From Patescibacteria group bacterium (GTDB lineage Bacteria > Patescibacteriota > Minisyncoccia > Phycocordibacterales > PALSA-1337), in the NCBI GenBank assembly GCA_038064415.1, contig JBBTTD010000001.1, positions 13,738-77,737 on the forward strand: a stretch of 64,000 bases of DNA, written 5' to 3'. A model generated the notes under the pieces. That model did not search any database. It was not told the origin of the DNA and saw only the letters and a program-made list of their open reading frames with translations. A program made the position numbers and the translations under genes. The number at the start of each line of letters is the position of its first letter. The first letter of the stretch is position 1. This document shows positions 1 to 64,000 of the stretch, piece after piece.

Positions 1-2129
1 TTAGAGGTCTAGAAGATGGCATGGACAGACAGACTCTGTTGGGTGTAACCGGTTCCGGCAAGACATTTACTGTCGCAAATGTTATCGCCAATTATGGTAA
101 ACCAACTTTGGTTATTGCTCACAATAAAACCCTGGCCGCGCAATTAGCACAAGAATACAGAGAATTTTTTCCGGATAATGCCGTGCATTATTTTGTCTCT
201 TATTATGATTATTATCAGCCCGAAGCTTACATACCTTCAAGCGACACATACATTGAAAAAGAAGCGATGATTAATGAAGAGATTGAAAGATTGCGTCACG
301 CTTCAACGCAGGCACTCTTAACTCGCAAAGATGTGATTATTGTCGCGTCAGTTTCTTGTATTTATGGTTTAGGCAGTCCAGAAGAATACGAAAAAGTCAA
401 TTTAAAACTGAAAGTTGGCATGGAGATTTCGCGAGCTGAACTGATTCGCAAATTGGTTGATATTCATTTTGAGCGGACGACAGCTGATTTGAAGTCAGGT
501 CAATTTCGCGCTATCGGAAATACTATTGAAATTATGCCGGTAAACGAAAAGACGATTTATAGATTGGAATATGATGGTGGTTCTATTTCTTTAATTACCG
601 AACTTGATCCAATTTCTCGTTCTGTTCGTCGATCGAGTCAAGGTCCGACCTTCCGTCATCTTACGAAGTCCAATCTTGACTCAATCTATATTTTTCCAGC
701 AAAGCATTTCATTTCCAGCGATGAACAGGGCGAACGTGCTTACAAAACTATTCAAGCGGAACTCGCGGATCGCTTGAAAGTATTGGAAAAAGAGGGAAAA
801 TTGCTTGAAGCTGAACGACTGAAGCGTAGAGTTAAATACGATTTATCTATGATAAAAGAAATCGGCTACACAAATGGTATTGAGAATTATTCACGACATT
901 TTTCCGATAAAATGCCTGGCGAGCCACCAGATTCATTGCTTTCATATTTTCCACATAAAATAATTGGCACTGGTACAAATGCGCGGAATGTTCCTGATTT
1001 TTTGACTATTGTTGACGAATCGCACGTGACCATTCCTCAATTGAATGGTATGTATGCTGGCGATGCTTCACGCAAAAATACTTTGGTTGAGCACGGTTTT
1101 CGTCTACCTTCAGCCAAAGACAATCGCCCATTGAGATTTGATGAATTTTTAGAGCGAATTGGTCCGATGATTTACACTTCTGCCACGCCAGGAAAATATG
1201 AGGCAGAGACTAGTAATCAAGTAGTTGAACAGGTCATTCGTCCAACAGGATTGGTTGATCCGATTGTTGAAATTAGACCGATTAGGGAAAGTAAACGAGG
1301 AGTTGGTGCGTATTCTTATGAAGGACCGCAGTCTCTTGGCACAAAGCGTGAGGCAGTTATAACGGTCCCTCATAAGAATACGCACCAACTCCTCGTTTAC
1401 CATGGCCAAATCTTTGATTTTATCAATGAAGCGGAAAAAACTATTAAAAAAGGCGATCGAGTTTTGGCAACGACTTTAACTAAAAAAATGGCGGAGGATT
1501 TATCCGAATTCTTAAAAGAAAAAAATATTAAGTCCACTTATTTGCATAGTGACGTAAAAACCATTGAACGCATCAATATTTTGACGGACTTTCGCAAAGG
1601 GAGATATGATATTTTAGTTGGTGTCAATTTGTTGCGTGAGGGTCTGGATTTGCCCGAAGTTTCATTGATTGGAATATTGGACGCAGACAAAGAAGGATTT
1701 CTTCGATCTGAAACTTCACTTGTTCAAACTATTGGTCGTGCCGCGCGTAACTCCGCTGGTCGAGTCATTCTTTATGCCGATAATTTGACTGGTTCTATGG
1801 ATCGCGCGATCAAGGAGACCAATCGTCGTAGAGTTATTCAAGTAGCTTATAATGAAAAACATGGGATAACCCCAAAAACCATTAAAAAAGCGATTCATGA
1901 CATTACCGATCAATTACGCACTAAACACGATAAAGCTGTTGACGAATTGGTCAAAATTGATGAAGAATTGGCGCGTGTCAATCCAAAATTATTGATGAAG
2001 CAGAAACAGGATGCTATGGAAGAAGCCGTCAAACAATTGGATTTTGAGACTGCGGCGCTGATACGAGATGAATTGATAAAGCTTGAGAAAATCAAACAAT
2101 TAGATAGAAAGATGAAGGCTAGACCTTAA
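1..2129 (+). CDS. uvrB: Excinuclease ABC subunit B (UvrB), 5' end runs off the window start
   Basis: ORF 21..2129 translates to LLGVTGSGKTFT (Walker A), the helicase motifs and a C-terminal UvrB/UvrC interaction motif (ALIRDELIKLE). The frame stays open upstream of the first Met (codons for GLEDG), so the N-terminus is truncated by the window edge. Confidence 0.9.
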   Translation, partial: RGLEDGMDRQTLLGVTGSGKTFTVANVIANYGKPTLVIAHNKTLAAQLAQEYREFFPDNAVHYFVSYYDYYQPEAYIPSSDTYIEKEAMINEEIERLRHASTQALLTRKDVIIVASVSCIYGLGSPEEYEKVNLKLKVGMEISRAELIRKLVDIHFERTTADLKSGQFRAIGNTIEIMPVNEKTIYRLEYDGGSISLITELDPISRSVRRSSQGPTFRHLTKSNLDSIYIFPAKHFISSDEQGERAYKTIQAELADRLKVLEKEGKLLEAERLKRRVKYDLSMIKEIGYTNGIENYSRHFSDKMPGEPPDSLLSYFPHKIIGTGTNARNVPDFLTIVDESHVTIPQLNGMYAGDASRKNTLVEHGFRLPSAKDNRPLRFDEFLERIGPMIYTSATPGKYEAETSNQVVEQVIRPTGLVDPIVEIRPIRESKRGVGAYSYEGPQSLGTKREAVITVPHKNTHQLLVYHGQIFDFINEAEKTIKKGDRVLATTLTKKMAEDLSEFLKEKNIKSTYLHSDVKTIERINILTDFRKGRYDILVGVNLLREGLDLPEVSLIGILDADKEGFLRSETSLVQTIGRAARNSAGRVILYADNLTGSMDRAIKETNRRRVIQVAYNEKHGITPKTIKKAIHDITDQLRTKHDKAVDELVKIDEELARVNPKLLMKQKQDAMEEAVKQLDFETAALIRDELIKLEKIKQLDRKMKARP

Positions 2130-2164
2130 CGCGGAATTAATCAAGACCTAACCTTCATTTTTCA

Positions 2165-2199
2165 GATGTTTGAATGTTTGAATGTTTGAATGCTATAAT
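2165..2199 (+). promoter_or_regulatory. Three tandem 8-bp repeats (ATGTTTGA) abutting a TATAAT -10 box, 6 nt upstream of the ATG at 2206
   Basis: Sequence gATGTTTGAATGTTTGAATGTTTGAATGcTATAAT occupies the -35 position. It is a candidate operator or activator site and implies a leaderless or very short-leader transcript for the receiver gene. Confidence 0.45.
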
Positions 2200-2205
2200 A
2201 TCACC

Positions 2206-2991
2206 ATGCCCCTACCACTCAAAAAGGAAAAAGTTTTAGTTATTGAGAGTGATGCCATATTTGGCAAGAAAATCGTTGATAACTTAAAAACACAGGGTTA
2301 CAATGTCCAGCTTTTTAATGATGGTATTGAAGGATTAAAAGCTATTTCTGATTTTACGCCCAATCTAGTTTTAGTGAATATTATCTTACCAAGCATTGAT
2401 GGTTACGCGATCCTCGCGAAGAAAAATGCTGATCAATCTTTGGCGAAAATTCCGTTGTTTCTGCTTTCCACACAAGGAATACCGATAGATATGGCCAAGA
2501 TACCTCAAGGTTCGGTTACAGAATTTATTTTAGATCTTCATGCTGATGTCGCGGAAATATTAAATAAGGTTGATAAGCTTTTTGGATATTCTGCTGGCGG
2601 ACAAGTTTCTGATTCTCAAGTCGTAAAGAAGAAAATACTTTGGGTTGAGGATGATAAGTTGATTGGCACGATCCTCAGCAAAAAGTTGATTGCTTCTGGT
2701 TTTGATCTAATTCACGCGAAAAATGGCGAAGAAGCCATGGCACAACTTGCCATTGTTGTCCCAGATGCGATTGTGCTTGATCTGATGATGCCTGGCATGA
2801 GTGGATTTGATATTCTCCAAAAAATTAGAGCCGATCAGCGCTTGAAGCAAATTTCCATAATGGTTCTTTCTAACATAAATAAGCAAAGTGACATTGAAAG
2901 GGCGAAATTACTTGGTGCCAAAAAGTTCTTGGTCAAGGCGGCGGTCTCGCTTGATGATATAGTATCTGAAGTTAAAAAGCTGTGTGAATGA
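2206..2991 (+). CDS. Tandem receiver-domain protein (pseudo-REC + REC, no output domain)
   Basis: There are two CheY-like receiver domains. The first has N in place of the phospho-acceptor Asp (LVLVNIILPSIDG). The second is canonical (ILWVEDD ... DAIVLDLMMPGMSG ... K). The start is moved from 2182 to 2206 because 2182-2205 overlaps the -10 box. Confidence 0.75.
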   Translation: MPLPLKKEKVLVIESDAIFGKKIVDNLKTQGYNVQLFNDGIEGLKAISDFTPNLVLVNIILPSIDGYAILAKKNADQSLAKIPLFLLSTQGIPIDMAKIPQGSVTEFILDLHADVAEILNKVDKLFGYSAGGQVSDSQVVKKKILWVEDDKLIGTILSKKLIASGFDLIHAKNGEEAMAQLAIVVPDAIVLDLMMPGMSGFDILQKIRADQRLKQISIMVLSNINKQSDIERAKLLGAKKFLVKAAVSLDDIVSEVKKLCE

Positions 2992-3075
2992 AAATAGAGG
3001 TCCGACCCCCATTTCGGAAGACAGGATCAGACCTTAGCGCAGAATTACCTAAGGTTTTACATTCATTTTTCACAT

Positions 3076-3101
3076 AACACTTGTATTAAGATTCAAGTGT
3101 T
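3076..3101. promoter_or_regulatory. Inverted repeat AACACTTG-N10-CAAGTGTT upstream of uvrA (candidate operator)
   Basis: Perfect 8-bp arms about 70 nt upstream of the uvrA start. A TTGCGT-N17-TACCAT promoter-like pair lies downstream of it. Confidence 0.35.
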
Positions 3102-3172
3102 GCAATTGATTGTTGAACTCGGGGGAATTAACTTTGCGTTTTTGTCATTTTTGTGTTACCATCGCCCCACTT

Positions 3173-5899
3173 ATGTCTGTGACGCGTAAAAAAACAAAAT
3201 CCTCAAATTTAACTCCCAAAATCCATGAGTCAATTCGAGGTGAGGAAAAAATTATCGTTAAAGGCGCGCGTACGCACAATCTGAAGAACATAACTGTGGA
3301 AATGCCACGCAATACTTTGATCGCTATCACCGGCTTATCAGGTTCCGGTAAATCTTCTTTGGCTTTTGACACCATTTTTGCCGAAGGACAGCGTAGGTAT
3401 GTTGAATCTCTTTCTGCCTACGCTCGCCAGTTTTTGCACAAAATGCAAAAACCCGATGTTGATGAGATCGTCGGTCTTTCACCGGCTATTTCCATAGACC
3501 AAAAATCTCGTTCCAATAATCCGCGTTCAACCGTGGCTACGATTACTGAAATATACGATTATTTGCGTATACTTTTCGCGCGCGTTGGCAAGCCGCATTG
3601 TCTGACCTGCGGTCGGATAATTCACCGCATCTCACAGGAAGAGATTTTGAATACTATTTTGAGTACTGTTACCACCCGCGCCACAAACGCCAAAAAAGTT
3701 TATGGGGTAAGTATTAGTGACGCAAAAATCCGGATCTACGCGCCAGTCGTGGTTGGACGCAAAGGCGAATATTATCAAATGCTTTATGATCTGCTCGGCA
3801 AGGGCTATGATCGTGTTCGGATTGACGGGACTATCAAACGTCTACGAGATCAGATAGTCCTGGAGAAAAATAAAAAACACGATATTGATATTTTAATTGA
3901 TGAAATTTTTATTAGCGAATTCAATGATCCTAAACAGTTGGACAATGCTCGTGAGAGATTATCCGAATCCATTGAACGAGCGGTGCATGAAGCGGAAGGT
4001 TTGATTCGCATTGAATATCCGTGGGATTCTGTCATTTCCCCGGCCGCGGAAATCAAGGGTCAAACCATTAATTTGAAAGAAGACGATAAGACTATGGATT
4101 CCCGCTTTCGCGGGAACGACAACGGCGAAACCTTGATGTCCGTGAAATTCATGTGTCCTTATGACGGTTTTTCGTATCCTGAAATAGAACCGCGTTTGTT
4201 TTCATTTAATTCACCGTATGGTGCTTGCACCGCCTGTAATGGTCTCGGTACTGAAGGATTATTCGCTGAAACAATCTGTAAAGTTTGTAATGGTGTTCGT
4301 CTACGCGATGAAGCTTTGCATGTCAAGATTGACGGCAAAAATATCGTTGACACGACTTCATTATCTATTGAAAAGGCAATTTTATATTTTGAAAAAATAA
4401 AACTGACTGACGCGGAAAAAGAAATTTCCAAAATCGTACTCAAAGAGATTCAAGCACGGCTTTCATTCATGGTAAATGTCGGGATTGAGTATCTGACGCT
4501 TGATCGGCGCGCTAATACTCTTTCCGGCGGGGAAGCTCAACGCATCCGTCTAGCTTCTCAACTTGGCTCCGGCTTGGTCGGCGCGCTTTATGTCCTAGAT
4601 GAGCCGACGATCGGTTTACATCAACGCGACAATGATCGTCTGATAGGGACTTTGATAAAACTTAGAGATATTGGCAATACCATAATAGTGGTTGAACACG
4701 ATGAAGACACTATGTTTGCTTCAGATTACATTATTGATATTGGTCCTGGCGCCGGAGTACACGGTGGCAAAGTCGTAGTCTCTGGATATCTTGACGATCT
4801 GGTTTCCGCCAAGAAAAATCCTTCCGGTTCATTGACTCTCGCTTATCTGCGAGGCGAGAAAAAGATTGATTTACCTCAAAAAAGGCGAGAACCAAAGGGT
4901 AAAATCACAGTGCGAGGCGGTCAAGTCTTCAATATTAAGGATTTGAACATAGATTTACCACTGGGCTGTTTGAATGCGATTACTGGAGTTTCTGGATCGG
5001 GGAAATCTTCCTTTATGTATGAAATTCTTCATAAGAATTTATCGGCGCGATTGGAGATGAGACATCGAAGCGATAAACCGATAAATTGCAAAGAATTTAA
5101 AGGTTCGGAATATGTTGGCCGTGTTATCTTGATTGATCAATCACCAATCGGTCGAACACCAAGATCAAATCCGGCAACCTATACCGGGGCTTGGACGCAT
5201 ATTCGCGACTTGTTTGCTTCAGAGCCGGAGGCGCGAGCGCGCGGTTGGGGCGCGGGGAGGTTTTCTTTTAATCGTCCCGGCGGTCGTTGTGAGGCCTGCG
5301 AAGGTAATGGCGAGATTGCCGTGGAAATGCATTTTTTGCCGACGGTTTATGTAACTTGCGATGTCTGCAATGGCAAACGCTTTACCAAAGAAACCCTAGA
5401 AATTCATTATCGTAAAAAAAATATTCATCAGATTTTGGATTTGACTATTGAAGATGGCTTGGAATTTTTCAAAGATATTCCAGTTGTTGAAGATCGCTTG
5501 CAAAGCATGATGGATGTCGGCTTAGGATACGTGAAGCTCGGTCAATCAGCCACGACTCTTTCAGGCGGTGAGGCACAGCGCGTCAAGATTTCTTCTGAAT
5601 TGTATAGAGCTCATCTTCAAAAAACGATTTATTTATTGGACGAGCCAACAGTTGGTCTGCATTATGAAGATGTTAAAAAATTGATTGATATTTTGCAAAA
5701 ATTAGTTGAAAAGGGGAATACGGTTGTTGTCATTGAACACAATCTTGATTTGGTTAAAAATGCCGATTATGTTATTGACATTGGTCCTGATGGTGGCGAG
5801 CGTGGCGGAAAAATTGTCGCCAAAGGCACGCCAGAAGATGTTGCCCGAAGTGAGAAATCATATACTGGGAAGTATCTGAAAGTGGCATTGAAGAAATGA
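3173..5899 (+). CDS. uvrA: Excinuclease ABC subunit A (UvrA)
   Basis: Two ABC ATPase modules (GLSGSGKSS, GVSGSGKSS; LSGGEAQR signature motifs twice) and zinc-finger Cys clusters. The start is set at the internal Met MSVTRKK, where homology begins. Confidence 0.9.
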   Translation: MSVTRKKTKSSNLTPKIHESIRGEEKIIVKGARTHNLKNITVEMPRNTLIAITGLSGSGKSSLAFDTIFAEGQRRYVESLSAYARQFLHKMQKPDVDEIVGLSPAISIDQKSRSNNPRSTVATITEIYDYLRILFARVGKPHCLTCGRIIHRISQEEILNTILSTVTTRATNAKKVYGVSISDAKIRIYAPVVVGRKGEYYQMLYDLLGKGYDRVRIDGTIKRLRDQIVLEKNKKHDIDILIDEIFISEFNDPKQLDNARERLSESIERAVHEAEGLIRIEYPWDSVISPAAEIKGQTINLKEDDKTMDSRFRGNDNGETLMSVKFMCPYDGFSYPEIEPRLFSFNSPYGACTACNGLGTEGLFAETICKVCNGVRLRDEALHVKIDGKNIVDTTSLSIEKAILYFEKIKLTDAEKEISKIVLKEIQARLSFMVNVGIEYLTLDRRANTLSGGEAQRIRLASQLGSGLVGALYVLDEPTIGLHQRDNDRLIGTLIKLRDIGNTIIVVEHDEDTMFASDYIIDIGPGAGVHGGKVVVSGYLDDLVSAKKNPSGSLTLAYLRGEKKIDLPQKRREPKGKITVRGGQVFNIKDLNIDLPLGCLNAITGVSGSGKSSFMYEILHKNLSARLEMRHRSDKPINCKEFKGSEYVGRVILIDQSPIGRTPRSNPATYTGAWTHIRDLFASEPEARARGWGAGRFSFNRPGGRCEACEGNGEIAVEMHFLPTVYVTCDVCNGKRFTKETLEIHYRKKNIHQILDLTIEDGLEFFKDIPVVEDRLQSMMDVGLGYVKLGQSATTLSGGEAQRVKISSELYRAHLQKTIYLLDEPTVGLHYEDVKKLIDILQKLVEKGNTVVVIEHNLDLVKNADYVIDIGPDGGERGGKIVAKGTPEDVARSEKSYTGKYLKVALKK

Positions 5900-5962
5900 A
5901 GAAGACACTTTTTCGATTAAAATCAAAAGCGAAATTACCCAGTGTAAGACAATATTATTCCC

Positions 5963-7261
5963 ATGAAACGTCAAGCGATTATAAAACTGAAAATTCCAGA
6001 TACTCCTGGTGTCTATACATTTAGGGATTATAAAAAAAGACCGATATATATTGGTCGCGCGACTTCCATTAAAGATCGTGTTAAAAGCTATTTTTCTGAT
6101 GATCTTATGAATACGCGCGGTCCGCGAATAGTTGATATGATCACTAAGGCTAAATCTTTAAATTGGCAAGTTACTGATTCCGTGCTTGAAGCGATTATTT
6201 TAGAAAGCAAATTGATCAAAAGGTATCAACCTATATGCAATGTTGACGAGCGTGACGACAAAAGTTCACAATATGTGGTGATAACTGATGAGCTCTGGCC
6301 AAGGGTTTTTCTGGAGCGTGTCCGAGATTTTGATTCGCTTCGCTCCAGTCTGGAAAATTCATCGCATCAGCGAGAGCGTCTCAAATATTCCGTCAAGAAA
6401 TATTTTGGTCCATACCCGCATGGCGGACTGATCAAAGAAGTCCTAAAAATTCTGCGTAAACTTTTTCCGTTTAAGGATAAGAAGTCTTTTGATTCTCGTC
6501 ACGAAGCGTTTTATCAAGCATTAGGGAGATCTCCCGATCAGGATGACAATAATGCTCTAAAAAAATATCTTATGACAATTAAGTATCTAATTCTTTTCTT
6601 TGAAGGTAAGAAACAAAAAATCAGAAAACAGGTTGAACGAGAGATGAATTTGCGGGCCAGAGAATTACGATTTGAAGAAGCACAGCAGAGTAAAAGGATG
6701 TTGTATGCGCTTGACCACATAAATGACATTGCTCTGATAAAAGAAGAGAGATTACGAGTTTCAAATCATTCCTCCGCTGTGTCTGCAAATTCGGAATTAT
6801 TGCAAAGTAACGGATTTCGTATTGAGGCTTATGACATCGCTCATTTATCCGGTACTAATGTAGTTGGGGCTATGGTTGTTTCAATTGATGGAGAGTTTGT
6901 GCCATCAGAATATCGTAAGTTCAAAATTTCTCGGCAGAAAAATGATGATGTGGCGGGGCTCAAGGAAATTCTTACGCGCCGGTTGAATCATCCAGAGTGG
7001 GCATACCCGGATCTAATAGTTGTTGATGGCAATAAAGTCCAAGTTAGTTGTGCTGAAAATATTTTAAAGGTTCGTAGGATTGACATTCCCGTCGTGGCGG
7101 TTACGAAAGATCAAAGGCATAAAGCAATAGAATTGATTGGACATCCAACACTTATTTCTAAATATAAAAAGCAAATTATTACTTTAAATAGGAAAGCTCA
7201 TAGGTTTGTTATATCGTTTCATAGATCAAGCAGGAACAAATCTTTTAAGAATTTTAAATAA
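5963..7261 (+). CDS. uvrC: Excinuclease ABC subunit C (UvrC), short form lacking the C-terminal HhH
   Basis: N-terminal GIY-YIG (PGVYTF ... IYIGRA ... RVKSYF), a UvrBC-interaction region and an RNase-H-like endonuclease domain (YDIAHLSG ... DLIVVDGNKVQV). Only 432 aa. Confidence 0.8.
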   Translation: MKRQAIIKLKIPDTPGVYTFRDYKKRPIYIGRATSIKDRVKSYFSDDLMNTRGPRIVDMITKAKSLNWQVTDSVLEAIILESKLIKRYQPICNVDERDDKSSQYVVITDELWPRVFLERVRDFDSLRSSLENSSHQRERLKYSVKKYFGPYPHGGLIKEVLKILRKLFPFKDKKSFDSRHEAFYQALGRSPDQDDNNALKKYLMTIKYLILFFEGKKQKIRKQVEREMNLRARELRFEEAQQSKRMLYALDHINDIALIKEERLRVSNHSSAVSANSELLQSNGFRIEAYDIAHLSGTNVVGAMVVSIDGEFVPSEYRKFKISRQKNDDVAGLKEILTRRLNHPEWAYPDLIVVDGNKVQVSCAENILKVRRIDIPVVAVTKDQRHKAIELIGHPTLISKYKKQIITLNRKAHRFVISFHRSSRNKSFKNFK

Positions 7262-7462
7262 TCTTGATTATGAATAAGTGATAGATTTCAAATCTCCTTC
7301 TAGGTTGTACACACTTTACTTCATTTTTTCCCGCCTATTCTGCTATACTATAGTTATCATTTTAATAATCAAATCAAATGCAATTTCAAACAGGTATTTT
7401 AGATAGAACTCGCTTAGTCTCAAACCTCCTGATGTCAATACTGGCTAGTAAGTTGATTTAGT

Positions 7463-8446
7463 ATGACCAGTCAAATCAGAGTTGGAGTACTTCGTGGCGG
7501 TCCTAGTAATGAATATGAAGTTTCGCTCAATTCTGGCGCGACTGTTTTGTCGGTCATCCGAAAACATTTTGACCACAAATATCAACCCCGAGACGTCTTT
7601 ATTGATCGTCAGGGAATATGGCATATTGATGGATTGCAAGTATTACCAAAAGATCTCGGGACTAAAATTGATGTGGCTTTTAATGCTTTGCATGGAGCAT
7701 ATGGAGAAGACGGAAAAGTTCAAGCATTGCTTGAAGCTCACGGTATACCATTTACCGGTTCAGGGTCGCTTGGATCCGCGCTTGGCATGAATAAAATTTT
7801 AGCAAAAAAAATATTCGCTGATCATGGAATTAAAAGTCCCTTTTCAAAAGAGATTTTATCTGATGTTTTTAATAAAAATGATGAAGCTACCGCGCGTGAA
7901 CTATTCAATACTTTTATTTTACCGGCAGTTGTTAAGCCAAGTTCCAGTGGCTCCTCGGTTGGTGTCTCGGTAGTTAAAAGTTTTGGCGAATTGATGCCTG
8001 CTTTGAATCTGGCGGCGAAACATGGTGAAGTAATAATGATTGAGGAATTTATTCCCGGAATTGAAGCTACTTGCGGGGTTGTTGAAGATTTTCGAGGATC
8101 TAAGTTATATGCTTTACCTCCAGTTGAGATTAGGCCACAAGGTGGATTTTTTGATTATGAAGCCAAATATCACAGCAAATCAGAAGAAATAGTCCCAGCT
8201 ACTTTTTCCGAATCAATCAAAAAATCTTTGGAAGAATTGGCGGGGAAGATTCATAGAGCACTGGGTCTTAGACATTATTCACGATCAGATTTCATTATTC
8301 ATCCGAGAAGGGGAGTCTATGTGCTGGAAGTTAACACTTTACCTGGATTAACTATAGAATCTCTGTTGCCAAAATCATTGAGAGCGGTTGGTAGTGATGT
8401 CCATGAATTAGTGGGACACTTGATTGATCTGGCGTTGAAAAAATAA
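7463..8446 (+). CDS. ddl: D-alanine--D-alanine ligase
   Basis: VGVLRGGPSNEYEVSL N-terminus and an ATP-grasp core (IEEFIPGIE, EVNTLPG). Confidence 0.85.
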   Translation: MTSQIRVGVLRGGPSNEYEVSLNSGATVLSVIRKHFDHKYQPRDVFIDRQGIWHIDGLQVLPKDLGTKIDVAFNALHGAYGEDGKVQALLEAHGIPFTGSGSLGSALGMNKILAKKIFADHGIKSPFSKEILSDVFNKNDEATARELFNTFILPAVVKPSSSGSSVGVSVVKSFGELMPALNLAAKHGEVIMIEEFIPGIEATCGVVEDFRGSKLYALPPVEIRPQGGFFDYEAKYHSKSEEIVPATFSESIKKSLEELAGKIHRALGLRHYSRSDFIIHPRRGVYVLEVNTLPGLTIESLLPKSLRAVGSDVHELVGHLIDLALKK

Positions 8447-8498
8447 AACTTTTGTCTCCAGTTTGTTGTGAGTCAATTTTTCGGCAAATTCGGAATTG

Positions 8499-8571
8499 TG
8501 GACCCGAGCGGACTTGAACCGCTTGCCTCCTCATTGCAAATGAGGCGCTCTACCAGATGAGCTACGGGCCC
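8499..8571 (-). tRNA. tRNA-Ala (anticodon TGC)
   Basis: Reverse complement reads GGGCCCGTAGCTCATCTGGTAGAGCGCCTCATTTGCAATGAGG...GGTTCAAGTCCGCTCGGGTCCA. It has a cloverleaf, the G3:U70 Ala identity pair and anticodon loop tTTGCaa. CCA is not encoded. Confidence 0.85.
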
Positions 8572-8774
8572 AGAAATAAAATTAGATTTTGATTTTCTAA
8601 GGAAATACTCCAATTATTTGTGATAATACATAAAACTGCTATAGACCTAAATTGTTATTAACAGTTAATCAACAGCATACACGAAGTGTGTGCATTCATC
8701 AATATGTGAAAATATGTTAAACTATATATTCACCCAAAGGTCGACTATTATTAGTCTTAATTTATTATAATAAT

Positions 8775-8864
8775 ATGGCCGATCAAAAAGTTTGTTCAGA
8801 TTGTAAACATGAACACAAGGAAGCAGATGGCAAATGTTCATGCGGATGTCCAGTTTCCAAGTAG
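8775..8864 (+). CDS. Small Cys-rich ORF (29 aa, MADQKVCSDCKHEHKEADGKCSCGCPVSK)
   Basis: ATG-initiated ORF with 5 Cys in CxxC / CxCxC spacing, followed directly by a strong hairpin terminator. Too short to appear in the ORF track. Confidence 0.35.
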   Translation: MADQKVCSDCKHEHKEADGKCSCGCPVSK

Positions 8865-8883
8865 TCTGATTTGCGTGTCAACA

Positions 8884-8915
8884 AAAAATCACACATTTAT
8901 GTGTGATTTTTTGTA
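8884..8915. terminator. Bidirectional rho-independent terminator
   Basis: AAAAAATCACACAT-ttat-GTGTGATTTTTT lies between the convergent small ORF (+) and the DUF378 gene (-). Confidence 0.7.
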
Positions 8916-8931
8916 TCAAACGAAAATGAGA

Positions 8932-9159
8932 TTACATTGATGATCCTGCCGCTGGAGCAGAAGAACTGTCGCAATGTTTACAATCTTTTCTGTGTCTGAC
9001 GATTAAGTAGATTGCTGACAATCCAACTAAGATATAGACAATTTTCGCTATAACAGATCCGAGATACGCGACCACATCGCCAACTCCGATACCGATAAGG
9101 AGCCAGTTAAGACCGCCGATTACTAAAAGAATAAACGCGACGCTGTGTAATGTTTTCAT
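8932..9159 (-). CDS. DUF378-family small membrane protein
   Basis: 75 aa with two TM helices and a GLNWLLIG motif typical of DUF378. Confidence 0.6.
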   Translation of the reverse strand: MKTLHSVAFILLVIGGLNWLLIGIGVGDVVAYLGSVIAKIVYILVGLSAIYLIVRHRKDCKHCDSSSAPAAGSSM

Positions 9160-9273
9160 TTTATTGCATTAAAATATTAATAATGACTTGTACGATTGTG
9201 CTTGTTACATTATAACAGGTAAAAGCTATATCTACATATATATAGTTATTCACAGTGCAAGGCGTGGATCTAA

Positions 9274-10881
9274 ATGATAGTACTTTCAGTTTTTTGCTAT
9301 AATTGTGCCATGGATTCAAGTATTCATTTGATAGTGCATAATGTTGCGGCGATTATTTCATCTGTAATGTTAATAGGTTTAGCTTTGTTTCTCGTTATCA
9401 ATAATCCACGCTCGCGGAGTACTATAATTTTTTCGTTGATGTTAGTTGCCGTTTTGGTTTTCATAGTTTCTCATGTAATCGGTGTAAACATAGTAGACCC
9501 AAATTTATCACGTGTCGTTTTTATGTTTAATTTGAGCATATTTTTTATTGGAGTTTTTATTTTTCATTCAATTATCGCGACAATTGGAAAAGAGAAAGAA
9601 CGGAAACTGATTCTGATTGCGATTTATGTAGCGAGTATTTTGATAACGGTCTTTTTTGTTTTTAATCCAGATCTATTTTTACTTCCTTCTATATCAAAAA
9701 TGTATTTTCCAAATTACTACGTGCCAGGGGTGTTAAATTGGCTACGCCTGGTATTTCTATATGGTCTTATGGTTCCATATTCTTTACTTGAGCTATTTCT
9801 AGCTTATCGCCAATCACAAAATAATATCGAACGCCAACAACTTAAGTATTTTATCATCGCTATATTTGTCGGTTTTTCTTTTGGTTTTATTCCAAATTTT
9901 CTAGTATACAATATTCCAGTTGATCCTCTCTGGGGAATACTCCTTGTTTCATTATTTGTGATCCCAATTGTATACGGTTCAGTAAGATATAGACTTTTCA
10001 ATATAAAAATCATAGCCACGCAAGCATTTTTCTATAGTCTTGCAATAGGAATTGTCGGAGGATTTATTTCTTTACTTAACTACTCAAACCAGTGGATTTC
10101 TGTGTTTTTCCCAAATTTTCCCATTTGGATAACCGCGCTTATATCAGCATTTTTTGCTGTTACCATTAGTGTTTTCGCATGGCGCAAACTTCGTGAAAGT
10201 GATCTCCTAAAATACGAGTTTGTCACCACAGTCACGCACAAATTCCGCACTCCGCTGACTCATATCAAATGGGCCTCGGAAAATCTATCCAAAAGCGCTC
10301 TATCAACCGATGATCAGACCCAAGTCAAATACATCCAATCAGCTGATGAAAAACTGGTTGAATTGACCAGATTGCTCATGAATATATCCGAGACTGAAAG
10401 CAGTGGCTATGAATACAAAATGGTTCGTAGTGACCTATCCGCTTTAGTCATTGAAGTAGAAAAAGGTATGCGTGAACAATACTTAATCAAAAATATGACA
10501 GTCACCGAAAAGATTGAGCCAGCGTTATATGCAGAATTTGACCAGTCTCGCATCAAATTTATTGTGCAGACATTTATAGAAAACGCCATTCGCTATACTA
10601 GAGAAGGAGGTACTATCCTTATCTCTCTCACTTCAAGAGGACATGATGTGGTATTTTCAGTCAAGGATACAGGTGTCGGCATCGCCAAAGACGAGCTGTC
10701 TCTGATTTTCTCCAAGTTCTATCGCAGTAAAGAAGCACGCCAAGTTGATACTGAAGGCATGGGTATCGGTCTATATGTCTCAAAAGAGATTATCTCAAGA
10801 CACAACGGCAAGATCTGGGCGGAGTCGGATGGATCTGGTAAAGGTAGTACTTTCAGTTTTTTACTTCCCGTGATCAAATAA
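9274..10881 (+). CDS. Sensor histidine kinase with a polytopic (about 7 TM) N-terminal domain
   Basis: Multi-TM N-terminus, then an H-box (FRTPLTHIKWASENL) and HATPase_c (GIGLYVSKEIISRHNGKIWAESDGSGKGSTFSF). No cognate regulator is adjacent. Confidence 0.8.
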   Translation: MIVLSVFCYNCAMDSSIHLIVHNVAAIISSVMLIGLALFLVINNPRSRSTIIFSLMLVAVLVFIVSHVIGVNIVDPNLSRVVFMFNLSIFFIGVFIFHSIIATIGKEKERKLILIAIYVASILITVFFVFNPDLFLLPSISKMYFPNYYVPGVLNWLRLVFLYGLMVPYSLLELFLAYRQSQNNIERQQLKYFIIAIFVGFSFGFIPNFLVYNIPVDPLWGILLVSLFVIPIVYGSVRYRLFNIKIIATQAFFYSLAIGIVGGFISLLNYSNQWISVFFPNFPIWITALISAFFAVTISVFAWRKLRESDLLKYEFVTTVTHKFRTPLTHIKWASENLSKSALSTDDQTQVKYIQSADEKLVELTRLLMNISETESSGYEYKMVRSDLSALVIEVEKGMREQYLIKNMTVTEKIEPALYAEFDQSRIKFIVQTFIENAIRYTREGGTILISLTSRGHDVVFSVKDTGVGIAKDELSLIFSKFYRSKEARQVDTEGMGIGLYVSKEIISRHNGKIWAESDGSGKGSTFSFLLPVIK

Positions 10882-10894
10882 GTTTTTCTAAAAT

Positions 10895-10968
10895 TGGTGG
10901 ACCTACCGAGAATCGGACTCGGGTCTCGGCAATGCGAATGCCGCGTCGTACCACTAGACCATAGGTCC
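10895..10968 (-). tRNA. Atypical tRNA, anticodon CGC (nominally Ala) but without G3:U70
   Basis: Reverse complement reads GGACCTATGGTCTAGTGGTACGACGCGGCATTCGCATTGCCGAGACCCGAGTCCGATTCTCGGTAGGTCCACCA. The cloverleaf folds, with anticodon loop ttCGCat, a 4-nt variable loop, T-loop TCCGATT (C at position 55) and an encoded CCA. The acceptor 3:70 pair is A:U. Confidence 0.55.
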
Positions 10969-10991
10969 TTCATACTACACCTCAAACTGTC

Positions 10992-11067
10992 TGGTGGACC
11001 ATAGCGGACTTGAACCGCTTACCTCACCCATGCCATGGGTGCGCTCTACCAGATGAGCTAATGGCCC
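10992..11067 (-). tRNA. tRNA-Ala (anticodon GGC)
   Basis: Reverse complement reads GGGCCATTAGCTCATCTGGTAGAGCGCACCCATGGCATGGGTGAGG...GGTTCAAGTCCGCTATGGTCCACCA. It has G3:U70, anticodon loop atGGCat and an encoded CCA. Confidence 0.85.
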
Positions 11068-11171
11068 GTGAAATTGAAATTATTCAAACAAAATCAGCAT
11101 ACATCAGAATAGAGAATTTCTCAATTTATTTTATTGCATAAAATCTTCTATTACTGTAGTATTTTCTGGTC

Positions 11172-11285
11172 ATGAAATTCATTGGTTTTATTTTCTGGAT
11201 TCTTTTGGCCATAATCATTTTACCATGCGTTTTTGTAGCAGGACATATTTATCCCTTGTGGACTGAATGGGGAGAAGAATTCTAA
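11172..11285 (+). CDS. Small hydrophobic peptide ORF (37 aa, MKFIGFIFWILLAIIILPCVFVAGHIYPLWTEWGEEF)
   Basis: ATG ORF with a single predicted TM helix in the 230-bp gap before zwf. Speculative. Confidence 0.25.
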   Translation: MKFIGFIFWILLAIIILPCVFVAGHIYPLWTEWGEEF

Positions 11286-11300
11286 TGTATAATACTATCA

Positions 11301-12746
11301 ATGGAGACTAAACTTGCAAATTCCGATCGTATCGCGCTCCATCCAACCATATTTGTGATTTTTGGTATTACCGGTGATTTAGCTTCAAGTAAGCTGATTC
11401 CGGCTCTTTTGGCGCTCTATTCCAAAAGACTATTGCCGCCGAATTTTGCCATAGTTGGCTTTTCTCGCCGAGTATTCAGCAGGGAAGAATTTCGAGAATT
11501 TATTCGCGATAAAATGAATGTCCGCCTCGGACAATTCAGAGAAGAAGACATCAAACATTTTTTAGATCACATGATATATGAACAAGGGATGTTTGATGAT
11601 CTCGGAGCTTATACGCGTCTGGCACTGAAATTAAAGAGCATAGATGATCGCTGGGGTCAATGTTCAAATAAATTGTTTCATCTTTCTGTCCCTCCAAATC
11701 TTTACGAAGGAATTTTAGCTAATATTTCCAATTCAAATTTATCCGCGCCTTGTGATGATGGCACGGGTTGGTCGCGTATTCTGATTGAAAAACCATTCGG
11801 CAGTGATATCAATACCGCGCATCATCTGGATAAGTTACTTGGTAAATTATTCAAGGAAGAACAAATATTCCGAATTGACCATTATTTAGCGAAAGAAGTT
11901 CTTCAAAACATTATTGCTTTTCGGTTTTCTAATTCAATGTTTGAGCCTTTATGGAATAGAAAATATATAGATAAGGTTCATATCAAGCTTTTTGAAAAAG
12001 AGACTATTGGTGAAAGAGGCGCCTTTTATGACTCAATCGGCGCATTTAGAGATGTTGGGCAAAACCATATATTGATGATGTTAGCCATCACCGCCATGGA
12101 GGCGCCGAAATCTTTTAGCGCGAATAACATTCGCAGCGAACGTGCCAGAATCTTGCGTAGACTTCGATCTTTTTCCAAGAGATCAATTAACAAAAGTGTT
12201 TTGCGCGGTCAGTATGTTGGTTACACCCAAGAACACGGTGTTTCACCAAAATCTCAGTCAGAAACTTATTTCAGAATTGAATCATACATAAATTCCGCGC
12301 GCTGGAGAGGGGTGCCATTTTATCTTGAGAGCGGTAAAGCTTTGGCTGAATCAAAAGCAGAAATTGATATATATTTTAAAGATACTAAAAATCCAAAAAT
12401 AGAAATTAAAGATTCAGCGCGAAAGATATATAAAAATTCACAGAACATTTTGACATTTAGGATCCAGCCCGATGAAGGAATAAGGATAAGATTTTTCGTC
12501 AAAAAACCTGGACATGAATTTAAGACAGAATCTAAAACCCTGAAATTTAAGTATGCTGACGCTTCTTCGTTTCATAATATACCGAATGATTATGAGCGTT
12601 TGATTCATGATGCCTTCGTCGGCGATCAAACACTGTTTGCTTCAACCGATGAGATTATGGCTTCTTGGAAATTTATCATGTCCATCTTAGACAATATAAA
12701 AAAAGTTCCATTGAAACTTTATGAGAGGGGAGCATCAGAAGTTTAG
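11301..12746 (+). CDS. zwf: Glucose-6-phosphate 1-dehydrogenase
   Basis: IFGITGDLASSKLIPAL N-terminus, RIDHYLAKE and a C-terminal G6PD domain. Confidence 0.8.
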   Translation: METKLANSDRIALHPTIFVIFGITGDLASSKLIPALLALYSKRLLPPNFAIVGFSRRVFSREEFREFIRDKMNVRLGQFREEDIKHFLDHMIYEQGMFDDLGAYTRLALKLKSIDDRWGQCSNKLFHLSVPPNLYEGILANISNSNLSAPCDDGTGWSRILIEKPFGSDINTAHHLDKLLGKLFKEEQIFRIDHYLAKEVLQNIIAFRFSNSMFEPLWNRKYIDKVHIKLFEKETIGERGAFYDSIGAFRDVGQNHILMMLAITAMEAPKSFSANNIRSERARILRRLRSFSKRSINKSVLRGQYVGYTQEHGVSPKSQSETYFRIESYINSARWRGVPFYLESGKALAESKAEIDIYFKDTKNPKIEIKDSARKIYKNSQNILTFRIQPDEGIRIRFFVKKPGHEFKTESKTLKFKYADASSFHNIPNDYERLIHDAFVGDQTLFASTDEIMASWKFIMSILDNIKKVPLKLYERGASEV

Positions 12747-12756
12747 TTGATTTCAA

Positions 12757-12947
12757 TCAAGAAACAAAATAAGGTTGTAATTTTTCAAGCCGAGGACTGT
12801 TTGAGCGACTAGAAATTACTTGGTAAAAGGCGAATGGCGTTGGAATCACCAAAGCTTTGCTTTGTGTGATTCCTGAGCCGTTTACCTAGTAATTTCAGGA
12901 GCGAGTTCCGCAGGCTTGAAAAATTACAACCTTATTTTGTTTCTTGA
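12757..12947. repeat. 191-bp element with perfect 35-bp terminal inverted repeats and nested internal inverted repeats
   Basis: Left arm TCAAGAAACAAAATAAGGTTGTAATTTTTCAAGCC (12757-12791); right arm is its exact reverse complement (12913-12947). Additional internal inverted repeats (GGAATCAC...GTGATTCC; CTAGAAATTACTTGGTAAA / TTTACCTAGTAATTTCAGG) lie between them. It starts 10 nt after the zwf stop. Confidence 0.7.
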
Positions 12948-13117
12948 TAGTCGTTATCCACCCCTCAAACCCTTGCCTGTAACAAGGGTTTTATGTTATC
13001 CACAGTTTCATTTGCGTGCCTAAAATAGTAAAGTGGTATATAATATCCATCAAGTGGGAAGAAGTGGTAAATAATTTACTTATTAATACCTCTTAAATTT
13101 TCCCAGAATTTACAAAA

Positions 13118-13558
13118 ATGTTAATCGGGGAATACAGACACACTATCGACGACAAAAACCGCCTTTCTCTCCCATCAAAATTCCGAAAGGAAATGGGTAC
13201 AAAGGTGGTAGTTACGCCCGGACTTGATTCCTGTCTTTTCATCTTCACGATGAACGAGTGGGAAAAGATTTCAGGACGTTTGTCGGTGTCGGGTTCCTCA
13301 TTGTTGACTGCGGACAATCGCGGCTTCAATCGATATCTCCTTGGTCGGGCGGTTGAAGTTGAGATTGACGCGGTTGGTCGCATGCTCATTCCAGAACATT
13401 TGCGACTGCGCGCCAAACTCGAGATCAAGGTCACATTTGTTGGCGTTAAGGATCGTGTTGAGTTGTGGAACGAAGCATCATGGGATGCATATGTCCATGA
13501 TGTGGAACTCAAGGCCGATTCGTTGGCCGAGAAATTAGGTAAAGAAAGTACGAATTAA
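13118..13558 (+). CDS. mraZ: Transcriptional regulator MraZ
   Basis: MLIGEYRHTIDDKNRLSLPSKFR; two MraZ repeats. Confidence 0.9.
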   Translation: MLIGEYRHTIDDKNRLSLPSKFRKEMGTKVVVTPGLDSCLFIFTMNEWEKISGRLSVSGSSLLTADNRGFNRYLLGRAVEVEIDAVGRMLIPEHLRLRAKLEIKVTFVGVKDRVELWNEASWDAYVHDVELKADSLAEKLGKESTN

Positions 13559-13559
13559 G

Positions 13560-14498
13560 ATGGAAAGTGTACATCAAGCGGTTCTTTTACAGGAAGTAAT
13601 AGAAGGATTCGCTTTGGTTAAAGAAAAAACTTTAATCGGGGATAGTCAGAAATTTTCCAGATCAATCCTGCCGATATATTTTGACGGCACACTTGGCGGG
13701 GCGGGACATGCGTTGGCGATTGCAAAAATACTTGAAGGAAAACTTACTTTAATTGGTCTTGATCGAGATCCGCAAACAATTGAGCGAGCCAAAAATACTT
13801 TGAACGGAAAAGCTGAACGAATTATTTTGGAAAATGAAGACTATCGCAATCTAGATTTAGTACTTTCAAAATATGAAATTTCCGGTGTTGACATGATTCT
13901 CCTTGACCTTGGAATTTCTTCAGACGAATTGGAAAATTCTGGCAGAGGGTTTTCATTTCAAAAAGACGAACCGCTACTGATGACTATGGGGGATCCGAAA
14001 TCATATCCATTTACCGCTAGAGATATTGTGAACGGTTGGGCGGAAGAAGATATTGCCAATGTAATATTCGGTTATGGAGAAGAAAGATTTGCGCGCAGAA
14101 TCGCCAGAGCCATCATTAATTACCGCGACAAGAAAAAAATTGAATCATCAAACGAGTTAGCGGAAATCGTTAAATCGGCAATTCCATCATTTTATGGAAG
14201 AGGGAAAATTCACCCCGCCACGAAAACATTTCAAGCGATTCGCATTACCGTCAATGATGAACTCAATGCTTTAAAACAAGGGCTGACCAAAGGATATGAA
14301 AAATTGAATTCAGGTGGACGAATGGTGATCATTTCATTTCATAGTTTAGAAGATCGGATTGTTAAGGATTTTTATAAGAAACAAGCATTTTTAGGAGCAA
14401 AAATTATCACCAAAAAGCCAATTGTAGCGGGAGATCAAGAAAGAGCGGAAAATCCTCGTTCAAGAAGCGCGAAATTGAGAATAATAGAAAAAATATGA
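13560..14498 (+). CDS. rsmH: 16S rRNA (cytosine1402-N4)-methyltransferase RsmH
   Basis: HQAVLLQEVIEGF, a SAM-binding DGTLGGAGH motif and a conserved C-terminal domain. Confidence 0.9.
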   Translation: MESVHQAVLLQEVIEGFALVKEKTLIGDSQKFSRSILPIYFDGTLGGAGHALAIAKILEGKLTLIGLDRDPQTIERAKNTLNGKAERIILENEDYRNLDLVLSKYEISGVDMILLDLGISSDELENSGRGFSFQKDEPLLMTMGDPKSYPFTARDIVNGWAEEDIANVIFGYGEERFARRIARAIINYRDKKKIESSNELAEIVKSAIPSFYGRGKIHPATKTFQAIRITVNDELNALKQGLTKGYEKLNSGGRMVIISFHSLEDRIVKDFYKKQAFLGAKIITKKPIVAGDQERAENPRSRSAKLRIIEKI

Positions 14499-14830
14499 GA
14501 AAAACAATAACACGCACATATAACATAGCTCACGAATATCAACGACAGATTACCCTTACTGTTATTGCTTTTTGCGTAGTTTTAGCCCTAGGTTACGCGG
14601 TAAATCTGTATTATGTCATTTCTAAGACCGTGGCTCTACAGAGGATTAATGCGGAGACCACGACTCTAAGCGCTGAAATTCAAGGCCTTGATGCCAAATA
14701 TTTGAGCATTTCTGGGACGATTACTCCGGATATTTTCCGTAAATATGATCTAAATAAGGGACAAGTGAGCGCGTTTATATCTCGTACGACCTTGTTGGGA
14801 CGCGCTGACCTGACTGGACATGAACTCTAA
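14495..14830 (+). CDS. FtsL-like cell division membrane protein
   Basis: 111-aa bitopic protein positioned between rsmH and ftsI. The 4-bp overlap suggests translational coupling. Confidence 0.5.
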   Translation: MRKTITRTYNIAHEYQRQITLTVIAFCVVLALGYAVNLYYVISKTVALQRINAETTTLSAEIQGLDAKYLSISGTITPDIFRKYDLNKGQVSAFISRTTLLGRADLTGHEL

Positions 14831-16532
14831 ACAGAGATTTCGCGCTCGTCTTATTTTAGCCTGCATAATTTTGATCGCGGGAAGTTTAGTTTTAGCGCTC
14901 TATTCCATTCAAATCATAGATGGGAAATCTTATGTCGCCAAAGCGGATAGACAGTATATAAAATCAGCAAATTCAGTTTTTGATCGAGGGTCAATATTTT
15001 TTAGCACCAAAGACGGAACATATCCGGCGGCAGCCACTTTGACTTCTGAATATTTGATATACATGAATCCTAAATTAATCAAGGATCCTGTCGGGACTTA
15101 CCAAGCACTTTCTCAATATATTAAGCTTGATCAAGAACAGTTTATGAGAAAAGCCGCTTTAGTAAATGATCCCTATGAAGAGTTGGCTCGTAAAGTTGGA
15201 GAATCAATTGTTCAATCAATTTCTGCTTTATCTTTGCGAGGTATCGGTATCTTGAAAGAAAGTAAACGCTCATATCCAGGCAATCAGTTGGCGGCGCACG
15301 CTTTGGGTATTATTGGTGAAAACAATGGTTTGGTTGAGGGGCGTTATGGACTTGAAAGAACTTATGAAGATGTTTTGGCGCGAACAGGGGTCGGTGGGAG
15401 CGCCAACATTTTTGCCCAACTATTTTCAAGTATTGGTGGTTCAGTGAGTGGTGGAAAATCTGGGGGACGGGGAGATATAGTAACGACTATTGAACCCACT
15501 GCTCAAGGATATTTGGAAAATGTTTTGGCAAAGACAAGTACTGAATGGAAGCCGGACGAGATTGGCGGAATTATCATGGATCCGCAAACCGGAAATATCG
15601 TGGCAATGGCGGCTTTACCGAGTTTTGATCCAAACGATACTTCAAAAGTTAAAGATCCGGCGGTGTTTTCTAATTCGCTTGTAGAGAATGCCTATGAGAT
15701 GGGTTCAATTATGAAACCGCTCACTATTGCCGCCGGTTTTGATAGTCAAGCAATTACTTCTTCATTCACATATGATGATACTGGCACTATAACTTTGAGT
15801 GGTAAGAAAATTTCCAACTTTGACGGTAAAGCTAGGGGAGTAATACCGGTTCAGGAAATATTGAGTCAGTCACTCAATGTCGGAGTCGCGACAGTCGCCT
15901 TGAAGGTGGGAAAAGATGATTTTTCTAAGTATTTTTTGTCATTTGGTTTAGGAAGTAAGACTGGCATTGATCAGCCAAATGAGACCAGTGGATTGGCCAG
16001 TAATTTGAAGACTGGACGTGACATTGAAATCGCTACAATGGCATACGGACAGGGTATTGCCGTTTCGCCAATGGCCATGACTCGGGCGCTTTCCATTCTT
16101 GCCAATAATGGCAAGCTCGTTACTCCACACATTGTCCAAGAAATTGATTATCTTGACGGTACAAAAAAGAAAATTAATCCAGATTTAGGAACTTCCGTCT
16201 TAGAAAAACAAACGGTTGAGGATGTTACTGGAATGTTAGTCAAAGTAGTTGATACGGCACTTCGTAAAGGCGCGCTTAAAATGGAGCATTATAGTATTGC
16301 CGCTAAGACTGGTACTGCCCAAATTCCCGATCCAGTGACCAAGGGTTATTATCCCGATCGTTACTTGCACTCATTCTTTGGGTATTTTCCAGCTTACAAC
16401 CCAAAGTTTATTATTTTCTTATACCAAAAATATCCCAAGGGCGCGCGGTATGCTTCGGAGACTTTAGTGAATCCGTTTAATGACTTGACGAAGTTTTTGA
16501 TAGATTATTATAATGTTCCGCCGGATCGATGA
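14820..16532 (+). CDS. ftsI: Penicillin-binding protein (FtsI/PBP2-type transpeptidase)
   Basis: N-terminal TM anchor, a dimerisation domain and a transpeptidase with the SIMKP (SxxK) active site. Confidence 0.8.
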   Translation: MNSKQRFRARLILACIILIAGSLVLALYSIQIIDGKSYVAKADRQYIKSANSVFDRGSIFFSTKDGTYPAAATLTSEYLIYMNPKLIKDPVGTYQALSQYIKLDQEQFMRKAALVNDPYEELARKVGESIVQSISALSLRGIGILKESKRSYPGNQLAAHALGIIGENNGLVEGRYGLERTYEDVLARTGVGGSANIFAQLFSSIGGSVSGGKSGGRGDIVTTIEPTAQGYLENVLAKTSTEWKPDEIGGIIMDPQTGNIVAMAALPSFDPNDTSKVKDPAVFSNSLVENAYEMGSIMKPLTIAAGFDSQAITSSFTYDDTGTITLSGKKISNFDGKARGVIPVQEILSQSLNVGVATVALKVGKDDFSKYFLSFGLGSKTGIDQPNETSGLASNLKTGRDIEIATMAYGQGIAVSPMAMTRALSILANNGKLVTPHIVQEIDYLDGTKKKINPDLGTSVLEKQTVEDVTGMLVKVVDTALRKGALKMEHYSIAAKTGTAQIPDPVTKGYYPDRYLHSFFGYFPAYNPKFIIFLYQKYPKGARYASETLVNPFNDLTKFLIDYYNVPPDR

Positions 16533-16557
16533 ATGAGTAACACAAATCCACAAAAGT

Positions 16558-18072
16558 GTGTACATGCTTTTTTGTGGATTCGTGTTATGTATTTGTGTTA
16601 TTCTTGAATCGTTGTCTATAAATGCCATGAACCTACTTAAAAAAATTCTTGTCTTAATCTTAACTCTTGAATCTCGCCTGATCATTGCCAAATACAAGCC
16701 TTTTATCGTCGCGATTACTGGCAGTGTCGGTAAAACTTCCACCAAAGACGCTATTTATGACGTCTTAAAAAAGCAAAGCAAATATGTTCGCAAAAGTGAA
16801 AAGAGCTTGAATAGTGAAATCGGTTTACCGTTGACTATTATCGGCGTGCCAAATGCTTGGCGCGATTTAGGCGGTTGGTCCCGAAATATTATGGAGGGGC
16901 TCCGACTCATTTTTGCTAAAAAAGAATATCCTGATTGTTTGATTTTGGAGATCGGCGCTGATCATCCCGGCGATATTATTAAAGTCGGAAAATGGTTGCA
17001 TCCGGATATTTCAGTGATCACGCAAATTAGCACTACTCCAGTGCATGTTGAATTCTTTTCATCCCCAGAAGAGGTTTTTGAAGAAAAAGCGGCACTAGCT
17101 GAAGCAATTAAACCTAGCGGGACTTTAGTTCTATTTGCGGATAATGAAAAAGTTTTGTCATTAGCGGGGCGAATTAAAAATAAAGACGTGAAAGTGATTT
17201 CTTTTGGTACGGTGCCATCCGCGCAAGTTAGAGGTTCGGAGGATCGGATCATTTACATGACACAACAAGGACTTGAAGGTCATGTTGAGATTCCAAGTCC
17301 AAATATTTCTACGATTGAAATACTGGCTTCAACCGAGACATTGGCAGATAAATTAGTAAATGATTCAGGCGCTGAAGTTTCAAATGTTAGACAGACTTCG
17401 CAAGTAAAAAACCCGATAGGTATTTCTTTTAAGCTTGACATGGACGGCAACAGCGTTCCAATATCAGTAAATGGCGTACTCGGCAAAACATATTTATATC
17501 CTCTTTTAGCGGCGGCCGCTGTCGGTAAAGTCCGAAATATTCCAATATCTTCAATTGTAGATAGTTTAAATAATTATCAAGCTCCAAAAGGCAGAATGAG
17601 CGTCATACTTGGCCTGAATGGTTCTACTTTGATAGATGACAGTTACAATTCTTCGCCGGACGCCGTTTCATCAGCCTTGCAAACTTTGAGAGAACTTGAC
17701 TGTACCGGTTCTAAAATCGTGGTACTTGGTGACATGATGGAACTTGGCCAATATTCTTCTGATGAGCATCGTAAAATTGGCAGGGAAGTCGTGGGTATCG
17801 CGAATACTTTAGTGACAGTTGGTCAGCGCTCGCGTGTGACTGCCGATGAGGCGATCAAAAGTGGTTTGTCGATTGATTCGGTACGCTCATTTGAATTATC
17901 CAGTGAAGCTGGTGAATATTTGAAGTTAATCGTTAGACAAGGTGACATTGTGCTCATAAAAGGATCACAGTCAGTCCGAATGGAAAAGACAGTAAAGATT
18001 CTTTTGCGTGAGTCGGAGAAATCAGGAGAACTATTAGTCAGGCAAGAAAAAGAATGGCTTGATAAAAAGTAA
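16558..18072 (+). CDS. Mur ligase family protein (MurF-like UDP-MurNAc-pentapeptide synthetase); true start may be the Met at 16627
   Basis: ITGSVGKTSTKD P-loop, a Mur ligase central domain and a C-terminal domain. Its position after ftsI is consistent with murE or murF; the assignment is by domain pattern only. Confidence 0.6.
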   Translation: MYMLFCGFVLCICVILESLSINAMNLLKKILVLILTLESRLIIAKYKPFIVAITGSVGKTSTKDAIYDVLKKQSKYVRKSEKSLNSEIGLPLTIIGVPNAWRDLGGWSRNIMEGLRLIFAKKEYPDCLILEIGADHPGDIIKVGKWLHPDISVITQISTTPVHVEFFSSPEEVFEEKAALAEAIKPSGTLVLFADNEKVLSLAGRIKNKDVKVISFGTVPSAQVRGSEDRIIYMTQQGLEGHVEIPSPNISTIEILASTETLADKLVNDSGAEVSNVRQTSQVKNPIGISFKLDMDGNSVPISVNGVLGKTYLYPLLAAAAVGKVRNIPISSIVDSLNNYQAPKGRMSVILGLNGSTLIDDSYNSSPDAVSSALQTLRELDCTGSKIVVLGDMMELGQYSSDEHRKIGREVVGIANTLVTVGQRSRVTADEAIKSGLSIDSVRSFELSSEAGEYLKLIVRQGDIVLIKGSQSVRMEKTVKILLRESEKSGELLVRQEKEWLDKK

Positions 18073-18133
18073 AAATCGTGTTATTTTGTTTTTGTAATTC
18101 TGATTTTAGTTTTCGCATTATCGCGAAACGCGC

Positions 18134-18205
18134 GGCCCTATCGTCTAATGGTTAGGACACGGCCTTCTCAAGGCTGGAATCCGGGTTCGAGTCCCGGTAG
18201 GGTCA
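18134..18205 (+). tRNA. tRNA-Glu (anticodon CTC)
   Basis: GGCCCTATCGTCTAATGGTTAGGACACGGCCTTCTCAAGGCTGGAATCCGGGTTCGAGTCCCGGTAGGGTCA. Anticodon loop ttCTCaa; no encoded CCA. Closely resembles bacterial tRNA-Glu. Confidence 0.8.
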
Positions 18206-18337
18206 CAAAAATTTGAATGATCAATGCGAATTATATAATCAGTTCACATTTGAGTGTACCTTTACTTTTTTATATGTATGTGTTATCATGCATCTGTAAG
18301 CAATCTTGACAACTAAACTGAAAGAAAGAAACAAACT

Positions 18338-18877
18338 ATGTTAGTAAAAACATTCACGGAAACAGGTTTCAAACCGTTTCCTTCTCCTCATATCAGTGAT
18401 GATGCATATGCCCAATGTCTGCAATCTGCGGCTATCGGTGCCGCTGATGTTATTCCGATTGATCGGAAAAATCGGACAATATATTTGGCCTGGCGTAGAC
18501 GCAAACCAGCTCAAGGATGGTGGTTCTTTGGTGGACGCGTGAAGGCTTCTGAAACTAATGCCAGTGCCGCAATACGTTGTTTTGCAAGAGAAACAAAAGT
18601 CTCACTAGGACTCGATCGCATCACTCACATCGCGGTTCTGGACTATCTTTGGAAAGACCGTGCGCAAGAGCCCTGTGATATGGGCTGTCACACAATCGGT
18701 CATACATTTGTAGTCGAGCTTTCTTCTGATGAACTGGTGGTTTTGAGGCATGAGCTTGAACCCGGAGAGTACGATTACGAGAAGGGTATTCGGGCTTTCA
18801 ATCGCGAAGAACTTGTTTTTGAGAATGTATTGCCACCAGTTATTGAATTGTACGACGAAATCTTCAAACAGCAGTAG
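18338..18877 (+). CDS. Nudix-fold protein with a degenerate Nudix box (likely non-catalytic)
   Basis: GWWFFGGRVKASETNASAAIRCFARETKV matches the GX5EX7REUXEEXGU spacing but replaces several of the catalytic Glu residues. GC content is visibly higher than in neighbouring genes. Confidence 0.45.
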   Translation: MLVKTFTETGFKPFPSPHISDDAYAQCLQSAAIGAADVIPIDRKNRTIYLAWRRRKPAQGWWFFGGRVKASETNASAAIRCFARETKVSLGLDRITHIAVLDYLWKDRAQEPCDMGCHTIGHTFVVELSSDELVVLRHELEPGEYDYEKGIRAFNREELVFENVLPPVIELYDEIFKQQ

Positions 18878-18909
18878 CTCAACATTTGCTGTTTCGCATA
18901 CACCTTCAC

Positions 18910-18940
18910 AAGGTTCACCGTTTTGCGGTGAACCTTTTTT
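18910..18940 (+). terminator. Rho-independent terminator
   Basis: AAGGTTCACCG-ttttg-CGGTGAACCTTTTTT. Confidence 0.7.
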
Positions 18941-19085
18941 ATTATATTCAAAGAAGCTTTGAATCTATACAGAATCTGTAAGATTTGGTTTTCCAAAACA
19001 TCACAAAGTATATTATAATTATCTCAACTGAAATAAGATCCTATTTCATTTTTTGTTAGAAATTTGTATAATCAAAAAATTAACT

Positions 19086-19565
19086 ATGTTTCAAAAATTC
19101 ATTCCAACAATAATATTTATCATTGTTGCGCTGATTTTTTCTGTGGTGATAACTATTATTTTTAGCGTTGGTCCAAACATCGTGATTGTGCCTAGTAATT
19201 CAACCAATTCAGTTATCCTAAATACGACCAACCCAAATCCAACGCCGACAACTATCACTACGCCAAAACTCACACCCACTTCTGCGCCTAAACCTAAACC
19301 CAAACCCGCCCCAACACCGGTTTCAGCTACCGACTCCTATACGCTCTCTCAAATAGCTCAACACGGCGATTCTAAAAGTTGTTGGACGACTGTGAATGGC
19401 GGGGTATACGACATAACTGCGTGGATTGATCAACATCCTGGAGGAGCGCAAGCAATATTGGGGATGTGTGGAATTGACGCAAGTTCTGCTTACAATGATC
19501 AACATGATGGTCAGCGTCGTCCAACTGACGAACTCGCGAGTTTTAAAATAGGTACGCTAAGATAA
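19086..19565 (+). CDS. Membrane-anchored Pro/Thr-rich protein with a C-terminal cytochrome b5-like heme-binding domain
   Basis: N-terminal TM helix, a PT-rich linker, then LSQIAQHGDSKSCWTTVNGGVYDITAWIDQHPGG ... DASSAYNDQHDG, the HPGG cytochrome b5 signature. Confidence 0.6.
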   Translation: MFQKFIPTIIFIIVALIFSVVITIIFSVGPNIVIVPSNSTNSVILNTTNPNPTPTTITTPKLTPTSAPKPKPKPAPTPVSATDSYTLSQIAQHGDSKSCWTTVNGGVYDITAWIDQHPGGAQAILGMCGIDASSAYNDQHDGQRRPTDELASFKIGTLR

Positions 19566-19574
19566 CCAATCATT

Positions 19575-19964
19575 ATGCCCACAAAAATCACTTCAAAAGA
19601 AATTGCCCCAATAATTTTGCGCATAGCCATGTCATTAGTTTTTTTGTGGTTTGGTTCACAACAACTAATTCATCCTTCAAATTGGTTGAGCTTTGTGCCT
19701 GATTCAGTCGTGTCATTTTCACATCTTAGTGCCACCATTTTAGTTCATTTCAATGGAGCATTTGAGATAGTTTTCGGTTTGGCGTTGTTATTTGGATTTT
19801 TCACGAGAACATCGGCACTTTTATTAGGTCTTCATTTATTCAATATAACTTTAAGTTTAGGGCTTAGCGCCATCGCTGTCCGTGATTTTGGCCTATCTAT
19901 GGCCACTTTAGCTATCGTATTTTATGGAATGGACAGGTTTTGTCTGGATTATCGCATGAGTTGA
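19575..19964 (+). CDS. DoxX-like small membrane protein
   Basis: 129 aa with 3-4 TM helices and a DoxX-type N-terminus (LRIAMSLVFLWFGSQQL). Confidence 0.45.
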   Translation: MPTKITSKEIAPIILRIAMSLVFLWFGSQQLIHPSNWLSFVPDSVVSFSHLSATILVHFNGAFEIVFGLALLFGFFTRTSALLLGLHLFNITLSLGLSAIAVRDFGLSMATLAIVFYGMDRFCLDYRMS

Positions 19965-20077
19965 AAGGCCAGTGAACTTATTCATCAAGTAGCTATTTTT
20001 CAGAAGTGTGCTACAATTGCCCCACGAGAGAGCAAGTCGAGTTTTTTCGCAATAATAGTTTAAAATCAAAAAAGAAA

Positions 20078-20275
20078 ATGCAGGGTAAAATAAAGACTCT
20101 CACCGAAAAAGGATTTGGTTTCATTGCTCGCGAAGGCGAGGCAAAGGATCTCTTCTTTCACTCAAACGATTTGAGCGGTGTTTCTTTCAATGAACTTCAG
20201 GTTGGCGATATGGTCAGCTTTGAAATAGTCGAAGGACCAAAGGGGCCAAGTGCCAAGAATGTCGCCAAGATATAA
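20078..20275 (+). CDS. cspA: Cold-shock protein (CspA family)
   Basis: MQGKIKTLTEKGFGFIAREGEAKDLFFH contains the RNP1 and RNP2 motifs. The start is set at the internal Met where CSD homology begins. Confidence 0.85.
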   Translation: MQGKIKTLTEKGFGFIAREGEAKDLFFHSNDLSGVSFNELQVGDMVSFEIVEGPKGPSAKNVAKI

Positions 20276-20291
20276 ATCTTCGCTTCAAAAG

Positions 20292-20329
20292 AAAACCGCT
20301 CTAAGAGAAATCTCGGAGCGGTTTTCTTT
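20292..20329 (+). terminator. Rho-independent terminator of cspA
   Basis: AAAACCGCTC-taagagaaatctcg-GAGCGGTTTT followed by CTTTT. Confidence 0.7.
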
Positions 20330-20335
20330 TAAAAT

Positions 20336-20379
20336 CAAGGTCGGACCTTGGGTGATTTGGAGCTAAGGTCCGACCTTGA
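20336..20379. repeat. Palindromic element family 1: two AAGGTCGGACCTT-type units in inverted orientation
   Basis: CAAGGTCGGACCTTGGgtgatttggagCTAAGGTCCGACCTTG. The exact reverse complement of this 43-bp sequence recurs at 50806-50850. Confidence 0.8.
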
Positions 20380-20416
20380 TTTTACGAACTTCCTCCATAT
20401 TTGTTATACTATCTTC

Positions 20417-22582
20417 ATGATTCCAGACAAGTTTCTCAAGCCCTACGATCCTACCAGCACGGAAGACAGGATTTATGCCCTCTGGGAAAAGAGTGGCTTT
20501 TTCAATCCCGATAAATTGCCCGAGCGTAATAAAAAAGGCGAACCATTTTCCATAGTTTTGCCACCACCGAATGTCACTGGAGTTTTACATATGGGCTCGG
20601 CATTGATGCTTGCCATTGAGGATATTATGGTTCGCTACGCGCGAATGAAAGGGAAACAGACGCTTTGGATTCCTGGGACTGATCATGCCGCTATTGCCAC
20701 TCAAGCGGTTGTGGAAAAAGACATTCAAAGAAAAGAAGACAAATCTCGTCATGATCTCGGCAGGGAAGAAATGCTCCGACGTATTGGTACGCATGTTCAA
20801 ACTACCCATGACATTATTGTAAGTCAGATGCGTAAGATGGGCGCTTCAATTGATTGGTCTCGGGAAGCTTTCACTCTTGACGATAAGCGCAATCTGGCCG
20901 TTCGCACGGCTTTCAAAAAAATGTATGATGATGGTTTGATATACCGTGGTTATCGCGTAGTCAATTGGGATCCAAAAGGTCAGACTACTATTTCTGATGA
21001 TGAAATAGTGTACGAAACAAGAAAGACGAAACTTTACACCTTCAGGTACTCAAAAGATATACCTATTTCTATCTCCACGACGCGTCCGGAGACCAAATTG
21101 GGTGATACTGCTATCGCCGTAAATCCTGACGATCCGCGCTACAAAAAATATATCGGCGAGGAGTTTGACGCGGTCTTTGCTGGTGAACCGATTCACCTCA
21201 AAGTCATTGCCGATGCTTCAGTAGAATTAGAATTCGGCACCGGCGCTCTCGGTGTAACTCCCGCTCATTCAATTGCTGATTGGGAAATGGCCCAAAGGCA
21301 CAGTTTACCACTGAAACAAGTTATTAATGAATACGCAAAAATGACTGTTGGATTGGATGGCATAAAAGATAAAAAGACAACCGAAGCGCGCGAAGCCGTG
21401 GTTGACTGGCTCAAAAAAGAAGGTTTATTGGAGAAAGAAGAAGATATTGAACATAATATAAGTTTAGCGGAAAGAACGGGTGGAATCGTGGAACCATTGC
21501 CAAAATTGCAGTGGTTTGTGGCGGTTAATAGAGAATTCAAAAGAGAAGGGGTGACTTTCACATTAAAACAATTAATGACGCGTGTCGTTGAAACGGATCA
21601 AGTCCAATTCATTCCCGATCGTTTCAGAGATGTTTATCATCATTGGATCGGAAGTCTTCGTGATTGGTGTATTTCAAGGCAGATTTGGTATGGGCACAGG
21701 ATTCCAGTTTGGTACAAAAATCAGGAGATCTATGTCGGAGTTGAAGCGCCAAAAGGAAATGATTGGATCCAAGATGAAGACACTCTTGATACATGGTTTT
21801 CATCTGGTCTTTGGACTTTCTCAACTCTTGGTTGGCCAGACGAAAAAGAATTTAACATCAATCGCAAGTATCACCCAACCACTATTTTAGAAACTGGTTC
21901 TGATATTATCTTTTTTTGGGTAGCGCGCATGATTCTGATGAGTACTTATTTATTAGACGAAGTCCCGTTCAAGACGGTATATCTTCATGGTCTAGTTCGT
22001 GATGGTAAAGGTAGGAAAATAAGTAAGTCGCTCGGTAATAACATAGACCCTCTTGAAATGATCATTAAATATGGAGCTGACGCGGTGCGCATGGCACTTA
22101 TTGTAGCCGTCGGTCCTGGTAATGACAGTAAGGTTGATGAGCAGAAGATTAAGGCATATAAATTATTTAGTAACAAAATTTGGAATATTGCCAGATTTAT
22201 TTTGAGTGCAACCGAGAATGTCAAATATTCAGCTGAATTTTCAGAGTGGAGCGATACTGATAAGAAACACATTGAGGTCTTGAATGATTTGATTAAAGAG
22301 ATTACTTCCGAAATGGATGAATACAAGTTTTATTTAGTTGGCGAAAAGCTTTATCACTATGTCTGGCATGAATTTGCCGATAAAATCATTGAGGAAAGTA
22401 AGTCAATAATTGACGGCACTGACGAAAAAGTCAAAAATTCCCGTATTCAATTTTTGTTTTACGCTTTACGCGCGATCCTTAGACTACTTCATCCATTTAT
22501 GCCATTTGTGACAGAGGAGATTTGGCGGGAAGTGGGGAAGAGTAAATCATTATTGATGGTAGAGGAGTGGCCGAGATATTAA
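20417..22582 (+). CDS. valS: Valyl-tRNA synthetase (short form, no C-terminal coiled coil)
   Basis: PPPNVTGVLHMGSA (HIGH-region variant), the WIPGTDHAAIATQ motif and KISKSLGN (KMSKS). The start is moved to the Met at 20417 because the upstream part of the ORF overlaps the palindromic element. Confidence 0.8.
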   Translation: MIPDKFLKPYDPTSTEDRIYALWEKSGFFNPDKLPERNKKGEPFSIVLPPPNVTGVLHMGSALMLAIEDIMVRYARMKGKQTLWIPGTDHAAIATQAVVEKDIQRKEDKSRHDLGREEMLRRIGTHVQTTHDIIVSQMRKMGASIDWSREAFTLDDKRNLAVRTAFKKMYDDGLIYRGYRVVNWDPKGQTTISDDEIVYETRKTKLYTFRYSKDIPISISTTRPETKLGDTAIAVNPDDPRYKKYIGEEFDAVFAGEPIHLKVIADASVELEFGTGALGVTPAHSIADWEMAQRHSLPLKQVINEYAKMTVGLDGIKDKKTTEAREAVVDWLKKEGLLEKEEDIEHNISLAERTGGIVEPLPKLQWFVAVNREFKREGVTFTLKQLMTRVVETDQVQFIPDRFRDVYHHWIGSLRDWCISRQIWYGHRIPVWYKNQEIYVGVEAPKGNDWIQDEDTLDTWFSSGLWTFSTLGWPDEKEFNINRKYHPTTILETGSDIIFFWVARMILMSTYLLDEVPFKTVYLHGLVRDGKGRKISKSLGNNIDPLEMIIKYGADAVRMALIVAVGPGNDSKVDEQKIKAYKLFSNKIWNIARFILSATENVKYSAEFSEWSDTDKKHIEVLNDLIKEITSEMDEYKFYLVGEKLYHYVWHEFADKIIEESKSIIDGTDEKVKNSRIQFLFYALRAILRLLHPFMPFVTEEIWREVGKSKSLLMVEEWPRY

Positions 22583-22583
22583 T

Positions 22584-22602
22584 GTGAAGGTCAGGCCTTC
22601 AC
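22584..22602. repeat. Palindromic element family 2 (GTGAAGGTCAGGCCTTCAC)
   Basis: Begins 2 nt after the valS stop. Near-identical copies occur at 39635-39653 (reverse orientation, 1 mismatch) and 56586-56604. Confidence 0.75.
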
Positions 22603-22663
22603 TTAAGCTATCCACAGTCTAACTATGCTTAACTTATATAATTATGTTGTATAATTAGACCAT

Positions 22664-22978
22664 ATGGAAAGCTATCTAAAAGAGAATCCTCATCACAGAG
22701 CGCCATTTATTATAATTTTAATATGTATTGTCACTGTTTCGTTAGTTTACACAATTGCGGTTATTTGGGGACCGAGTGATCGATTATCAACATCAACAAA
22801 ATTAACATCTGAAAATAGTATTGAAGTTCAAATGGCAGAAAAATTACGCAATTCACAACCTGCTTCAGCGGCAGATCTGAATAGTATGCGCGCAGAGTTA
22901 TCAAATGCAAAACCAGCTACTTCTGCGGATTTGAAGAAAATGGCTGATCAATTGAAACAAGTTGAAACGAATATTTAG
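22664..22978 (+). CDS. Hypothetical membrane-anchored protein
   Basis: 104 aa with an N-terminal TM helix and short SADL/KKMADQL repeats in the C-terminus. Confidence 0.4.
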   Translation: MESYLKENPHHRAPFIIILICIVTVSLVYTIAVIWGPSDRLSTSTKLTSENSIEVQMAEKLRNSQPASAADLNSMRAELSNAKPATSADLKKMADQLKQVETNI

Positions 22979-23018
22979 ATTATTTACAAAATTATTTTAT
23001 TAATATTATATTTATATT

Positions 23019-23810
23019 ATGAAAAAAACATCTCTTATCACTAGAATAGCTGCTATCACAGGCCTAATGCTTGGAGCATTTGCTTTAGCAGTTACCGCGG
23101 GAACATGGACCGCTCCAACATGTTCTCCTCCAGATTGTAATGTGGACGCGCCGATAAATGTTGGAGTTAGTGCGCAGACAAAACTTGGGGCACTTGGACT
23201 TGCACCTGGGAATCTTATTATTTGGGATGGAAGTACCAATGTTCCTGCTGGATCAGTATTGGTTGCAGATGGTACTGGACATGGTGGAGCTATTTGGGGA
23301 AGTGCAGGTGCCGGTGGAAGTGGGAACGGAATACCAAATAACATTGTTGTGATCAATTCAAATCAAAATTGGACAGTACCGGCTGGTGTGACTAAAGTGA
23401 GAATTCGTGCCTGGGGTGGCGGCGGCGGCGGATTTTGTGGCGGTGGAGGTAATACCGGAGCAGCGGGTGGAGACAGTGGATATGCGGAGAAACTTTTATC
23501 TGTACAGGTAGGTGATGTTATAAATTTTACGATTGGCGACGGAGGTAGTGCAGGAATTAGAACATCTAGTGACTGTGGGGCTGGGCATCCTGCTCCAGGT
23601 CCTGGTTATAACACTACTGCTACATATAATAGTGTTGTTATCATTAATGCAGGGGGAGGTCTTCCGGCTCTTAGTGGTAGTGGTGGACCGAGAGGTCGTG
23701 GCACGAGTACTGTCGGCGATGTTTTAACATATGGAACTGGAGGTTTGGGTGGATTAAATGATTTTAATGGTAATCCTGGTTCAAAGGGTGCTATCGTTAT
23801 TGAATATTAA
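23019..23810 (+). CDS. Secreted glycine-rich protein
   Basis: Signal peptide (MKKTSLITRIAAITGLMLGAFALA) followed by long Gly runs (RIRAWGGGGGGFCGGGGNTGAAGG). GC-richer than neighbours. Confidence 0.6.
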   Translation: MKKTSLITRIAAITGLMLGAFALAVTAGTWTAPTCSPPDCNVDAPINVGVSAQTKLGALGLAPGNLIIWDGSTNVPAGSVLVADGTGHGGAIWGSAGAGGSGNGIPNNIVVINSNQNWTVPAGVTKVRIRAWGGGGGGFCGGGGNTGAAGGDSGYAEKLLSVQVGDVINFTIGDGGSAGIRTSSDCGAGHPAPGPGYNTTATYNSVVIINAGGGLPALSGSGGPRGRGTSTVGDVLTYGTGGLGGLNDFNGNPGSKGAIVIEY

Positions 23811-23828
23811 TATTTTCTATCAAAACTG

Positions 23829-25004
23829 ATGAAAATTAAAACTTTATTTATCGTATTGTTTTTTCTCCTAAGTTTCGTTTTTGTAGTTCACGCGGCTGGC
23901 AATCTTTATAGCATAAGCGGTTGGGCGTGGTCATCAAATATTGGCTGGATAAGCGCAAAAGCGTCGCAACCTGAATCTGGCGGTGGAAGTTATGGATTAT
24001 TGTTGGCAACAAAAACAAATGGTACTATTGGCACATTTATTGGGTATACTTGGTCATCAAATATTGGTTGGATCAGTTTCAATACAGGAATAGATGATTG
24101 TCCGACTACTGATTCTTGGGATTCTGCGAACGCTATCAATGGTTGTATCCCATCTGTTGATCTAATTAGCGGTAAAGTTACCGGCTGGGTCCAAGCCATG
24201 TCTGGCGCTGGAAGGACAGATGGCTGGGATGGTTGGATTCAGCTTGCTGGGACCAATCATACTTCTCCAAATCTTGCGGGTACTGGAGGGATTACTTATG
24301 ACAAAGTCGCTGGAAAATTCAAAGGATATGCTTGGGGAGATACAAATGTCGGGTGGATTAATTTTGATTCTGGTGTAGTCGGAGTAACACCCGTCACTTG
24401 TAATGGATGTCCCGGCACGACACCAAACCCAACCGTTGACATCTCCGCCAATCCAACCTCGGTTACATCTGGTGGAAGCTCAAATATCTCATGGACTTCA
24501 ACTAATGCTACCGCTTGTGACGTTACCAGAGCGGGATCTCCTTGGAGGACTGGTACATCGGGTACCAATGTCTCTTCTGGAGCACTTACAGCTAATACTA
24601 CATTTATTGCTACTTGTACCGGAGCAATTGGAACGACCCCTGCCAGTGACACTGTGACTGTCAATTCTGTAGCTAGTCTCTCCCTCTTTATTGGTCGTGC
24701 TTCTGATACACCCGCAAATGTAAATAAACCAACTTTGCCGATTACCCAAGGCGATGGTTTCAAACTAAAGTGGACAAATGGATCTGCTACGCCAAGTGAT
24801 TGTCTTGCAACTGTTAATAATTCGGCGTCTTTCACGGGATTTAATAATGTCGCTATACAAACAGATGACATCATTACAGTACAAGGTTCAGAGACAAGCG
24901 CCTTATCAGGAACATATACTCTTACGATAAGTTGTCTAGATACCAATCCACTTAATGCTTCCGTTACCCTACAAGTCGGTAGTTCCGTGGAAGTTCCATT
25001 TTAA
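23829..25004 (+). CDS. Secreted protein with a triplicated W-S-S-N-I-G-W-I motif and a Thr/Ser-rich Ig-like C-terminal region
   Basis: Signal peptide, then three copies of GY(A/T)WSSNIGWIS(A/F) (the third reads GYAWGDTNVGWINF), then a T/S/N-rich beta-rich domain. Confidence 0.6.
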   Translation: MKIKTLFIVLFFLLSFVFVVHAAGNLYSISGWAWSSNIGWISAKASQPESGGGSYGLLLATKTNGTIGTFIGYTWSSNIGWISFNTGIDDCPTTDSWDSANAINGCIPSVDLISGKVTGWVQAMSGAGRTDGWDGWIQLAGTNHTSPNLAGTGGITYDKVAGKFKGYAWGDTNVGWINFDSGVVGVTPVTCNGCPGTTPNPTVDISANPTSVTSGGSSNISWTSTNATACDVTRAGSPWRTGTSGTNVSSGALTANTTFIATCTGAIGTTPASDTVTVNSVASLSLFIGRASDTPANVNKPTLPITQGDGFKLKWTNGSATPSDCLATVNNSASFTGFNNVAIQTDDIITVQGSETSALSGTYTLTISCLDTNPLNASVTLQVGSSVEVPF

Positions 25005-25480
25005 AGATTTTTCTTGGCGTTTTCTAAAGACTCCTGTTCTTCTCCTGATAATTCATATTCAGAACAGTATTTTTTTACTGGCTTGGAGAAGACATTGACA
25101 TGATCTCGTGAATAAATACTAGAAATAATCACGCCGTCACCTTCTTCATTGAGTAGGGTAGTGGCAAAGCTTTGGTTACCTCCTCCGCCCGTGCCTTTGA
25201 ATGGATTGAAACGAATCGTGTGGATTGATTGAACACTTTTACGAAGTCGCTTCTCTACTTCGGTTAAATAAATCTCAAGATCGTTTCTGAATTTTTCTAA
25301 CTCTTTCAGACTGCCTGACATATGAGTTAATGAGTCGGCGATATTTTTTGCTTCAATATGCACTAAAAATCTGCGCATTTTGAAATACATTGATATTATT
25401 AAGATCAACAAAATTATTGTCGCGATCGCGAGTAGGATTAGACCGATTAAAAGTGGATCAAAATTATTGAAAGATGTCAT
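25001..25480 (-). CDS. DUF4446-like membrane protein
   Basis: TM helix, a coiled coil, then RFNPFKGTGGGGNQSFATTLLNEEGDGVIISSIYSRD. The start is trimmed to the internal Met MTSFNNFDPLL. Confidence 0.5.
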   Translation of the reverse strand: MTSFNNFDPLLIGLILLAIATIILLILIISMYFKMRRFLVHIEAKNIADSLTHMSGSLKELEKFRNDLEIYLTEVEKRLRKSVQSIHTIRFNPFKGTGGGGNQSFATTLLNEEGDGVIISSIYSRDHVNVFSKPVKKYCSEYELSGEEQESLENAKKNL

Positions 25481-25538
25481 TCGATTATTATACTCTATCT
25501 TGCAATATTTACGCCAATGGTATAAATTAAGTGAAGGT

Positions 25539-25742
25539 ATGAATGAGATCCTTGTCGGTGTTGTAAGCATGCTTCTTTTTTTAGGAGCCGTGTACGCACT
25601 CTGGGTTTACTTCAGAGATGAGTCCGTTTCCATTTTCTGGTCAGAACCTACGTCGTTTGTAATTCAAATGACGCAGTCTTTACTCCAGGAAAACAAGCAT
25701 GTGGCTAAGGTCCACATTCGGAAACAATGGTGTAGTCTATAA
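25539..25742 (+). CDS. Small membrane protein (67 aa)
   Basis: MNEILVGVVSMLLFLGAVYALWVYF... preceded by TATAAAT and a GAAGG Shine-Dalgarno, and followed by a clean terminator. Confidence 0.4.
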   Translation: MNEILVGVVSMLLFLGAVYALWVYFRDESVSIFWSEPTSFVIQMTQSLLQENKHVAKVHIRKQWCSL

Positions 25743-25756
25743 AACTAGACAGGGTC

Positions 25757-25790
25757 ACTGCCCGCCTGTGCAGTGACTCCTTTTTCTTGG
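25757..25790 (+). terminator. Rho-independent terminator
   Basis: GTCACTGC-ccgcctgt-GCAGTGAC followed by TCCTTTTTCTT. Confidence 0.65.
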
Positions 25791-25806
25791 TTTATTATGA
25801 CTATTT

Positions 25807-27054
25807 ATGATAGATTCATGCTATATGTTCAGACGAAGAATATACCTAGATTATGCTTCATTGACTCCAATTGATCCTCAAGTCATTCGTGAGGTTAATA
25901 AGTATTCATCCATAACATACACCAATCCATCCTCTTTATATTTTGAGGGTGTTTCTGCTAAAAAAGCTTTAATTCAAGGCCGAAAAATTGTCGCTGATTT
26001 TATCAATGCTCATTCAGATGAGATTGTCTTTACTAGCGGCGGGACAGAAGCCAATAATTTAGCCTTGAATGGAGTAATTCAATCAGCGCGCGCTAATGGT
26101 ATAGAAAAACCTCATATTATTATTTCTTCCATTGAACATTCTTCTATTATTGAGACAGTTAATATATTGGAAAAACAAGGCTGTGAAGTTACGAGGTTGT
26201 CCGTAAATCATTCCGGAATTGTTTCTTTGGATGAATTGAGAAAATCTATTAAAGCGAATACGGTCTTAGTTTCCATAATGACGGTTAATAATGAAGTTGG
26301 AACGATTCAGCCGATTCGAGAGATTGCGAAAATTGTTAGACGAGCAAGATTGAAGTCAGACGAGCCCGCAGGTGGCGACAGTTCTCCCGACTTGAGCGAA
26401 GCGAAACGAAGGGAGAATCCTGTCGCGCCGAGAGGGCGAATGAATAATGTTTATCCGCTTTTTCACACTGATTCCGCGCAAGCGGCAATTTATCAAGATT
26501 TGAATGTAGAAAAACTTGGCGTTGACTTACTTACTCTTGATGGGAGCAAAGCATATGGTCCGCGTGGTATTGGATGTTTATATATAAGGAGAAATACACC
26601 AATTAATCCGATTATCTATGGCGGAGGTCAAGAATTCGGCATGAGGTCTGGCACAGAAAATCTTCCCGCGATTATGGGATTCGCGAAGGCGCTTCAAATC
26701 GCAAAGATTCAGGTTTTAAGATTCAGAATTCAAGAATTGAAAGATATGATGATATCTGGGTTAAAAGCAATTTATCCGAATATTGTTGTTAATGGCGGTG
26801 GGGAAGTCTCGCCACATGTTCTCAATGTTTCTATTCCCGGTATTGATAATGAATTTTTTGTTCTACAATTAGACGCCAAGGGGGTTGCTTGCTCAACTAA
26901 AAGTTCTTGTCTGCGCGATGAAGATGAGTCGTATGTCTTAAAGGCGATGGGTATAGACAGTAAAATTTCCGTTAGATTTTCATTTGGCAAGTGGACAAAA
27001 AAGAGGGAAATTGGGAGGGCATTAAAAGTTATTAAAAACCTTGCAATTCACTAA
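25807..27054 (+). CDS. Cysteine desulfurase (NifS/IscS family) carrying an in-frame roughly 33-aa insertion
   Basis: Class V aminotransferase motifs are present (FTSGGTEANN, FHTDSAQA, LDGSKAYGPRGIGCLY with the PLP Lys). An extra segment RLKSDEPAGGDSSPDLSEAKRRENPVAPRGRMN lies between conserved blocks. Confidence 0.8.
   Translation: MIDSCYMFRRRIYLDYASLTPIDPQVIREVNKYSSITYTNPSSLYFEGVSAKKALIQGRKIVADFINAHSDEIVFTSGGTEANNLALNGVIQSARANGIEKPHIIISSIEHSSIIETVNILEKQGCEVTRLSVNHSGIVSLDELRKSIKANTVLVSIMTVNNEVGTIQPIREIAKIVRRARLKSDEPAGGDSSPDLSEAKRRENPVAPRGRMNNVYPLFHTDSAQAAIYQDLNVEKLGVDLLTLDGSKAYGPRGIGCLYIRRNTPINPIIYGGGQEFGMRSGTENLPAIMGFAKALQIAKIQVLRFRIQELKDMMISGLKAIYPNIVVNGGGEVSPHVLNVSIPGIDNEFFVLQLDAKGVACSTKSSCLRDEDESYVLKAMGIDSKISVRFSFGKWTKKREIGRALKVIKNLAIH
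26355..26445. repeat. GC-rich hairpin-forming element inserted in-frame within the cysteine desulfurase CDS
   Basis: GCGACAGTTCTCCC-(22 nt)-GGGAGAATCCTGTCGC forms a near-perfect 14-bp inverted repeat. The local GC is far above the flanking coding sequence, and the segment encodes the extra peptide that IscS lacks. Confidence 0.6.
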
Positions 27055-27077
27055 TTCCTCTGCTATTATACTTTCTC

Positions 27078-27467
27078 ATGTTGATGATTAGATTACAGCG
27101 TACGGGCCGAAAACACGAACCAACATTTCGTGTTGTTTTGACTGATTCCAAAAATGGTCCCAAAAGCGGCAAATATCTTAAAAATTTGGGCTGGTACGAT
27201 ACACGCATTAAGAACAAGATTGAGCAGATTGACACTGAAGCCATCAAAAATTGGATATCCAAAGGAGCTAAACTTTCTCTAACGCTCCATAACTATCTGG
27301 TAGGGCAAAAAATAATTGAAGGTAAGAAACTAAACGCGTTACCAAGACATACTCCGATCAAGAAAGTTGAGGAAGTAAAGAAGGAAGAAGCAAAATCTGT
27401 TGAAGCCCCTGTCCCAACTCCAGTAAAGGATGCCACTCCAATTGGATCAGCTCCTGCGACAGTTTAA
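27078..27467 (+). CDS. rpsP: 30S ribosomal protein S16 with a C-terminal Lys/Pro-rich extension
   Basis: MLMIRLQRTGRKHEPTFRVVLTDSKNGPKSGKYLKNLGWYD. Confidence 0.9.
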   Translation: MLMIRLQRTGRKHEPTFRVVLTDSKNGPKSGKYLKNLGWYDTRIKNKIEQIDTEAIKNWISKGAKLSLTLHNYLVGQKIIEGKKLNALPRHTPIKKVEEVKKEEAKSVEAPVPTPVKDATPIGSAPATV

Positions 27468-27580
27468 TAATTTAAGTATATGTTAAATTGAATCCTAAGT
27501 GCTTTGCACCTTAATTTGTATTTGTTATACTATTTCCAGTACAGCAGTCATCTGTACGATTAAGAATTAATTTTACGATT

Positions 27581-27931
27581 ATGCAGAAAGATCAAGAATT
27601 TTTGGAGTATGTCATCAAGGCATTAGTAGACGCTCCAGAGCAAGTTAAAGTTACTCGCACCGTAGATGAGATGGGAGTCCTTCTCACTCTTGAAGTCGGC
27701 GCGGTAGATATGGGAAAGATTATTGGTCGTCAAGGAAATACAGCCAAAGCGATTCGGACATTGCTTCGAGTCGTTGGTATGAAGAATAATAGTCGCGTCA
27801 ATTTAAAGATCAATGAACCAGTTGGCGGTCTCAAATCTCCGGAGCGCATGGCTAGTGGAACAGTCACTCCTCCGGTAACGCCAAATTCTAAAACAGTTGA
27901 CGAGGCGATGGCGGATTTGAAATTGGGATAA
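27581..27931 (+). CDS. KH-domain RNA-binding protein (YlqC/UPF0109-like)
   Basis: VIKALVDAPEQVKVTR ... GKIIGRQGNTAKAIRTLL. The conserved position between rpsP and trmD supports the call. Confidence 0.75.
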   Translation: MQKDQEFLEYVIKALVDAPEQVKVTRTVDEMGVLLTLEVGAVDMGKIIGRQGNTAKAIRTLLRVVGMKNNSRVNLKINEPVGGLKSPERMASGTVTPPVTPNSKTVDEAMADLKLG

Positions 27932-27996
27932 ATCAATAAATATAGCCAAAATCAAAAAATCGTGGTAAAGTCAACTTATCACGATTTTTTGATTAT

Positions 27997-28752
27997 ATGA
28001 TCACATTTCATCTTATAACTCTTTTTCCCGAAAGCACCGAGTCATATCTCAATGCCTCTATTTTGAAACGGGCTCAAGAAAGGGGACTGATTAAAATAAA
28101 GTATTACAACCCACGTGATTTCACTGTTTCATCAAAAAGAGGAAAGAAACAGACATATTCCGATAGAAGAGTGGATAACAAGCCATACGGTGGTGGACCA
28201 GGGATGGTTATTGAAGCGATGCCAGTGATAAAGGCAATTGAATTGGCGATGAAAAAAATCCAAAATCCAAAATCTGAAATTCGACTCAAATCAAAAAATA
28301 TAAATAAGAAATCCAGAAAAACCACCACGATAGTTTTTTTTAGTCCATCTGGAAAACAATTTACTAATAAACTCGCAGACGTATATAAAAAATACCCGGA
28401 TATTATTTTTGTTTGTGGTCGTTATGAAGGAATTGACGCTAGAGTCAAGAAAGCATTTCCAATGGTGGATATATCAATTGGTCCATATGTTTTGACTGGC
28501 GGGGAATTACCTGCAATGATTATGGTAGATGCTATTACTCGCAGGATTCCGGGTGTCCTTGGTGATCAACTTTCTGTTGAGGAAAAACGAATCGCAAGTT
28601 CAGATGTTTATACTAGGCCAGGAGTGATTGAATATAAAAATAAAAAATTAAATGTACCGAAAGTACTATTAAGCGGTCATCATGCCAAGATGAACCAGTG
28701 GAAAGCGTCAAAGAATAATAAGAAAAAATTGATCACATTGATTTCGGAGTGA
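27997..28752 (+). CDS. trmD: tRNA (guanine37-N1)-methyltransferase TrmD, with a Lys-rich insertion
   Basis: MITFHLITLFPE, GGGPGMV, and a C-terminal domain with the SGHHAK motif. Confidence 0.85.
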   Translation: MITFHLITLFPESTESYLNASILKRAQERGLIKIKYYNPRDFTVSSKRGKKQTYSDRRVDNKPYGGGPGMVIEAMPVIKAIELAMKKIQNPKSEIRLKSKNINKKSRKTTTIVFFSPSGKQFTNKLADVYKKYPDIIFVCGRYEGIDARVKKAFPMVDISIGPYVLTGGELPAMIMVDAITRRIPGVLGDQLSVEEKRIASSDVYTRPGVIEYKNKKLNVPKVLLSGHHAKMNQWKASKNNKKKLITLISE

Positions 28753-29098
28753 AATTAAAGTTACATATTAATTACGACACGATTATTTATATTTGTGAGC
28801 TTGCAAAAAATTATCATATACGATTAAGATCTTTTCCTAATTGTATTTTTATCCACAGCTTCAAATGCTTGACAATTTTTTCGTATCTGATAGGGTACCA
28901 ACAACTTCGCAGATTGTGTTCTGCCTTAGCGGAGGATTATATAGGCCAGTATAACCCTACCCAGTGTTTATCACATCAATATAAGTATGTGAATTTAATA
29001 GCCGTTTTTTGAAAAAAACGGATTTTTTGCGTGATTACCAAAAGTATGGAAAAGTCAGATCAAATTTTGACTTAGGATTAATAACTTTTAATAAAATC

Positions 29099-32000
29099 AT
29101 GACTACCGCTTTTCGTCCGAAGAAATATTTTTCTAGTTATCAAGCACCTTTGACTGAAATGCCAAACTTGGTTGAAGCGCAATTGCTTTCATTCACACAT
29201 CTTGTTGAAAAGGGCATAGTTGGTCTTTTGGATGAATTTTCCCCGATTGAAGATTATGCTGGAAAAAAGTTTGAACTATCCATCGGCTCACCAGAACTTC
29301 AGCGTCCAAAATTTGATGAGCATTACGCGAAAGATAATAAGCTTAACTATGATGGTCAGATCAAGGTCAAGGTCACGCTCAAAAATAAAGTTTTAAATGT
29401 GGTCAAAGAACAAGAAATGTTTTTAGCTGATATTCCGCTAATGACTGACCACGGAACTTTCATCATCAATGGTGTTGAGCGCGTCATCACCCCTCAACTC
29501 GCTCGTTCCTTCGGAATCTTCTTTACGAGCAACGAAGTCAAAGGTAAAAATTATTTTGGCGCTAAAATCATTCCCGCTCGCGGAGTTTGGATGGAAATAG
29601 AAACTGACACTGACGGCACAATATATTGTCGTATTGATCGCAAGCGAAAATTCCCGGTAACCTCGCTTTTGCGTATTTTAGGCGCGGAGACAAATGAAGC
29701 TATCGTAGGTCTTTTTAAGGGTAATTTAGACGCTCAAAAGGTTATAGAGCTTACTTTGAGTAAGGACCATACCAAAACCAAGGATGAATCTTATATGGAG
29801 ATTCATAAAAGACTTCGTGATGGTGATTTAGCGACAGCTGAAAATGCTCGAAATTTCGTCCAGACACTCCTCAAAGAAGATCGTTATGATATTTCTAGAG
29901 TTGGCCGTTTTCGTTTCAACAAGCGTTTCGGTAAATCAATGGAAGAGAAAGAGCTTGAGCGACGCACACTATCTATTGATGACATTACGACGACTTTGGT
30001 TCATATTGTGACTTTGACGACAACTCCTGATACTCAACCAGACGATATTGATCACCTCGGCTCGCGCCGTGTCCGTTATGTTGGGGAATTACTTGAACAG
30101 CGTTTTCGTCTTGGTCTGACACAGATGAAGAGAAACATTCAGGATAAAATGTCCACTGTTGAGCCTGATGTTACTTTGCCTGTTTCATTTATATATCCTA
30201 GACCGCTTCAAGCACGTATCAAAGAGTTTTTCACCACCAACCAACTCTCTCAATTTATGGAGCAGGTGAATGCTCTTGGCGAAATTGAAAATCTCCGTCA
30301 GCTCACAGCACTTGGACCCGGAGGACTTTCGCGTGAGCGCGCTGGTTTTGAAGTTCGCGATGTTCATCCTTCACACTATGGCAGACTTTGTCCGATTCAC
30401 ACACCAGAAGGCCCAAACATTGGTCTAGTTTTGCGTTTGGCTATGTATTCTCGCATTAACGACTTCGGTATGATTGAAACTCCGTATGCCAAGGTTAAAG
30501 ACGGCAAGATAACCAAGGAAATTGTTTATATGAATGCTTTGGAAGAAGAAAATTTCCGCATTGCCCATGCCGCCACACCATTTGATGCTAGCGGAAATAT
30601 TACAGTTGATGAAGTGGAAGTCCGTATCAACGGTAAACCTGCTATGGCTACAAAAAAAGAAGTAAACTATATTGATGTCGCGACAAATCAAGCATTTTCT
30701 ATCGCCACTTCTCTTATTCCTTTTGTTAACCATGATGATGCTAATCGAGCACTCATGGGATCAAACATGTATAAACAAGCTACCCCTTGCTTAGTCCCAG
30801 AAGCACCATTCGTTGCTACCGGCATTGAAGCAAAAGCAGTCGCTGATACTGGCAGACTTGTTATTGCTCCTGAAGATGGTGAAGTTACTCATGTTGACGC
30901 CAAAAGAATTGTTTTCGTTACTAAAAAAGGCAAGAAGCATGAATATAAGCTAGTTCTTTTTTCCCGAACCAATGGTTTTACTGCTTTCCATCAGCGTCCG
31001 ATTGTTTCGGCAGGCGATAAAGTCAAAAAAGGAGATGTTCTGGCGGATACTTCAACTTCCGACAAAGGTCAAATTGCTCTTGGTCACAACGCTCTAGTGG
31101 CTTTCATGTCATGGTCAGGAAATAATTATGAGGACGCTATCATCCTTTCTGAAAGAGTAGTCAAGAATAGTAAGTGGAGTTCTATTCATATTGAAGAATT
31201 TGTAGTCAATGTCCGTGATACCAAACTTGGCCCAGAAGTTACTACTTGTGATATTCCCAATGTCGGTGAAGCCAAGCTTAAAAATCTTACTGAAGAAGGT
31301 ATCATCAGAATTGGCGCGGAAGTTAGACCTGGTGATATTTTAGTCGGAAAAATTTCTCCCAAAGGAGAGACACAACTTACGCCTGAAGAGCGTTTACTCC
31401 GTTCTATTTTCGGTGAAAAGGCGCGTGATGTGAAAGATACTTCCAAGCGCATGGAAAATGGCAAGCGCGGTCGTGTTATTTCCGTAAAGATTTTCTCACG
31501 CGAAAAAGGCGACAAACTAGAATCAGGAATTATCAAGAAAATTTACGTGGAGATTGCTCAAGTTCGTAATATTTCAGTTGGTGATAAAATGGCTGGTCGC
31601 CACGGCAACAAAGGTGTCATCTCAAAAATTCTTCCAGAAGAGGATATGCCATACATGGAAGATGGAAAACCGATTGATGTTATTTTGACCCCACTCGGCG
31701 TGCCTTCTCGTATGAACCTAGGCCAGATTCTAGAACTGCATCTTGGTTTGGCGGCCAATGAACTCGGATATCAAGCTATTGTTCCTCCCTTTGCCGGAGC
31801 GACTGATGCGGAGATTAAGGAGGAATTGGTTAAAGCTGGTTTTGATGCTTCTGGAAAAATGAAACTCCGAGACGGTAGGACGGGTGAACATTTTAGTCAG
31901 CCAATTGCGGTCGGTTACATGTATATTCTCAAATTACATCACATGGTGGAAGACAAAATTCACATGCGTTCAATTGGACCTTACTCTTTGATTACTCAAC

Positions 32001-32278
32001 AACCATTAGGCGGTAAGGCACAAGGTGGAGGCCAGCGTTTCGGAGAAATGGAAGTCTGGGCTTTGCTCGGTCACGGCGCCGCTCACACACTCCGTGAAAT
32101 ACTTACTGTTAAATCAGATGATATCATTGGTCGTTCGCAAACATTTGACGCTATCGTTAAAGGTGAGCGTCCGAAAGCGCCAAATCTACCAGCCTCATTC
32201 AATGTGCTTCTGAAAACCCTTCGCGGTCTGGCGTTAAATGTTGAGCTTATCAATAAACCTCGCGTTGAGGAGGAATAA
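29099..32278 (+). CDS. rpoB: DNA-directed RNA polymerase subunit beta
   Basis: Full set of RpoB conserved regions (GERVITPQLARS, the rifampicin-cluster region, NMQRQAVPL-like motifs, the C-terminal GGQRFGEMEVWAL). The start is placed at the Met at 29099; ORF 29009 extends further upstream. Confidence 0.9.
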   Translation: MTTAFRPKKYFSSYQAPLTEMPNLVEAQLLSFTHLVEKGIVGLLDEFSPIEDYAGKKFELSIGSPELQRPKFDEHYAKDNKLNYDGQIKVKVTLKNKVLNVVKEQEMFLADIPLMTDHGTFIINGVERVITPQLARSFGIFFTSNEVKGKNYFGAKIIPARGVWMEIETDTDGTIYCRIDRKRKFPVTSLLRILGAETNEAIVGLFKGNLDAQKVIELTLSKDHTKTKDESYMEIHKRLRDGDLATAENARNFVQTLLKEDRYDISRVGRFRFNKRFGKSMEEKELERRTLSIDDITTTLVHIVTLTTTPDTQPDDIDHLGSRRVRYVGELLEQRFRLGLTQMKRNIQDKMSTVEPDVTLPVSFIYPRPLQARIKEFFTTNQLSQFMEQVNALGEIENLRQLTALGPGGLSRERAGFEVRDVHPSHYGRLCPIHTPEGPNIGLVLRLAMYSRINDFGMIETPYAKVKDGKITKEIVYMNALEEENFRIAHAATPFDASGNITVDEVEVRINGKPAMATKKEVNYIDVATNQAFSIATSLIPFVNHDDANRALMGSNMYKQATPCLVPEAPFVATGIEAKAVADTGRLVIAPEDGEVTHVDAKRIVFVTKKGKKHEYKLVLFSRTNGFTAFHQRPIVSAGDKVKKGDVLADTSTSDKGQIALGHNALVAFMSWSGNNYEDAIILSERVVKNSKWSSIHIEEFVVNVRDTKLGPEVTTCDIPNVGEAKLKNLTEEGIIRIGAEVRPGDILVGKISPKGETQLTPEERLLRSIFGEKARDVKDTSKRMENGKRGRVISVKIFSREKGDKLESGIIKKIYVEIAQVRNISVGDKMAGRHGNKGVISKILPEEDMPYMEDGKPIDVILTPLGVPSRMNLGQILELHLGLAANELGYQAIVPPFAGATDAEIKEELVKAGFDASGKMKLRDGRTGEHFSQPIAVGYMYILKLHHMVEDKIHMRSIGPYSLITQQPLGGKAQGGGQRFGEMEVWALLGHGAAHTLREILTVKSDDIIGRSQTFDAIVKGERPKAPNLPASFNVLLKTLRGLALNVELINKPRVEEE

Positions 32279-32283
32279 TTCTT

Positions 32284-32323
32284 AGCGAGGTCCGACCTTG
32301 ATATATTGAGGTCGGACCTCGCT
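32284..32323. repeat. Palindromic element family 1 (AGCGAGGTCCGACCTTGatatatTGAGGTCGGACCTCGCT)
   Basis: A perfect hairpin directly after the rpoB stop. It shares the GCGAGGTC(C/G)GACCTCGC core with 37762-37786. Confidence 0.8.
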
Positions 32324-32343
32324 GAAATCTAATTTAAACTATT

Positions 32344-32886
32344 ATGAATAAAAAAATTATTTTGGGGGTTATAATTATAGCGATATTAGTCGTTGCTGGT
32401 TGGTATCTATTCAAACCACGCCTTGCGTGTTGGCCATATTGTCCTAATATGACTAATCAGAATAGAGAGGAGATAAAACAATCGGCACTTGAAGTACAAA
32501 ATAATCAGATTAATAAGTCAAATAATTCTTTTTCTGTTCAAGATCTTGCTTATATTAATCAAAAATACGGATTTTCTCTTATTTTTCCAATTTCATGGAC
32601 AGATTATCAGGTTAATCAGAGAAATCAGGCAATGACAGAATTTGGGTTTTATGTCCCAGATGCCTTTCCAAAATTTCAAGCTCTATTTTATGTAGGTGTT
32701 ACTAAAGATGAACAAAGTTGTGAAGAATGGTCGAATCCTAAGACTGATGAGCCACACGATTATTGTATTATAAAAGTTGATGGAAATATCTATCATTATG
32801 GGAAAGCACAAGACATTATTCCAATACTTGACCGAAAATATCAAGATATTGATTTGATCATAAAAACATTTAAATTTATTAAATAA
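32344..32886 (+). CDS. Hypothetical membrane-anchored protein inserted between rpoB and rpoC
   Basis: 180 aa with an N-terminal TM helix and no recognisable domain. It lies in the normally tight rpoB-rpoC junction. Confidence 0.5.
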   Translation: MNKKIILGVIIIAILVVAGWYLFKPRLACWPYCPNMTNQNREEIKQSALEVQNNQINKSNNSFSVQDLAYINQKYGFSLIFPISWTDYQVNQRNQAMTEFGFYVPDAFPKFQALFYVGVTKDEQSCEEWSNPKTDEPHDYCIIKVDGNIYHYGKAQDIIPILDRKYQDIDLIIKTFKFIK

Positions 32887-32895
32887 ATTATCACC

Positions 32896-36564
<3,669 letters not shown>

Positions 36565-36567
36565 TGG

Positions 36568-36692
36568 CGAAGGAGGCAGAATGTGTGCAGATACTGATTA
36601 ACAAAAGGTTATCATGATATTAGTTAAACTACCACGTCGTCTAACTTCTTAGTTGTTAATCAGTATCTGCACACATTCTGCCTCCTTTGCTT
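36568..36692. repeat. 125-bp element with perfect 36-38 bp terminal inverted repeats and a 46-nt loop
   Basis: GCGAAGGAGGCAGAATGTGTGCAGATACTGATTAACAA ... TTGTTAATCAGTATCTGCACACATTCTGCCTCCTTTGC, beginning 4 nt after the rpoC stop. Confidence 0.75.
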
Positions 36693-36749
36693 AGTCGATT
36701 TTCAATATGTTTCCACTCCATTCTAACAGTGTGTTAGTATGTAAACACT

Positions 36750-37724
36750 ATGCGCAAGATAATTATTAAAGAAGGCCCCCTTGTCTTTCTTCGGAATGTC
36801 TTGTCTATGGAAATCATCGCCGCCCTATTCTTTTTTGGCTTGTCATTTATAAGTAATTATGGCCAATTGTACCAAAATTGGGGTTTTTCTGATTACATCA
36901 GATTTGACCTTTTTGAAATATTTATCTTTTCTGTCTTTCAGTTAGTATATATCTCACTTTTATTTTTTGATTGGTATTTTACCAACTATGAAATTAACGG
37001 AAAGGAGATAATCAAAAAATCAGGTTTACTATTTCGCCGTCGTAAAGCTGTAAGTTTGGCTGATGTAGCTTCAGTAGAAATAAACCAGTCGCCGATAAGT
37101 CGGATGATGTCTCATGCCACCATCATTCTTGAACACGCCAATGGTCATATGACAAAAATCAGAAATGTCTCTAATTTTGATGAATATATTTACCTAATCA
37201 AGAGTATGGTTCAAGAAGCTTCTGGACGGACCTTGACACAAGATCCGAAAGTTTTATTGGAAAAGGGCGAAGGATTTTTTATTGAATTTAAACAGACGCT
37301 TCGTTATGACGCGCGCAAAGGTGAAATTAGCAGGGAATTAGAGAAAATGGTTCTCAAAACGATTGTTGCCTTTCTGAACGCAGAAGGAGGTACTCTACTG
37401 ATTGGTGTAAATGATGATGCTGAAATTGTTGGTCTAGATAACGATTACAAAACACTGACCAAAAAAGATCGTGATGGGTTTGAGAATCATATGACTATGT
37501 TAGTAAAAACTCTGATTGGTTTGTCATTCACAAAATATGTCACGGTGCGGTTTGATTCAATTGACGGTAAAGATATTTGCATTGTGATAGTTAAAGAAGG
37601 TCACAAACCGGCGTATCTACACAATGGTGATAAAAAAGAAGACTTCTTTGTGCGAGTAGGGAACTCAACGCAACCTTTTTCTATGAGTGAGGCGGAGGAG
37701 TATATCAAGACGCATTGGAAATAA
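36750..37724 (+). CDS. Membrane bPH (YdbT/DUF304-like) domain fused to a Schlafen/AlbA_2 (PF04326-like) putative nucleic-acid-binding domain
   Basis: Two TM helices and a bacterial PH-like segment, then GEGFFIEFKQTL ... TIVAFLNAEGGTLLIGVNDDAEIVGLDND, the diagnostic AlbA_2/SLFN core. Confidence 0.5.
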   Translation: MRKIIIKEGPLVFLRNVLSMEIIAALFFFGLSFISNYGQLYQNWGFSDYIRFDLFEIFIFSVFQLVYISLLFFDWYFTNYEINGKEIIKKSGLLFRRRKAVSLADVASVEINQSPISRMMSHATIILEHANGHMTKIRNVSNFDEYIYLIKSMVQEASGRTLTQDPKVLLEKGEGFFIEFKQTLRYDARKGEISRELEKMVLKTIVAFLNAEGGTLLIGVNDDAEIVGLDNDYKTLTKKDRDGFENHMTMLVKTLIGLSFTKYVTVRFDSIDGKDICIVIVKEGHKPAYLHNGDKKEDFFVRVGNSTQPFSMSEAEEYIKTHWK

Positions 37725-37761
37725 ACTCTGATATTTGGCAAGGCCTACCCTTGTCTAAATT

Positions 37762-37786
37762 CTTAGCGAGGTCGGACCTCGCTAAG
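37762..37786. repeat. Palindromic element family 1 (CTTAGCGAGGTCGGACCTCGCTAAG, a perfect 25-bp palindrome)
   Basis: Sits between the convergent SLFN-like gene and typA; a partial extra copy CCGACCTCGC lies at 37805-37814. Confidence 0.8.
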
Positions 37787-39587
37787 ATATTAAATCCTTC
37801 CTTTCCGACCTCGCCCGATCTAATTCTGTCAAAAACTTTTTGCGTAGGCGAACACTTTTTGGAGTAATTTCCAAATATTCATCATCACGCATCAATTCCA
37901 GACCTCTTTCAATAGACAATTCAAATGGTGGTACCAGCATCAACGCCTCGTCTTTACCCGACGAACGCATATTACTCATAGCTTTACCTTTTGTTGGATT
38001 GACATCCATATCGTCGCCTTTGGCAGTATCACCAATAACCATACCTTCGTAAACTTCAACTGCTGGTCCTACGAAGAGGCGACCGCGATCTTGAAGATTC
38101 CAAAGTGAGAAGCCAAGAGTTTTGCCAGAAGTCATAGATGTCATTGAGCCGGTTTCGCGTTTTTCTATTTCGCCGACATGATTTTTAAATTCCGTAACTC
38201 GACTAGACATGATACCTTCACCTTTTGTGTCAATTGTAAATGCGTTACGATAACCCAAAAGACCGCGAGTTGGAATTTCAAAGACCATGCGTACTTGATT
38301 GCCATGAGCTTTCATGTCATTCATGATTCCTTTTCTTTTGCCTAGAGTTTCTATAATTGTCCCAGAATATTCTTGCGGACAATCAATGATCACTTCCTCA
38401 AAAGGTTCTAACATTTTGTCATTTTCTTCTTTAACAATGACTTTTGGCTGTGAGACTTGTAGTTCATATCCTTCGCGACGCATATTTTCTAGTAAAATAG
38501 CGATATGGAGCTCACCTCTGCCAAATACATTCAGGTATTCGTTTGAAGAAAAGTCAACTTTTAAACCGACATTTGTTTCTAATTCTTTGTGGAGCCGTTC
38601 ACGGATTTGTCGGCCAGTTACAAAAGTCCCTTCGCGTCCGGCGAAAGGTGAATTGTTAACTAAAAATTGCAGAGAAATCGTCGGTTCATCAACAGTAATG
38701 GCCGGAAGTGGCTGTGAGTTTTCATTATCGGTAATTGTCTCGCCAATATAAATGTTAGGAATACCAGCGACGGTAATAATATCACCAGATTCTGCTTGAT
38801 CAATTTCTACACGCTTTTTTCCTTCAAAAGTGAATAATTTAGTAATTTTACCTGTAAATGATTTGCCATTGATGTCTTTAACCCAGACACTTTGGCCATT
38901 TTTTATTATTCCATTATAAATACGGCAAATGGCGAGGCGACCAAGGAAATTGTCATAACTTAGATTAAATACTTGTGCTTGAAGTGAATTGTCAGTTATG
39001 CCGCTAAGACTTTTTTTATTTGCCGGTGGTACATGCTCAAGAATAGTATCCAAAAGTGGTGTCAGATCTTTGGAGTCGTCAATTAAAGATTTTTTCGCGA
39101 TTCCAGTTCGGCCAATAGCATAAATAGTAGGGAAATCAATCTGACTATCATGCGCGCCAAGTTCCATAAAAAGCTCTAGGACTTCGTCATGAACACGAAG
39201 CGGATTGGCTGCTGGTTTATCAATTTTGTTGATTATTACAATAGGTTTCAATCCTAATTCAAGTGATTTCTTCAAGACAAAGCGAGTCTGTGGCATAGGA
39301 CCTTCTTGGGCGTCTACGACTAAAAGAACAGTGTCAATTGAACGAAGAACGCGTTCAACTTCAGATCCGAAATCAGCATGGCCTGGAGTGTCCACAATGT
39401 TGATTTTGGTACCCTTATACATTATTGAGGTATTTTTAGCGTATATCGTAATACCGCGCTCCTGTTCGAGCGCGTTTGAGTCCATTGTACCTTCGTCACC
39501 ATGACCGCATTGGGCCATGATAGCGTCAGTCAGCGTAGTCTTCCCATGATCTACGTGAGCGATAATTGCAATATTACGAATCTCCAT
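37782..39587 (-). CDS. typA: Translational GTPase TypA/BipA
   Basis: MEIRNIAIIAHVDHGKTTLTDAIM, the DTPGHADF and NKID G motifs, and an EF-G-like domain series. The start is trimmed to the MEIRN Met. Confidence 0.85.
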   Translation of the reverse strand: MEIRNIAIIAHVDHGKTTLTDAIMAQCGHGDEGTMDSNALEQERGITIYAKNTSIMYKGTKINIVDTPGHADFGSEVERVLRSIDTVLLVVDAQEGPMPQTRFVLKKSLELGLKPIVIINKIDKPAANPLRVHDEVLELFMELGAHDSQIDFPTIYAIGRTGIAKKSLIDDSKDLTPLLDTILEHVPPANKKSLSGITDNSLQAQVFNLSYDNFLGRLAICRIYNGIIKNGQSVWVKDINGKSFTGKITKLFTFEGKKRVEIDQAESGDIITVAGIPNIYIGETITDNENSQPLPAITVDEPTISLQFLVNNSPFAGREGTFVTGRQIRERLHKELETNVGLKVDFSSNEYLNVFGRGELHIAILLENMRREGYELQVSQPKVIVKEENDKMLEPFEEVIIDCPQEYSGTIIETLGKRKGIMNDMKAHGNQVRMVFEIPTRGLLGYRNAFTIDTKGEGIMSSRVTEFKNHVGEIEKRETGSMTSMTSGKTLGFSLWNLQDRGRLFVGPAVEVYEGMVIGDTAKGDDMDVNPTKGKAMSNMRSSGKDEALMLVPPFELSIERGLELMRDDEYLEITPKSVRLRKKFLTELDRARSERKDLIS

Positions 39588-39634
39588 AGTTGAGCGTACA
39601 GAATACACTGTTTGGAGATTTTTGTCAAAAATAA

Positions 39635-39653
39635 GTGAGGGCCTGACCTTCAC
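39635..39653. repeat. Palindromic element family 2 (GTGAGGGCCTGACCTTCAC)
   Basis: The reverse complement differs from the 22584 copy at one position. Located in the typA 5' region. Confidence 0.7.
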
Positions 39654-39670
39654 TAAAATTTCGCCACAAA

Positions 39671-39703
39671 ACAAAATCTTGATCAAATCTTGATCAAATC
39701 TTT
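39671..39703. promoter_or_regulatory. Tandem 11-bp direct repeats (AAATCTTGATC x2.7) in the divergent typA / pilB intergenic region
   Basis: AAATCTTGATCAAATCTTGATCAAATCTTT; candidate regulator binding site. Confidence 0.4.
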
Positions 39704-39738
39704 ATTGTTTCTTGATTTCGGTCTGCTAGGGTATTTAC

Positions 39739-40875
39739 ATGAAACAAAAAGAACGAAATATTCGCCAAATAGTTGGAACACATGAAAAAAATAATCCAAC
39801 CGCGGTTGAGATAATTGACGACATTTTAGCGTATGCGGTAAAAATGAGGGCGTCGGATGTTCATTGTGATCCAAGGAAAGATGATACCCTAGTTCGTTTG
39901 AGAATTGACGGGCAAGTTGAACATGTCGGTATAATTTCCAAAAAAATTCATGAAGAAATGATATCTCGGTTGAAAATTTTATCTGGCGCGAGGACTGATA
40001 TTCACGCGATTCCTCAAGATGGTAGGTGGAGAGCTGACATTGATGATCAGACATTCCATATTCGGATCTCATTCATGCCGACCTATAATGGTGAAAACGC
40101 GGTTATGCGTCTCTTACCCACAGTTGTCTCTGAAGAAATTACTTTTGCCAAGCTTGGTTTTAATCCTGACCATGTTCGTTCTATCGCCACGACTTTGAAG
40201 AGAACCTCTGGTTTAGTTTTAGTTACTGGACCAACTGGCTCCGGAAAGACAACCACTCTTCATACTTGTTTGACGCTCAAATCACGAGAGTCATTATCTA
40301 TCATTACTCTAGAAGATCCAATTGAGTATGAGATTCCGTCAGTCCGTCAAGTTCATATTCATCACAATCATGGAGTTACATTTGCTTCAGGATTGCGTTC
40401 CGCTCTTCGCCAGGATCCTGATGTAATTATGGTTGGAGAGATTCGTGACACTGAAACCGCGCGAGTTGCGATTCACACGGCGCTAACGGGTCATTTGGTT
40501 TTATCAACGCTTCATACCAATTCAGCGCTTGAAGCCATTCCACGGCTTGTGGATATGGGCATTGATCACTATCTTTTGGCTTCAACCTTGAAGCTGGTCG
40601 TTGCCCAACGATTGGTTAGGGCAATTTGTCAAACTTGCTTTTTGTCCGGCTGTTCGGGATGCAGAAATAGTGGTTATCTTGGTCGATCTGTTATTGCTGA
40701 AGTCTGTGAAATTGATTCGGGAATGAAAAAGCTGATCACTGATAAAGAAAGCGTGTCTGCCTGTTTGGCCTATGCCAAAGTCCAATGTTTTCGGCCGATG
40801 GTTGAAGATGGCTATGAAAAGGTTGAATGGGGAATTACCACGAAAGAGGAGGTGATGAGAGTGTTATTTGAGTGA
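39739..40875 (+). CDS. Type IV pilus / type II secretion assembly ATPase (PilB/GspE family, compact)
   Basis: Walker A VLVTGPTGSGKTTTL, Asp box LRQDPDVIMVGEIRD, His box LSTLHTNSA and a C-terminal tetra-Cys motif (CQTCFLSGCSGC). Confidence 0.8.
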   Translation: MKQKERNIRQIVGTHEKNNPTAVEIIDDILAYAVKMRASDVHCDPRKDDTLVRLRIDGQVEHVGIISKKIHEEMISRLKILSGARTDIHAIPQDGRWRADIDDQTFHIRISFMPTYNGENAVMRLLPTVVSEEITFAKLGFNPDHVRSIATTLKRTSGLVLVTGPTGSGKTTTLHTCLTLKSRESLSIITLEDPIEYEIPSVRQVHIHHNHGVTFASGLRSALRQDPDVIMVGEIRDTETARVAIHTALTGHLVLSTLHTNSALEAIPRLVDMGIDHYLLASTLKLVVAQRLVRAICQTCFLSGCSGCRNSGYLGRSVIAEVCEIDSGMKKLITDKESVSACLAYAKVQCFRPMVEDGYEKVEWGITTKEEVMRVLFE

Positions 40876-40909
40876 GGTAGAAAGTTAAATATAAATCTGA
40901 TTAAAACAT

Positions 40910-41965
40910 ATGAAAATATTTCACAAAAAATGGAAGAGGCGCGATCTGATTTTATTATTGGAGCGTCTAGAATTATATATTTCTTCCGGTTTGACAATAG
41001 ACAAGGCGCTTGAAATTTTAGGACAGGGGATTTCCGAGCGACAAGCCACTTCATTGGCAAAAGTTCGAGCAAATGTCGTGGCGGGATCCCCATTGTCAAA
41101 GTCCTTCGCGACTCATTTAAATTTGTCTAGAACTCTTGTCGGACTGATAGAACATGGCGAATCATCTGGAGAGCTGGCGCGAACTATTCAGACCGCTAAA
41201 ACCTTACTTGAGAGAGAAGAAGAGTTATCAAAAAAATGCTTATCAGCATTGGCGTATCCAGTCATTATTGGAATCTTTTCTCTAATTTTAACTATTGGAT
41301 TAGTTCGTGGAGTTATGCCGCAAATTATTCCAATGTTGAAAAGTTTGCATGTTCAACTTCCATTATTAACTAGAGTGGTGATGTTCGTTTCTGAAAATCT
41401 TTTATCTTATGGACTCTATATTTTTCTAGGAATTATTACAATTTTCATCACAACTAGTTTTACCTATAAGAAATCCTCTTTATTTAAAGGATTTTGCCAT
41501 AATTTTCTGGCTCATATACCAATATTGGGTCAATTGTTTTATTCCTATTATTTATCACTATTTCTTCAATCCTGTGGCTCTCTTGTTGAATCGGGGTTGC
41601 GAATTGGATATTCATATTCCAATACCACGGCGACGGTGTCATTCATCCCTTTATCAAAATTATTGAATACCCAGATAGTAAATATTCACAGGGGAATTCC
41701 TTTAGGGTCATTGATGGCAAATAAATCCAATAAAATCCCACGTTATATCTCACCGCTTCTTTTAGCTGGTGAATCTTCCGGGACTCTTGGAAAATCATTG
41801 ATTCGCGTCGCATCCATACTAGATCGTGACATAGAACACTCATTAAAAAGAATGACTTCACTGATAGAGCCAGTAATGATGGCGGGAATGGGTTGCGTGG
41901 TTGGTGCCATAGCGCTTTCAATCATGATGCCGATTTATGATATTTCTAGAGTGCTTCAACATTAA
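40910..41965 (+). CDS. Type IV pilus / T2SS platform protein (PilC/GspF family)
   Basis: Two T2SS-F-like repeats with three TM segments; the position after the ATPase supports the call. Confidence 0.7.
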   Translation: MKIFHKKWKRRDLILLLERLELYISSGLTIDKALEILGQGISERQATSLAKVRANVVAGSPLSKSFATHLNLSRTLVGLIEHGESSGELARTIQTAKTLLEREEELSKKCLSALAYPVIIGIFSLILTIGLVRGVMPQIIPMLKSLHVQLPLLTRVVMFVSENLLSYGLYIFLGIITIFITTSFTYKKSSLFKGFCHNFLAHIPILGQLFYSYYLSLFLQSCGSLVESGLRIGYSYSNTTATVSFIPLSKLLNTQIVNIHRGIPLGSLMANKSNKIPRYISPLLLAGESSGTLGKSLIRVASILDRDIEHSLKRMTSLIEPVMMAGMGCVVGAIALSIMMPIYDISRVLQH

Positions 41966-42101
41966 TTAAAAAGTAATCAAAGATTAAAGACGAACTTAGT
42001 AAACATGAATTTCGTAGAAGTTATGTTGCTTCACCACATTATTTTCATTGAGGGTTCTGCATAACTTCTACAAAATTCATGTTTACTAAGTTCACGACAT
42101 A

Positions 42102-43652
42102 ATGTTCAAGATTCAAAATCATAAATCAGGTCTAATCTTGGTAGACATCATTCTGGCGCTTACTTTAGCGACTTTGTTTGTCGTAATTATCACACAATCA
42201 TCGCGTAATCTGAGGGATGTTTTTGAGTCAGCGCGTGAACGAAATCGTTTGCTTGATGTCTATGAACAGCATGCAAGTGAATTTGAAGACCTAATGCCTT
42301 ATGAATCTCGCGTGATTACTTTTGACGCTGATGGATGGAATACTTCAACCACGACGATTGGTGCCATCGCGCGTTGGTATGGCAATGATCGAATTCAAAC
42401 CGATGTGACGATTTCCACTGAATCACCGGGAACATTCGCTACTTCAACAACTGGTTATTCACGACATATTACTTTTGATGTCATCAGAAACTTTCCATTT
42501 ACGAACATCAATAATTTTGCCGGGACGCCATTATGTTCAGTTGATTTTACGAACAAAGAGGTTGTTGGTTCGTACTCATTTCAGCGCGATCTCAATTTAA
42601 TTAATACTTCAACATTTTTATCATTAAAATCTCCTCAATCTTTAGTTCCTACGATCACTCCAATTACTTTACCAGTCAATCCATTATTACCTCTGACTGA
42701 TATTGAAGCGCGAAATGGCGTGGTTTATATTTCAAGCGATTCTCCACTTGCTTCAGACCCAGACTTATTTATTATTGATATTAAAGATCCCAAACACGCG
42801 CAAATTATTTCTTCAATAAATACCGGACCGGGAATAGCAAGCATAACTTTGGCTGGTAACCGCGTATTCGCGGCGGCGGCAAGTACAGCGACCCAGTTGC
42901 ATGTTATTCGTCTTGATGGCTTAAATTTGCCAATCTTGGAAAAGAAATATCAATTGCCTTTACCATATGCCACAGCTACTCCACCTTTGGCTAGTTCAAT
43001 TTTTTATAATAAAAACCATGTTTTTCTTGGTACGACAAAATGGGACGACAATGAGTTCTCAATTATTGATGTGAGTAATCCAGCCGATCCGATTCAAATT
43101 GGCGGATTAGAAACTGGTAGTCAGATTAATGATATTTTTGTACGAAATCATATCGCTTATATTACTGATTCAGATCAACAACAATTGAGTGTTGTAAATA
43201 TTCATAATCTATCCAATCCGAGTTTCTTGGCGTCATTTAGTCCGTCTGGTTGGCAACGGCAGGAAGGGAAAGCCCTCTCGTTTTTTGAAGATAGCTTGAA
43301 TATGACTAGAACTTCCGGTGGATTTAACATCAGACAAGATCACGAGCTTTTTTCTTGGGCTACAACATCATTGGCTGAATTAAATTCTGGGATTGTGCCA
43401 AGTGATTCATTTGCGCCAAAATCAGTTGATATTTCCGGCGGAGCTTATGGTGTGGTAACTGATCGATCTTATATCTATGTAGCGACGCGCCAGCTAAATA
43501 AAGAGTTTCAAATATTTGACCAGAATTTATCTACGACGACGGCAAAAACTTTTTCGTTGCCAGCTTTGCCGCAAATAATGACTTGTGACGGAGATTATTT
43601 ATATATTTTAGCTAATAATGCGCCCGTGATTTATCAGATTTTATTTAAATAA
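42102..43652 (+). CDS. Large pseudopilin-like protein (N-terminal hydrophobic pilin-type helix, beta-rich body)
   Basis: N-terminus KSGLILVDIILALTLATLFVVI resembles a class III signal with Asp at +5; the rest is predicted beta-rich. Confidence 0.45.
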   Translation: MFKIQNHKSGLILVDIILALTLATLFVVIITQSSRNLRDVFESARERNRLLDVYEQHASEFEDLMPYESRVITFDADGWNTSTTTIGAIARWYGNDRIQTDVTISTESPGTFATSTTGYSRHITFDVIRNFPFTNINNFAGTPLCSVDFTNKEVVGSYSFQRDLNLINTSTFLSLKSPQSLVPTITPITLPVNPLLPLTDIEARNGVVYISSDSPLASDPDLFIIDIKDPKHAQIISSINTGPGIASITLAGNRVFAAAASTATQLHVIRLDGLNLPILEKKYQLPLPYATATPPLASSIFYNKNHVFLGTTKWDDNEFSIIDVSNPADPIQIGGLETGSQINDIFVRNHIAYITDSDQQQLSVVNIHNLSNPSFLASFSPSGWQRQEGKALSFFEDSLNMTRTSGGFNIRQDHELFSWATTSLAELNSGIVPSDSFAPKSVDISGGAYGVVTDRSYIYVATRQLNKEFQIFDQNLSTTTAKTFSLPALPQIMTCDGDYLYILANNAPVIYQILFK

Positions 43653-43656
43653 AACA

Positions 43657-43872
43657 ATGCATAACACGAATCCACGAATAAAAAACGCGAGAAAATTGGA
43701 CGAATCTTTTAGGTGTTTTAATTTCGTCGTGCGAGGTATGACTTTGATAGAAGTAATAATTTACACGGTTTTACTTTCTTTGTTGATAACCAATATGATC
43801 AATTATCTATATACAATGCATATTAACAACATTAAACTCATTAACGATGTTCAAGATTCTCAAAATCTATAA
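43657..43872 (+). CDS. Type IV prepilin (minor pilin), unusually long leader if the start is at 43657
   Basis: VRG|MTLIEVIIYTVLLSLL is a canonical prepilin peptidase site (G-M-T-L-I-E). An alternative TTG/GTG start nearer the cleavage site is possible. Confidence 0.6.
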   Translation: MHNTNPRIKNARKLDESFRCFNFVVRGMTLIEVIIYTVLLSLLITNMINYLYTMHINNIKLINDVQDSQNL

Positions 43873-44131
43873 ATCATGTCGTCGCCGAAGAATATATGGT
43901 TTTATTGCCACGACCGCCATCATTTTACTTTCAACAGGAAGTTTAGCATTTCTTGTTGCGACTTCATCTGCCGTTTTCATGTATGCCGATAGTATTGAAA
44001 AGAGGGAAATCAGAATTCAAAATAACCTTAATCAGCAAGCTTGCCAAGATACTCTACGAATAATGAATGCCAAGGATTATTTCTTAAATGTTGACATTCA
44101 ACTTAGTGATTTTGGATGTATAGCGAGGTGA
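43847..44131 (+). CDS. Hypothetical small membrane protein (possible minor pilin)
   Basis: Hydrophobic N-terminal helix plus a C-terminal Cys pair (QQACQD ... GC), reminiscent of a pilin D-region disulfide. Confidence 0.35.
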   Translation: MFKILKIYKSCRRRRIYGFIATTAIILLSTGSLAFLVATSSAVFMYADSIEKREIRIQNNLNQQACQDTLRIMNAKDYFLNVDIQLSDFGCIAR

Positions 44132-44139
44132 GACCTTGC

Positions 44140-44935
44140 TTATGAAATAAAAAAATGGCCCGGACATTCGCTTCATTGCTGAAACAAATGCCGGACCAGA
44201 TCGTGAGAGTCTCCATCATCGCTTGTAAGTATCGGAATTAATCCTGTCTTAGATTGAACTCCGTCTTAGACCTTCCGAGTTTAGCCTTGCGGTTTATTTC
44301 GTTAAGTCATCTTGCAATTGATTCTGGAATTCCTCTACCTTTTTTAGGGGCAGAAGGACATTGTGAGTTGGTGTCCTCACCGTGATTTTTCGCTTGCGCT
44401 ACTATTTCATGTCCTGGCGTGAACGAACTGATACGGTGTTCGCTTCGTCGGTCTATTGTTCTTTGTTCCCTCCACTGGCGATCTTACGATCGTTGTATGA
44501 AAGAATGTTCGGAACTCATTCTGGACTACCTAGTCCAGTGCATACCTAGTCATTGCTTCTTGATGATATTGATGCTTTTGAGGCACCAACATTCATTGGC
44601 ATGAGTACTTTTTACATTAGCACCCACTGAACTCTGTATGGGTTTTGCAACCTTTTTGACCTTGCGGTCATACAAGTAATGTTTAGTGTCATCAGTTGTT
44701 TTCGTATCTTACCTTAGTTGAATTTCTTCTTCTTTGGTTTGAAACTATACAATTGTAAACATTCTTTGTATTTTGGGCGCCTTTCTCTCTAGGCTCCCCG
44801 GTTTCACACCTTGACTTGATGTGAGACCGTAAACTTTTAAGGAACAACTCCACTTGGAGCGTGAAGAGGATGATACACCCACCAAGCAATCCTCGTCAAG
44901 CGTTTTTAAAATACAAATTATTTTAGGAATCTTGT
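44140..44935. other. About 800-bp ORF-free, GC-richer intergenic region with multiple local hairpins (candidate structured RNA or decayed gene)
   Basis: No ORF above about 60 aa with any recognisable product on either strand. Local hairpins include CTGGACTA-cc-TAGTCCAG, GGTTTCACA...TGTGAGACC and GACC-ttgc-GGTC. This gap is exceptional in an otherwise compact window. Confidence 0.4.
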
Positions 44936-45012
44936 CAAATTTTGGTATTTTAGGGATAAAAAAATGAGTAGCTAAACTTTGCTTTTTTGATTTTACACTG
45001 TAGACTTTCACT

Positions 45013-46122
45013 ATGTCACTCTCAATCGGCATCGTCGGTCTCCCAAATGTTGGAAAATCAACCTTATTCAACGCGCTCACAAAAAAGAGCGTCCTAGTGG
45101 CAAATTATCCATTTGCGACAATTGATCCATCGGTCGGTGTCGTGGCGGTCCCGGATGATCGACTCTGGAAGTTGAGTGAATTCTCAAAATCAGCTAAAAC
45201 TATTCCTGCCGTCGTGGAATTCGTAGACATTGCGGGTTTAGTCAAAGGCGCGTCTGTCGATGAGGGACTCGGTAATCAATTCCTTTCAAATATCCGTGAG
45301 ACTGACGCTATCGCCGAAGTGGTGAGGATTTTTGAGGATGACAACATTATCCATGTTGATGGTAAAATCAATCCACTCAAGGATATTGAAGTCATAAATT
45401 TAGAACTTATTTTGGCTGATTTGCAGACAGTTTCAAAAAGGAGCTCAAATCTTGGTAAAGAAGTTAAGGCTGGCAAAAAAGAGGCGATTATTGAACAGGG
45501 TTTGATTCAGAAGTTAAAAATCGCGCTTGAAACGGGAAAATTCGCTTCTACCGTCATAGCTGATGAATTTGAGAAACCTTTTTTGAAATCACTTCACCTT
45601 CTGACATCTAAACCATTTATGTATGTTTTGAACAAGAAATCGGGTGGCAAAAATTTAGATGAATTTCAAGGTCCGACCTTGGATGAAAGATATATCTCGC
45701 TGATGGCGTTTTTTAAAGAAGTCAATGCTTCATGGGTAATTGTTGATGCCGGGATTGAACAGGAGCTCAAAGATATTGATGATAAAGATAAAAAAGAACT
45801 TCGCGAAGGTCTTGGCGCGAATGATGACGGGATTAATAATTTGATCAAAAAAGGCCACGAGCTTTTAAATTTGATTACTTACTTCACGACCGGGGAAGAC
45901 GAAAGTCGTGCCTGGACGATTAAAAAAGGTTGGACCGCGCCTGAAGCTGGTACCGCAATTCATGGTGATTTTAAGGATAAATTTATCCGCGCGGAAGTTA
46001 TTGAGTGGGATAAATTACTTGTCGCTGGTTCATTTGGCGTGGCGCGTGAAAAAGGACTTCTCCGCACGGAGGGAAAAGAGTATGTGGTCAAAGATGGGGA
46101 TGTGATGGAGTTTAAGATTTAG
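45013..46122 (+). CDS. ychF: Ribosome-binding ATPase YchF (Obg family)
   Basis: IGIVGLPNVGKSTLFNALT, G-domain motifs and a C-terminal TGS domain. Confidence 0.85.
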   Translation: MSLSIGIVGLPNVGKSTLFNALTKKSVLVANYPFATIDPSVGVVAVPDDRLWKLSEFSKSAKTIPAVVEFVDIAGLVKGASVDEGLGNQFLSNIRETDAIAEVVRIFEDDNIIHVDGKINPLKDIEVINLELILADLQTVSKRSSNLGKEVKAGKKEAIIEQGLIQKLKIALETGKFASTVIADEFEKPFLKSLHLLTSKPFMYVLNKKSGGKNLDEFQGPTLDERYISLMAFFKEVNASWVIVDAGIEQELKDIDDKDKKELREGLGANDDGINNLIKKGHELLNLITYFTTGEDESRAWTIKKGWTAPEAGTAIHGDFKDKFIRAEVIEWDKLLVAGSFGVAREKGLLRTEGKEYVVKDGDVMEFKI

Positions 46123-46248
46123 GCAAAGAGAAAGGCGTTGCTATTGTATTATCAAGTTCGATATAATCTTGACTTTTGCCCCCAATCATGCCATCATTGT
46201 TTTGAAGCAATTTTGCACATTTGCAGTTAACCCTGTTCCTAAGAACAA

Positions 46249-46449
46249 ATGAAAGGCCACATGCTTACAATGTTAGTGACATTGTTGGTGATCGGACTCA
46301 AAGTATTGTTTGTACTTCTCGCGACAGTACTGTTAATATTCGGTTTTTTTGTTTTCCTGCTCCACCCCGTTTGGACGAAGGGCCTAAGGAATTCATTACC
46401 GTTTTTCCTGCTTGGTTTGGTTATTGCCTTTCTGCTTTTCAAGAAGTAG
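46249..46449 (+). CDS. Small two-TM membrane protein (66 aa)
   Basis: MKGHMLTMLVTLLVIGLKVLFVLLATVLLIFGFFVFLLHPVW...; a terminator follows. The overlapping alternative ORF 46221..46598 has no membrane or compositional support. Confidence 0.4.
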   Translation: MKGHMLTMLVTLLVIGLKVLFVLLATVLLIFGFFVFLLHPVWTKGLRNSLPFFLLGLVIAFLLFKK

Positions 46450-46480
46450 TAGGTATGACAAATCATCGTCAAATTTTACA

Positions 46481-46508
46481 AGCCGTTCCCACGAGGGACG
46501 GCTTTTTT
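46481..46508 (+). terminator. Rho-independent terminator
   Basis: AGCCGTTCCC-acgag-GGACGGCTTTTTT. Confidence 0.7.
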
Positions 46509-46530
46509 GATACTTATAACATTTTGAGTT

Positions 46531-49482
46531 ATGATTACACTTATGAAAAATTCTGGCGAAAAAGTCAATCCAAAAGCGTTAAAATTACCTGCTTATGACC
46601 ATTCAAAGATAGAACCTAAGTGGCAAAAACTTTGGGAAAAACAAAAGTTTGACCAGGCCAGAGAAGATCCAAAGAAAAAGAAGTTTTACGGTTTAATTGA
46701 ATTTCCGTATCCATCCGGCGAAGGACTGCATGTTGGACATATTCGCAGTAATACAGCCATGGATATTATTGCTCGAAAGCGTCGAAGAGAAGGCTATGAA
46801 GTTTTGTTTCCTATCGGTTGGGATGCTTTTGGTCTGCCAACCGAAAATTACGCTATTAAGACTGGTATTCAGCCCGCCATAGTTACCAAAAAAAACACTG
46901 ATACATTTCGCCGACAATTGAAAGCGCTGGGTTTTTCTTTTGATTGGTCGCGTGAAATAGATACGACTGATCCCAAATACTATAAATGGACGCAGTGGAT
47001 ATTTTTGCAATTCTTTAAAAAAGGGCTGGCTTATAAAAAGAAAATGGCTATCAATTGGTGTCCAAAGGATATGATTGGTCTAGCAAATGAAGAAGTTGTA
47101 AATGGTTGTTGTGAACGATGTGGCACGCCCGTGGAAAAACGAGAGAAGGAACAATGGATGCTGGCTATTACTAAATATGCCGATCGATTAGACAGAGATT
47201 TAGATGAAGTTGATTTTCTGGAAAAGATTAAAATTCAACAAAGGAATTGGATAGGGAAGAGTGAGGGTGCGGAGATTGGGTTTAAGTTTGTCATTCCCGC
47301 CCTTGATGGAAGTCGAGGACATGCTCCAACGGGAATCCAAGATCACATTGCGAATTTTGTCTTGCTTCATGGATTTACCGCCACGCCAGATGATGATTTT
47401 CACCCTTGGCTCAAGAAAAAACTTGAAAATTTAGGATATAAAGTGCAAGCGCCGAAATTGCCGAATACTGAAAAACCCACAGAAAATGAGCAGGTTGAAT
47501 TTGTCCTAGATAATGTCAAGTTTGATGAAAATACTGTCTTACTTGGTCATAGTCTTGGTTCTGTGGTTGCTTTAAAGGTTTTAGAAAAACTTAATAAAAA
47601 GATCGCAGGACTTGTGACTGTCGGTGGATTTATTGATACAAACTTCAAAGATCATGACAGAAATTTTGCTGAAAGATTTGGATGGGACTTTGATTTTAAT
47701 AAAATAAAATTAAATGTTAGTTTTATTCGTGTTTTACACGATAAAAATGATGTAGCGATTACTGATGGTCAAGCCAAGAGATTAGCCACTGCTTTGGGAG
47801 TAAATGTTATTGAGCGCATGGCTAATGAGGGTCATTTTTGCGCAAAAGAAGAACCAGCTATATTTGAAGTCATCATACCAAGTATAAAAGTCTTCACGAC
47901 TCGCCCAGATACATTATTTGGCGTGACTTATCTGGTTCTCGCGCCTGAACATCAATTGGTAAAAGAACTTTTGCCAAATGTTCAAAATAAGAAAGAAGTT
48001 GAAGATTATATTTCCAAAACTAAAAAGGAAACTGATATTGAACGCGCTGACGCTTCAAAAGAAAAAACAGGCGTTGAGTTGAAAGGAATTAAGGTTATAA
48101 ATCCAGCAAATAACGAAGAACTACCAGTTTGGATTGCTGATTATGTTTTGGTTGACTACGGCACTGGCGCTGTAATGGCTGTGCCGGCGCATGATGAGAG
48201 GGATAAACAATTTGCCCAAAAATATAGTCTGCCAACCAAAGAAATTATTCTCGCAGATAAAAAAGAAATAATTACTGAATTTGGAAAATCAGTTACCACC
48301 TACAAACTTCGTGACTGGGTGTTTTCACGCCAAAGATACTGGGGTGAGCCCATCCCTGTAGTGCATTGCGAACAATGTGGGATTGTTCCCGTGCCAGAAA
48401 AAGATTTGCCGGTTAAATTACCGAAAGTAAAAAATTATCAGCCGACGCAGACTGGAGAATCACCGCTAGCTTCAATTGGAAAGTGGGTGAATACTAAATG
48501 TCCGAAATGTAAAGGCAAAGCTCGTCGCGAAACAGATACAATGCCTCAATGGGCTGGCTCAAGCTGGTATTATCTGCGCTACGCTGATTCAAAAAATAGT
48601 AAAGTTTTTGCCGGTAAAGATAGACTGAAGTATTGGACGCCAGTAGACTGGTACAACGGTGGAATGGAGCATACAACATTGCATCTGCTTTATTCTCGTT
48701 TTTGGCATAAATTCTTATTTGATTTAGGTTTAGTGCCGACAAAAGAACCATATCAAAAAAGAACCTCACATGGACTCATTCTAGCCGAAGGTGGCGCTAA
48801 AATGTCAAAATCAAGAGATAATATTGTCAGTCCCGACGATATTGTGAAGATTGTTGGCGCGGACTCTTTGCGTCTTTACGAAATGTTTATGGGACCCTTT
48901 GACCAACCAATCGTCTGGAATACGGATAATATTGCCGGGGTCAGGAGGTTTATTGAGCGAGTGTGGAAAATGAGAGAAAAAGTCGTTCAAAAAATGGACG
49001 AAAAGATTGATGATTTTGTGTTGATCAACAAGATTATCCACAAAGCTATCAAAAAAGTCAGCGACGATATTGAAGCGATGAGATTTAATACTGCCATCAG
49101 CGCGCTCATGATTACATTCAATGAACTTGAAAAATTCAGAGTTGTTGATATAGAACAATATGGAGTTTTTCTTAAATTACTGGCACCATTTGCGCCACAT
49201 GTGACTGAAGAATTGTGGGCATCTCTGAATCATAAAAATTCTATTCATACGACTGAATGGCCGATGTATGATCCAGTTTTGGCGATTGATTCACAGACAA
49301 CTATCGTTGTCCAAATAAATGGCAAAATGCGTGGCTCATTCACTGTTCCAATTGATATCAGTAAGGAAGAATTAGAAAATCGCGCGCGGACATTACCAGA
49401 ATCCGCGAAGTGGTTGGAAGGGAAGAGTATCATGAAGATAGTTGTTGTTCCCAATAAGTTAGTCAATTTTGTCATAAAGTAG
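46531..49482 (+). CDS. leuS: Leucyl-tRNA synthetase with an inserted alpha/beta serine-hydrolase (YdeN/RBBP9-like) domain
   Basis: Class I motifs (HVGH, KMSKS), a CP1 editing domain (TTRPDTLFGVTYLVLAPEH) and a C-terminal anticodon-binding region. About 195 extra residues (aa 254-449) lie between NWIGKSEGAEIGF and the editing domain. They include LLHGFTATPDDDFHPWL, GHSLG (GxSxG), a conserved Asp and ANEGHF. Confidence 0.85.
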   Translation: MITLMKNSGEKVNPKALKLPAYDHSKIEPKWQKLWEKQKFDQAREDPKKKKFYGLIEFPYPSGEGLHVGHIRSNTAMDIIARKRRREGYEVLFPIGWDAFGLPTENYAIKTGIQPAIVTKKNTDTFRRQLKALGFSFDWSREIDTTDPKYYKWTQWIFLQFFKKGLAYKKKMAINWCPKDMIGLANEEVVNGCCERCGTPVEKREKEQWMLAITKYADRLDRDLDEVDFLEKIKIQQRNWIGKSEGAEIGFKFVIPALDGSRGHAPTGIQDHIANFVLLHGFTATPDDDFHPWLKKKLENLGYKVQAPKLPNTEKPTENEQVEFVLDNVKFDENTVLLGHSLGSVVALKVLEKLNKKIAGLVTVGGFIDTNFKDHDRNFAERFGWDFDFNKIKLNVSFIRVLHDKNDVAITDGQAKRLATALGVNVIERMANEGHFCAKEEPAIFEVIIPSIKVFTTRPDTLFGVTYLVLAPEHQLVKELLPNVQNKKEVEDYISKTKKETDIERADASKEKTGVELKGIKVINPANNEELPVWIADYVLVDYGTGAVMAVPAHDERDKQFAQKYSLPTKEIILADKKEIITEFGKSVTTYKLRDWVFSRQRYWGEPIPVVHCEQCGIVPVPEKDLPVKLPKVKNYQPTQTGESPLASIGKWVNTKCPKCKGKARRETDTMPQWAGSSWYYLRYADSKNSKVFAGKDRLKYWTPVDWYNGGMEHTTLHLLYSRFWHKFLFDLGLVPTKEPYQKRTSHGLILAEGGAKMSKSRDNIVSPDDIVKIVGADSLRLYEMFMGPFDQPIVWNTDNIAGVRRFIERVWKMREKVVQKMDEKIDDFVLINKIIHKAIKKVSDDIEAMRFNTAISALMITFNELEKFRVVDIEQYGVFLKLLAPFAPHVTEELWASLNHKNSIHTTEWPMYDPVLAIDSQTTIVVQINGKMRGSFTVPIDISKEELENRARTLPESAKWLEGKSIMKIVVVPNKLVNFVIK

Positions 49483-49495
49483 GCCGTATAGTAGA

Positions 49496-49602
49496 CAAGA
49501 AAACAGTATGCGCATTTTATCTCAAGACAAGAGAGTCTTGTCTCGCGAGTCACATAACTACCATCTTTGGATTTGAGATAAAATGCGCATACTGTTTTCT
49601 TG
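49496..49602. repeat. 107-bp element with perfect 30-bp terminal inverted repeats and a 47-nt loop
   Basis: CAAGAAAACAGTATGCGCATTTTATCTCAA ... TTGAGATAAAATGCGCATACTGTTTTCTTG, starting 14 nt after the leuS stop. The loop contains an inner hairpin GACAAGA..TCTTGTC. Confidence 0.75.
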
Positions 49603-49755
49603 CTTAAAATACACTTTGTTTATATTTGACAACGATAAGACAATACTGTAGTGTATACCAATCAAGCCTGGGTGTGGGATTACGCACATTCCCACAAGAT
49701 TGACTTTGTTACAAGCTAGTGATACAAATATATAAATTATTTATTAGCAACTATT

Positions 49756-50793
49756 ATGGCAACATCAACAATCTCATTTAAACCCAAGCAGATCGTCAAA
49801 CGTCTTCTCGCTTCATTACCTGATCGCGCTCGTGAAGTTATCATATATCGTTATGGACTTGGTTCTGATACCAAGCGTATGACACTTGACGCAATTGGAA
49901 AGAAATATGGTATTACTCGCGAACGAGTTCGTCAGATAGAAAACTACGCGCTCGGAATTATCCGCAAATCTGACGAGTATCGGTTGGAAAAAGCAATTTT
50001 TGCTGAACTAGAGACCCTGCTTCATGCTTTGGGTGGAGTTGTCGTGGAAGATGATTTCCTTGGTCATGTCTCAAAGGACAAGAGTCTTCAAAATCATGTT
50101 CATTTTCTCTTAGTTATTGGTGAACCTTTCAAAAAAAGAAAAGAAGATGATGAGTTCAATCATCGTTGGCATGTCAATGAGGAACTTTCTACTCAAGTAG
50201 AAGATGCCCTACGCAAACTTTATAACAATCTTAATACGCAAGATCTTTTGCCTGAATCAGAGATTATCAACAAATTTCTTCAGCATTTAGAGAGTGTTTC
50301 TGAACGCTACAAGAATCAAGAGATTATGAAACGCTGGTTGGCATTATCTAAATCAATCGGAAAGAATGCTTTAGGAGATTGGGGTGCGGCAAATTCTTCA
50401 AATATCAAGACCAAGGGTATGCGTGATTATGCTTTTCTAGTTATCAGAAAACATGGTTCGCCGATCCATTTTCGTGATGTAGCCAAGCAGATTATGGCGA
50501 TGTTTAACAAGAAAGCTCATGTTGCCACGACTCACAATGAGTTGATTAAAGATCCTCGCTTCGTGCTAGTCGGTCGTGGTTTATATGCTTTGGCAGAATG
50601 GGGTTATGCGCCAGGAATTGTACGAGATGTTATACGACTTGTTATACAGAAAAATGGTCCAATGACCAAAAATGAGATAATCTCTAAAGTCCTGAAGGAA
50701 CGCTATGTTAAGGAAAACACCATTGCGGTAAATCTCCAAAACCCGAAGTATTTCAAAAAAGACAAGGATGGTAAGTATTCGGTGGTTGCGTAA
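49756..50793 (+). CDS. Sigma-70 region-4 HTH fused to HARE-HTH-like domain(s)
   Basis: N-terminus VIIYRYGLGSDTKRMTLDAIGKKYGITRERVRQIENYALGIIRK matches sigma-70 region 4.1/4.2. The C-terminus (FRDVAKQI ... DPRFVLVGRGLYALAEWGY) matches the HARE-HTH fold of the RNAP delta subunit. Confidence 0.5.
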   Translation: MATSTISFKPKQIVKRLLASLPDRAREVIIYRYGLGSDTKRMTLDAIGKKYGITRERVRQIENYALGIIRKSDEYRLEKAIFAELETLLHALGGVVVEDDFLGHVSKDKSLQNHVHFLLVIGEPFKKRKEDDEFNHRWHVNEELSTQVEDALRKLYNNLNTQDLLPESEIINKFLQHLESVSERYKNQEIMKRWLALSKSIGKNALGDWGAANSSNIKTKGMRDYAFLVIRKHGSPIHFRDVAKQIMAMFNKKAHVATTHNELIKDPRFVLVGRGLYALAEWGYAPGIVRDVIRLVIQKNGPMTKNEIISKVLKERYVKENTIAVNLQNPKYFKKDKDGKYSVVA

Positions 50794-50805
50794 GAAATAA
50801 AAAAA

Positions 50806-50850
50806 CCAAGGTCGGACCTTAGCTCCAAATCACCCAAGGTCCGACCTTGG
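50806..50850. repeat. Palindromic element family 1 (exact reverse complement of the 20336-20379 copy), flanked by an A-run and a T-run
   Basis: AAAAAACCAAGGTCGGACCTTagctccaaatcaccCAAGGTCCGACCTTGGTTTTTTT has the shape of a bidirectional terminator. Confidence 0.8.
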
Positions 50851-50932
50851 TTTTTTTAAATAGTCCTCGGCAATAAAAACATGTGTGCACTATTATTGTT
50901 TTTGGTTAAGCTGTTCATGTTATAATAGTGGC

Positions 50933-52219
50933 ATGCCCGTTGAACAATTAATTCCGTCATTGGTATCGGATTTTAAATCAAATATTCTGCCACAGGCGAT
51001 TCAATTCATCATAACTATTTCGCCGATACTTTTTGTCTTTATTATGGCCAAGATTTTTTGGCCAATCTGGGTCAGTTATGTAAGGTCCAAGAATTTTCTA
51101 TCATTGAAATATACAACGCTTGAGATAAAGTTACCTAAAGACACATTCAAGTCTCCATTAGCGATGGAAGTATTTCTGCAATCTTTGCACAACACCGCGG
51201 ACGGAAGTCTCTATGCCCAATATTGGAAAGGCGAGACCCGGCCATGGTATTCTTTGGAGTTGGTTTCCATTGAAGGACGAGTTAAGTTTTTTATTTGGAC
51301 GGAAGATAGACGCAAAGGTGGAGTGATATCAGGATTGTATTCACAGTTTCCAGGAGTTGAAGTTCATGAAAATGAAGATTATGCGCGATCAGTACATTTT
51401 GATCCAAACACAATGAAAATCTGGGGATGCGAGTTTAAATTTACCAGAGAAGATCCTTACCCAATTAAAACCTATGTTGATTATGGACTTGATAAAGATC
51501 CAAAAGAGGAGTTCAAAGTAGATCCAATGACGCCTTTGATTGAATTTTTAGGAAATGTCGGAACTAATCAACAGATTTGGTTACAAATCTTGTTTCGCGC
51601 CCACAAAAAAGAGCAAAGAAAACCTGGGCATTGGTTTAAAAAGACGGATTTGTGGCAAGATGAAGCAAAGGAATTAGTTAATGAAATTTTAATCCGTGAC
51701 GCCAAGACCAAAGTGTCGGGTGAAATAAATCCAGATACCGGATACAGTAAATCACCGACGATCTCCAAAGGTGAACAAAGTATCGTTGAATCAATTGAGA
51801 GAAGCGTGACTAAACTTGCTTTTGATACTGGCATCAGGGCGCTCTATATTTCTAAAAAAGAAGTATTTGATGGACCTTTCGGAATAGGTGGAATTATTGG
51901 CAATATGAAGCATTTCAATACAGAAAGTCTCAATGGTTTCAAACCTAATGGGGATGTTTGGCATAGTAGACTAGACGATCCTTGGAAGGATTATAATAAT
52001 ATTCGTCGAGACCGCTATGCTCGTGAAGCTTTGGCTACATACAAACGTCGATCATTTTTTTATCCCGCGCTGTATCCATTTAGTAGGAGTAAATCTATGA
52101 TACTAAATACCGAAGAATTGGCTACGGTATATCATTTTCCAGGATCCGTCGCCGCTACCCCATCACTGGATCGTATTCCATCAAAGAAAGCCGAGGCACC
52201 TTCAAATCTGCCAGTCTAA
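50933..52219 (+). CDS. Hypothetical membrane-anchored protein
   Basis: N-terminal TM helix, then a 400-aa soluble region with no Walker motif and no recognisable domain. The start is trimmed to MPVEQLIP. Confidence 0.45.
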   Translation: MPVEQLIPSLVSDFKSNILPQAIQFIITISPILFVFIMAKIFWPIWVSYVRSKNFLSLKYTTLEIKLPKDTFKSPLAMEVFLQSLHNTADGSLYAQYWKGETRPWYSLELVSIEGRVKFFIWTEDRRKGGVISGLYSQFPGVEVHENEDYARSVHFDPNTMKIWGCEFKFTREDPYPIKTYVDYGLDKDPKEEFKVDPMTPLIEFLGNVGTNQQIWLQILFRAHKKEQRKPGHWFKKTDLWQDEAKELVNEILIRDAKTKVSGEINPDTGYSKSPTISKGEQSIVESIERSVTKLAFDTGIRALYISKKEVFDGPFGIGGIIGNMKHFNTESLNGFKPNGDVWHSRLDDPWKDYNNIRRDRYAREALATYKRRSFFYPALYPFSRSKSMILNTEELATVYHFPGSVAATPSLDRIPSKKAEAPSNLPV

Positions 52220-52225
52220 ACAGTT

Positions 52226-53215
52226 ATGTCTACTTACAGATTGAAAATACTGACAAATAGGTTATTTCGTAGATATGAGACTGTCACAAAAGGCCTTATA
52301 GCTTTGGGCTTGTTGGCATTAATTGTCTTAATTATTTATTCAATTTCTCCATTAAATTTTCCTAGAGGTAAGATTGTTAGAATCAACAAAAATATGGGTG
52401 TGACCGCGGTCGCCAATATGCTTAAAGATGATGGCATTATTCGTTCAGCGTTTATTTACAAAGCATATGTTGTTCTTTTGCATGATGGTAAAGGCGTTCA
52501 GGCAGGCAGTTATTTATTTGATCAACCCCAGTCAGCTTTGAGAGTGGCTTATAGAACTGCTTATGGTATCAGCGAATTGCAAAAAATTAGAGTCACAATA
52601 TTTGAAGGCTTAAATTCTAAAGAAATTGGGACTACAATAAAAAAGAACATTCCAGAATTTGATGTTGATGACTTTATTAGTAAGGCCAGAAACTATGAAG
52701 GTCATCTTTTTCCTGAAACATATTTTTTCAATCCAGACGTAGAATCCGATGAGGTTATCGCTGAAATGCGTGGACAGTTTGATAGGGAGATAGTTCCATA
52801 TAAAGATGCCGTAGCTACTTCAACGAAATCGCTTAGAGAAATAATCATCATGGCTTCCATAATAGAGAAAGAGGCCAATAATACAGAAGATCGCCGAATG
52901 GTTTCGGGTGTATTATGGAATAGAATCAGAATTAACATGCCACTTCAAACAGATGTGCCATTTTATTACATTATCAATCGAGCCGCTAATCAATTAACCG
53001 TGAAAGATTTGGCTACAACTTCTCCATACAATACTTATCTTAATAAAGGTTTACCGCCGACTCCAATAAGTAATCCTGGTCTTGACTCTATTGAAGCGGC
53101 ATTATATCCAACTAAGAGCCAGTATTTGTTTTATCTCGCTGACGGCAATGGCATAACTCATTTTGCCAAAACTCATGATGAACATGTGGCAAATAAATTC
53201 AAGTATTTGCAGTAA
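52226..53215 (+). CDS. mltG: Endolytic murein transglycosylase MltG (YceG family)
   Basis: N-terminal TM helix and a YceG domain with a conserved catalytic Glu region (IIIMASIIEKEAN). Confidence 0.75.
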   Translation: MSTYRLKILTNRLFRRYETVTKGLIALGLLALIVLIIYSISPLNFPRGKIVRINKNMGVTAVANMLKDDGIIRSAFIYKAYVVLLHDGKGVQAGSYLFDQPQSALRVAYRTAYGISELQKIRVTIFEGLNSKEIGTTIKKNIPEFDVDDFISKARNYEGHLFPETYFFNPDVESDEVIAEMRGQFDREIVPYKDAVATSTKSLREIIIMASIIEKEANNTEDRRMVSGVLWNRIRINMPLQTDVPFYYIINRAANQLTVKDLATTSPYNTYLNKGLPPTPISNPGLDSIEAALYPTKSQYLFYLADGNGITHFAKTHDEHVANKFKYLQ

Positions 53216-53241
53216 AACGGAAAAAGCTGTAACTTGACTAG

Positions 53242-54375
53242 ATGAATAGAAAAGGACTGAAATCCAAAGTCTTCGTTGGCATGTCTGGCGGAGTGGATTC
53301 GTCGCTTTCCGCGACATTGCTGAAAAAAGCCGGGTTTAATGTAACGGGTGTTTTCATCAAGGTTTGGCAACCTAATTGGATAAAATGTGCTTGGAAAGAG
53401 GATCGGTTGGACGCGATGCGTGTCGCGGCACATTTAGATATTCCATTTGTCACACTTGATCTGGAAAAGGAATATAAAAAAAATGTCGTTGATTATATGA
53501 TCAATGAATACAAGTCTGGTCGCACGCCGAATCCAGATGTAATGTGCAACAAAAGCGTCAAATTTGGAGCTTTTTACGACTGGGCTATGGAAAATGGAGC
53601 AGATTTTATCGCGACTGGACATTATGCGAGAATAAGCGCGCGAGTACAAAAAAGTCCACAAACCGCAAATAAATCGTTCCGTCAACTACTTAAAGCGGTT
53701 GATCCAAGTAAAGATCAATCATATTTCTTGTACACATTGAAACGAGAACAACTTCAGCATATTTTATTTCCAATCGGTCATCTTAAAAAGACTGAAGTCA
53801 GGAAATTAGCGAAAAAGTCCAAACTACCGACGGCGGATAAAAAAGACAGTCAAGGTTTGTGTTTTATCGGCAAAGTTGACGTAAAAGATTTTCTTTCTCA
53901 CTATGTTGAAGCGAAATCAGGTAACATCTTGAATGAAAATGGGGAAATTATCGGCATTCATCCTGGCGCGTTGTTTTTTACGATTGGCGAGAGACATGGA
54001 TTCACGATAACAAGAAAGACTCCCGACGATTTGCCGTATTATATTGTTGATAAAGATGTTGAACGAAATACTCTTACTGTTTCGAGAAAAGATCTGGGCA
54101 ATAGACTTGCTCATACAGAGAAGGTGGCGCGAATAGATAAAGTCAATTGGATTGAGGGTGTTGTTCCAAATCAATTTGGCGCTGTAGATTCAGCTTTTTC
54201 ACTGCAAGCGCAGAGCCGATATCACCAAACTATGCAAAAAATTCGTATCAGTAATTTAACTATTTCTGGCATGACGATTGAATTTGAACAACCTCAAGAA
54301 GTAATTACACCTGGACAATCATTAGTTATTTACGATGGGGAAGTTTGTCTGGGAGGCGGAATTATTGAAGATTAA
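53242..54375 (+). CDS. mnmA: tRNA-specific 2-thiouridylase MnmA
   Basis: VGMSGGVDSS PP-loop, conserved Cys residues, C-terminal domain. Confidence 0.85.
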   Translation: MNRKGLKSKVFVGMSGGVDSSLSATLLKKAGFNVTGVFIKVWQPNWIKCAWKEDRLDAMRVAAHLDIPFVTLDLEKEYKKNVVDYMINEYKSGRTPNPDVMCNKSVKFGAFYDWAMENGADFIATGHYARISARVQKSPQTANKSFRQLLKAVDPSKDQSYFLYTLKREQLQHILFPIGHLKKTEVRKLAKKSKLPTADKKDSQGLCFIGKVDVKDFLSHYVEAKSGNILNENGEIIGIHPGALFFTIGERHGFTITRKTPDDLPYYIVDKDVERNTLTVSRKDLGNRLAHTEKVARIDKVNWIEGVVPNQFGAVDSAFSLQAQSRYHQTMQKIRISNLTISGMTIEFEQPQEVITPGQSLVIYDGEVCLGGGIIED

Positions 54376-54402
54376 ATCACTCATTACAACACAGGCGCGC
54401 AC

Positions 54403-55302
54403 ATGTTGGGTCATCTACTTCTATTTAGTTTTTTAACTTTATTGTATAATATGGTTCCAATGAATCACTTAATTACCATAACCAAGTCCGATGGCACTAA
54501 ACAGCTTTTTGAAGAAGAAAAACTGGTAAGTTCACTCAAGCGTGCTGGCGCATCCAACCAAGCTATTGATGAAATAGTTGAACAAGTAGAAAATAGTATC
54601 AAAGAAGGAATGACGACCAGTGAGATTTATGGCCATGCCTTTTCACTTTTGCGCAAGCACTCTGTTCATATAGCAGTCAAATATTCAGTTCGGCGAGCAT
54701 TGGCGGAGCTCGGACCTGACGGTTTTCCATTTGAGCGATTTGTGGCTCGAATATTCAATACTTGGGGATATGAGACGCTTACAGATCAACATGTTATGGG
54801 TTCATGTATTGAACACGAAGTTGATGTAATAGCTTGGAAAAGTGGGGTTTTAGCAATGGTTGAAGCAAAATTTCACAATGAATTTGGATTGAAATCTGAT
54901 GTCAAAGTGGCTCTCTATGTCAAAGCACGCTTTGATGATATCAGTGGTAATGCTTTTGATTTTGGTGGTATGAAGCAAAAACTATCGGAACGTTGGTTAT
55001 TTACTAATACAAAATTTACTGATCAAGCGATCAAATACAGTACTTGCAATAATCTCAAACTGATTGGCTGGAATTATCCTGCTGATAATAATTTACACAC
55101 AATCATTGAGAAGTATAGACTTCATCCGATTACTTGTGCGACTAGTCTCAACCACCAACAGAAAAAGGATTTGGTCGGTAGAAATATTTTGACTTGTTCT
55201 GATCTTGTCAGACAGCCGGAAATCCTAAAGTTGATTGGGATTCGTCAAGATTCCGATATCCAGAGAATTTTGGCTGAAGTGAGTTTGCTTACAGAAAAAT
55301 AG
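54403..55302 (+). CDS. ATP-cone domain fused to an Mrr-like (PD-(D/E)xK) restriction-endonuclease domain
   Basis: The ATP-cone segment (ITKSDGTKQLFEEEKLVSSLKRAGAS) is followed by FERFVARIF ... EHEVDVIAWK ... VEAKF, the Mrr_cat pattern. Confidence 0.55.
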   Translation: MLGHLLLFSFLTLLYNMVPMNHLITITKSDGTKQLFEEEKLVSSLKRAGASNQAIDEIVEQVENSIKEGMTTSEIYGHAFSLLRKHSVHIAVKYSVRRALAELGPDGFPFERFVARIFNTWGYETLTDQHVMGSCIEHEVDVIAWKSGVLAMVEAKFHNEFGLKSDVKVALYVKARFDDISGNAFDFGGMKQKLSERWLFTNTKFTDQAIKYSTCNNLKLIGWNYPADNNLHTIIEKYRLHPITCATSLNHQQKKDLVGRNILTCSDLVRQPEILKLIGIRQDSDIQRILAEVSLLTEK

Positions 55303-55303
55303 G

Positions 55304-55945
55304 GTGATAAGCAAGAAAGCGTATGTAATTTTTATGAATAAGATTGAAGAGATGAAAAAAATTCGGGATGAGATTCTTGTCTTAAAGGGATCTCCTCTTT
55401 ACGAGTATAGAGTTATGAATAATTTTTTGCCAGTAATAGGCGAGGGAAGTCATGACGCCAAAATGATGTTTGTCGGCGAAGCTCCAGGTAGGAATGAGGC
55501 AAAGACAGGTAGACCTTTTTGTGGAGCCGCCGGTAAAGTCCTTGATCAACTTCTTGAACACATTAATGTTGATCGCAAGTCAGTCTATGTTACAAACATT
55601 GTCAAAGATCGTCCACCCGAAAATAGAGATCCGACGGTCATGGAAATTGAGGTTTATGGTCCGTTTTTGAATAGGCAGATAGAAATTATCAAGCCACGCG
55701 TTATTGTGGCACTTGGACGCTACGCAATGGGATACATTATGAAAAAGTTTGAATTAGACCTGGCACTTGAGCCAATAAGTAAAGCTCATGGAAAATCATA
55801 TTCAACCCAGATAGTCTGGAAAGATTCAAGTAGGAAGCCGATTGATTTGGATATAGTAGTTCAGTATCATCCGTGCGTGGCAGTTTATAATCCAAATAAT
55901 TTACCTAATTTAAAGAAAGATTTTGAGATACTGAAGACATATTAA
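55304..55945 (+). CDS. Uracil-DNA glycosylase, family 4
   Basis: GEAPGRNEAKTGRPFCGAAGKVL motif and a conserved HP...V motif near the C-terminus. Confidence 0.75.
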   Translation: MISKKAYVIFMNKIEEMKKIRDEILVLKGSPLYEYRVMNNFLPVIGEGSHDAKMMFVGEAPGRNEAKTGRPFCGAAGKVLDQLLEHINVDRKSVYVTNIVKDRPPENRDPTVMEIEVYGPFLNRQIEIIKPRVIVALGRYAMGYIMKKFELDLALEPISKAHGKSYSTQIVWKDSSRKPIDLDIVVQYHPCVAVYNPNNLPNLKKDFEILKTY

Positions 55946-55977
55946 AAAACCGGTCCAAACAAGACCGGCTGGTTTCT
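55945..55977. terminator. Bidirectional terminator between convergent genes
   Basis: AAAAAACCGGTC-caaacaa-GACCGGCTGGTTT. Confidence 0.6.
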
Positions 55978-55986
55978 ACGCATTTT

Positions 55987-56517
55987 TCAATTGAGATTTC
56001 TTTTCGTTTTTTCCTTCTGAAGTCTCTTGAGCTCTTTTGAAATAATACTTCTTAACTCCAAAGCCAAAAGTCGTTCGTTCATCTCTTCGTCCATTACGAC
56101 GATGTGAATTCCCTCCGCTTTTTCTCCGTATTTGTCCTGAAATTTATGTCTACCAAACCACGAACTTTTAATCTGAAGAGGAATAGAATGTTGCGCGGTG
56201 TCGTCAATCACGATATCTATCCAAAAATCAATTCCATGCCGTTCATCCTGATTTCGACTTGCTTTTCTGATTTTGAGAATCTCAGGGAATAGACCATTTT
56301 TAATGACTTCTTTAGCCATACCCAAAAAAAGCTTCTCATTGACGAACCCTTTCTTGTCTTCTTCCCGCTGCCTTTGAAGAAACCTATTGATTGGTTTACC
56401 TTTTCCATGTATCTTCTTGATAGTAGAGATTAAAGTGACTAGTTGCCCAGTTCCTGAATGCTGAATTGTCAAATCATCAGAATCGTCTGCGATCGGTGAA
56501 AGTTTACTTAGATTCAT
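55987..56517 (-). CDS. Hypothetical protein (possible PD-(D/E)xK-like fold)
   Basis: 176 aa with GIDFWIDIVID ... LQIKSS, which fits a D...(D/E)xK-like spacing. No other recognisable features. Confidence 0.35.
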   Translation of the reverse strand: MNLSKLSPIADDSDDLTIQHSGTGQLVTLISTIKKIHGKGKPINRFLQRQREEDKKGFVNEKLFLGMAKEVIKNGLFPEILKIRKASRNQDERHGIDFWIDIVIDDTAQHSIPLQIKSSWFGRHKFQDKYGEKAEGIHIVVMDEEMNERLLALELRSIISKELKRLQKEKTKRNLN

Positions 56518-56585
56518 ATGAACCTTTCGTGTTTAGTTTTTTACTCTAAAGCTAGATTACCATAAATGGTTAATATTGACAAGGT

Positions 56586-56604
56586 GTGGAGGTCAGACCT
56601 TCAC
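56586..56604. repeat. Palindromic element family 2 (GTGGAGGTCAGACCTTCAC)
   Basis: Lies in the divergent region upstream of alaS. Confidence 0.7.
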
Positions 56605-56640
56605 TTTTAAGAAATCCGTATTTCTGCTACAATTTTCAAT

Positions 56641-58545
56641 ATGAACTCCTCCAAAATTCGCCGACGATTTCTGAACTTTTTTGAGAAAAGAGGGCATGCC
56701 ATTATTGACTCGGCTTCTTTGGTTACAACTGACGAAAAAAATGTGACTGATTCCACGCTTTTTAACACTGCTGGAATGCAGCCACTTGCGCCGTATTTAC
56801 TCGGTAAAATTCATCCAAAGGGTAATCGTCTCGCAGATGTCCAAAAATGTCTTCGTACAATTGATTTGGATGATGTCGGAGATAAAACTCACGCCACCTT
56901 TTTTGAGATGCTAGGCAACTGGTCACTTGGTGATTATTTCAAAAAAGATGCTATCAATTGGAGTTATGAATTTTTGACTGACAAGAATGAAGGGCTTGGT
57001 CTTGATCCGAGTAGGCTTTATGTAACTGTTTTTGAAGGTAACTCCAACAGTCCAAAAGATGATGAAGCGGTTGAAATTTGGCAAGAGGTGTTTGCGAAAA
57101 ATAGTGTTGATATTGGTAACGATACCTCTAATATTAGAAATTCAGGACGTATTTTCTATATGCCAGCGAATGCGAATTGGTGGGAGGCAGGTGAAAATGG
57201 ACCATGTGGTCCAGATACGGAGATGTATTATGATATCACCGGTAAATTTGGGGGTAAGTGTTTGACCAAAGAGCAATTCATTGAAGCTGAAAGTCAAAAA
57301 GAAATTGTTGAGGTCTGGAATGATGTCTTTATGCAATATGAAAAGAAAAATGGCAAAATTGTCGGTAAATTGGCAAAGCCGTCAGTTGATACTGGCGCCG
57401 GATTGGAAAGATTGGCAATGATTATGCAGGGCGTGGATAATATTTATGAGACGGATTTGTTGAAGCCGGTTATGGATAATATTGAACAGAAAAAAAACAA
57501 AAAACATTTACAAGATTGGGATATTAAATCAGTTAGAATCATAGCGGATCATGTGAGGGCCGCAATATTTCTAATTGCTGATGGTGTAATCCCGTCTAAT
57601 ATAGGTAGAGGATATGTTCTACGTAAGTTGATCCGTAGAGCGATTCGCCAACAGAAACTTATTAAGTTAGAAATCAGCAATTTATCAGAATTTGTTCCTA
57701 TTGTTATTGAAATCTATAGGAAAACTTATCCTACTCTTGTTAGAAAGGAAAGACAAATCAAGGAAATTTTTAGTCAAGAAGGTGGCAAATTTATACAGGT
57801 TCTTCATAGTGGTGATCTTGAAATTGATGATTTAATCAAGAAAGCGATACATGAGAAGAGATCAATTTCTGGAAAGGAATCTTTTATTTTATACTCATCG
57901 TATGGATTTCCGATCGAAGAAACAGTTAAAATAGCAAAGACTAAAGGGATTGATGTTGACATTGTGGGATTTGAAGATGAATTCAAAAAACACCAAGAAC
58001 TTTCTCGCTCTGGCGCTGAACAAAAATTCAAGGGCGGTCTGGCTAACTCGCAAGATGAGATGGTTGTCAGATATCACACCGCTACTCATTTACTACATCA
58101 AGCTCTGCATGATGTTTTAGGTGAAGGCGCTAATCAAAAAGGCTCTAATATCACTAAAGAACGCCTGCGTTTTGATTTTTCCCATTCTGTTAGAATGGCA
58201 GATGAACAAAAAAAACGCGTTGAGGATATTGTCAATCAGAAAATCAATGAAGCATTACCCGTGAATAATGTTATTTTATCTCGCGAAGATGCCGAAAAGA
58301 CTGGCGCGCGACACTTTTTTGGAGAAAAATACGGAGATCAGATTTCAATCTTTTTTGTCGGTCACGCTTCTAGACCACCAACTATTGCTGAATTGAAAAA
58401 TGCCTATTCAAAAGAATTTTGTGGTGGACCTCATGTCAAAAATACTAAGGAACTTACCGGACCAGAAGGGAAGTGGATGTTCAAAATACAAAAAGAAGAA
58501 GCAGTCGCGCAAGGGATAAGAAGGATTAAGGCGGTATTGAATTGA
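56641..58545 (+). CDS. alaS: Alanyl-tRNA synthetase, short form lacking the C-Ala domain
   Basis: Class II catalytic core and an editing domain with the HxxxH motif (HTATHLLHQALH). Ends at 634 aa. Confidence 0.85.
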   Translation: MNSSKIRRRFLNFFEKRGHAIIDSASLVTTDEKNVTDSTLFNTAGMQPLAPYLLGKIHPKGNRLADVQKCLRTIDLDDVGDKTHATFFEMLGNWSLGDYFKKDAINWSYEFLTDKNEGLGLDPSRLYVTVFEGNSNSPKDDEAVEIWQEVFAKNSVDIGNDTSNIRNSGRIFYMPANANWWEAGENGPCGPDTEMYYDITGKFGGKCLTKEQFIEAESQKEIVEVWNDVFMQYEKKNGKIVGKLAKPSVDTGAGLERLAMIMQGVDNIYETDLLKPVMDNIEQKKNKKHLQDWDIKSVRIIADHVRAAIFLIADGVIPSNIGRGYVLRKLIRRAIRQQKLIKLEISNLSEFVPIVIEIYRKTYPTLVRKERQIKEIFSQEGGKFIQVLHSGDLEIDDLIKKAIHEKRSISGKESFILYSSYGFPIEETVKIAKTKGIDVDIVGFEDEFKKHQELSRSGAEQKFKGGLANSQDEMVVRYHTATHLLHQALHDVLGEGANQKGSNITKERLRFDFSHSVRMADEQKKRVEDIVNQKINEALPVNNVILSREDAEKTGARHFFGEKYGDQISIFFVGHASRPPTIAELKNAYSKEFCGGPHVKNTKELTGPEGKWMFKIQKEEAVAQGIRRIKAVLN

Positions 58546-59714
58546 TCATTTATGTTATAATATTCTCAATGTTTTTCTCGCATAAATATGGCACGCTAAA
58601 TTTAGTACTTGATCTCCAAAGTTCAGTCGTTCGTGGTGCTTTAGTTGAGATGAGAGAGGGTAAGTCTCCTTTAGTGTTATTTACTTACGATGTGGCAATT
58701 CCTTATAGATCAAATTCTGGAAGCGAATATTTAATTAAAGCGACACTCAACGCAGTCAATGAAGTAATCAATGAAACATTAAAACACCTCCATATTCGGT
58801 CATCTGTTGAAAAAATTCCAAAAAAGATTTCAGAGATAAATTATGTTTTGTCTTCCCCTTGGATTATTTCTCAAGCTAGGACACTCTCACTTGTTTTCAA
58901 AAAGAATACTTCAGTTGACAAGTCGTTCATTTTGGATTTGATTGTCAAAGAACGATCAAAGATTTTACCAAAAGGAAATGAGAGTGTTGTCATTATTGAG
59001 GAGAAAGTCTTTGACGTTAGATTGAATGGATATTCAGTCACTTCTTGGAGTGAACAAGAAGCTCGTAACCTAGAAGTGTCCTTTGTATTTAGCGCCGCCG
59101 GCAAGAAAATTATTGAAAAACTCGTAAAAGCGTGCGGTCACGCTGTTCATCATAATCAAGTAAAATTTCATTCCTCGCTTTTTCTCCAGCACATTTCAAT
59201 CCAAAAGCTCTTTCCCGATAGATCAAGTTACGCGCTAGTTCATATTCACGGGGAACTTACCGATGTCATAGTCATTGATTCGCAAGCATGCATATTTTTA
59301 GGATCTTATCCTTTTGGAATAAGAACAATTATCAGAAATCTGTCCGACGAATTGAAAATTGACGAAAATACCGCAGAATCAATGTTAACAATAGCAGTTA
59401 GCGATCACTTTGACCCCAACCACGCAAAAAAAGAATCGGAGGGTATAACAAAGGTAAAAAGACTCTGGATTGATAAGTTTCAAAAACTACTTGACGCCAA
59501 CCCCGAAAAGATTGTTATTCCTCGTTATACTATTATTTCCGCCCATTCACATGAGGATTTCTTCAAAACAATTTTTTTGGAAACATACCCGCTATCGTTA
59601 CAATTGTTAAGTCTAGATGATGTCTTCCCACACATTGAATACGATATTCACGCGGAGAGAAAGATGATGGTTGGACTTTATATTATAGCCATTCGCAGTT
59701 TAGATAATGATTAA
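58542..59714 (+). CDS. Actin-like ATPase-fold protein, PilM/FtsA-like
   Basis: N-terminus LVLDLQSSVVRGALVEM resembles the phosphate-1 motif of PilM/FtsA (LGLDIGSSSIKLV). Low sequence similarity otherwise. Confidence 0.35.
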   Translation: MIIYVIIFSMFFSHKYGTLNLVLDLQSSVVRGALVEMREGKSPLVLFTYDVAIPYRSNSGSEYLIKATLNAVNEVINETLKHLHIRSSVEKIPKKISEINYVLSSPWIISQARTLSLVFKKNTSVDKSFILDLIVKERSKILPKGNESVVIIEEKVFDVRLNGYSVTSWSEQEARNLEVSFVFSAAGKKIIEKLVKACGHAVHHNQVKFHSSLFLQHISIQKLFPDRSSYALVHIHGELTDVIVIDSQACIFLGSYPFGIRTIIRNLSDELKIDENTAESMLTIAVSDHFDPNHAKKESEGITKVKRLWIDKFQKLLDANPEKIVIPRYTIISAHSHEDFFKTIFLETYPLSLQLLSLDDVFPHIEYDIHAERKMMVGLYIIAIRSLDND

Positions 59715-59739
59715 TTATATGGTATAGTACTTCTATATT

Positions 59740-61176
59740 ATGCCTCGTCGAGTTCAAGATATAGTACCAAATAGCCATCGCTCAATACGGGATGTACCTG
59801 TAGAGCGAAATCGCGCAGACGCTTCTATTCAGCAATCAAAAGAAAAGACTAGCTCAAAGCCAAAGATACATACGACAGAGGTTCGTCTTTCGGACAAAGA
59901 AAAAATAACTGGTGATTTGGTGCTTGTTAACAAAGATTCCAAAATAAATCAAAAAGATCTAAATATCCCGGTAAAACGCATATCTGTCACTCCACCGCAT
60001 CATTCAAAAAAGAAAGGGTCCAATAAAGGGCTGTTGATTTTAGTGGGTATCGTCGTTATCGTCGCGGGAACAGGTTATGTCGCGTCGGTGTATTTTTCCA
60101 AAGCGACATTCACTTTACAATCGAGAGTTGTTCCAATAACGGTAAACAGCACTTACATAGCGCAGAATGCCGGAATCAAAAGTCCGTTGTCTTATGAGTT
60201 GTCCGTCGTGAAAAATAGTTCTTCAATTACGGTATCAGCGGTAGATGGCGCTCAAATATCCACAACCGCAAAGGGTAAAGTCACTGTGTACAACTCATAC
60301 AGTTCAGGATCTCAAAGACTGGTCGCCGGAACAAGACTTTCTGATGACACTGGTCGAATATATCGTCTAACTAGTTCAATAACTATCCCGGGATATACTA
60401 ATGCTAAGGGTACAATAACGCCTGGAAGCATTGTAACGACGGTTTCCGCTGACAAACCTGGAGAATCATATAATATTTCTCGAAGCGATTCCATCAGTGA
60501 TTTTAAGATTGTCGCTTATAAAGGAACCGCTAGATACGATAGCATGTATGCCAGACTTGCTAGTGATATTAGTGGCGGATTTATTGGTAAAAAGAAAACT
60601 ATTAGCTCGGACATTCTCGCTTCTAGCACGGCAATGTTGCAAGCCAAAATTACCGCGACACTTTTGAGTCAGGTTAAAGAAAATATACCTGAAGGATACA
60701 TTATGTATGCTAACAGTTATGTCACATCATTTGGAACTCCGACAATTGGCGGAACCGATTCAAAAACCGCGGTTATAACATTACAGGGAACACTTTATGG
60801 AATACTTTTTAAAAAGACCGAATTGGTAAATCGTATAGCTGGTCAAACTGCTGTTGACCAGTTTGAAAATTATGCGTATGACACTCCTGGTCTTGATAAT
60901 TTGGAATTCAGCATCTCAAACAAAAAAGATTTCTCTCCAGAAAAGAAAAACACTCTAATTATTAACCTTAAAGGTGATGCCTTGCTTGTCGGCTCAATAC
61001 CGGTTGAGACTTTAAAGGCAGAATTGGCTGGATTATCTTTGTCAGAGACTCGAGCTATTCTGATAAAATACAAACCCGTGATAGATGTTGAGAATAGTTC
61101 AGGTGAAGTTACACCCCCATGGTCGAGGGTACCGAGTGTTTCTGATAGAATAGCAATCAAGATCTTGACGAAATAG
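59740..61176 (+). CDS. Hypothetical bitopic membrane protein with a large extracytoplasmic beta-rich domain
   Basis: Basic N-terminus, one TM helix ([22 protein letters not shown]), then a Ser/Thr-rich 400-aa domain. Confidence 0.4.
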
Positions 61177-61180
61177 CCTC

Positions 61181-61438
61181 TTGTCTGCTAGTATTGTCAG
61201 ACGCGCTAAATACGAAATGGACACTGCGCCAAAATCCAAAAATACCGCAAGCGGCATTGTCGTTGAGGCGTTGCCGAATACGCTATTTAGAGTTGAACTC
61301 CAAGATTCCAAGGAAATTATTTTGGCATATCTTGCTGGTAAAATGCGAATGAATCGCATTAGAGTACTCATTGGAGATAAAGTCGAACTGGAACTGGATC
61401 CATACGGAGGTAGAGCTAGGATCACAAGACGTCTATAA
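61181..61438 (+). CDS. infA: Translation initiation factor IF-1
   Basis: [51 protein letters not shown]; the true start may be the Met at 61217 (MDTAPKS). Confidence 0.85.
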
Positions 61439-61439
61439 A

Positions 61440-61556
61440 ATGAAAGTTAAAGCATCAGTAAAACGAATTTGTCCAAAGTGTACCGTCGTTCGGCGAGGGG
61501 GATATGTTTATGTGGTCTGCAAATCAAATCCAAGACATAAACAACGCCAAGGGTAA
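61440..61556 (+). CDS. rpmJ: 50S ribosomal protein L36
   Basis: [38 protein letters not shown], beginning 2 nt after the infA stop. Confidence 0.9.
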
Positions 61557-61641
61557 GAAACAGGAGATGAAAAACCAAAATATCAAGTCATGTCTTATAC
61601 CTCTTAGCTCACTATTTTAAAATAAATCATTATATAACACC

Positions 61642-62022
61642 ATGCGTATCTTAGGCATAACAGTTCCGGAAAATAAGCGACTAGAGTTCGCTCTTACTGC
61701 TATATATGGCGTCGGTCGTTCACGAGCCAAACTCATCTTAAATAAGACAAGGGTTGACGGAGGATTAAAATCCAAAGATTTGACTGTTGAACAAGAAAAT
61801 GAGATTCGGAAATTGGTTGAAAGTTTTAAGATTGAAGGTGATCTAAAGCGTGAAGTTGCGGGTAATGTTAAACGTTTGAAAGACATCAAAGCATATCGCG
61901 GACTACGACACGCTCGCCACTTACCGACTAGAGGTCAAAGAACAAAGACCAATTCTAGGACAGTCAGGGGAAATGTTCGCAAAACGATGGGATCGGGTAA
62001 GCGTAAGGAAGAGAAGAAATAA
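61642..62022 (+). CDS. rpsM: 30S ribosomal protein S13
   Basis: MRILGITVPENKRLEFALTAIYGVGRSRA. Confidence 0.9.
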   Translation: MRILGITVPENKRLEFALTAIYGVGRSRAKLILNKTRVDGGLKSKDLTVEQENEIRKLVESFKIEGDLKREVAGNVKRLKDIKAYRGLRHARHLPTRGQRTKTNSRTVRGNVRKTMGSGKRKEEKK

Positions 62023-62030
62023 AAAATAAC

Positions 62031-62459
62031 ATGGGTAAAAAAAGAATTGTCACAACTGGCGGAAATGAAATAACTGATGCAAAAAAGGCACCAGTTGTCT
62101 CAGCCAAGAAGCGCTTGGACTCGGGAATTTTGCATGTCCAATCAACATACAACAATACCAAAGTCATGCTAACAGATACTAAAGGCAACGCTATAATGTG
62201 GGGTTCAAGTGGTGGGGCTGGTTTTCGCGGCGCAAAGAAAGGGACGCCATTTGCGGCCGCAAAAGTAGGAGAAACTTTAGCGCTTAAGGCGCAAAATATT
62301 GGCCTGAAAGAGGTCGCAGTTGTAGTAAAAGGTGTTGGTTCTGGTCGTGAATCAGCAATCCGTGGATTCATAAGCAAAGGGATTATCATCACATCTATCA
62401 AGGATATGACCCCGATACCATTCAATGGCCCACAACCAAAAAAGCCAAGACGCGTATAA
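62031..62459 (+). CDS. rpsK: 30S ribosomal protein S11
   Basis: GILHVQSTYNNTKVMLTDTKGNAIMWGSSG. Confidence 0.9.
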   Translation: MGKKRIVTTGGNEITDAKKAPVVSAKKRLDSGILHVQSTYNNTKVMLTDTKGNAIMWGSSGGAGFRGAKKGTPFAAAKVGETLALKAQNIGLKEVAVVVKGVGSGRESAIRGFISKGIIITSIKDMTPIPFNGPQPKKPRRV

Positions 62460-62503
62460 TATCCATACTTTTTATTTAATATTTATATAATTTATTTACC
62501 ATC

Positions 62504-63109
62504 ATGTTGATCGGTCCACGATACAAAAAAGCTCGATACCTAGGTGCCGCAGTCTTCAGAAAGACTCAAACTCCGAAGTATGCGATGCGTTCACAACGCA
62601 AAACAAAGACTACCAAGCGTCGTGGTCAGAAAAGTGAGTATGGACGACAGTTATTGGAAAAACAGAAAGCTCGATATAGCTATGGTGTTTCTGGGGGTCA
62701 ATTTACTAACTATGTAAAGTCAGCTTTACAGACCAAGGGTGATAATGCCAAGAACCTTCTTCGAATATTGGAGGGTCGTCTAGACAATATAGTTTTGCGC
62801 GCTGGTTTCGCATTGAGTCGTTCGGCGGCTCGTCAAATGGTGTCTCATGGACATATTTGCGTAAATGGAAAAATTACTAACATCCCTTCATATCAAGTAA
62901 AAATTGGCGAAATTATTACTATCCGCGAAGGTAGTAAGAATAAAGTTATTTTTAGTAGATTGGATGAAGAGTTCAAAAATATGAAGTGGCCATTATGGTT
63001 GAAAGTGGATGCTGACAAAAGGGAAATCAAGGTTGAAGGTGATCCTAGTACCGATTTGAGTGAACTGCTTTTTGATGTTCGTTCAGTGCTTGAGTTCTAT
63101 ACTCGCTAG
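62504..63109 (+). CDS. rpsD: 30S ribosomal protein S4
   Basis: GPRYKKARYLG N-terminus and an S4 domain (RLDNIVLRAGFALSRSAARQMVSHGHICVNG). Confidence 0.9.
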   Translation: MLIGPRYKKARYLGAAVFRKTQTPKYAMRSQRKTKTTKRRGQKSEYGRQLLEKQKARYSYGVSGGQFTNYVKSALQTKGDNAKNLLRILEGRLDNIVLRAGFALSRSAARQMVSHGHICVNGKITNIPSYQVKIGEIITIREGSKNKVIFSRLDEEFKNMKWPLWLKVDADKREIKVEGDPSTDLSELLFDVRSVLEFYTR

Positions 63110-63160
63110 ACAAGAACTGTTTTTAATGTATAATTAATCTTCTATTATTTTATAAATACT

Positions 63161-64000
63161 ATGACACACGACCTCATCTTACCTTCAAAGCCAAGAATTA
63201 TTAGTGAACAAGGCGCCAACGGAGTTTATGAAATTGATGGTCTTTATCCAGGTTATGGACACACCCTCGGCAATTCTCTTCGTCGAATCATCCTTTCATC
63301 TTTACCGGGAGCAGCCGTTACCAAAGTCAAAATCAGTGGCGTGGAGCATGAATTTTCCACTATTGATGGAGTTAAGGAAGATGTCATAAACATTCTACTT
63401 GCTTTGAAGAAATTACGTGTTCATCTGACTACAGATGAACCAGTGTTATTAAACCTTAAGGTCAAGGGAATCAAACAGGTTACAGCCAAAGACATTGACG
63501 CTCCAGGTCAAGTTGAAATTCTCAATAAAGATCTGCATATTGCATCATTGACTGAAAAATCTTCAGAACTTGATATAGAAATTACAGTTGAAAAAGGTCT
63601 TGGATATGTTTCAAAAGAAGTTATCCAAAAAGAGCGAGTTGACATTGGTTCAATAACTTTAGACGCAGCATTCACGCCGATTCGCAAAGCAAACTATGAA
63701 GTTGAAAATATGCGTGTTGGCGACCGAACAGATTTCAATCGTCTTCGTCTAATGATAGAAACTGATGGCACTATCACTCCTCGTGAAGCACTTGAGCAAT
63801 CAATAACTATTATGATTCATCAGCTCAAAGCTGTTATCGGCTTTGTTGAAAAAGAGGAGAAGTCAAAAGATGCCGAAGAAGTTTCCAATGAAAAATCAGC
63901 CGGAGCAGAAGGATCACTCAAGGATGTTGATGCCGATCTTTTGAAAACTCGGGTTGATTCGCTTGGTTTTTCATCACGAACCGCCAAAGCTTTAATGAAC
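63161..64000 (+). CDS. rpoA: DNA-directed RNA polymerase subunit alpha (3' end beyond the window)
   Basis: From the ATG at 63161: MTHDLILPSKPRIISEQGANGVYEIDGLYPGYGHTLGNSLRRIILSSLPGAAV. The open frame continues to the window end, which is why it is absent from the ORF track. Confidence 0.85.
   Translation, partial: MTHDLILPSKPRIISEQGANGVYEIDGLYPGYGHTLGNSLRRIILSSLPGAAVTKVKISGVEHEFSTIDGVKEDVINILLALKKLRVHLTTDEPVLLNLKVKGIKQVTAKDIDAPGQVEILNKDLHIASLTEKSSELDIEITVEKGLGYVSKEVIQKERVDIGSITLDAAFTPIRKANYEVENMRVGDRTDFNRLRLMIETDGTITPREALEQSITIMIHQLKAVIGFVEKEEKSKDAEEVSNEKSAGAEGSLKDVDADLLKTRVDSLGFSSRTAKALMN

Follow-up and report, generated by a model that had tools for sequence, protein, structure and literature searches.

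A candidate structured noncoding RNA gene divergent from ychF in a Patescibacteria genome

A large gene-free spacer beside ychF

The window analysed here, meaning the whole stretch of DNA (64,000 nucleotides), comes from a groundwater Patescibacteria genome. A spacer of 881 bp (window positions 44132-45012) separates a pilin-like ORF that ends at 44131 from ychF, the gene of a ribosome-binding ATPase, which starts at 45013. The original prediction had described an ORF-free stretch of about 800 bp near ychF, within a sequence where the other intergenic regions are mostly short, and both statements held: the longest ORF lying entirely within the spacer has 65 aa, and the median intergenic spacer of the 64-kb window is 120 bp. 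A 111-aa ORF in the spacer runs antisense to the start of ychF, and independent gene callers placed no genes here in any of four assemblies of the species. Since the other large spacers of the window are occupied by small genes (infA, rpmJ, and two genes for membrane proteins of 75 and 66 aa), 44132-45012 is the sole large gene-free gap of the window. The spacer between ychF and leuS was also considered as a second candidate RNA and rejected, as it codes for a small membrane protein.

The spacer sequence is identical across four independent assemblies but for one SNP, and we therefore take it to be real; between strains there is one SNP in the RNA region and none in ychF, a variation too low to reveal selection. 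Its GC content had been called elevated, which is true against the other spacers (mean 0.329, while this one has 0.403 and peaks internally at 0.447) and not against the coding sequence, which has the same value (0.40). The degenerate palindrome reported at the 5' edge is present at 44122-44140, at the end of the pilin-like ORF and outside the predicted RNA, and belongs to the GAGGTCGGACCTC family of the window. A strain-variable patch (44086-44144) stops just before the U-tract (44149-44155) of the RNA described below. The A-rich stretch at 44134-44148 was considered as the leftover stop region of a lost 75-aa gene, an idea dropped as too weak; the same stretch forms the end of the pilin ORF in strain L002.

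Predicted promoter, terminator, and transcript limits

A predicted sigma-70-like promoter lies on the minus strand at 44870..44899, with a -35 element TTGACG (44899-44894), an 18-nt spacer (16-18 nt is usual for this type), and a -10 element TATCAT (44875-44870), and would start transcription near A44862. In the promoter scan it matched 10 of the 12 consensus positions, the call being made by consensus match alone, and a second TTGACA is found some 38 nt further upstream. The candidate equals or surpasses the promoter-like sequences found ahead of the tRNA genes of the window; matches of this kind are common in AT-rich DNA, with 10 observed against 5.4 expected, about twofold over shuffled sequence.

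At the other end, also on the minus strand, we found a putative intrinsic terminator (44149..44198), composed of a 19-pair stem with a GCAA loop (44198-44156) followed by U7 (44155-44149). The window-wide scan gives the stem -28.5 kcal/mol, and a calculation on a slightly longer excerpt gives -29.2; the site ranks as the second strongest terminator-like site on both strands of the window. It is an orphan, with no minus-strand gene upstream. No T-run follows the hairpin on the plus strand, and the combination of a stable GC-rich hairpin and a U-run is found on the minus strand only. Just ahead of the ychF promoter region, at 44859-44907, there is a weak plus-strand hairpin with T5. These limits, the folding, and the lack of coding signal support a predicted primary transcript of about 714 nt (44149..44862, minus strand), A-rich and full of hairpins.

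Folding and elements of the predicted RNA

The minus strand of the full spacer folds with z = -9.35 against shuffled sequences, or -8.2 when the terminator is left out, while 28 control windows of the same length average -0.9 (SD 1.75). Only one control locus, a coding one at window positions 1001-1665, is nearly as extreme (z of -6.3 and -5.0 for its two strands). Hairpins capped by GNRA loops are also enriched on the minus strand: there are six with stems of at least 3 bp (P = 0.0036) and four with stems of at least 4 bp (P = 0.0022), as judged with 5000 dinucleotide shuffles, and their density is 5.5 per kb in the RNA versus 0.64 per kb window-wide. For positional entropy, the fold shows no significant reduction against shuffles. 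By these folding models, the structure of the minus strand is beyond chance.

Reading from the predicted 5' end, all on the minus strand, the first element would be Box 1 (GUUGUUCCUUAAA, 44836..44848), single-stranded and beginning 21-22 nt after the -10. It is followed by P2 (44799..44829), a 31-nt hairpin in which a bulge separates 4 bp from the 7 bp that carry a 7-nt loop (pair probability 0.98-0.99), which corresponds to the GGTTTCACA..TGTGAGACC hairpin of the original prediction; the three hairpins quoted there can all be located, at 44521-44538, 44800-44828, and 44658-44669. A further hairpin (44775..44798, pair probability 0.99) has the purine loop AGAGAGAA (44790-44783), which could pair with the complementary core of Box 3, CUCUC, and we propose this as a long-range pairing, LR2. 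The helix list with its probabilities and the census of GNRA hairpins place a set of variable peripheral arms at 44521..44771. A long arm (44771-44670) comes first; two neighbouring hairpins with GCAA loops follow at 44669-44658 and 44652-44641, then a branched arm at 44640-44541, and last a perfect hairpin of 7 bp at 44538-44521.

In the Box 2 module (44463..44505), the pyrimidine strand UUCUUUCAU is followed by a hairpin of 5 bp with a GUAA loop (44492-44479) and then by the tail GGAGGGAAC (44473-44465). Box 1 is complementary to this tail over 9 bp (UUGUUCCUU/AGGGAACAA) in the window RNA, a pairing present in the centroid fold. Downstream, reading of the sequence gives a hairpin AGUA-GC-GCAA-GC-GAA (44385..44409), which we take to resemble a putative loop E or sarcin-ricin (bulged-G) motif. 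Two 3'-domain hairpins follow (44233..44308, pair probabilities 0.96-0.98), one at 44308-44269, whose internal loops are A-rich and whose cap is a GCAA loop, and the other at 44263-44233, and then Box 3 (GAGACUCUCAC, 44203..44213), which ends 4 nt before the terminator stem.

A diverged counterpart in a relative

One relative, L018, has a ychF that is 87% identical to that of the window, with only 34% identity at four-fold degenerate sites, so that synonymous sites are saturated and neutral sequence between the two has been randomised. Beside this ychF, at the same position and on the minus strand, there is a unit of about 435 nt with its own predicted promoter and terminator and a folding z of -4.3. 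Four elements are common to both RNAs, with order and spacing kept and with compensatory changes between them. Box 1 is the same at 12 of 13 nt, at an equal offset from the -10, and the pattern TTGTTC.TTAA has only one unrelated match in about 0.7 Mb. P2 again measures 31 nt and begins 18 nt from the start of Box 1, as in the window, with the same geometry and 10 of the 11 pairs kept, six of them altered on both sides (P = 0.0035 for such a match among 238,360 31-mers).

The third element is Box 2, which in L018 reads CCUCU, then CAGUU-GGAA-GACUG, then GGAGGAAC. Its apical stem differs from that of the window by two changes on both sides and one on a single side, and its basal helix by three C/U changes facing an invariant GGAGG. 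A 5-bp GNRA hairpin adjoining GGAGG was found in these two RNAs only, among 372 GGAGG sites in 558 kb. Finally, Box 3 of L018 (GAAACUCUUCAC) also stands 4 nt ahead of the terminator stem (the Box 3 pattern has three matches in 558 kb, one of them unrelated), and the purine stretch AGAAGAGA of L018 matches CUCUUC of its own Box 3, an extra A being answered by an extra U. L018 has some 160 nt less in the part equivalent to the peripheral arms (44521..44771).

As the shared elements were picked out by eye in two sequences, their individual P values are post hoc; pairs were tabulated directly, the MAFFT alignments of the modules not being structure-consistent. Aligned as a whole, the two RNAs show no significant similarity (z of 0.7 for global and 0.2 for local alignment), nhmmer across all fetched loci returned only the self-match, and a covariance model of the 5' module built from a single sequence, and too specific, gave L018 6.2 bits (E = 2). 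Synteny and the short boxes alone revealed the second member. As a control, 52 unrelated matches to Box 1 plus YGGT, which a pattern scan of IMG/VR returned by chance, have no P2, Box 2, or Box 3. From these comparisons L018 seems to have a strongly diverged counterpart at the equivalent position. A candidate family definition that both RNAs satisfy, and that rests on these two sequences, would be Box 1, P2 18 nt later, a GNRA hairpin with GGAGG(G)AAC, and Box 3 4 nt before a terminator, on the strand opposite to ychF; the corresponding sequence patterns, to be sought within 1 kb of the ychF start, are GTTGTTCNTTAAANNNNNNYGGT and GARACTCTYCAC.

Comparison with known RNA families

A scan of the whole window with Rfam 15 (4227 models) at the gathering threshold returned only four tRNAs. 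At E <= 10, the region as a whole and two shorter pieces of it gave chance matches to snoRNA and IRES models, far below threshold, and the L018 counterpart likewise matched no Rfam family. The scan had been named as a check on the structured RNA and it found no family; we did not count this as a refutation, given that the promoter, the terminator, the folding, and the comparative evidence remain. That the region resembles neither RNase P RNA, tmRNA, nor SRP RNA, as first seen by eye, was confirmed by covariance models, with no match at E <= 10.

In bacterial RNase P RNA the P4 helix is formed from conserved GAGGAAAGUCC and ACAGAA..GGCUUA segments. The weak P4 resemblance mentioned earlier did not survive, the string 'GAATGTCCGGGCC' being one arm of the terminator hairpin, and neither RNaseP_bact_a nor RNaseP_bact_b matched at E <= 10. 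For tmRNA, ARAGORN found none in the window and none in the region at default settings (one spurious call at 80% thresholds), and there is no tRNA-like domain or tag reading frame. With introns of up to 1200 nt allowed, ARAGORN also found no intron-split tRNA gene, and no acceptor or T-arm could be seen by eye at either end. RNase P RNA, tmRNA, and SRP RNA are alike to the predicted RNA in being independent structured RNA genes in GC-rich spacers, although the latter has neither a covariance match to them nor the tRNA-like domain and tag frame.

A further comparison is with OLE, ROOL, GOLLD, and raiA, large 'ornate' noncoding RNAs of bacteria whose roles are at best poorly known, which are also stand-alone RNAs of several hundred nt bounded by a predicted promoter and terminator, with many hairpins, GNRA tetraloops, A-rich linkers, and long-range pairings, GC-rich compared with other spacers of an AT-rich genome, and patchily distributed. 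Unlike them, the window RNA belongs to another phylum (Patescibacteria), does not match their Rfam models, sits beside ychF without association to tRNA, phage, or membrane-protein genes, and has only two known members. A likeness to 6S-type or decoy RNAs would concern only a possible working mode, by analogy, with GGAGG in alternative pairings and a translation neighbourhood (ychF and leuS, with lysS in relatives); the long hairpin with a central bubble and an Rfam 6S match are both missing.

The best reading of the sequence is that the window RNA represents a new family of structured noncoding RNA, divergent from ychF. The original prediction had left the choice between a structured RNA and a decayed gene, and the first is supported, with a minus-strand unit that has a predicted promoter, a strong predicted terminator, and no known family. 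We put at roughly 0.68 the probability that the spacer holds an independent gene for a highly structured noncoding RNA of about 0.71 kb, running on the minus strand from ~44862 to ~44149.

Alternative explanations

Of the other readings, the one that survives best, albeit unlikely, is that the spacer is non-functional filler, a variable site gathering lineage-specific DNA at a rearrangement junction, where the signals are incidental or relics. Synteny with the closest relatives does break at this region, as seen when the pilus and ychF sides are compared, and both the length and the content of the spacer vary. In most relatives the 75-aa gene and ychF are a mere 19-50 bp apart, and others have 341 bp of unrelated sequence (L015), a 128-aa coiled-coil gene (L019), or about 530 bp; the site is thus variable and the RNA would be dispensable for those relatives. 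Large collections gave no sequence homologue either: twelve degenerate 24-nt seeds per collection found none in 185,579 species genomes (GTDB) or in JGI metagenomes, and a degenerate 24-nt seed search of viral contigs returned no relatives. These seeds, six per scan, were derived from stop-masked translations of the RNA and predate the recognition of the conserved boxes. BLASTN against phage genomes had no match, and ychF-based scans of IMG/VR gave only distant loci from outside the Patescibacteria. Promoter-like matches, as noted, come easily in AT-rich DNA. However, filler of this length is hard to reconcile with a streamlined genome whose median spacer is 120 bp, with a very strong terminator that has nothing else to terminate, with strand-specific folding and GNRA enrichment far beyond shuffles, and with four positional or structural coincidences shared with L018 in spite of saturated neutral divergence.

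Quite improbable, in our view, is a role other than as a minus-strand RNA, either as a plus-strand untranslated region (the 3' tail of the pilus operon or the leader of ychF) or in DNA-level control, with Box 1 as the operator of divergent promoters. The plus strand is also more stable than shuffles (z = -4.8 and -6.2), the pilus operon has no good plus-strand terminator, and the spacing between Box 1 and the -10 is constant, as for an operator. Nevertheless, the plus strand of the spacer has no GNRA-capped hairpins, several helices contain G-U pairs that turn into A-C mismatches there, and the strong terminator would work on the minus strand only; as for an operator, Box 3 and the Box 2 hairpin are far from any promoter.

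A decayed protein gene in frame -1 of the minus strand is highly improbable. That frame has seven stops in 293 codons, against 18-20 in the other two minus-strand frames, with hexamer scores of about 0 to 0.13 that exceed those of the antisense and wrong-frame backgrounds, and the spacer has the GC content of coding sequence; the low stop count was nevertheless judged to be chance. The best hexamer score (0.18) stays under the 5th percentile of coding sequence (0.22), so that the coding range is never reached, the three-base periodicity is absent (chi-square 2.2, P = 0.9, versus a median of 43 and a minimum of 12.7 in gene segments), and TAA, TAG, and TGA stops are mixed, making recoding unlikely. 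Nor was the recognisable protein homology that a pseudogene should have found in any of the six frames: Pfam returned one chance-level match (Ribosomal_L34e, E = 0.49), a six-frame query of 5.8 billion proteins nothing at E <= 10, and tblastn showed the neighbour genes of the relatives to be absent from the spacer.

Group I introns are frequent in Patescibacteria and some, in tRNA-Thr, escape both RF00028 and ARAGORN (PMC13011429), which makes a very divergent self-splicing intron or other mobile ribozyme remnant, likewise a structured RNA with GNRA loops that standard annotation can miss, worth considering; the region itself has many GNRA loops and proposed long-range pairings. It is nonetheless very improbable, for RF00028 (the model of the group I core, P3-P8 with a guanosine-binding site in P7, which misses divergent Patescibacteria introns) and RF00029 (which recognises group II domain V, a 34-nt hairpin with an AGC triad and a GNRA loop) have no match at E <= 10, even on short pieces, ARAGORN finds no tRNA or tmRNA with introns allowed at default, no flanking exon halves, interrupted host gene, or reverse-transcriptase ORF are present, and the window RNA has its own predicted promoter and terminator and about twice the usual length of tRNA introns.

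Proposed mechanism and implications

If the spacer does hold a gene for a structured RNA, it would be transcribed from the sigma-70-like promoter, back-to-back with the promoter region of ychF, and end at the strong intrinsic terminator facing the end of the pilus operon. The transcript would then fold into many local hairpins, several of them GNRA-capped, with A-rich linkers in between. The comparison with L018 suggests a conserved core made of the single-stranded Box 1, the fixed 31-nt P2, and a GNRA hairpin on a pyrimidine:GGAGG helix, while Box 3 would close the molecule by pairing with the purine loop in the 5' domain. The GGAGG-GAAC tail may be bound either by the local pyrimidine strand or by Box 1, which would give the RNA two mutually exclusive conformations. 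With low confidence, we picture a trans-acting RNA, a folded scaffold or a decoy, whose active parts may be the conserved single strand of Box 1 and a GGAGG resembling a Shine-Dalgarno sequence; the fixed place of the RNA beside ychF would suit a role linked to translation.

More tentative, and with the odds slightly against it, is the complete proposal, in which this RNA is the founding member of an undescribed family of Patescibacteria (Paceibacteria) RNAs of 0.4-0.7 kb, always divergent from ychF, where GGAGG toggles between two partners, the pairing of the 5' loop with the 3' tail closes the fold, and the RNA acts on the translation machinery.

Patescibacteria, with their tiny genomes, have hardly any spare DNA; their ribosomes are unusual, and many functions are missing. 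A limited literature search and Rfam gave no lineage-specific large noncoding RNA for them. Some large bacterial noncoding RNAs, of the OLE, ROOL, and GOLLD type, are reported to form remarkable RNA-only assemblies, and an RNA of 0.4-0.7 kb beside a translation-factor gene would, if true, be a new class joining these. The case illustrates how such RNAs can diverge past the reach of sequence search, as the member in L018 became visible through synteny and short boxes only. If true, the RNA would also offer a concrete target for structure probing and cryo-EM, and for the study of translation regulation in these symbionts.

The spacer before ychF is empty

The spacer at 44132–45012, between a pilin-like ORF (ending at 44131) and ychF (starting at 45013), spans 881 bp, compared to a window median of 120 bp, and the longest ORF lying wholly inside it has 65 aa, in agreement with the large ORF-free stretch of the original prediction. 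It is the only truly empty large spacer of the window. The other big "intergenic" gaps arise because small genes escape the minimum-length ORF filter: a hydrophobic 75-aa membrane protein gene (8932–9159, minus strand), a hydrophobic 66-aa one (46249–46449, plus strand), and infA with rpmJ (61181–61556, plus strand). The stretch had also been called GC-richer, which holds against other spacers (0.403 vs. 0.329) but not against genes, as coding GC is equal (0.40); GC by itself therefore does not discriminate between an RNA and a dead gene. The plus strand is strongly T-rich (AT skew as low as -0.35), and the minus strand is thus A-rich. All three hairpins quoted originally are present in the gap, as is the degenerate palindrome at its 5' edge (44122–44140), a member of a family (AAGGTCGGACCTT / GAGGTCGGACCTC) with other copies at 20330–20384, 32284–32323, 37756–37792, and 50798–50858. 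An A-run and a T-run often border the copies, which resemble bidirectional terminators put to repeated use between genes.

A YchF protein identical to that of the window occurs on two contigs (125 kb and 72 kb) from 0.1-µm filtered groundwater sampled in the Hainich wells, and in two Logan assemblies; metatranscriptomes of these wells are available (PMC12960796). The gap is present in all four contigs, identical but for one SNP, and their gene callers annotate nothing inside it. Just upstream (43657–44131, plus strand), ORFs of 71 and 94 aa are the two halves of a pseudopilin gene that is single in relatives (136–157 aa), split by a frameshift near 43870–43897; since four of four independent assemblies show the split, either the gene is genuinely disrupted or the frameshift is a programmed one. 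Beyond ychF, leucyl-tRNA synthetase (46531–49482, plus strand) has 983 aa with an inserted serine-hydrolase/alpha-beta-hydrolase domain; in relatives it has 795–846 aa without the hydrolase insert, or a NUDIX domain inserted in its place, and some carry a free-standing 189-aa Ser_hydrolase gene elsewhere.

Neither a decayed gene nor a known RNA family

The possibility of a decayed gene, one half of the original interpretation, is rejected for want of protein homology, coding signal, and periodicity. A Pfam scan of the six frames of the gap gave a single chance-level match (Ribosomal_L34e, E = 0.49), a joined six-frame query had no match with E ≤ 10 in a set of 5.8 billion proteins, and the gap showed no remnant of the genes found next to the pilus operon or ychF in relatives. 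The maximum hexamer coding score (trained on window genes) was 0.18 vs. 0.22 for the 5th percentile of real genes, and 3-base periodicity was absent from the gap (chi-square 2.2, P = 0.9; equal-length gene segments, median 43, minimum 12.7). Frame -1 contains only seven stops, a low count regarded as chance because they are of mixed types (TAA, TAG, TGA) and periodicity is lacking.

Among RNA families, Rfam 15 yielded only four tRNAs in the window and none for the gap, which gave only noise at E ≤ 10 whether searched whole or in two pieces. ARAGORN at normal stringency found no tRNA, tmRNA, or intron-split tRNA in the gap, and membership tests failed for RNase P RNA and tmRNA, neither of which had been recognized originally, and also for a group II intron or pseudogene. 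A group I intron is unlikely, there being no interrupted host gene here and no Rfam match at E ≤ 10, though RF00028 overlooks some of the group I introns that occur in Patescibacteria (PMC13011429, 2026).

A predicted structured RNA on the minus strand

The structured RNA half of the original interpretation is supported, and a predicted promoter, the terminator, folding, GNRA hairpins, and the comparison with a relative (see below) assign it to the minus strand. A promoter-like TTGACG-18-TATCAT was matched at 44899–44870 and, about 710 nt downstream, a terminator (44198–44149) consists of a 19-pair hairpin (-28.5 kcal/mol) followed by U7. This terminator ranks second strongest among the terminator-like sites on both strands of the whole window; it has no minus-strand gene to terminate, and read on the plus strand the hairpin lacks a T-run after it. 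Without the terminator, the minus strand is 39.5 kcal/mol more stable than dinucleotide shuffles (z = -8.2), and the whole spacer reaches z = -9.35, compared to a mean z of -0.9 (SD 1.75) in 28 control windows. The only control locus coming near it is 1001–1665, inside a 702-aa ORF (z -6.3 and -5.0 on its two strands). The gap has 5.5 GNRA-capped hairpins per kb on its minus strand (P = 0.002–0.004 against 5000 shuffles) and none on its plus strand, vs. 0.64 per kb window-wide, and G-U pairs in several minus-strand helices become A-C mismatches on the opposite strand. The sequence thus supports a predicted non-coding unit, bounded by promoter and terminator and strongly folding, and we put the probability of a genuine structured RNA gene here at about 0.68.

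Synteny and strain variation

Divergence between the two strain variants compared is about 0.5% and concentrated in patchy hot spots (44086–44144, at the pilin C-terminus, 50500–51000, and 53500–54000); the RNA has one SNP and ychF has none, too few for inferring selection. The first hot spot stops just before the U-tract of the RNA (44149–44155), which suggests a recombination boundary there. In the nearest other organisms YchF is 86–87% identical and the 516-aa pilus protein 59%. Relatives have two separate gene orders, lysS, a 75-aa gene, ychF, and leuS on one side and pilus genes, two small genes, and scpA on the other, so that the window arrangement is a rearrangement junction; the break directly adjoins the terminator of the RNA.

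Among relatives, what lies between ychF and the 75-aa gene differs in length and content. Four loci (L005, L008, L023, and L049) have 19–50 bp there, L015 has 341 bp of unrelated sequence, L019 encodes a 128-aa coiled-coil protein at this site, and L018, whose ychF is 87% identical, has about 530 ORF-free bp. The L015 spacer (4660–5000, plus strand; GC 0.39 in a 0.33-GC locus) ends in a plus-strand terminator hairpin immediately upstream of ychF and may be an unrelated small RNA or leader. In L008, phage-like genes (AAA_24, a replication protein O homologue, DNA methylases) directly follow ychF (7256–13110), making this neighborhood an integration site too.

A probable counterpart RNA in a relative

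A seed search (12 codon-degenerate 24-mers per collection, from stop-masked translations of the RNA) found no sequence relatives in GTDB species genomes or JGI metagenomes. The L018 locus (JGI metagenome 3300050517) holds, between a 74-aa gene and ychF, an ORF-free minus-strand unit of about 435 nt (2425–2855) with its own putative promoter (TTTGCA-17-TATGAT), a terminator abutting the 74-aa gene, and a gap folding z of -4.3. Rfam gave no match for it, and aligning it with the window RNA revealed no relationship; alignable similarity is not expected, as identity at four-fold degenerate sites of ychF is only 34% between both, i.e., neutral sequence is saturated.

Four elements are common to both RNAs, with order and spacing kept; they were spotted by inspection in the two sequences compared, and every P value for them is thus post hoc. 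Box 1 (44836–44848), GUUGUUCNUUAAA, starts 21–22 nt past the -10 in both, and its core pattern has one unrelated match in about 0.7 Mb. P2 (44799–44829) is a 31-nt hairpin beginning exactly 18 nt after the start of Box 1 in both. With the window geometry imposed, the L018 P2 keeps 10 of 11 pairs (six changed on both sides, one on one side, one broken), while at least 10 pairs are reached by 0.35% of 238,360 31-mers and by none elsewhere in the L018 RNA. In Box 2 (44463–44505), a GNRA loop caps a stem of 5 bp (CGAUC-GUAA-GAUCG in the window, CAGUU-GGAA-GACUG in L018) and GGAGG(G)AAC follows, its GGAGG pairing with a pyrimidine strand upstream in which the two RNAs differ only by C/U exchanges; of the 372 GGAGG sites that 558 kb contain, only these two adjoin such a hairpin. 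Box 3 (44203–44213), GA(R)ACUCU(U)CAC, ends 4 nt ahead of the terminator stem in both, with three pattern matches in 558 kb, one of them unrelated. Its core can pair without mismatch with a purine stretch immediately 3' of P2 (GAGAG:CUCUC in the window, GAAGAG:CUCUUC in L018), an extra A in the L018 stretch being compensated by an extra U in its Box 3. As a control, P2, Box 2, and Box 3 were absent from all 52 IMG/VR sequences matching Box 1 plus YGGT.

Taken together, these mutually independent coincidences make common descent with a conserved fold very probably the right reading of the two sequences. The comparison supports a conserved core, to which Box 1, P2, and the Box 2 module belong along with the closure between the loop and Box 3, and peripheral arms that vary: the window RNA exceeds its counterpart by about 280 nt, mainly between P2 and Box 2. 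The window RNA is alike in kind to OLE, ROOL, GOLLD, and raiA, large stand-alone bacterial ncRNAs, but fails every membership test for each, and is best filed as a new family of this kind with two sequences known so far, a novelty that is real but provisional.

Possible mode of action

Box 2 has a GAAC tail complementary to Box 1 (GUUC...), and the two could pair over 9 bp in the window, 4 bp of which are invariant in both RNAs. This pairing would compete with the local pyrimidine:GGAGG helix, forming a two-state element around a Shine-Dalgarno-like sequence. YchF is a ribosome-binding ATPase. Such an element and the fixed position beside ychF and leuS suggest a link to translation; the most likely mode, held with low confidence, would be a translation-connected trans-acting scaffold or decoy, a specific function to which a rather low probability is given.

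Follow-up and report, generated by a model that had tools for sequence, protein, structure and literature searches.

Editing by aminoacyl-tRNA synthetases (aaRSs) is a textbook system in which, to our knowledge, the editing folds form a short and closed list. In LeuRS, IleRS, and ValRS, wrong aminoacyl products are cleared by CP1, a hydrolytic domain inserted in the class Ia Rossmann-fold core, and CP1 editing involves no serine nucleophile. The editing module of ProRS (INS) is inserted in the synthetase or found as a separate gene (YbaK/ProX, PF04073), and aminoacyl-tRNA deacylase activity has been demonstrated for YbaK/INS. Among curated models, an IleRS that carries an N-acetyltransferase domain (NF040702, ileS_w_GNAT) sets a precedent for class Ia synthetases with an extra small-molecule enzyme domain. 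We know of no function for the bacterial members of PF06821, the serine hydrolase family of YdeN (B. subtilis, 1UXO) and RBBP9 (human, 2QS9/7OEX), both of which are free-standing. RBBP9 is an aminopeptidase that forms acyl-enzymes with Leu/Ile, Met, Phe, Tyr, and Trp, provided that the alpha-amine is free (PMC8866121); it has also been reported as a valacyclovir-activating (valyl-nucleoside ester) enzyme (Shenoy 2020, as cited in PMC7730578).

Here, we describe a domain of the latter family inside the LeuRS of an ultra-small groundwater bacterium (Patescibacteria), encoded in a 64,000-nucleotide stretch of DNA (GCA_038064415.1 JBBTTD010000001.1:13738-77737; the window). No description of a hydrolase-in-LeuRS architecture was found in a full-text literature search, and the public-database labels of such proteins read only "leucyl-tRNA synthetase" or "class I tRNA ligase family protein."

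Results

A serine hydrolase domain within an intact LeuRS

Nucleotides 46531-49482 of the window (+ strand) form one open reading frame of 983 aa, without stop or frameshift, with the following features:

46531..49482, +, leuS, bacterial-type leucyl-tRNA synthetase, 983 aa plus stop (TIGR00396, T. thermophilus [Tth] LeuRS, full model)
46531..47283, +, N-terminal half of the catalytic core, aa 1-251 (Tth 4-234; PF00133 aa 30-234)
46729-46740, +, HIGH motif HVGH, aa 67-70 (invariant residues in 60 homologues)
47284..47352, +, N-side linker, aa 252-274 (insert alignment; model pLDDT)
47353..47874, +, YdeN/RBBP9-type alpha/beta serine hydrolase domain, aa 275-448 (PF06821 aa 277-440; 1UXO, 2QS9; model; Foldseek)
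47545..47559, +, nucleophile elbow G339-H-S341-L-G343, with the Ser341 codon at 47551-47553 (aligns with RBBP9 Ser75)
47749..47751, +, predicted catalytic acid Asp407 (aligns with RBBP9 Asp138)
47833..47835, +, predicted catalytic His435 (aligns with RBBP9 His165)
47881..48270, +, rest of the CP1 editing domain, aa 451-580 (PF13603 aa 451-579, profile positions 22-146; Tth 243-362)
47896-47913, +, threonine-rich peptide TTRPDT, aa 456-461 (Tth alignment; conservation in 60 LeuRSs)
48193-48204, +, AHDERD with D555/D558 (Tth alignment; conservation in 60 LeuRSs)
48271..49479, +, C-terminal core half, anticodon-binding domain, and C-terminal domain (Tth 410-579, 635-877; PF08264 aa 834-944)
48799-48813, +, KMSKS, aa 757-761 (K757-S761 invariant in 60 homologues)

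The protein scored 959 bits against the TIGR00396 leuS_bact equivalog HMM (cut-off, 548.4) and matched T. thermophilus LeuRS with an E value of 1.5e-205, and its full-length predicted model superposed on LeuRS structures with TM scores of 0.75-0.81. Both class I signatures are present, and H67, G69, and H70 of the HIGH motif, like all of KMSKS, are invariant among the 60 homologues. The N-terminal core half closes with the strand GAEIGF. In the T. thermophilus alignment, the leucine-specific domain (Tth 580-634) has no counterpart in the window LeuRS. Independent assemblies (ENA, NCBI, and Logan; 6 contigs of up to 160 kb) yielded the same protein but for A81T, which excludes an assembly chimera or a sequencing frameshift. 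Two other aaRSs in the window, a 744-aa class I enzyme and a 634-aa AlaRS, are compact and carry no insert; the genome therefore does not decorate every synthetase.

An earlier note on this DNA, made from the sequence alone, had proposed an in-frame domain insertion and suggested alignment with T. thermophilus LeuRS as a check. The alignment confirmed the insertion: query residues 22-251 correspond to Tth 4-234 and residues 452-573 to Tth 243-362, leaving 200 residues (aa 252-451, nucleotides 47284-47883) in place of 8 (Tth 235-242). This is a net gain of ~192 residues, and it replaces the 8-residue hairpin loop at the start of CP1 in a single reading frame with intact flanking LeuRS motifs. 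The note had placed the insert just upstream of CP1. This position has to be revised, since in the predicted model the strands of the first CP1 beta-hairpin (aa 244-253 and 451-456) flank the insert, which occupies their loop, and the PF13603 match picks up past the insert at profile position 22; the insert is thus inside CP1. It lies five residues ahead of the threonine-rich editing peptide, and the segment from His435 to VFTTRPDT has one constant length in all 49 aligned inserts. On the N-terminal side, ~17 linker residues (VIPALDGSRGHAPTGIQDH) occur in the window protein (P0008) alone among these 49 inserts and are predicted to be disordered, with pLDDT below 50 at aa 258-269 of the predicted model.

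The insert is a complete YdeN/RBBP9-type serine hydrolase domain within one intact bacterial-type LeuRS. A Pfam search of the segment, also suggested in the earlier note, matched PF06821 (Ser_hydrolase) at 46.5 bits (E value, 5e-12), and the whole protein matched at 42.8 bits (7e-11); the gathering score is 22, and of the 172 profile positions, 2-158 are covered. Searching the PDB with phmmer returned YdeN (1UXO, 2e-11) and RBBP9 (2QS9, 2.5e-8), each across the full domain length. An AF2 model of the insert alone had a pLDDT of 90.1, the hydrolase domain in the full-protein model reached 92-97, and the top Foldseek matches for the insert model were 1UXO, 2QS9, 7OEX, and 9FCR (TM score, 0.84; rmsd, 2.4-2.6 Å; E value, ~3e-13). 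AF2 and Foldseek show the compact, lid-less alpha/beta hydrolase fold of ~180-190 residues, and alignment to RBBP9 places Ser341, Asp407, and His435, together with the GxSxG elbow, at the PF06821 family positions. The family assignment with an intact Ser-Asp-His triad made in the earlier note is therefore borne out by Pfam, phmmer, Foldseek, and alignment, and the motifs it quoted were all found: LLHGFTATPDDDFHPWLKK (aa 278-296), GHSLG (aa 339-343), KND407, and NEGH435F.

Across 115 subfamily members, Ser is conserved in 98%, His in 97%, and Asp or Glu in 93% (Asp 59% plus Glu 34%), a pattern which indicates that the triad is under purifying selection; the catalytic acid of free-standing relatives is 100% Asp. 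In one homologue (P0120), the nucleophile is lost, the elbow reading GHNLG with Asn for Ser. The predicted pocket-lining residues are hydrophobic by alignment (L342, F367, F372, A409, and I410). Glu108, the alpha-amine anchor of RBBP9, aligns with the nonconserved R377 in a loop whose alignment is uncertain. The insert matches solely alpha/beta hydrolase families and structures in Pfam, NCBIfam, PDB, and Foldseek, and it has no homology to the known aaRS editing modules compared (CP1, INS/YbaK, AlaX/second additional domain, DTD-like, and B3/B4). GC3 is slightly lower in the insert (0.27 versus 0.33-0.36).

We also considered whether the hydrolase substitutes for a decayed CP1. CP1 of the window LeuRS scores 182.8 bits against PF13603, and its C-terminal part (profile positions 147-185) is absent. 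T461, D555, R557, and D558 are invariant and T456-D460 at least 90% conserved in 60 LeuRSs with or without the insert. Substitution was rejected on this basis: the catalytic residues T461, D555, and D558 being invariant, the hydrolase supplements CP1 and does not replace it. An intein or a split gene was likewise rejected, as the earlier note had argued. The Pfam search found no Hint or intein family in the window protein, the junctions (GAEIGF|KFV... and ...IIPSIK|VFT) have neither a C-terminal His-Asn nor a Cys/Ser at the N-terminal junction, and the reading frame is single.

Distribution of the insert among LeuRSs

The earlier note could be read as implying that the insertion is a singular oddity. 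The architecture is instead lineage-typical, recurring in dozens of Patescibacteria and DPANN LeuRSs: more than 70 homologues share it, and 49 of the 120 closest LeuRSs have an insert at the same site. A lineage-typical insertion without similarity to the hydrolase fold, which the note had allowed for, is not what is seen, because the fold is that of a hydrolase. Among loci in GTDB genomes at least 41% identical to the insert, 25 of 26 are embedded in LeuRS, including loci from metagenome-assembled genomes labelled Woese-, Pace-, and Nanoarchaeota; on one such contig, an archaeal tRNA-intron endonuclease gene adjoins. In the 26th (L011), the hydrolase is free-standing beside leuS. Eleven sequences resembling a "split LeuRS" that starts with the hydrolase look like truncated gene calls and were kept out of the evidence; most of the ten inspected begin at an internal Met or a non-Met residue ("MQKNWIGRSEG...", "WLKKELE...").

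Four further insertion sites were found in the relatives' LeuRSs, which reach 1518 aa. The modules are NUDIX (at two sites), HAD, a DUF559-like endonuclease, and one unnamed domain, and they occur in many combinations. With the hydrolase site included, these LeuRSs have at least five sites of modular insertion. Two proteins (P0076 and P0085) have, in one and the same insertion, a DUF559-type endonuclease-like domain after the hydrolase; most inserts carry no nuclease. Mapped by parsimony on a neighbor-joining tree of the hosts, the presence of the insert required 9 changes versus 38 when shuffled (minimum, 30), which indicates that its inheritance is mostly vertical; the NUDIX module required 26 changes versus 40 shuffled. 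Insert identity correlates weakly with host identity (r = 0.25), the host identities spanning just 0.61-0.82; of the two comparisons, the parsimony mapping was the more informative. The inserts average 43% identity to one another and are therefore old and not recently spreading.

A hydrolase subfamily tied to LeuRS

The inserted domain falls in a hydrolase subfamily of its own, which occurs in Patescibacteria and DPANN archaea and is almost always linked to LeuRS. Its signature relative to ordinary free-standing YdeN-like proteins comprises Q321, D404, F290, W385, and E441 plus a 5-residue insertion. An exhaustive profile search for hydrolase relatives gave 4198 matches. As a host of the embedded subfamily, LeuRS outnumbers every other protein by a wide margin among the best 150 cluster representatives, in a search that favors LeuRS-linked relatives because its profile was built from LeuRS-associated members. 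At least eight LeuRSs carry the hydrolase at a second insertion site, past YWGEPIPxxHCxxC. Other hosts of the same subfamily are ValRS, AlaRS, TsaD, and SecA; among more distant relatives, fusions to adenylate kinase, a cytidylate-kinase-like protein, NUDIX, and peptidase S51 occur. Most of the non-LeuRS hosts (ValRS, AlaRS, and TsaD) handle acyl-adenylates and tRNA.

Free-standing subfamily genes lie at most 1.7 kb upstream of leuS, and LeuRS is present in 6 of 6 informative contexts. Three of the genes (P0132, P0004, and P0133) precede leuS by 6, 25, and 37 nt, and two (P0003/L011 and P0143) by 1.3-1.4 kb. In another context (P0001/L082), a tight operon encodes two hydrolases, a YbaK-like tRNA_edit protein, a Ham1-like protein, and an archaeal-type LeuRS. 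As a control, the flanks of 54 distant free-standing hydrolase loci were searched, and LeuRS was found in none. The adjacency could partly reflect descent, by fission or fusion, and not joint function.

Discussion

Taken together, the best reading of these data, which we hold tentatively although it may well be right, is that the insert is an extra aminoacyl-ester/amide hydrolase working with LeuRS. It would be an active enzyme acting jointly with the synthetase and not a passive passenger. By analogy with RBBP9, its target would be the carbonyl of a single hydrophobic alpha-amino acid with a free amine, and its likeliest substrates would be nucleoside or nucleotide aminoacyl esters or anhydrides, namely the 3' terminus of tRNA(Leu) charged with a wrong amino acid, or non-cognate aminoacyl-adenylates that have been released, or their by-products. 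The domain would then be a second means of quality control, complementing CP1 in its specificity. A second hydrolytic, deacylase-like activity had been suggested in the earlier note. This suggestion becomes more plausible because the subfamily is recurrently coupled to LeuRS in genomes and because of the chemistry of RBBP9 (PMC8866121), and it is weakened by the insertion of the same subfamily in SecA and TsaD. SecA has no aminoacyl-ester link, and the NUDIX, HAD, and DUF559 modules in other loops fit permissive loops that collect passengers at least as well. The Glu108 alignment, the weak correlation of identities, and the nucleophile loss in P0120 were also counted against a partnership with LeuRS.

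The insert might instead be an autonomous housekeeping or "house-cleaning" enzyme lodged in a permissive loop of an essential, constitutive gene, which would give it promoterless expression in a streamlined genome with no coupling to leucylation or editing. Such an arrangement is somewhat unlikely but deserves real weight: the relatives' LeuRSs gather unrelated small enzymes at five loops, the same subfamily turns up in four other hosts and its distant relatives in other fusions, the NUDIX module has often been gained and lost, and the existence of free-standing forms means that the domain works without LeuRS. Uncoupled lodging sits poorly, however, with free-standing members that adjoin leuS in every informative context, even where LeuRS is archaeal-type, while distant relatives never do. 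Two insertion sites in one host protein point to selection for the pairing, LeuRS is the commonest embedded host (in the LeuRS-favoring search of the best 150 representatives), the junction length is fixed, and the two other aaRSs in the window have no insert. A supply role is improbable. Here an RBBP9-like aminopeptidase would free N-terminal hydrophobic residues, leucine foremost, from scavenged peptides, and the link to LeuRS would reflect co-regulation or local supply in hosts unable to make amino acids. Patescibacteria and DPANN archaea have minimal biosynthesis, and the carriers are groundwater members of these groups; the hydrophobic pocket residues and the one relative fused to peptidase S51 also fit, as do the acyl-enzymes that RBBP9, an aminopeptidase, forms with Leu/Ile, Met, Phe, Tyr, and Trp (PMC8866121). 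Supply of leucine nevertheless leaves unexplained why the insertion is in the editing domain specifically, why an operon includes a YbaK-like deacylase, and why ValRS, AlaRS, and TsaD are hosts, and there is little obvious gain from channelling a free amino acid.

That the insert is a selfish element, mobile in an intein-like or homing-type manner and merely tolerated at conserved sites of essential genes, is very improbable. The hosts (aaRSs, SecA, and TsaD) resemble typical intein hosts, several insertion sites exist, an endonuclease-like domain follows the hydrolase in P0076 and P0085, and GC3 is slightly lower in the insert; against this stand the absence of a Hint domain and of splice-junction residues, the lack of a nuclease in most inserts, the conserved triad of an unrelated enzyme, the mostly vertical inheritance, and the age of the inserts. 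An artefact, whether two genes joined in assembly or sequencing or a decayed, noncatalytic spacer, is barely credible. The Asn at the nucleophile position of P0120 and the predicted disorder of the window protein's linker might hint at decay, but independent assemblies give the same 983-aa protein, more than 70 homologues share the architecture, the triad is intact here and 93-98% conserved, and the domain model is confident (pLDDT, 92-97).

A catalytically intact serine hydrolase in the editing domain of LeuRS would point either to a proofreading chemistry that is new or to a strategy, general among ultra-small symbionts, in which clean-up enzymes are nested in essential genes. The pairing is worth taking seriously: it recurs at two insertion sites and as a neighboring gene, and it spans bacterial-type and archaeal-type LeuRSs in Patescibacteria and DPANN archaea. 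PF06821 thereby gains a testable partner, LeuRS, and candidate substrates, aminoacyl esters. Should the insert have an editing role, it would be an editing module of a new type. On a broader and more speculative view, which we think rather unlikely to hold as a whole, the LeuRSs of these lineages would be a scaffold for proofreading or damage-control hydrolases (YdeN-type esterase, NUDIX, and HAD), with the YdeN/RBBP9-type domain as a new serine-nucleophile editing module that would strip mischarged tRNA(Leu) of its amino acid or break down non-cognate aminoacyl-adenylates, working in cis as an insert and in trans as the product of a gene beside leuS.

Comparison with known systems

The closest structural relatives, YdeN and RBBP9, share with the insert the lid-less ~180-aa fold (TM score, 0.84) and the positions of the GHSxG elbow, Asp, and His. 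They differ in being free-standing whereas the insert is embedded, and the insert is only ~21-26% identical to them and forms a separate subfamily, with Q321 for Trp, D404 for Ser, and the 5-residue loop insertion; the alpha-amine anchor of RBBP9 is not recognizably kept in this subfamily. Editing by class I synthetases yields homocysteine thiolactone as a by-product. BPHL (valacyclovirase/homocysteine thiolactonase), whose specificity according to PMC4198189 is for homocysteine thiolactone and for nucleoside analogues esterified with alpha-amino acids, is also an alpha/beta serine hydrolase. It belongs to another alpha/beta hydrolase family, is not among the sequence or fold matches of the insert, and resembles it in chemistry alone; it shows that the alpha/beta hydrolase fold can serve in aminoacyl-ester or thioester clean-up. 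The IleRS with a GNAT domain differs in enzyme class and in synthetase, and the window protein, at 77 bits against a cut-off of 1999 for NF040702, is therefore not a member.

CP1 is likewise a hydrolytic domain inserted in a class Ia core. The new hydrolase, however, sits within CP1 itself and is unrelated to it in fold and chemistry, and CP1 is universal whereas the hydrolase insert is restricted to some Patescibacteria and DPANN LeuRSs. The INS/YbaK fold also differs from that of the insert, and the deacylase activity demonstrated for YbaK/INS is proposed for the insert. The evolutionary pattern is the same, a module that is either built into the synthetase or supplied by a gene of its own: its counterpart here is a hydrolase at either of two LeuRS insertion sites or in a gene upstream of leuS, and in L082 a YbaK-like gene lies in one operon with the free hydrolase and LeuRS.

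A serine hydrolase domain lies within a continuous LeuRS frame

The leuS gene of the window is a single open reading frame, free of internal stops, and its product is a bacterial-type LeuRS by NCBIfam (TIGR00396, 959 bits, cut-off 548). This true bacterial-type enzyme has neither the leucine-specific domain nor the C-terminal portion of CP1, the editing domain.

46531..49482 (+): leuS, 983 aa
aa 30-234: class I catalytic core (Pfam)
aa 277-440: PF06821 Ser_hydrolase (Pfam, 42.8 bits, gathering score 22)
aa 451-579: LeuRS editing domain PF13603 (Pfam), followed by the anticodon-binding domain

When aligned to Thermus thermophilus LeuRS (Tth), aa 22-251 of the protein correspond to Tth 4-234 and aa 452-573 to Tth 243-362, with 200 residues (aa 252-451, nt 47284-47883) in place of an 8-residue Tth loop. 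Independent ENA, NCBI and Logan assemblies give the same protein bar one residue, so the frame is not an assembly or sequencing artefact; one near-identical copy comes from the metagenome of a 0.1 µm filter of Hainich groundwater. The hydrolase-containing continuous frame described in the earlier note is therefore real, every motif quoted there is present in the protein, and the Pfam match expected there was found. Its placement of the domain upstream of CP1 was wrong, as the insertion sits inside CP1, in the first beta-hairpin loop, five residues before the threonine-rich peptide TTRPDT. The intein excluded there is likewise excluded here, with no Hint or intein family detected in the protein by Pfam and no splice residues at the junctions. 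The insert (47284-47880) is poorer in third-position GC (0.27) than the LeuRS parts on either side of it (0.33 and 0.36). Its overall GC of 0.372 compares with 0.39-0.40 for those parts and 0.396 for the window as a whole.

Searches of PDB sequences with phmmer gave whole-domain matches to Bacillus subtilis YdeN (1UXO, E value of 2e-11) and human RBBP9 (2QS9/9FCR, about 2e-8). An AF2 model of the insert (pLDDT 90.1) had 1UXO and RBBP9 entries as its top Foldseek matches (TM 0.84, E value of about 3e-13), in agreement with the YdeN/RBBP9-type fold first proposed from the motifs. Within the full-length model (pLDDT 86.1, pTM 0.75), confidence peaks in the insert (92-97), which is flanked by strands 244-253 and 451-456, and the remainder superimposes on bacterial LeuRS structures with TM of 0.75-0.81. 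Alignment to RBBP9 Ser75/Asp138/His165 gives the triad Ser341/Asp407/His435. By all sequence and fold tests run, the insert is a member of PF06821 with predicted hydrolase activity. No homology to known synthetase editing modules was detected by Pfam, phmmer against PDB or Foldseek. The sole disordered part around the insert in the full-length model is the N-side linker, aa 258-269. At this junction (47290-47346, aa 254-272), about 17 residues (VIPALDGSRGHAPTGIQDH) are predicted to be disordered (pLDDT <50), and this stretch is missing in all 48 other inserts at the same site. On the C side, the junction from His435 to VFTTRPDT is of one length in all 49 inserts.

Insertions in related LeuRS are modular

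Insertions were mapped against a 766-aa baseline in the best 120 of thousands of LeuRS from a full-length search. At least five insertion sites were found among these 120 proteins, whose lengths range from 766 to 1518 aa by combination.

Insertion sites in the best 120 LeuRS, by baseline position
Site A, 202-212: NUDIX, at times two in tandem (as in P0046)
Site B, 238: YdeN-type hydrolase, 49/120; the site used in the window
Site C, 362-366: NUDIX, 63/120
Site D, 406-408: hydrolase (P0097) or another domain of about 135 aa (P0119), 2/120
Site E, 450: HAD, 10/120

The survey of relatives suggested in the earlier note thus showed that the insertion recurs (49 of the best 120 at site B), and what had looked singular is lineage-typical. 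When mapped on a neighbour-joining tree built from the host columns, the presence of the site-B insert required 9 changes, against 38 (minimum 30) when shuffled; it is therefore mostly vertically inherited, and some gains or losses have occurred. The catalytic residues of CP1 do not vary among the 60 LeuRS compared, whether or not they have the insert.

Modular insertions in addition to the hydrolase were seen among the related Patescibacteria LeuRS P0009-P0127, the largest being P0113 (1518 aa), which carries NUDIX, hydrolase, NUDIX and HAD domains. In P0076 and P0085, the insertion also contains, after the hydrolase, a Vsr-like endonuclease-type domain (DUF559/PF18741), which may hint at mobility. 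The LeuRS P0120 has GHNLG for GHSLG and so has lost the nucleophile; judging by this motif, its insert may be a pseudo-enzyme derivative.

Bacterial-type LeuRS with the same insert also occur in MAGs labelled Woese-, Pace- and Nanoarchaeota (loci L004, L005, L007-L010, L013 and L024), the archaeal assignment being based on MAG labels and one neighbouring marker gene. This implies that the decorated leuS has probably moved between the domains of life. At L009, a tRNA-intron endonuclease gene adjoins the insert-bearing leuS.

The insert belongs to a distinct hydrolase subfamily

An exhaustive search of about 1.8 billion cluster representatives, run with a profile of the insert and its free-standing relatives, gave 4198 matches (264 below 1e-30). 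The best 150 of these were combined with earlier matches, and the resulting 204 domains were clustered by average-linkage identity into two groups: 115 "embedded" domains, including that of the window, and 85 ordinary free-standing ones. The latter are about 190 aa long, and a few are fused at a terminus to adenylate kinase, a cytidylate-kinase-like protein, NUDIX or peptidase S51. Embedded domains occupy LeuRS site B, LeuRS site D (directly after YWGEPIPxxHCxxC), about 20 short proteins and others, and share a signature of Q321, D404, F290, W385 and E441 together with a 5-residue loop insertion. Of the 115, 98% retain Ser, 97% His and 93% Asp or Glu. At the sequence level, the domain is an intact putative serine hydrolase under purifying selection.

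Single cases were found in ValRS, AlaRS, SecA and TsaD, at 35-42% identity to the insert of the window. In these proteins (P0172, P0196, P0145, a SecA fragment, and P0180, a TsaD/Kae1), the embedded hydrolase is in frame.

Hydrolase insertions in other hosts
ValRS: aa 655-827
AlaRS: aa 414-600, separating the catalytic part from the editing part
TsaD/Kae1: aa 186-358

Two other synthetases of the window are compact, its polymerase subunits appear so, and two further ORFs were noted.

20348-22582: 744-aa class I synthetase (Val/Ile type), compact, no inserted enzyme domain
29009-32278: RpoB, appears compact
32896-36564: RpoC, appears compact
42102-43652: 516-aa ORF, no Pfam match
50885-52219: 444-aa ORF downstream of the sigma-factor gene; DUF8128 the only match (on an equivalent contig)
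56641-58545: 634-aa AlaRS, compact, no inserted enzyme domain

Free-standing members of the subfamily lie beside leuS

In GTDB genomes, scanned with one peptide pattern so that inserts with other elbow contexts are under-sampled, 26 loci share 41% identity or more with the insert; in 25 of them the hydrolase is embedded in a LeuRS, and in the 26th (L011) it is a separate gene next to leuS. Of 54 loci whose identity does not exceed 38%, none had LeuRS in its flanks, and 36 of the 54 had the full 3.5 kb on both sides. Free-standing members of the embedded group were beside leuS in 6/6 informative contexts, two further contexts being uninformative and left out.

Free-standing embedded-group hydrolases and leuS
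P0132: 6 nt upstream
P0004: 25 nt upstream
P0133: 37 nt upstream
P0003 (at L011): 1.3 kb upstream, one gene between
P0143: 1.35 kb upstream
P0001 (Pacearchaeota): heads a packed operon that ends in an archaeal-type LeuRS (TIGR00395, 784 bits)

The operon of P0001, on a Pacearchaeota MAG contig (L082:6001-10882, JAHZTO010004402.1), has five genes whose stops and starts overlap or abut. The YdeN-type hydrolase of 182 aa comes first, and a second Ser_hydrolase (192 aa), a YbaK-like tRNA_edit protein (162 aa), a Ham1-like NTP pyrophosphatase (205 aa) and the archaeal-type LeuRS (883 aa) follow in that order. Several architectures couple the hydrolase to LeuRS. At L011:2907-4136 and L086:970-2145, the gene that separates the free-standing hydrolase from leuS encodes a 391-409-aa protein with no Pfam match, over which these contigs do not differ. 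Several of the loci (L011, L083 and L092) have the ribosomal protein genes L13 and S9 nearby.

Possible function of the insert

Valacyclovir is the valyl ester of a nucleoside analogue, and RBBP9 is, to our knowledge, the only biochemically characterised member of its family. RBBP9 is acylated by single Leu/Ile, Met, Phe, Tyr or Trp residues and requires a free alpha-amine (PMC8866121); a reference listed in PMC7730578 reports that it activates valacyclovir. Candidate substrates would be the aminoacyl-tRNA 3' end and aminoacyl-adenylates, both aminoacyl derivatives of adenosine or AMP, and the hydrolase would work in cis as an insert and in trans as a neighbouring gene product. ValRS, AlaRS and TsaD, the majority of the other hosts in which the subfamily is embedded, also handle acyl-adenylates and tRNA. 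Given the RBBP9 chemistry, the adenosine-type substrates and these hosts, we tentatively favour, at somewhat below an even chance, an aminoacyl-ester or amide hydrolase that by analogy would give LeuRS a second clean-up activity.

A passenger enzyme is a less likely reading: LeuRS relatives have gathered NUDIX, HAD and endonuclease modules and SecA is among the hosts of the same subfamily, but the neighbourhood result (6/6 against 0/54) and the use of two different LeuRS insertion sites argue against it. An aminopeptidase for leucine supply appears improbable. We consider a selfish in-frame element very improbable, as most inserts lack splicing or nuclease functions, inheritance is mostly vertical and the mean identity of the inserts is 43%, while an artefact or pseudo-domain is barely credible. 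A clean-up hydrolase remains our preferred reading.

Comparison with known systems

Full-text literature searches found no account of LeuRS into which hydrolase, NUDIX or HAD domains are inserted. Public annotations name these proteins merely as leucyl-tRNA synthetase, one JGI record reading 'leucyl-tRNA synthetase/ADP-ribose pyrophosphatase/predicted esterase', and the leuS of the window is an ordinary member of a widespread and apparently undescribed architecture. Enzyme-decorated class Ia synthetases already exist, as in the NCBIfam model "IleRS with GNAT domain"; in evolutionary pattern, the nearest analogy to the LeuRS insert is the INS domain of ProRS together with free-standing YbaK.

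Follow-up and report, generated by a model that had tools for sequence, protein, structure and literature searches.

A gene at positions 49756 to 50793 on the forward strand of the window, the whole 64,000-nucleotide stretch of patescibacterial DNA analysed here, encodes a 345-aa protein in which a sigma-70 region 4 is followed by four tandem winged helices. It could well be an essential general factor specific to the CPR, which acts at promoters or on the nucleoid by binding promoter DNA and/or RNA polymerase (RNAP). We favour this reading tentatively. The essentiality of a gene of the same architecture in Southlakia epibionticum, the housekeeping context of the family, and a conservation above that of the neighbouring genes point to a core function with DNA, and probably with RNAP.

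Domain architecture of the 345-aa protein

In the ORF list of the window, whose G+C content is ~39%, the ORF starts with ATG. Its N-terminus, MATS.ISFKPKQ, is the common start of the homologs and of this ORF. An exact sequence look-up identified the protein as GenBank MEK7609546.1. The gene and its modules are as follows.

49756..50793, forward strand: gene for the 345-aa protein with sigma-70 region 4 (sigma-4) and four winged helices (ORF; Pfam Sigma70_r4 and HARE-HTH; at least 8000 homologs; exact sequence look-up)
49777..49977, forward strand: sigma-70 region 4 module (residues ~8-74; regions 4.1 and 4.2; HTH recognition helix TRERVRQIE)
49981..50178, forward strand: winged-helix unit A (residues 76-141), variable, acidic (model secondary structure; hhalign; charge)
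50179..50397, forward strand: winged-helix unit B (residues 142-214), variable, near neutral (model; hhalign; charge)
50407..50616, forward strand: HARE-HTH winged helix (residues 218-287), the most conserved module
50617..50790, forward strand: C-terminal winged-helix unit D (residues 288-345), conserved, basic (model; invariant residues; pI; hhalign)

In Pfam, Sigma70_r4 matches residues 17-70 (E 3.3e-15, 55.8 bits against a gathering score of 24.1) and HARE-HTH (PF05066) matches residues 222-282 (E 2.2e-7, 31.6 bits against a gathering score of 25.9). An earlier sequence-only reading had placed sigma-70 regions 4.1/4.2 in the first ~75 residues and a HARE-HTH signature in the C-terminal part. 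Both matches are above threshold, and this domain observation is confirmed far beyond chance. In the translation, residues 41-71 read RMTLDAIGKKYGITRERVRQIENYALGIIRK and residues 238-284 read HFRDV...KDPRFVLVGRGLYALAEWGY. The N-terminal module has the 4.1 and 4.2 HTH of the sigma-70 family, and the HARE-HTH unit shows the winged-helix order helix-helix-helix-strand-strand in the predicted structure (residues 222-279). Sigma regions r2, r3, and r1.2 gave no Pfam match even at E<=1, in agreement with the claim that region 4 occurs here without regions 2 and 3. No LuxR/GerE family is among the Pfam matches at E<=1, and the top match is Sigma70_r4 with region 4.1 included. The reading had named a generic LuxR/GerE-type N-terminus and a C-terminus of no known fold as grounds for giving it up; Pfam, NCBIfam, and structure profiles gave neither.

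The NCBIfam matches of the N-terminal part are confined to the region-4 ends of the RpoD, RpoS, SigB, and MzaA models, and the scores of the whole protein are 24-63 bits against cut-offs of 240-800. Sequence matches in PDB are exclusively sigma region 4. The module has the same fold and belongs to the same sequence family, over 4.1 and 4.2, as region 4 of RpoD/SigA and RpoS (group 1/2 sigma-70). Solved sigma-A region 4 domains show 33-48% identity to the protein and an identical recognition helix, TRER(V/I)RQIE. Unlike group 1/2 sigma-70 proteins, the 345-aa protein has no regions 1.2, 2, and 3, and its region 4 stands at the N-terminus, ahead of the four winged helices. A sigma-70 factor has region 2, which serves core binding and -10 recognition, and usually region 3 as well. 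Since regions 1.2, 2, and 3 are absent, the protein would neither bind core through region 2 nor melt the -10 element. Judged from its sequence, it is not a sigma factor, because regions 2 and 3 are missing.

The AlphaFold2 model, built on an alignment of 86 family members, consists of sigma-4 and then four tandem winged helices (pLDDT 91.3, pTM 0.75), and the pTM suggests a fairly fixed domain arrangement. The sigma-4 helices are at residues 10-18, 23-33, 44-51, and 55-71. Each of the following four units has the order helix-helix-helix-strand-strand, and the third is the HARE-HTH. The elements are H79-91, E95-97, H98-105, H109-121, E126-128, and E137-139 in unit A, H142-157, H167-176, H188-195, E201-203, and E209-211 in unit B, and H289-300, H305-315, H320-327, E333-335, and E340-343 in unit D. 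The family profiles of the units are weakly related to one another in hhalign, with probabilities of 70% for A and B, 82.5% for B and D, and 42% for HARE and D, as would be expected of related winged helices arranged in tandem. The sequence-only reading had left open a plural, "HARE-HTH-like domain(s)", and the four units with their weakly related profiles bear the plural out.

RNAP delta is the nearest solved relative of the HARE-HTH unit, and it was the only PDB match of the profile of the C-terminal half. Structure comparison also gave generic winged helices of the I73R, forkhead, H1, and Z-alpha types. No full-length structural analog was found in PDB, where the matches are at the domain level only. 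The only multi-domain Foldseek matches were tandem winged-helix arrays, namely Rpc82/RPC62 of Pol III, Dcc1, ScpB, and UFL1-DDRGK1. Their TM-scores are ~0.2, they show no sequence kinship and have no sigma-4, and the resemblance is architectural only.

The similarity to the Firmicutes RNAP delta subunit (RpoE) is real at the domain level, with a score of 28.5 bits for the low-GC RNAP delta model TIGR04567 at residues 221-283, under the cut-off of 42. The C-terminal tail of delta is long, acidic, and disordered. In contrast, the C-terminus of the 345-aa protein is a folded basic winged helix (pLDDT ~90, pI 9.9) with no acidic disordered tail. The protein is also twice the size of delta, carries sigma-4, and has a net charge of +17. 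It is neither delta nor a LuxR-type regulator.

Invariance was scored over 43 family members with an overall identity of 33-54%. The invariant positions are R32, T43, L44, G48, T54, R55, E56, R57, R59, and Q60 in the sigma-4 HTH, H238, F239, H260, N261, L263, L271, G273, R274, G275, Y277, G283, and G287 in the HARE-HTH, and T322, L327, and F333 in unit D. The recognition helix TRERVRQIE aligns to TRERIRQIE of E. coli sigma-70 and B. subtilis SigA. In this alignment, R55, E56, R57, R59, and Q60 correspond to R584, E585, R586, R588, and Q589 of E. coli sigma-70, which we take to be contacts to the -35 hexamer. These contacts were reportedly established by Campbell et al. in 2002 and by classic -35 suppressor genetics. 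The invariance of the recognition helix could alternatively be caused by a different conserved ligand. Sigma-4, HARE-HTH, and unit D are the most conserved modules, with a median pI of ~10. In units A and B the sequence is variable and the charge acidic to neutral, and unit A has a median net charge of -3 and the lowest conservation. This distribution suits nucleic-acid binding by the three basic, conserved modules, and units A and B between them suit the role of spacers or protein-interaction domains.

Distribution of the family

The combination of sigma-4 and HARE-HTH, which the sequence-only reading did not recognise as a described protein, is already in databases. It is found in a very large family named "sigma factor-like helix-turn-helix DNA-binding protein" at NCBI, and MEK7609546.1 is among its members. 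The name at JGI is at times "RNA polymerase delta subunit". A word-indexed search found at least 8000 homologs. The best 120 of them show 79-90% identity, have ~345 aa, and come from MAGs of Parcubacteria, Paceibacterota, or Minisyncoccia. An exhaustive search against 50%-identity representatives found 592 clusters at E<=1e-30, of which almost all are full length (340-380 aa). The 345-aa protein belongs to this CPR family by full-length homology and the same architecture. Among the matches listed from species genomes of GTDB, 17 full-length relatives were retained, and every one belongs to a CPR lineage (Paceibacterota, Kaiserbacteria, Doudnabacteria, and Peregrinibacteria among them); the matches listed are mostly ordinary sigma factors, and the phyletic census is incomplete. 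The metagenome scan revealed close relatives only. Several taxon labels of MAGs look unreliable, such as "Saccharibacteria" at 68% identity.

No functional study of the family was found in the literature searched, and nothing relevant was found there on HARE-HTH with CPR or on DUF8128. Bacterial HARE-HTH proteins with sigma-factor features were reportedly noted in a computational work by Aravind and Iyer in 2012.

No phage homolog was found, and the only plasmid homolog is distant and resides on a non-mobilisable plasmid. A mobile-element origin was rejected based on these observations.

Outside the CPR, only distant and longer proteins with the same domain order, sigma-4 and then HARE-HTH, were found. 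The plasmid gene is from Abditibacteriota and is annotated as "RpoD". Its product has 568 aa and 24% identity, and genes for a DrmMI/type IIG-like methylase and a DUF4007 protein lie downstream. The relative in Streptosporangium has 613-625 aa and 22% identity, and adjoins a generic SF1 helicase, with a methyltransferase nearby. A HelD/HelR identity of this helicase was rejected; it is a generic UvrD-family member far under the HelD/HelR cut-offs. These non-CPR proteins (about 570-625 aa, ~22-24% identity) thus adjoin methylases or helicases, not DUF8128, and their DNA-modification or defence settings hint at other uses of the architecture.

DNA-modification sensing has been proposed for many HARE-HTH proteins. 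The 345-aa protein might be such a sensor, or a defence-related factor, as the methylase, the helicase, and the methyltransferase near the distant relatives would suggest. MzaA, a sigma-70 family protein of the MZA anti-phage system, is moreover the best match of the sigma-4 segment both in NCBIfam and in PADLOC. Only region 4 matches MzaA, however, with 62.8 bits against a cut-off of 800 in NCBIfam and 31.5 bits in PADLOC, and the non-CPR relatives are only distantly similar and longer. Defence genes do not typically show essentiality, such high conservation, or a single-copy setting among housekeeping genes. This explanation is considered highly improbable. A known anti-phage defence system is not supported, the PADLOC match being the region-4 part of MzaA only.

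The counterpart in Southlakia epibionticum

In Southlakia epibionticum ML1, SEML1_0294 encodes a 349-aa protein annotated as "RNA polymerase sigma factor RpoS" (Wang et al. 2023, PMC10633639, supplements). Its Pfam domains are Sigma70_r4 at 27-72 and HARE-HTH at 225-283, and its structural domains are 6-155 (tri-helical, with a sigma-70 template) and 156-215, 216-285, and 286-345 ("winged") (PMC10633639). Directly downstream on the same strand, SEML1_0293 encodes a T4CP-like protein of 921 aa, whose P-loop domain spans 361-795 (PMC10633639). The 921 aa are close to the sum of the DUF8128 and ATPase ORFs at one family locus, L017 (440 + 484 aa). SEML1_0293 is consistent with a DUF8128-ATPase fusion, its N-terminal 360 residues being without assignment in the source table.

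SEML1_0294 resembles the 345-aa protein in length (349 vs 345 aa), in the Pfam domains and their positions, in the run of winged domains, and in the T4CP-type neighbour downstream. It differs in belonging to a different CPR class (Saccharimonadia) and in being followed by one 921-aa gene in place of the two genes, for DUF8128 and for the ATPase, of other lineages. That SEML1_0294 and the 345-aa protein are orthologous we infer from architecture and context only.

In the Tn-seq data, obtained in co-culture with the host, SEML1_0294 was essential in three of three analyses, with 1-2 insertions, and SEML1_0293 was non-essential and tolerated many insertions (PMC10633639). RpoD (SEML1_0063), with complete regions 1.2, 2, 3, and 4, was essential as well, and RpoD and SEML1_0294 are the only "sigma factors" in the gene table (PMC10633639). 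SEML1_0294 is not discussed in the main texts of the Cell 2023 (PMC10633639) and PNAS 2024 papers. A "split sigma", in which region 4 is supplied in trans to an RpoD without it, is rejected for Saccharibacteria, because RpoD of S. epibionticum has all four regions and is itself essential. In the 64-kb window, no other sigma-like protein was found.

The domain content makes an RNAP accessory factor, a sigma-4 competitor, and a regulator plausible functional options. As an anti-sigma-like decoy, the protein would take the beta-flap tip or the -35 elements from region 4 of RpoD, resulting in global tuning or repression of initiation. The full region 4.1 and 4.2 with conserved -35-reading residues, the lack of regions 2 and 3, and the coexistence with a complete RpoD that has its own region 4 are consistent with such competition. 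However, essentiality is rare for a pure antagonist, and four extra conserved winged helices would be superfluous for it. The essentiality of SEML1_0294 speaks against a protein that is no more than a decoy or a regulator of local genes, and we regard the decoy as quite improbable.

Genomic neighbourhood and proposed function

Two further features lie directly downstream of the gene.

50801..50857, no strand assigned: two G+C-rich hairpins flanked by A/T runs, which resemble terminators on either strand and separate the gene for the 345-aa protein from the DUF8128 gene (terminator scan and sequence)
50933..52219, forward strand: partner gene for a membrane-anchored DUF8128 (PF26449) protein, 428 aa from ATG at 50933; the listed ORF starts from GTG at 50885

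As in the window, the family gene is immediately followed, on its own strand, by a DUF8128 gene in 85 of the 88 loci with room for one, in locus samples that are biased to Paceibacteria-like genomes. This adjacency is kept even in distant classes without other synteny. DUF8128 resembles the N-terminal part of VirB4, and it gave no match in PADLOC. The conserved pairing of the family with a VirB4-like DUF8128 protein appears to be undescribed in the literature searched.

The gene order in the window and in close relatives is leuS, the gene for the 345-aa protein, DUF8128, mltG, and mnmA. Family loci have a chromosomal housekeeping context, with leuS, mltG, mnmA, ftsZ/ftsA, and mreB. In loci L007-L012, L014, and L017, the order is secD, secF, the family gene, and DUF8128. 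The next gene there encodes a ~480-700-aa ATPase that combines TrwB_AAD_bind, TraG-D_C, and DUF87/HerA domains and in many cases has a treble-clef zinc finger as well. No T4CP-like ATPase was found within the 64-kb window, nor within +-10 kb in close relatives. In the flanking intergenic regions, Rfam gave only sub-threshold generic hairpin (miRNA-type) matches as structured RNA. A survey of T4SS genes in the CPR counted 5,713 VirD4-like T4CP homologs in 2,918 CPR genomes, mostly far from virB4.

Co-occurrence with RNAP genes had been proposed as a check by the sequence-only reading and was not seen. RNAP genes are absent within 6-8 kb from all 99 family loci, and rpoB/rpoC of the window, at 29009-36564, are 13 kb upstream of the gene. 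Linkage to RNAP genes was therefore rejected. The strongest signal is instead the downstream DUF8128/T4CP-like module, and the sole strongly conserved neighbour is a T4SS-type membrane protein, not a transcription gene.

This neighbour raises the possibility of an adaptor for a translocase. The multi-HTH protein would bind DNA and hand it to a DUF8128-anchored, T4CP/VirB4-like hexameric ATPase, by analogy with relaxosome accessory proteins that work with T4CPs, the winged helix of FtsK gamma, and small terminases. The adjacency of DUF8128 across distant classes, its likeness to VirB4, the ATPase next in the secD-secF loci, and the length of SEML1_0293, which would fit a fusion of the two partners, are all in its favour. 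In S. epibionticum, however, the sigma-4 protein is essential and the adjacent T4CP-like gene is not, which indicates an essential function independent of that ATPase. The ATPase is missing from the surveyed surroundings in the window and in close relatives, and the terminator-like hairpin separates the gene from DUF8128 in the window. There is also no relaxase context, and the family is absent from phages and mobilisable plasmids. It is unlikely that handing over DNA is what the protein does.

Sigma-4-like HTHs occur in regulators. With its sigma-4-type HTH as a mere DNA-binding domain, the protein could be a gene-specific regulator of the adjacent DUF8128, T4CP, and secDF genes, and the same genes are indeed adjacent across loci. 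The protein is, however, conserved above its supposed targets. Its identity is higher each time than that of these genes, at 68 vs 44%, 40 vs 31%, and 35 vs 26%, and the full set for locus L001 is 68% against 60% for YchF, 51-57% for LeuRS, 44% for DUF8128, and 42% for MltG. In S. epibionticum, the counterpart is essential and its neighbour dispensable, and the N-terminal match is one to region 4 of primary sigma factors, 4.1 included, rather than to LuxR/GerE. Such local regulation has a low probability. The decoy, local-regulator, and DNA-modification-sensor readings are considered to be less likely.

The reading that we prefer is that of a general, essential factor with its place at promoters or on the nucleoid. 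In the protein, a duplicated region 4 (4.1 and 4.2) of the primary-sigma type is joined to four tandem winged helices in a basic polypeptide of ~345 aa. The sigma-4 module is predicted from its residues to bind -35-type (TTGACA-like) duplex DNA in the manner of sigma-A, and possibly also the beta-flap tip of RNAP. The HARE-HTH and unit D, both basic and highly conserved, may provide further contacts to DNA or RNAP, of the delta type. Units A and B, acidic and variable, may serve as spacers or protein-interaction surfaces.

The protein may additionally bring DNA (or RNAP) to a DUF8128 and T4CP/TrwB-like membrane machine, a link that is predicted from the genomic coupling, which extends to the T4CP/TrwB-like ATPase in many classes of the CPR. 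As SEML1_0294 is essential and its T4CP-like neighbour is dispensable, a link to the membrane ATPase would not be its only job. A fully coupled form of this idea is an essential, stoichiometric RNAP/promoter factor of the CPR that, through sigma-4 (beta flap and/or -35 DNA) and the delta-like winged helices, physically ties RNAP or DNA at promoters to a VirB4/T4CP-like ATPase anchored in the membrane (DUF8128 and the ATPase). This form is distinctly unlikely. If it were true, the transcription apparatus of ultrasmall bacteria would be linked, in a way not known before, to a membrane motor derived from type IV secretion.

The labels "RpoS", "RpoD", and "delta subunit" are wrong for this family and inflate the counts of sigma factors in CPR genomes. 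The near-obligate pairing with the DUF8128/T4CP-like module is a lead on the function of the ~5,700 "orphan" T4CP homologs in the CPR. Since a genetically tractable organism carries the gene, the question is directly testable. The CPR/Patescibacteria account for a large part of the diversity of bacteria and have tiny genomes with very few recognisable regulators. If the preferred reading is true, their handling of transcription or of the chromosome would have a lineage-defining component in an essential protein, kept throughout the radiation, that combines the -35-reading part of the primary sigma factor with a winged helix of the delta type.

Neighbourhood of the gene in the window

The genes and intergenic elements around the gene for the sigma-4/HARE-HTH protein (target) are as follows, with positions in the window.

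29009-32278, rpoB
32344-32886, 180-aa ORF between rpoB and rpoC
32896-36564, rpoC
36750-37724, bPH_2 and Schlafen AlbA_2 protein, just downstream of rpoC
46531-49482, leucyl-tRNA synthetase gene (leuS), product of 983 aa
49494-49600, long inverted repeat between leuS and the target gene, arms of ~27 nt, spacing of ~45 nt
50801-50933, twin hairpins with an A-run and a T-run at the flanks, a bidirectional terminator-like element, and an extended -10-like element
54403-55302, ATP-cone protein with a weak match to Mrr_cat (restriction endonuclease-like)

The 180-aa ORF matches nothing in Pfam at a cut-off as loose as E<=10, and was not found in the family loci examined. Downstream of rpoC, a bacterial PH domain (bPH_2) is joined with a Schlafen AlbA_2 domain in one protein. 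In the leucyl-tRNA synthetase, an alpha/beta-hydrolase domain (PF06821, Ser_hydrolase; weak Abhydrolase_1) is inserted between the synthetase segments. The synthetase of one relative is 770 aa long, and this domain is not among its listed domains. The search of the inverted repeat against Rfam returned only sub-threshold matches to generic hairpins of the miRNA type.

The twin hairpins lie between the target gene and the gene for DUF8128, its membrane-anchored partner. A TGnTATAAT-like extended -10 element is present only ~8 nt upstream of the DUF8128 ATG, and this short distance hints at a leaderless mRNA for DUF8128. The ATP-cone/Mrr_cat gene is syntenic 3' of mnmA in 34 of the 99 loci that carry target homologs.

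Relatives outside Patescibacteria

The order of sigma-4 followed by HARE-HTH is also observed in distant proteins outside Patescibacteria, which are annotated as "RpoD" or unannotated. Their neighbourhoods in the two loci below are of DNA-modification or defence-like character.

L165, Abditibacteriota plasmid AP024153.1, 26-8699: DrmMI/type IIG methylase and DUF4007
L024, Streptosporangium, 6-7461: methyltransferase, 853-aa unknown protein and SF1 helicase

Association with secD-secF and a T4CP-like ATPase

In several classes of Patescibacteria (loci L007-L017), secD-secF is located directly upstream of the target homolog. In one family member, the representative protein P0152 (659 aa), the gene call fuses SecF to the sigma-4/HARE-HTH protein. 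This fusion may be either an artefact of the gene call or a genuine membrane-tethered form.

The DUF8128 gene is adjoined by the gene for a T4CP-like ATPase in the following loci.

L007, 8373-10151, T4CP-like ATPase
L008-L012, L014 and L017, equivalents

These ATPases start at the Walker A region, without the transmembrane part, and have a treble-clef zinc finger at the C-terminal end. The T4CP-like ATPase matches the PADLOC model "mad8" (E 4e-16). Together, the T4CP-like ATPase and DUF8128 look like a split VirB4/T4CP-like protein.
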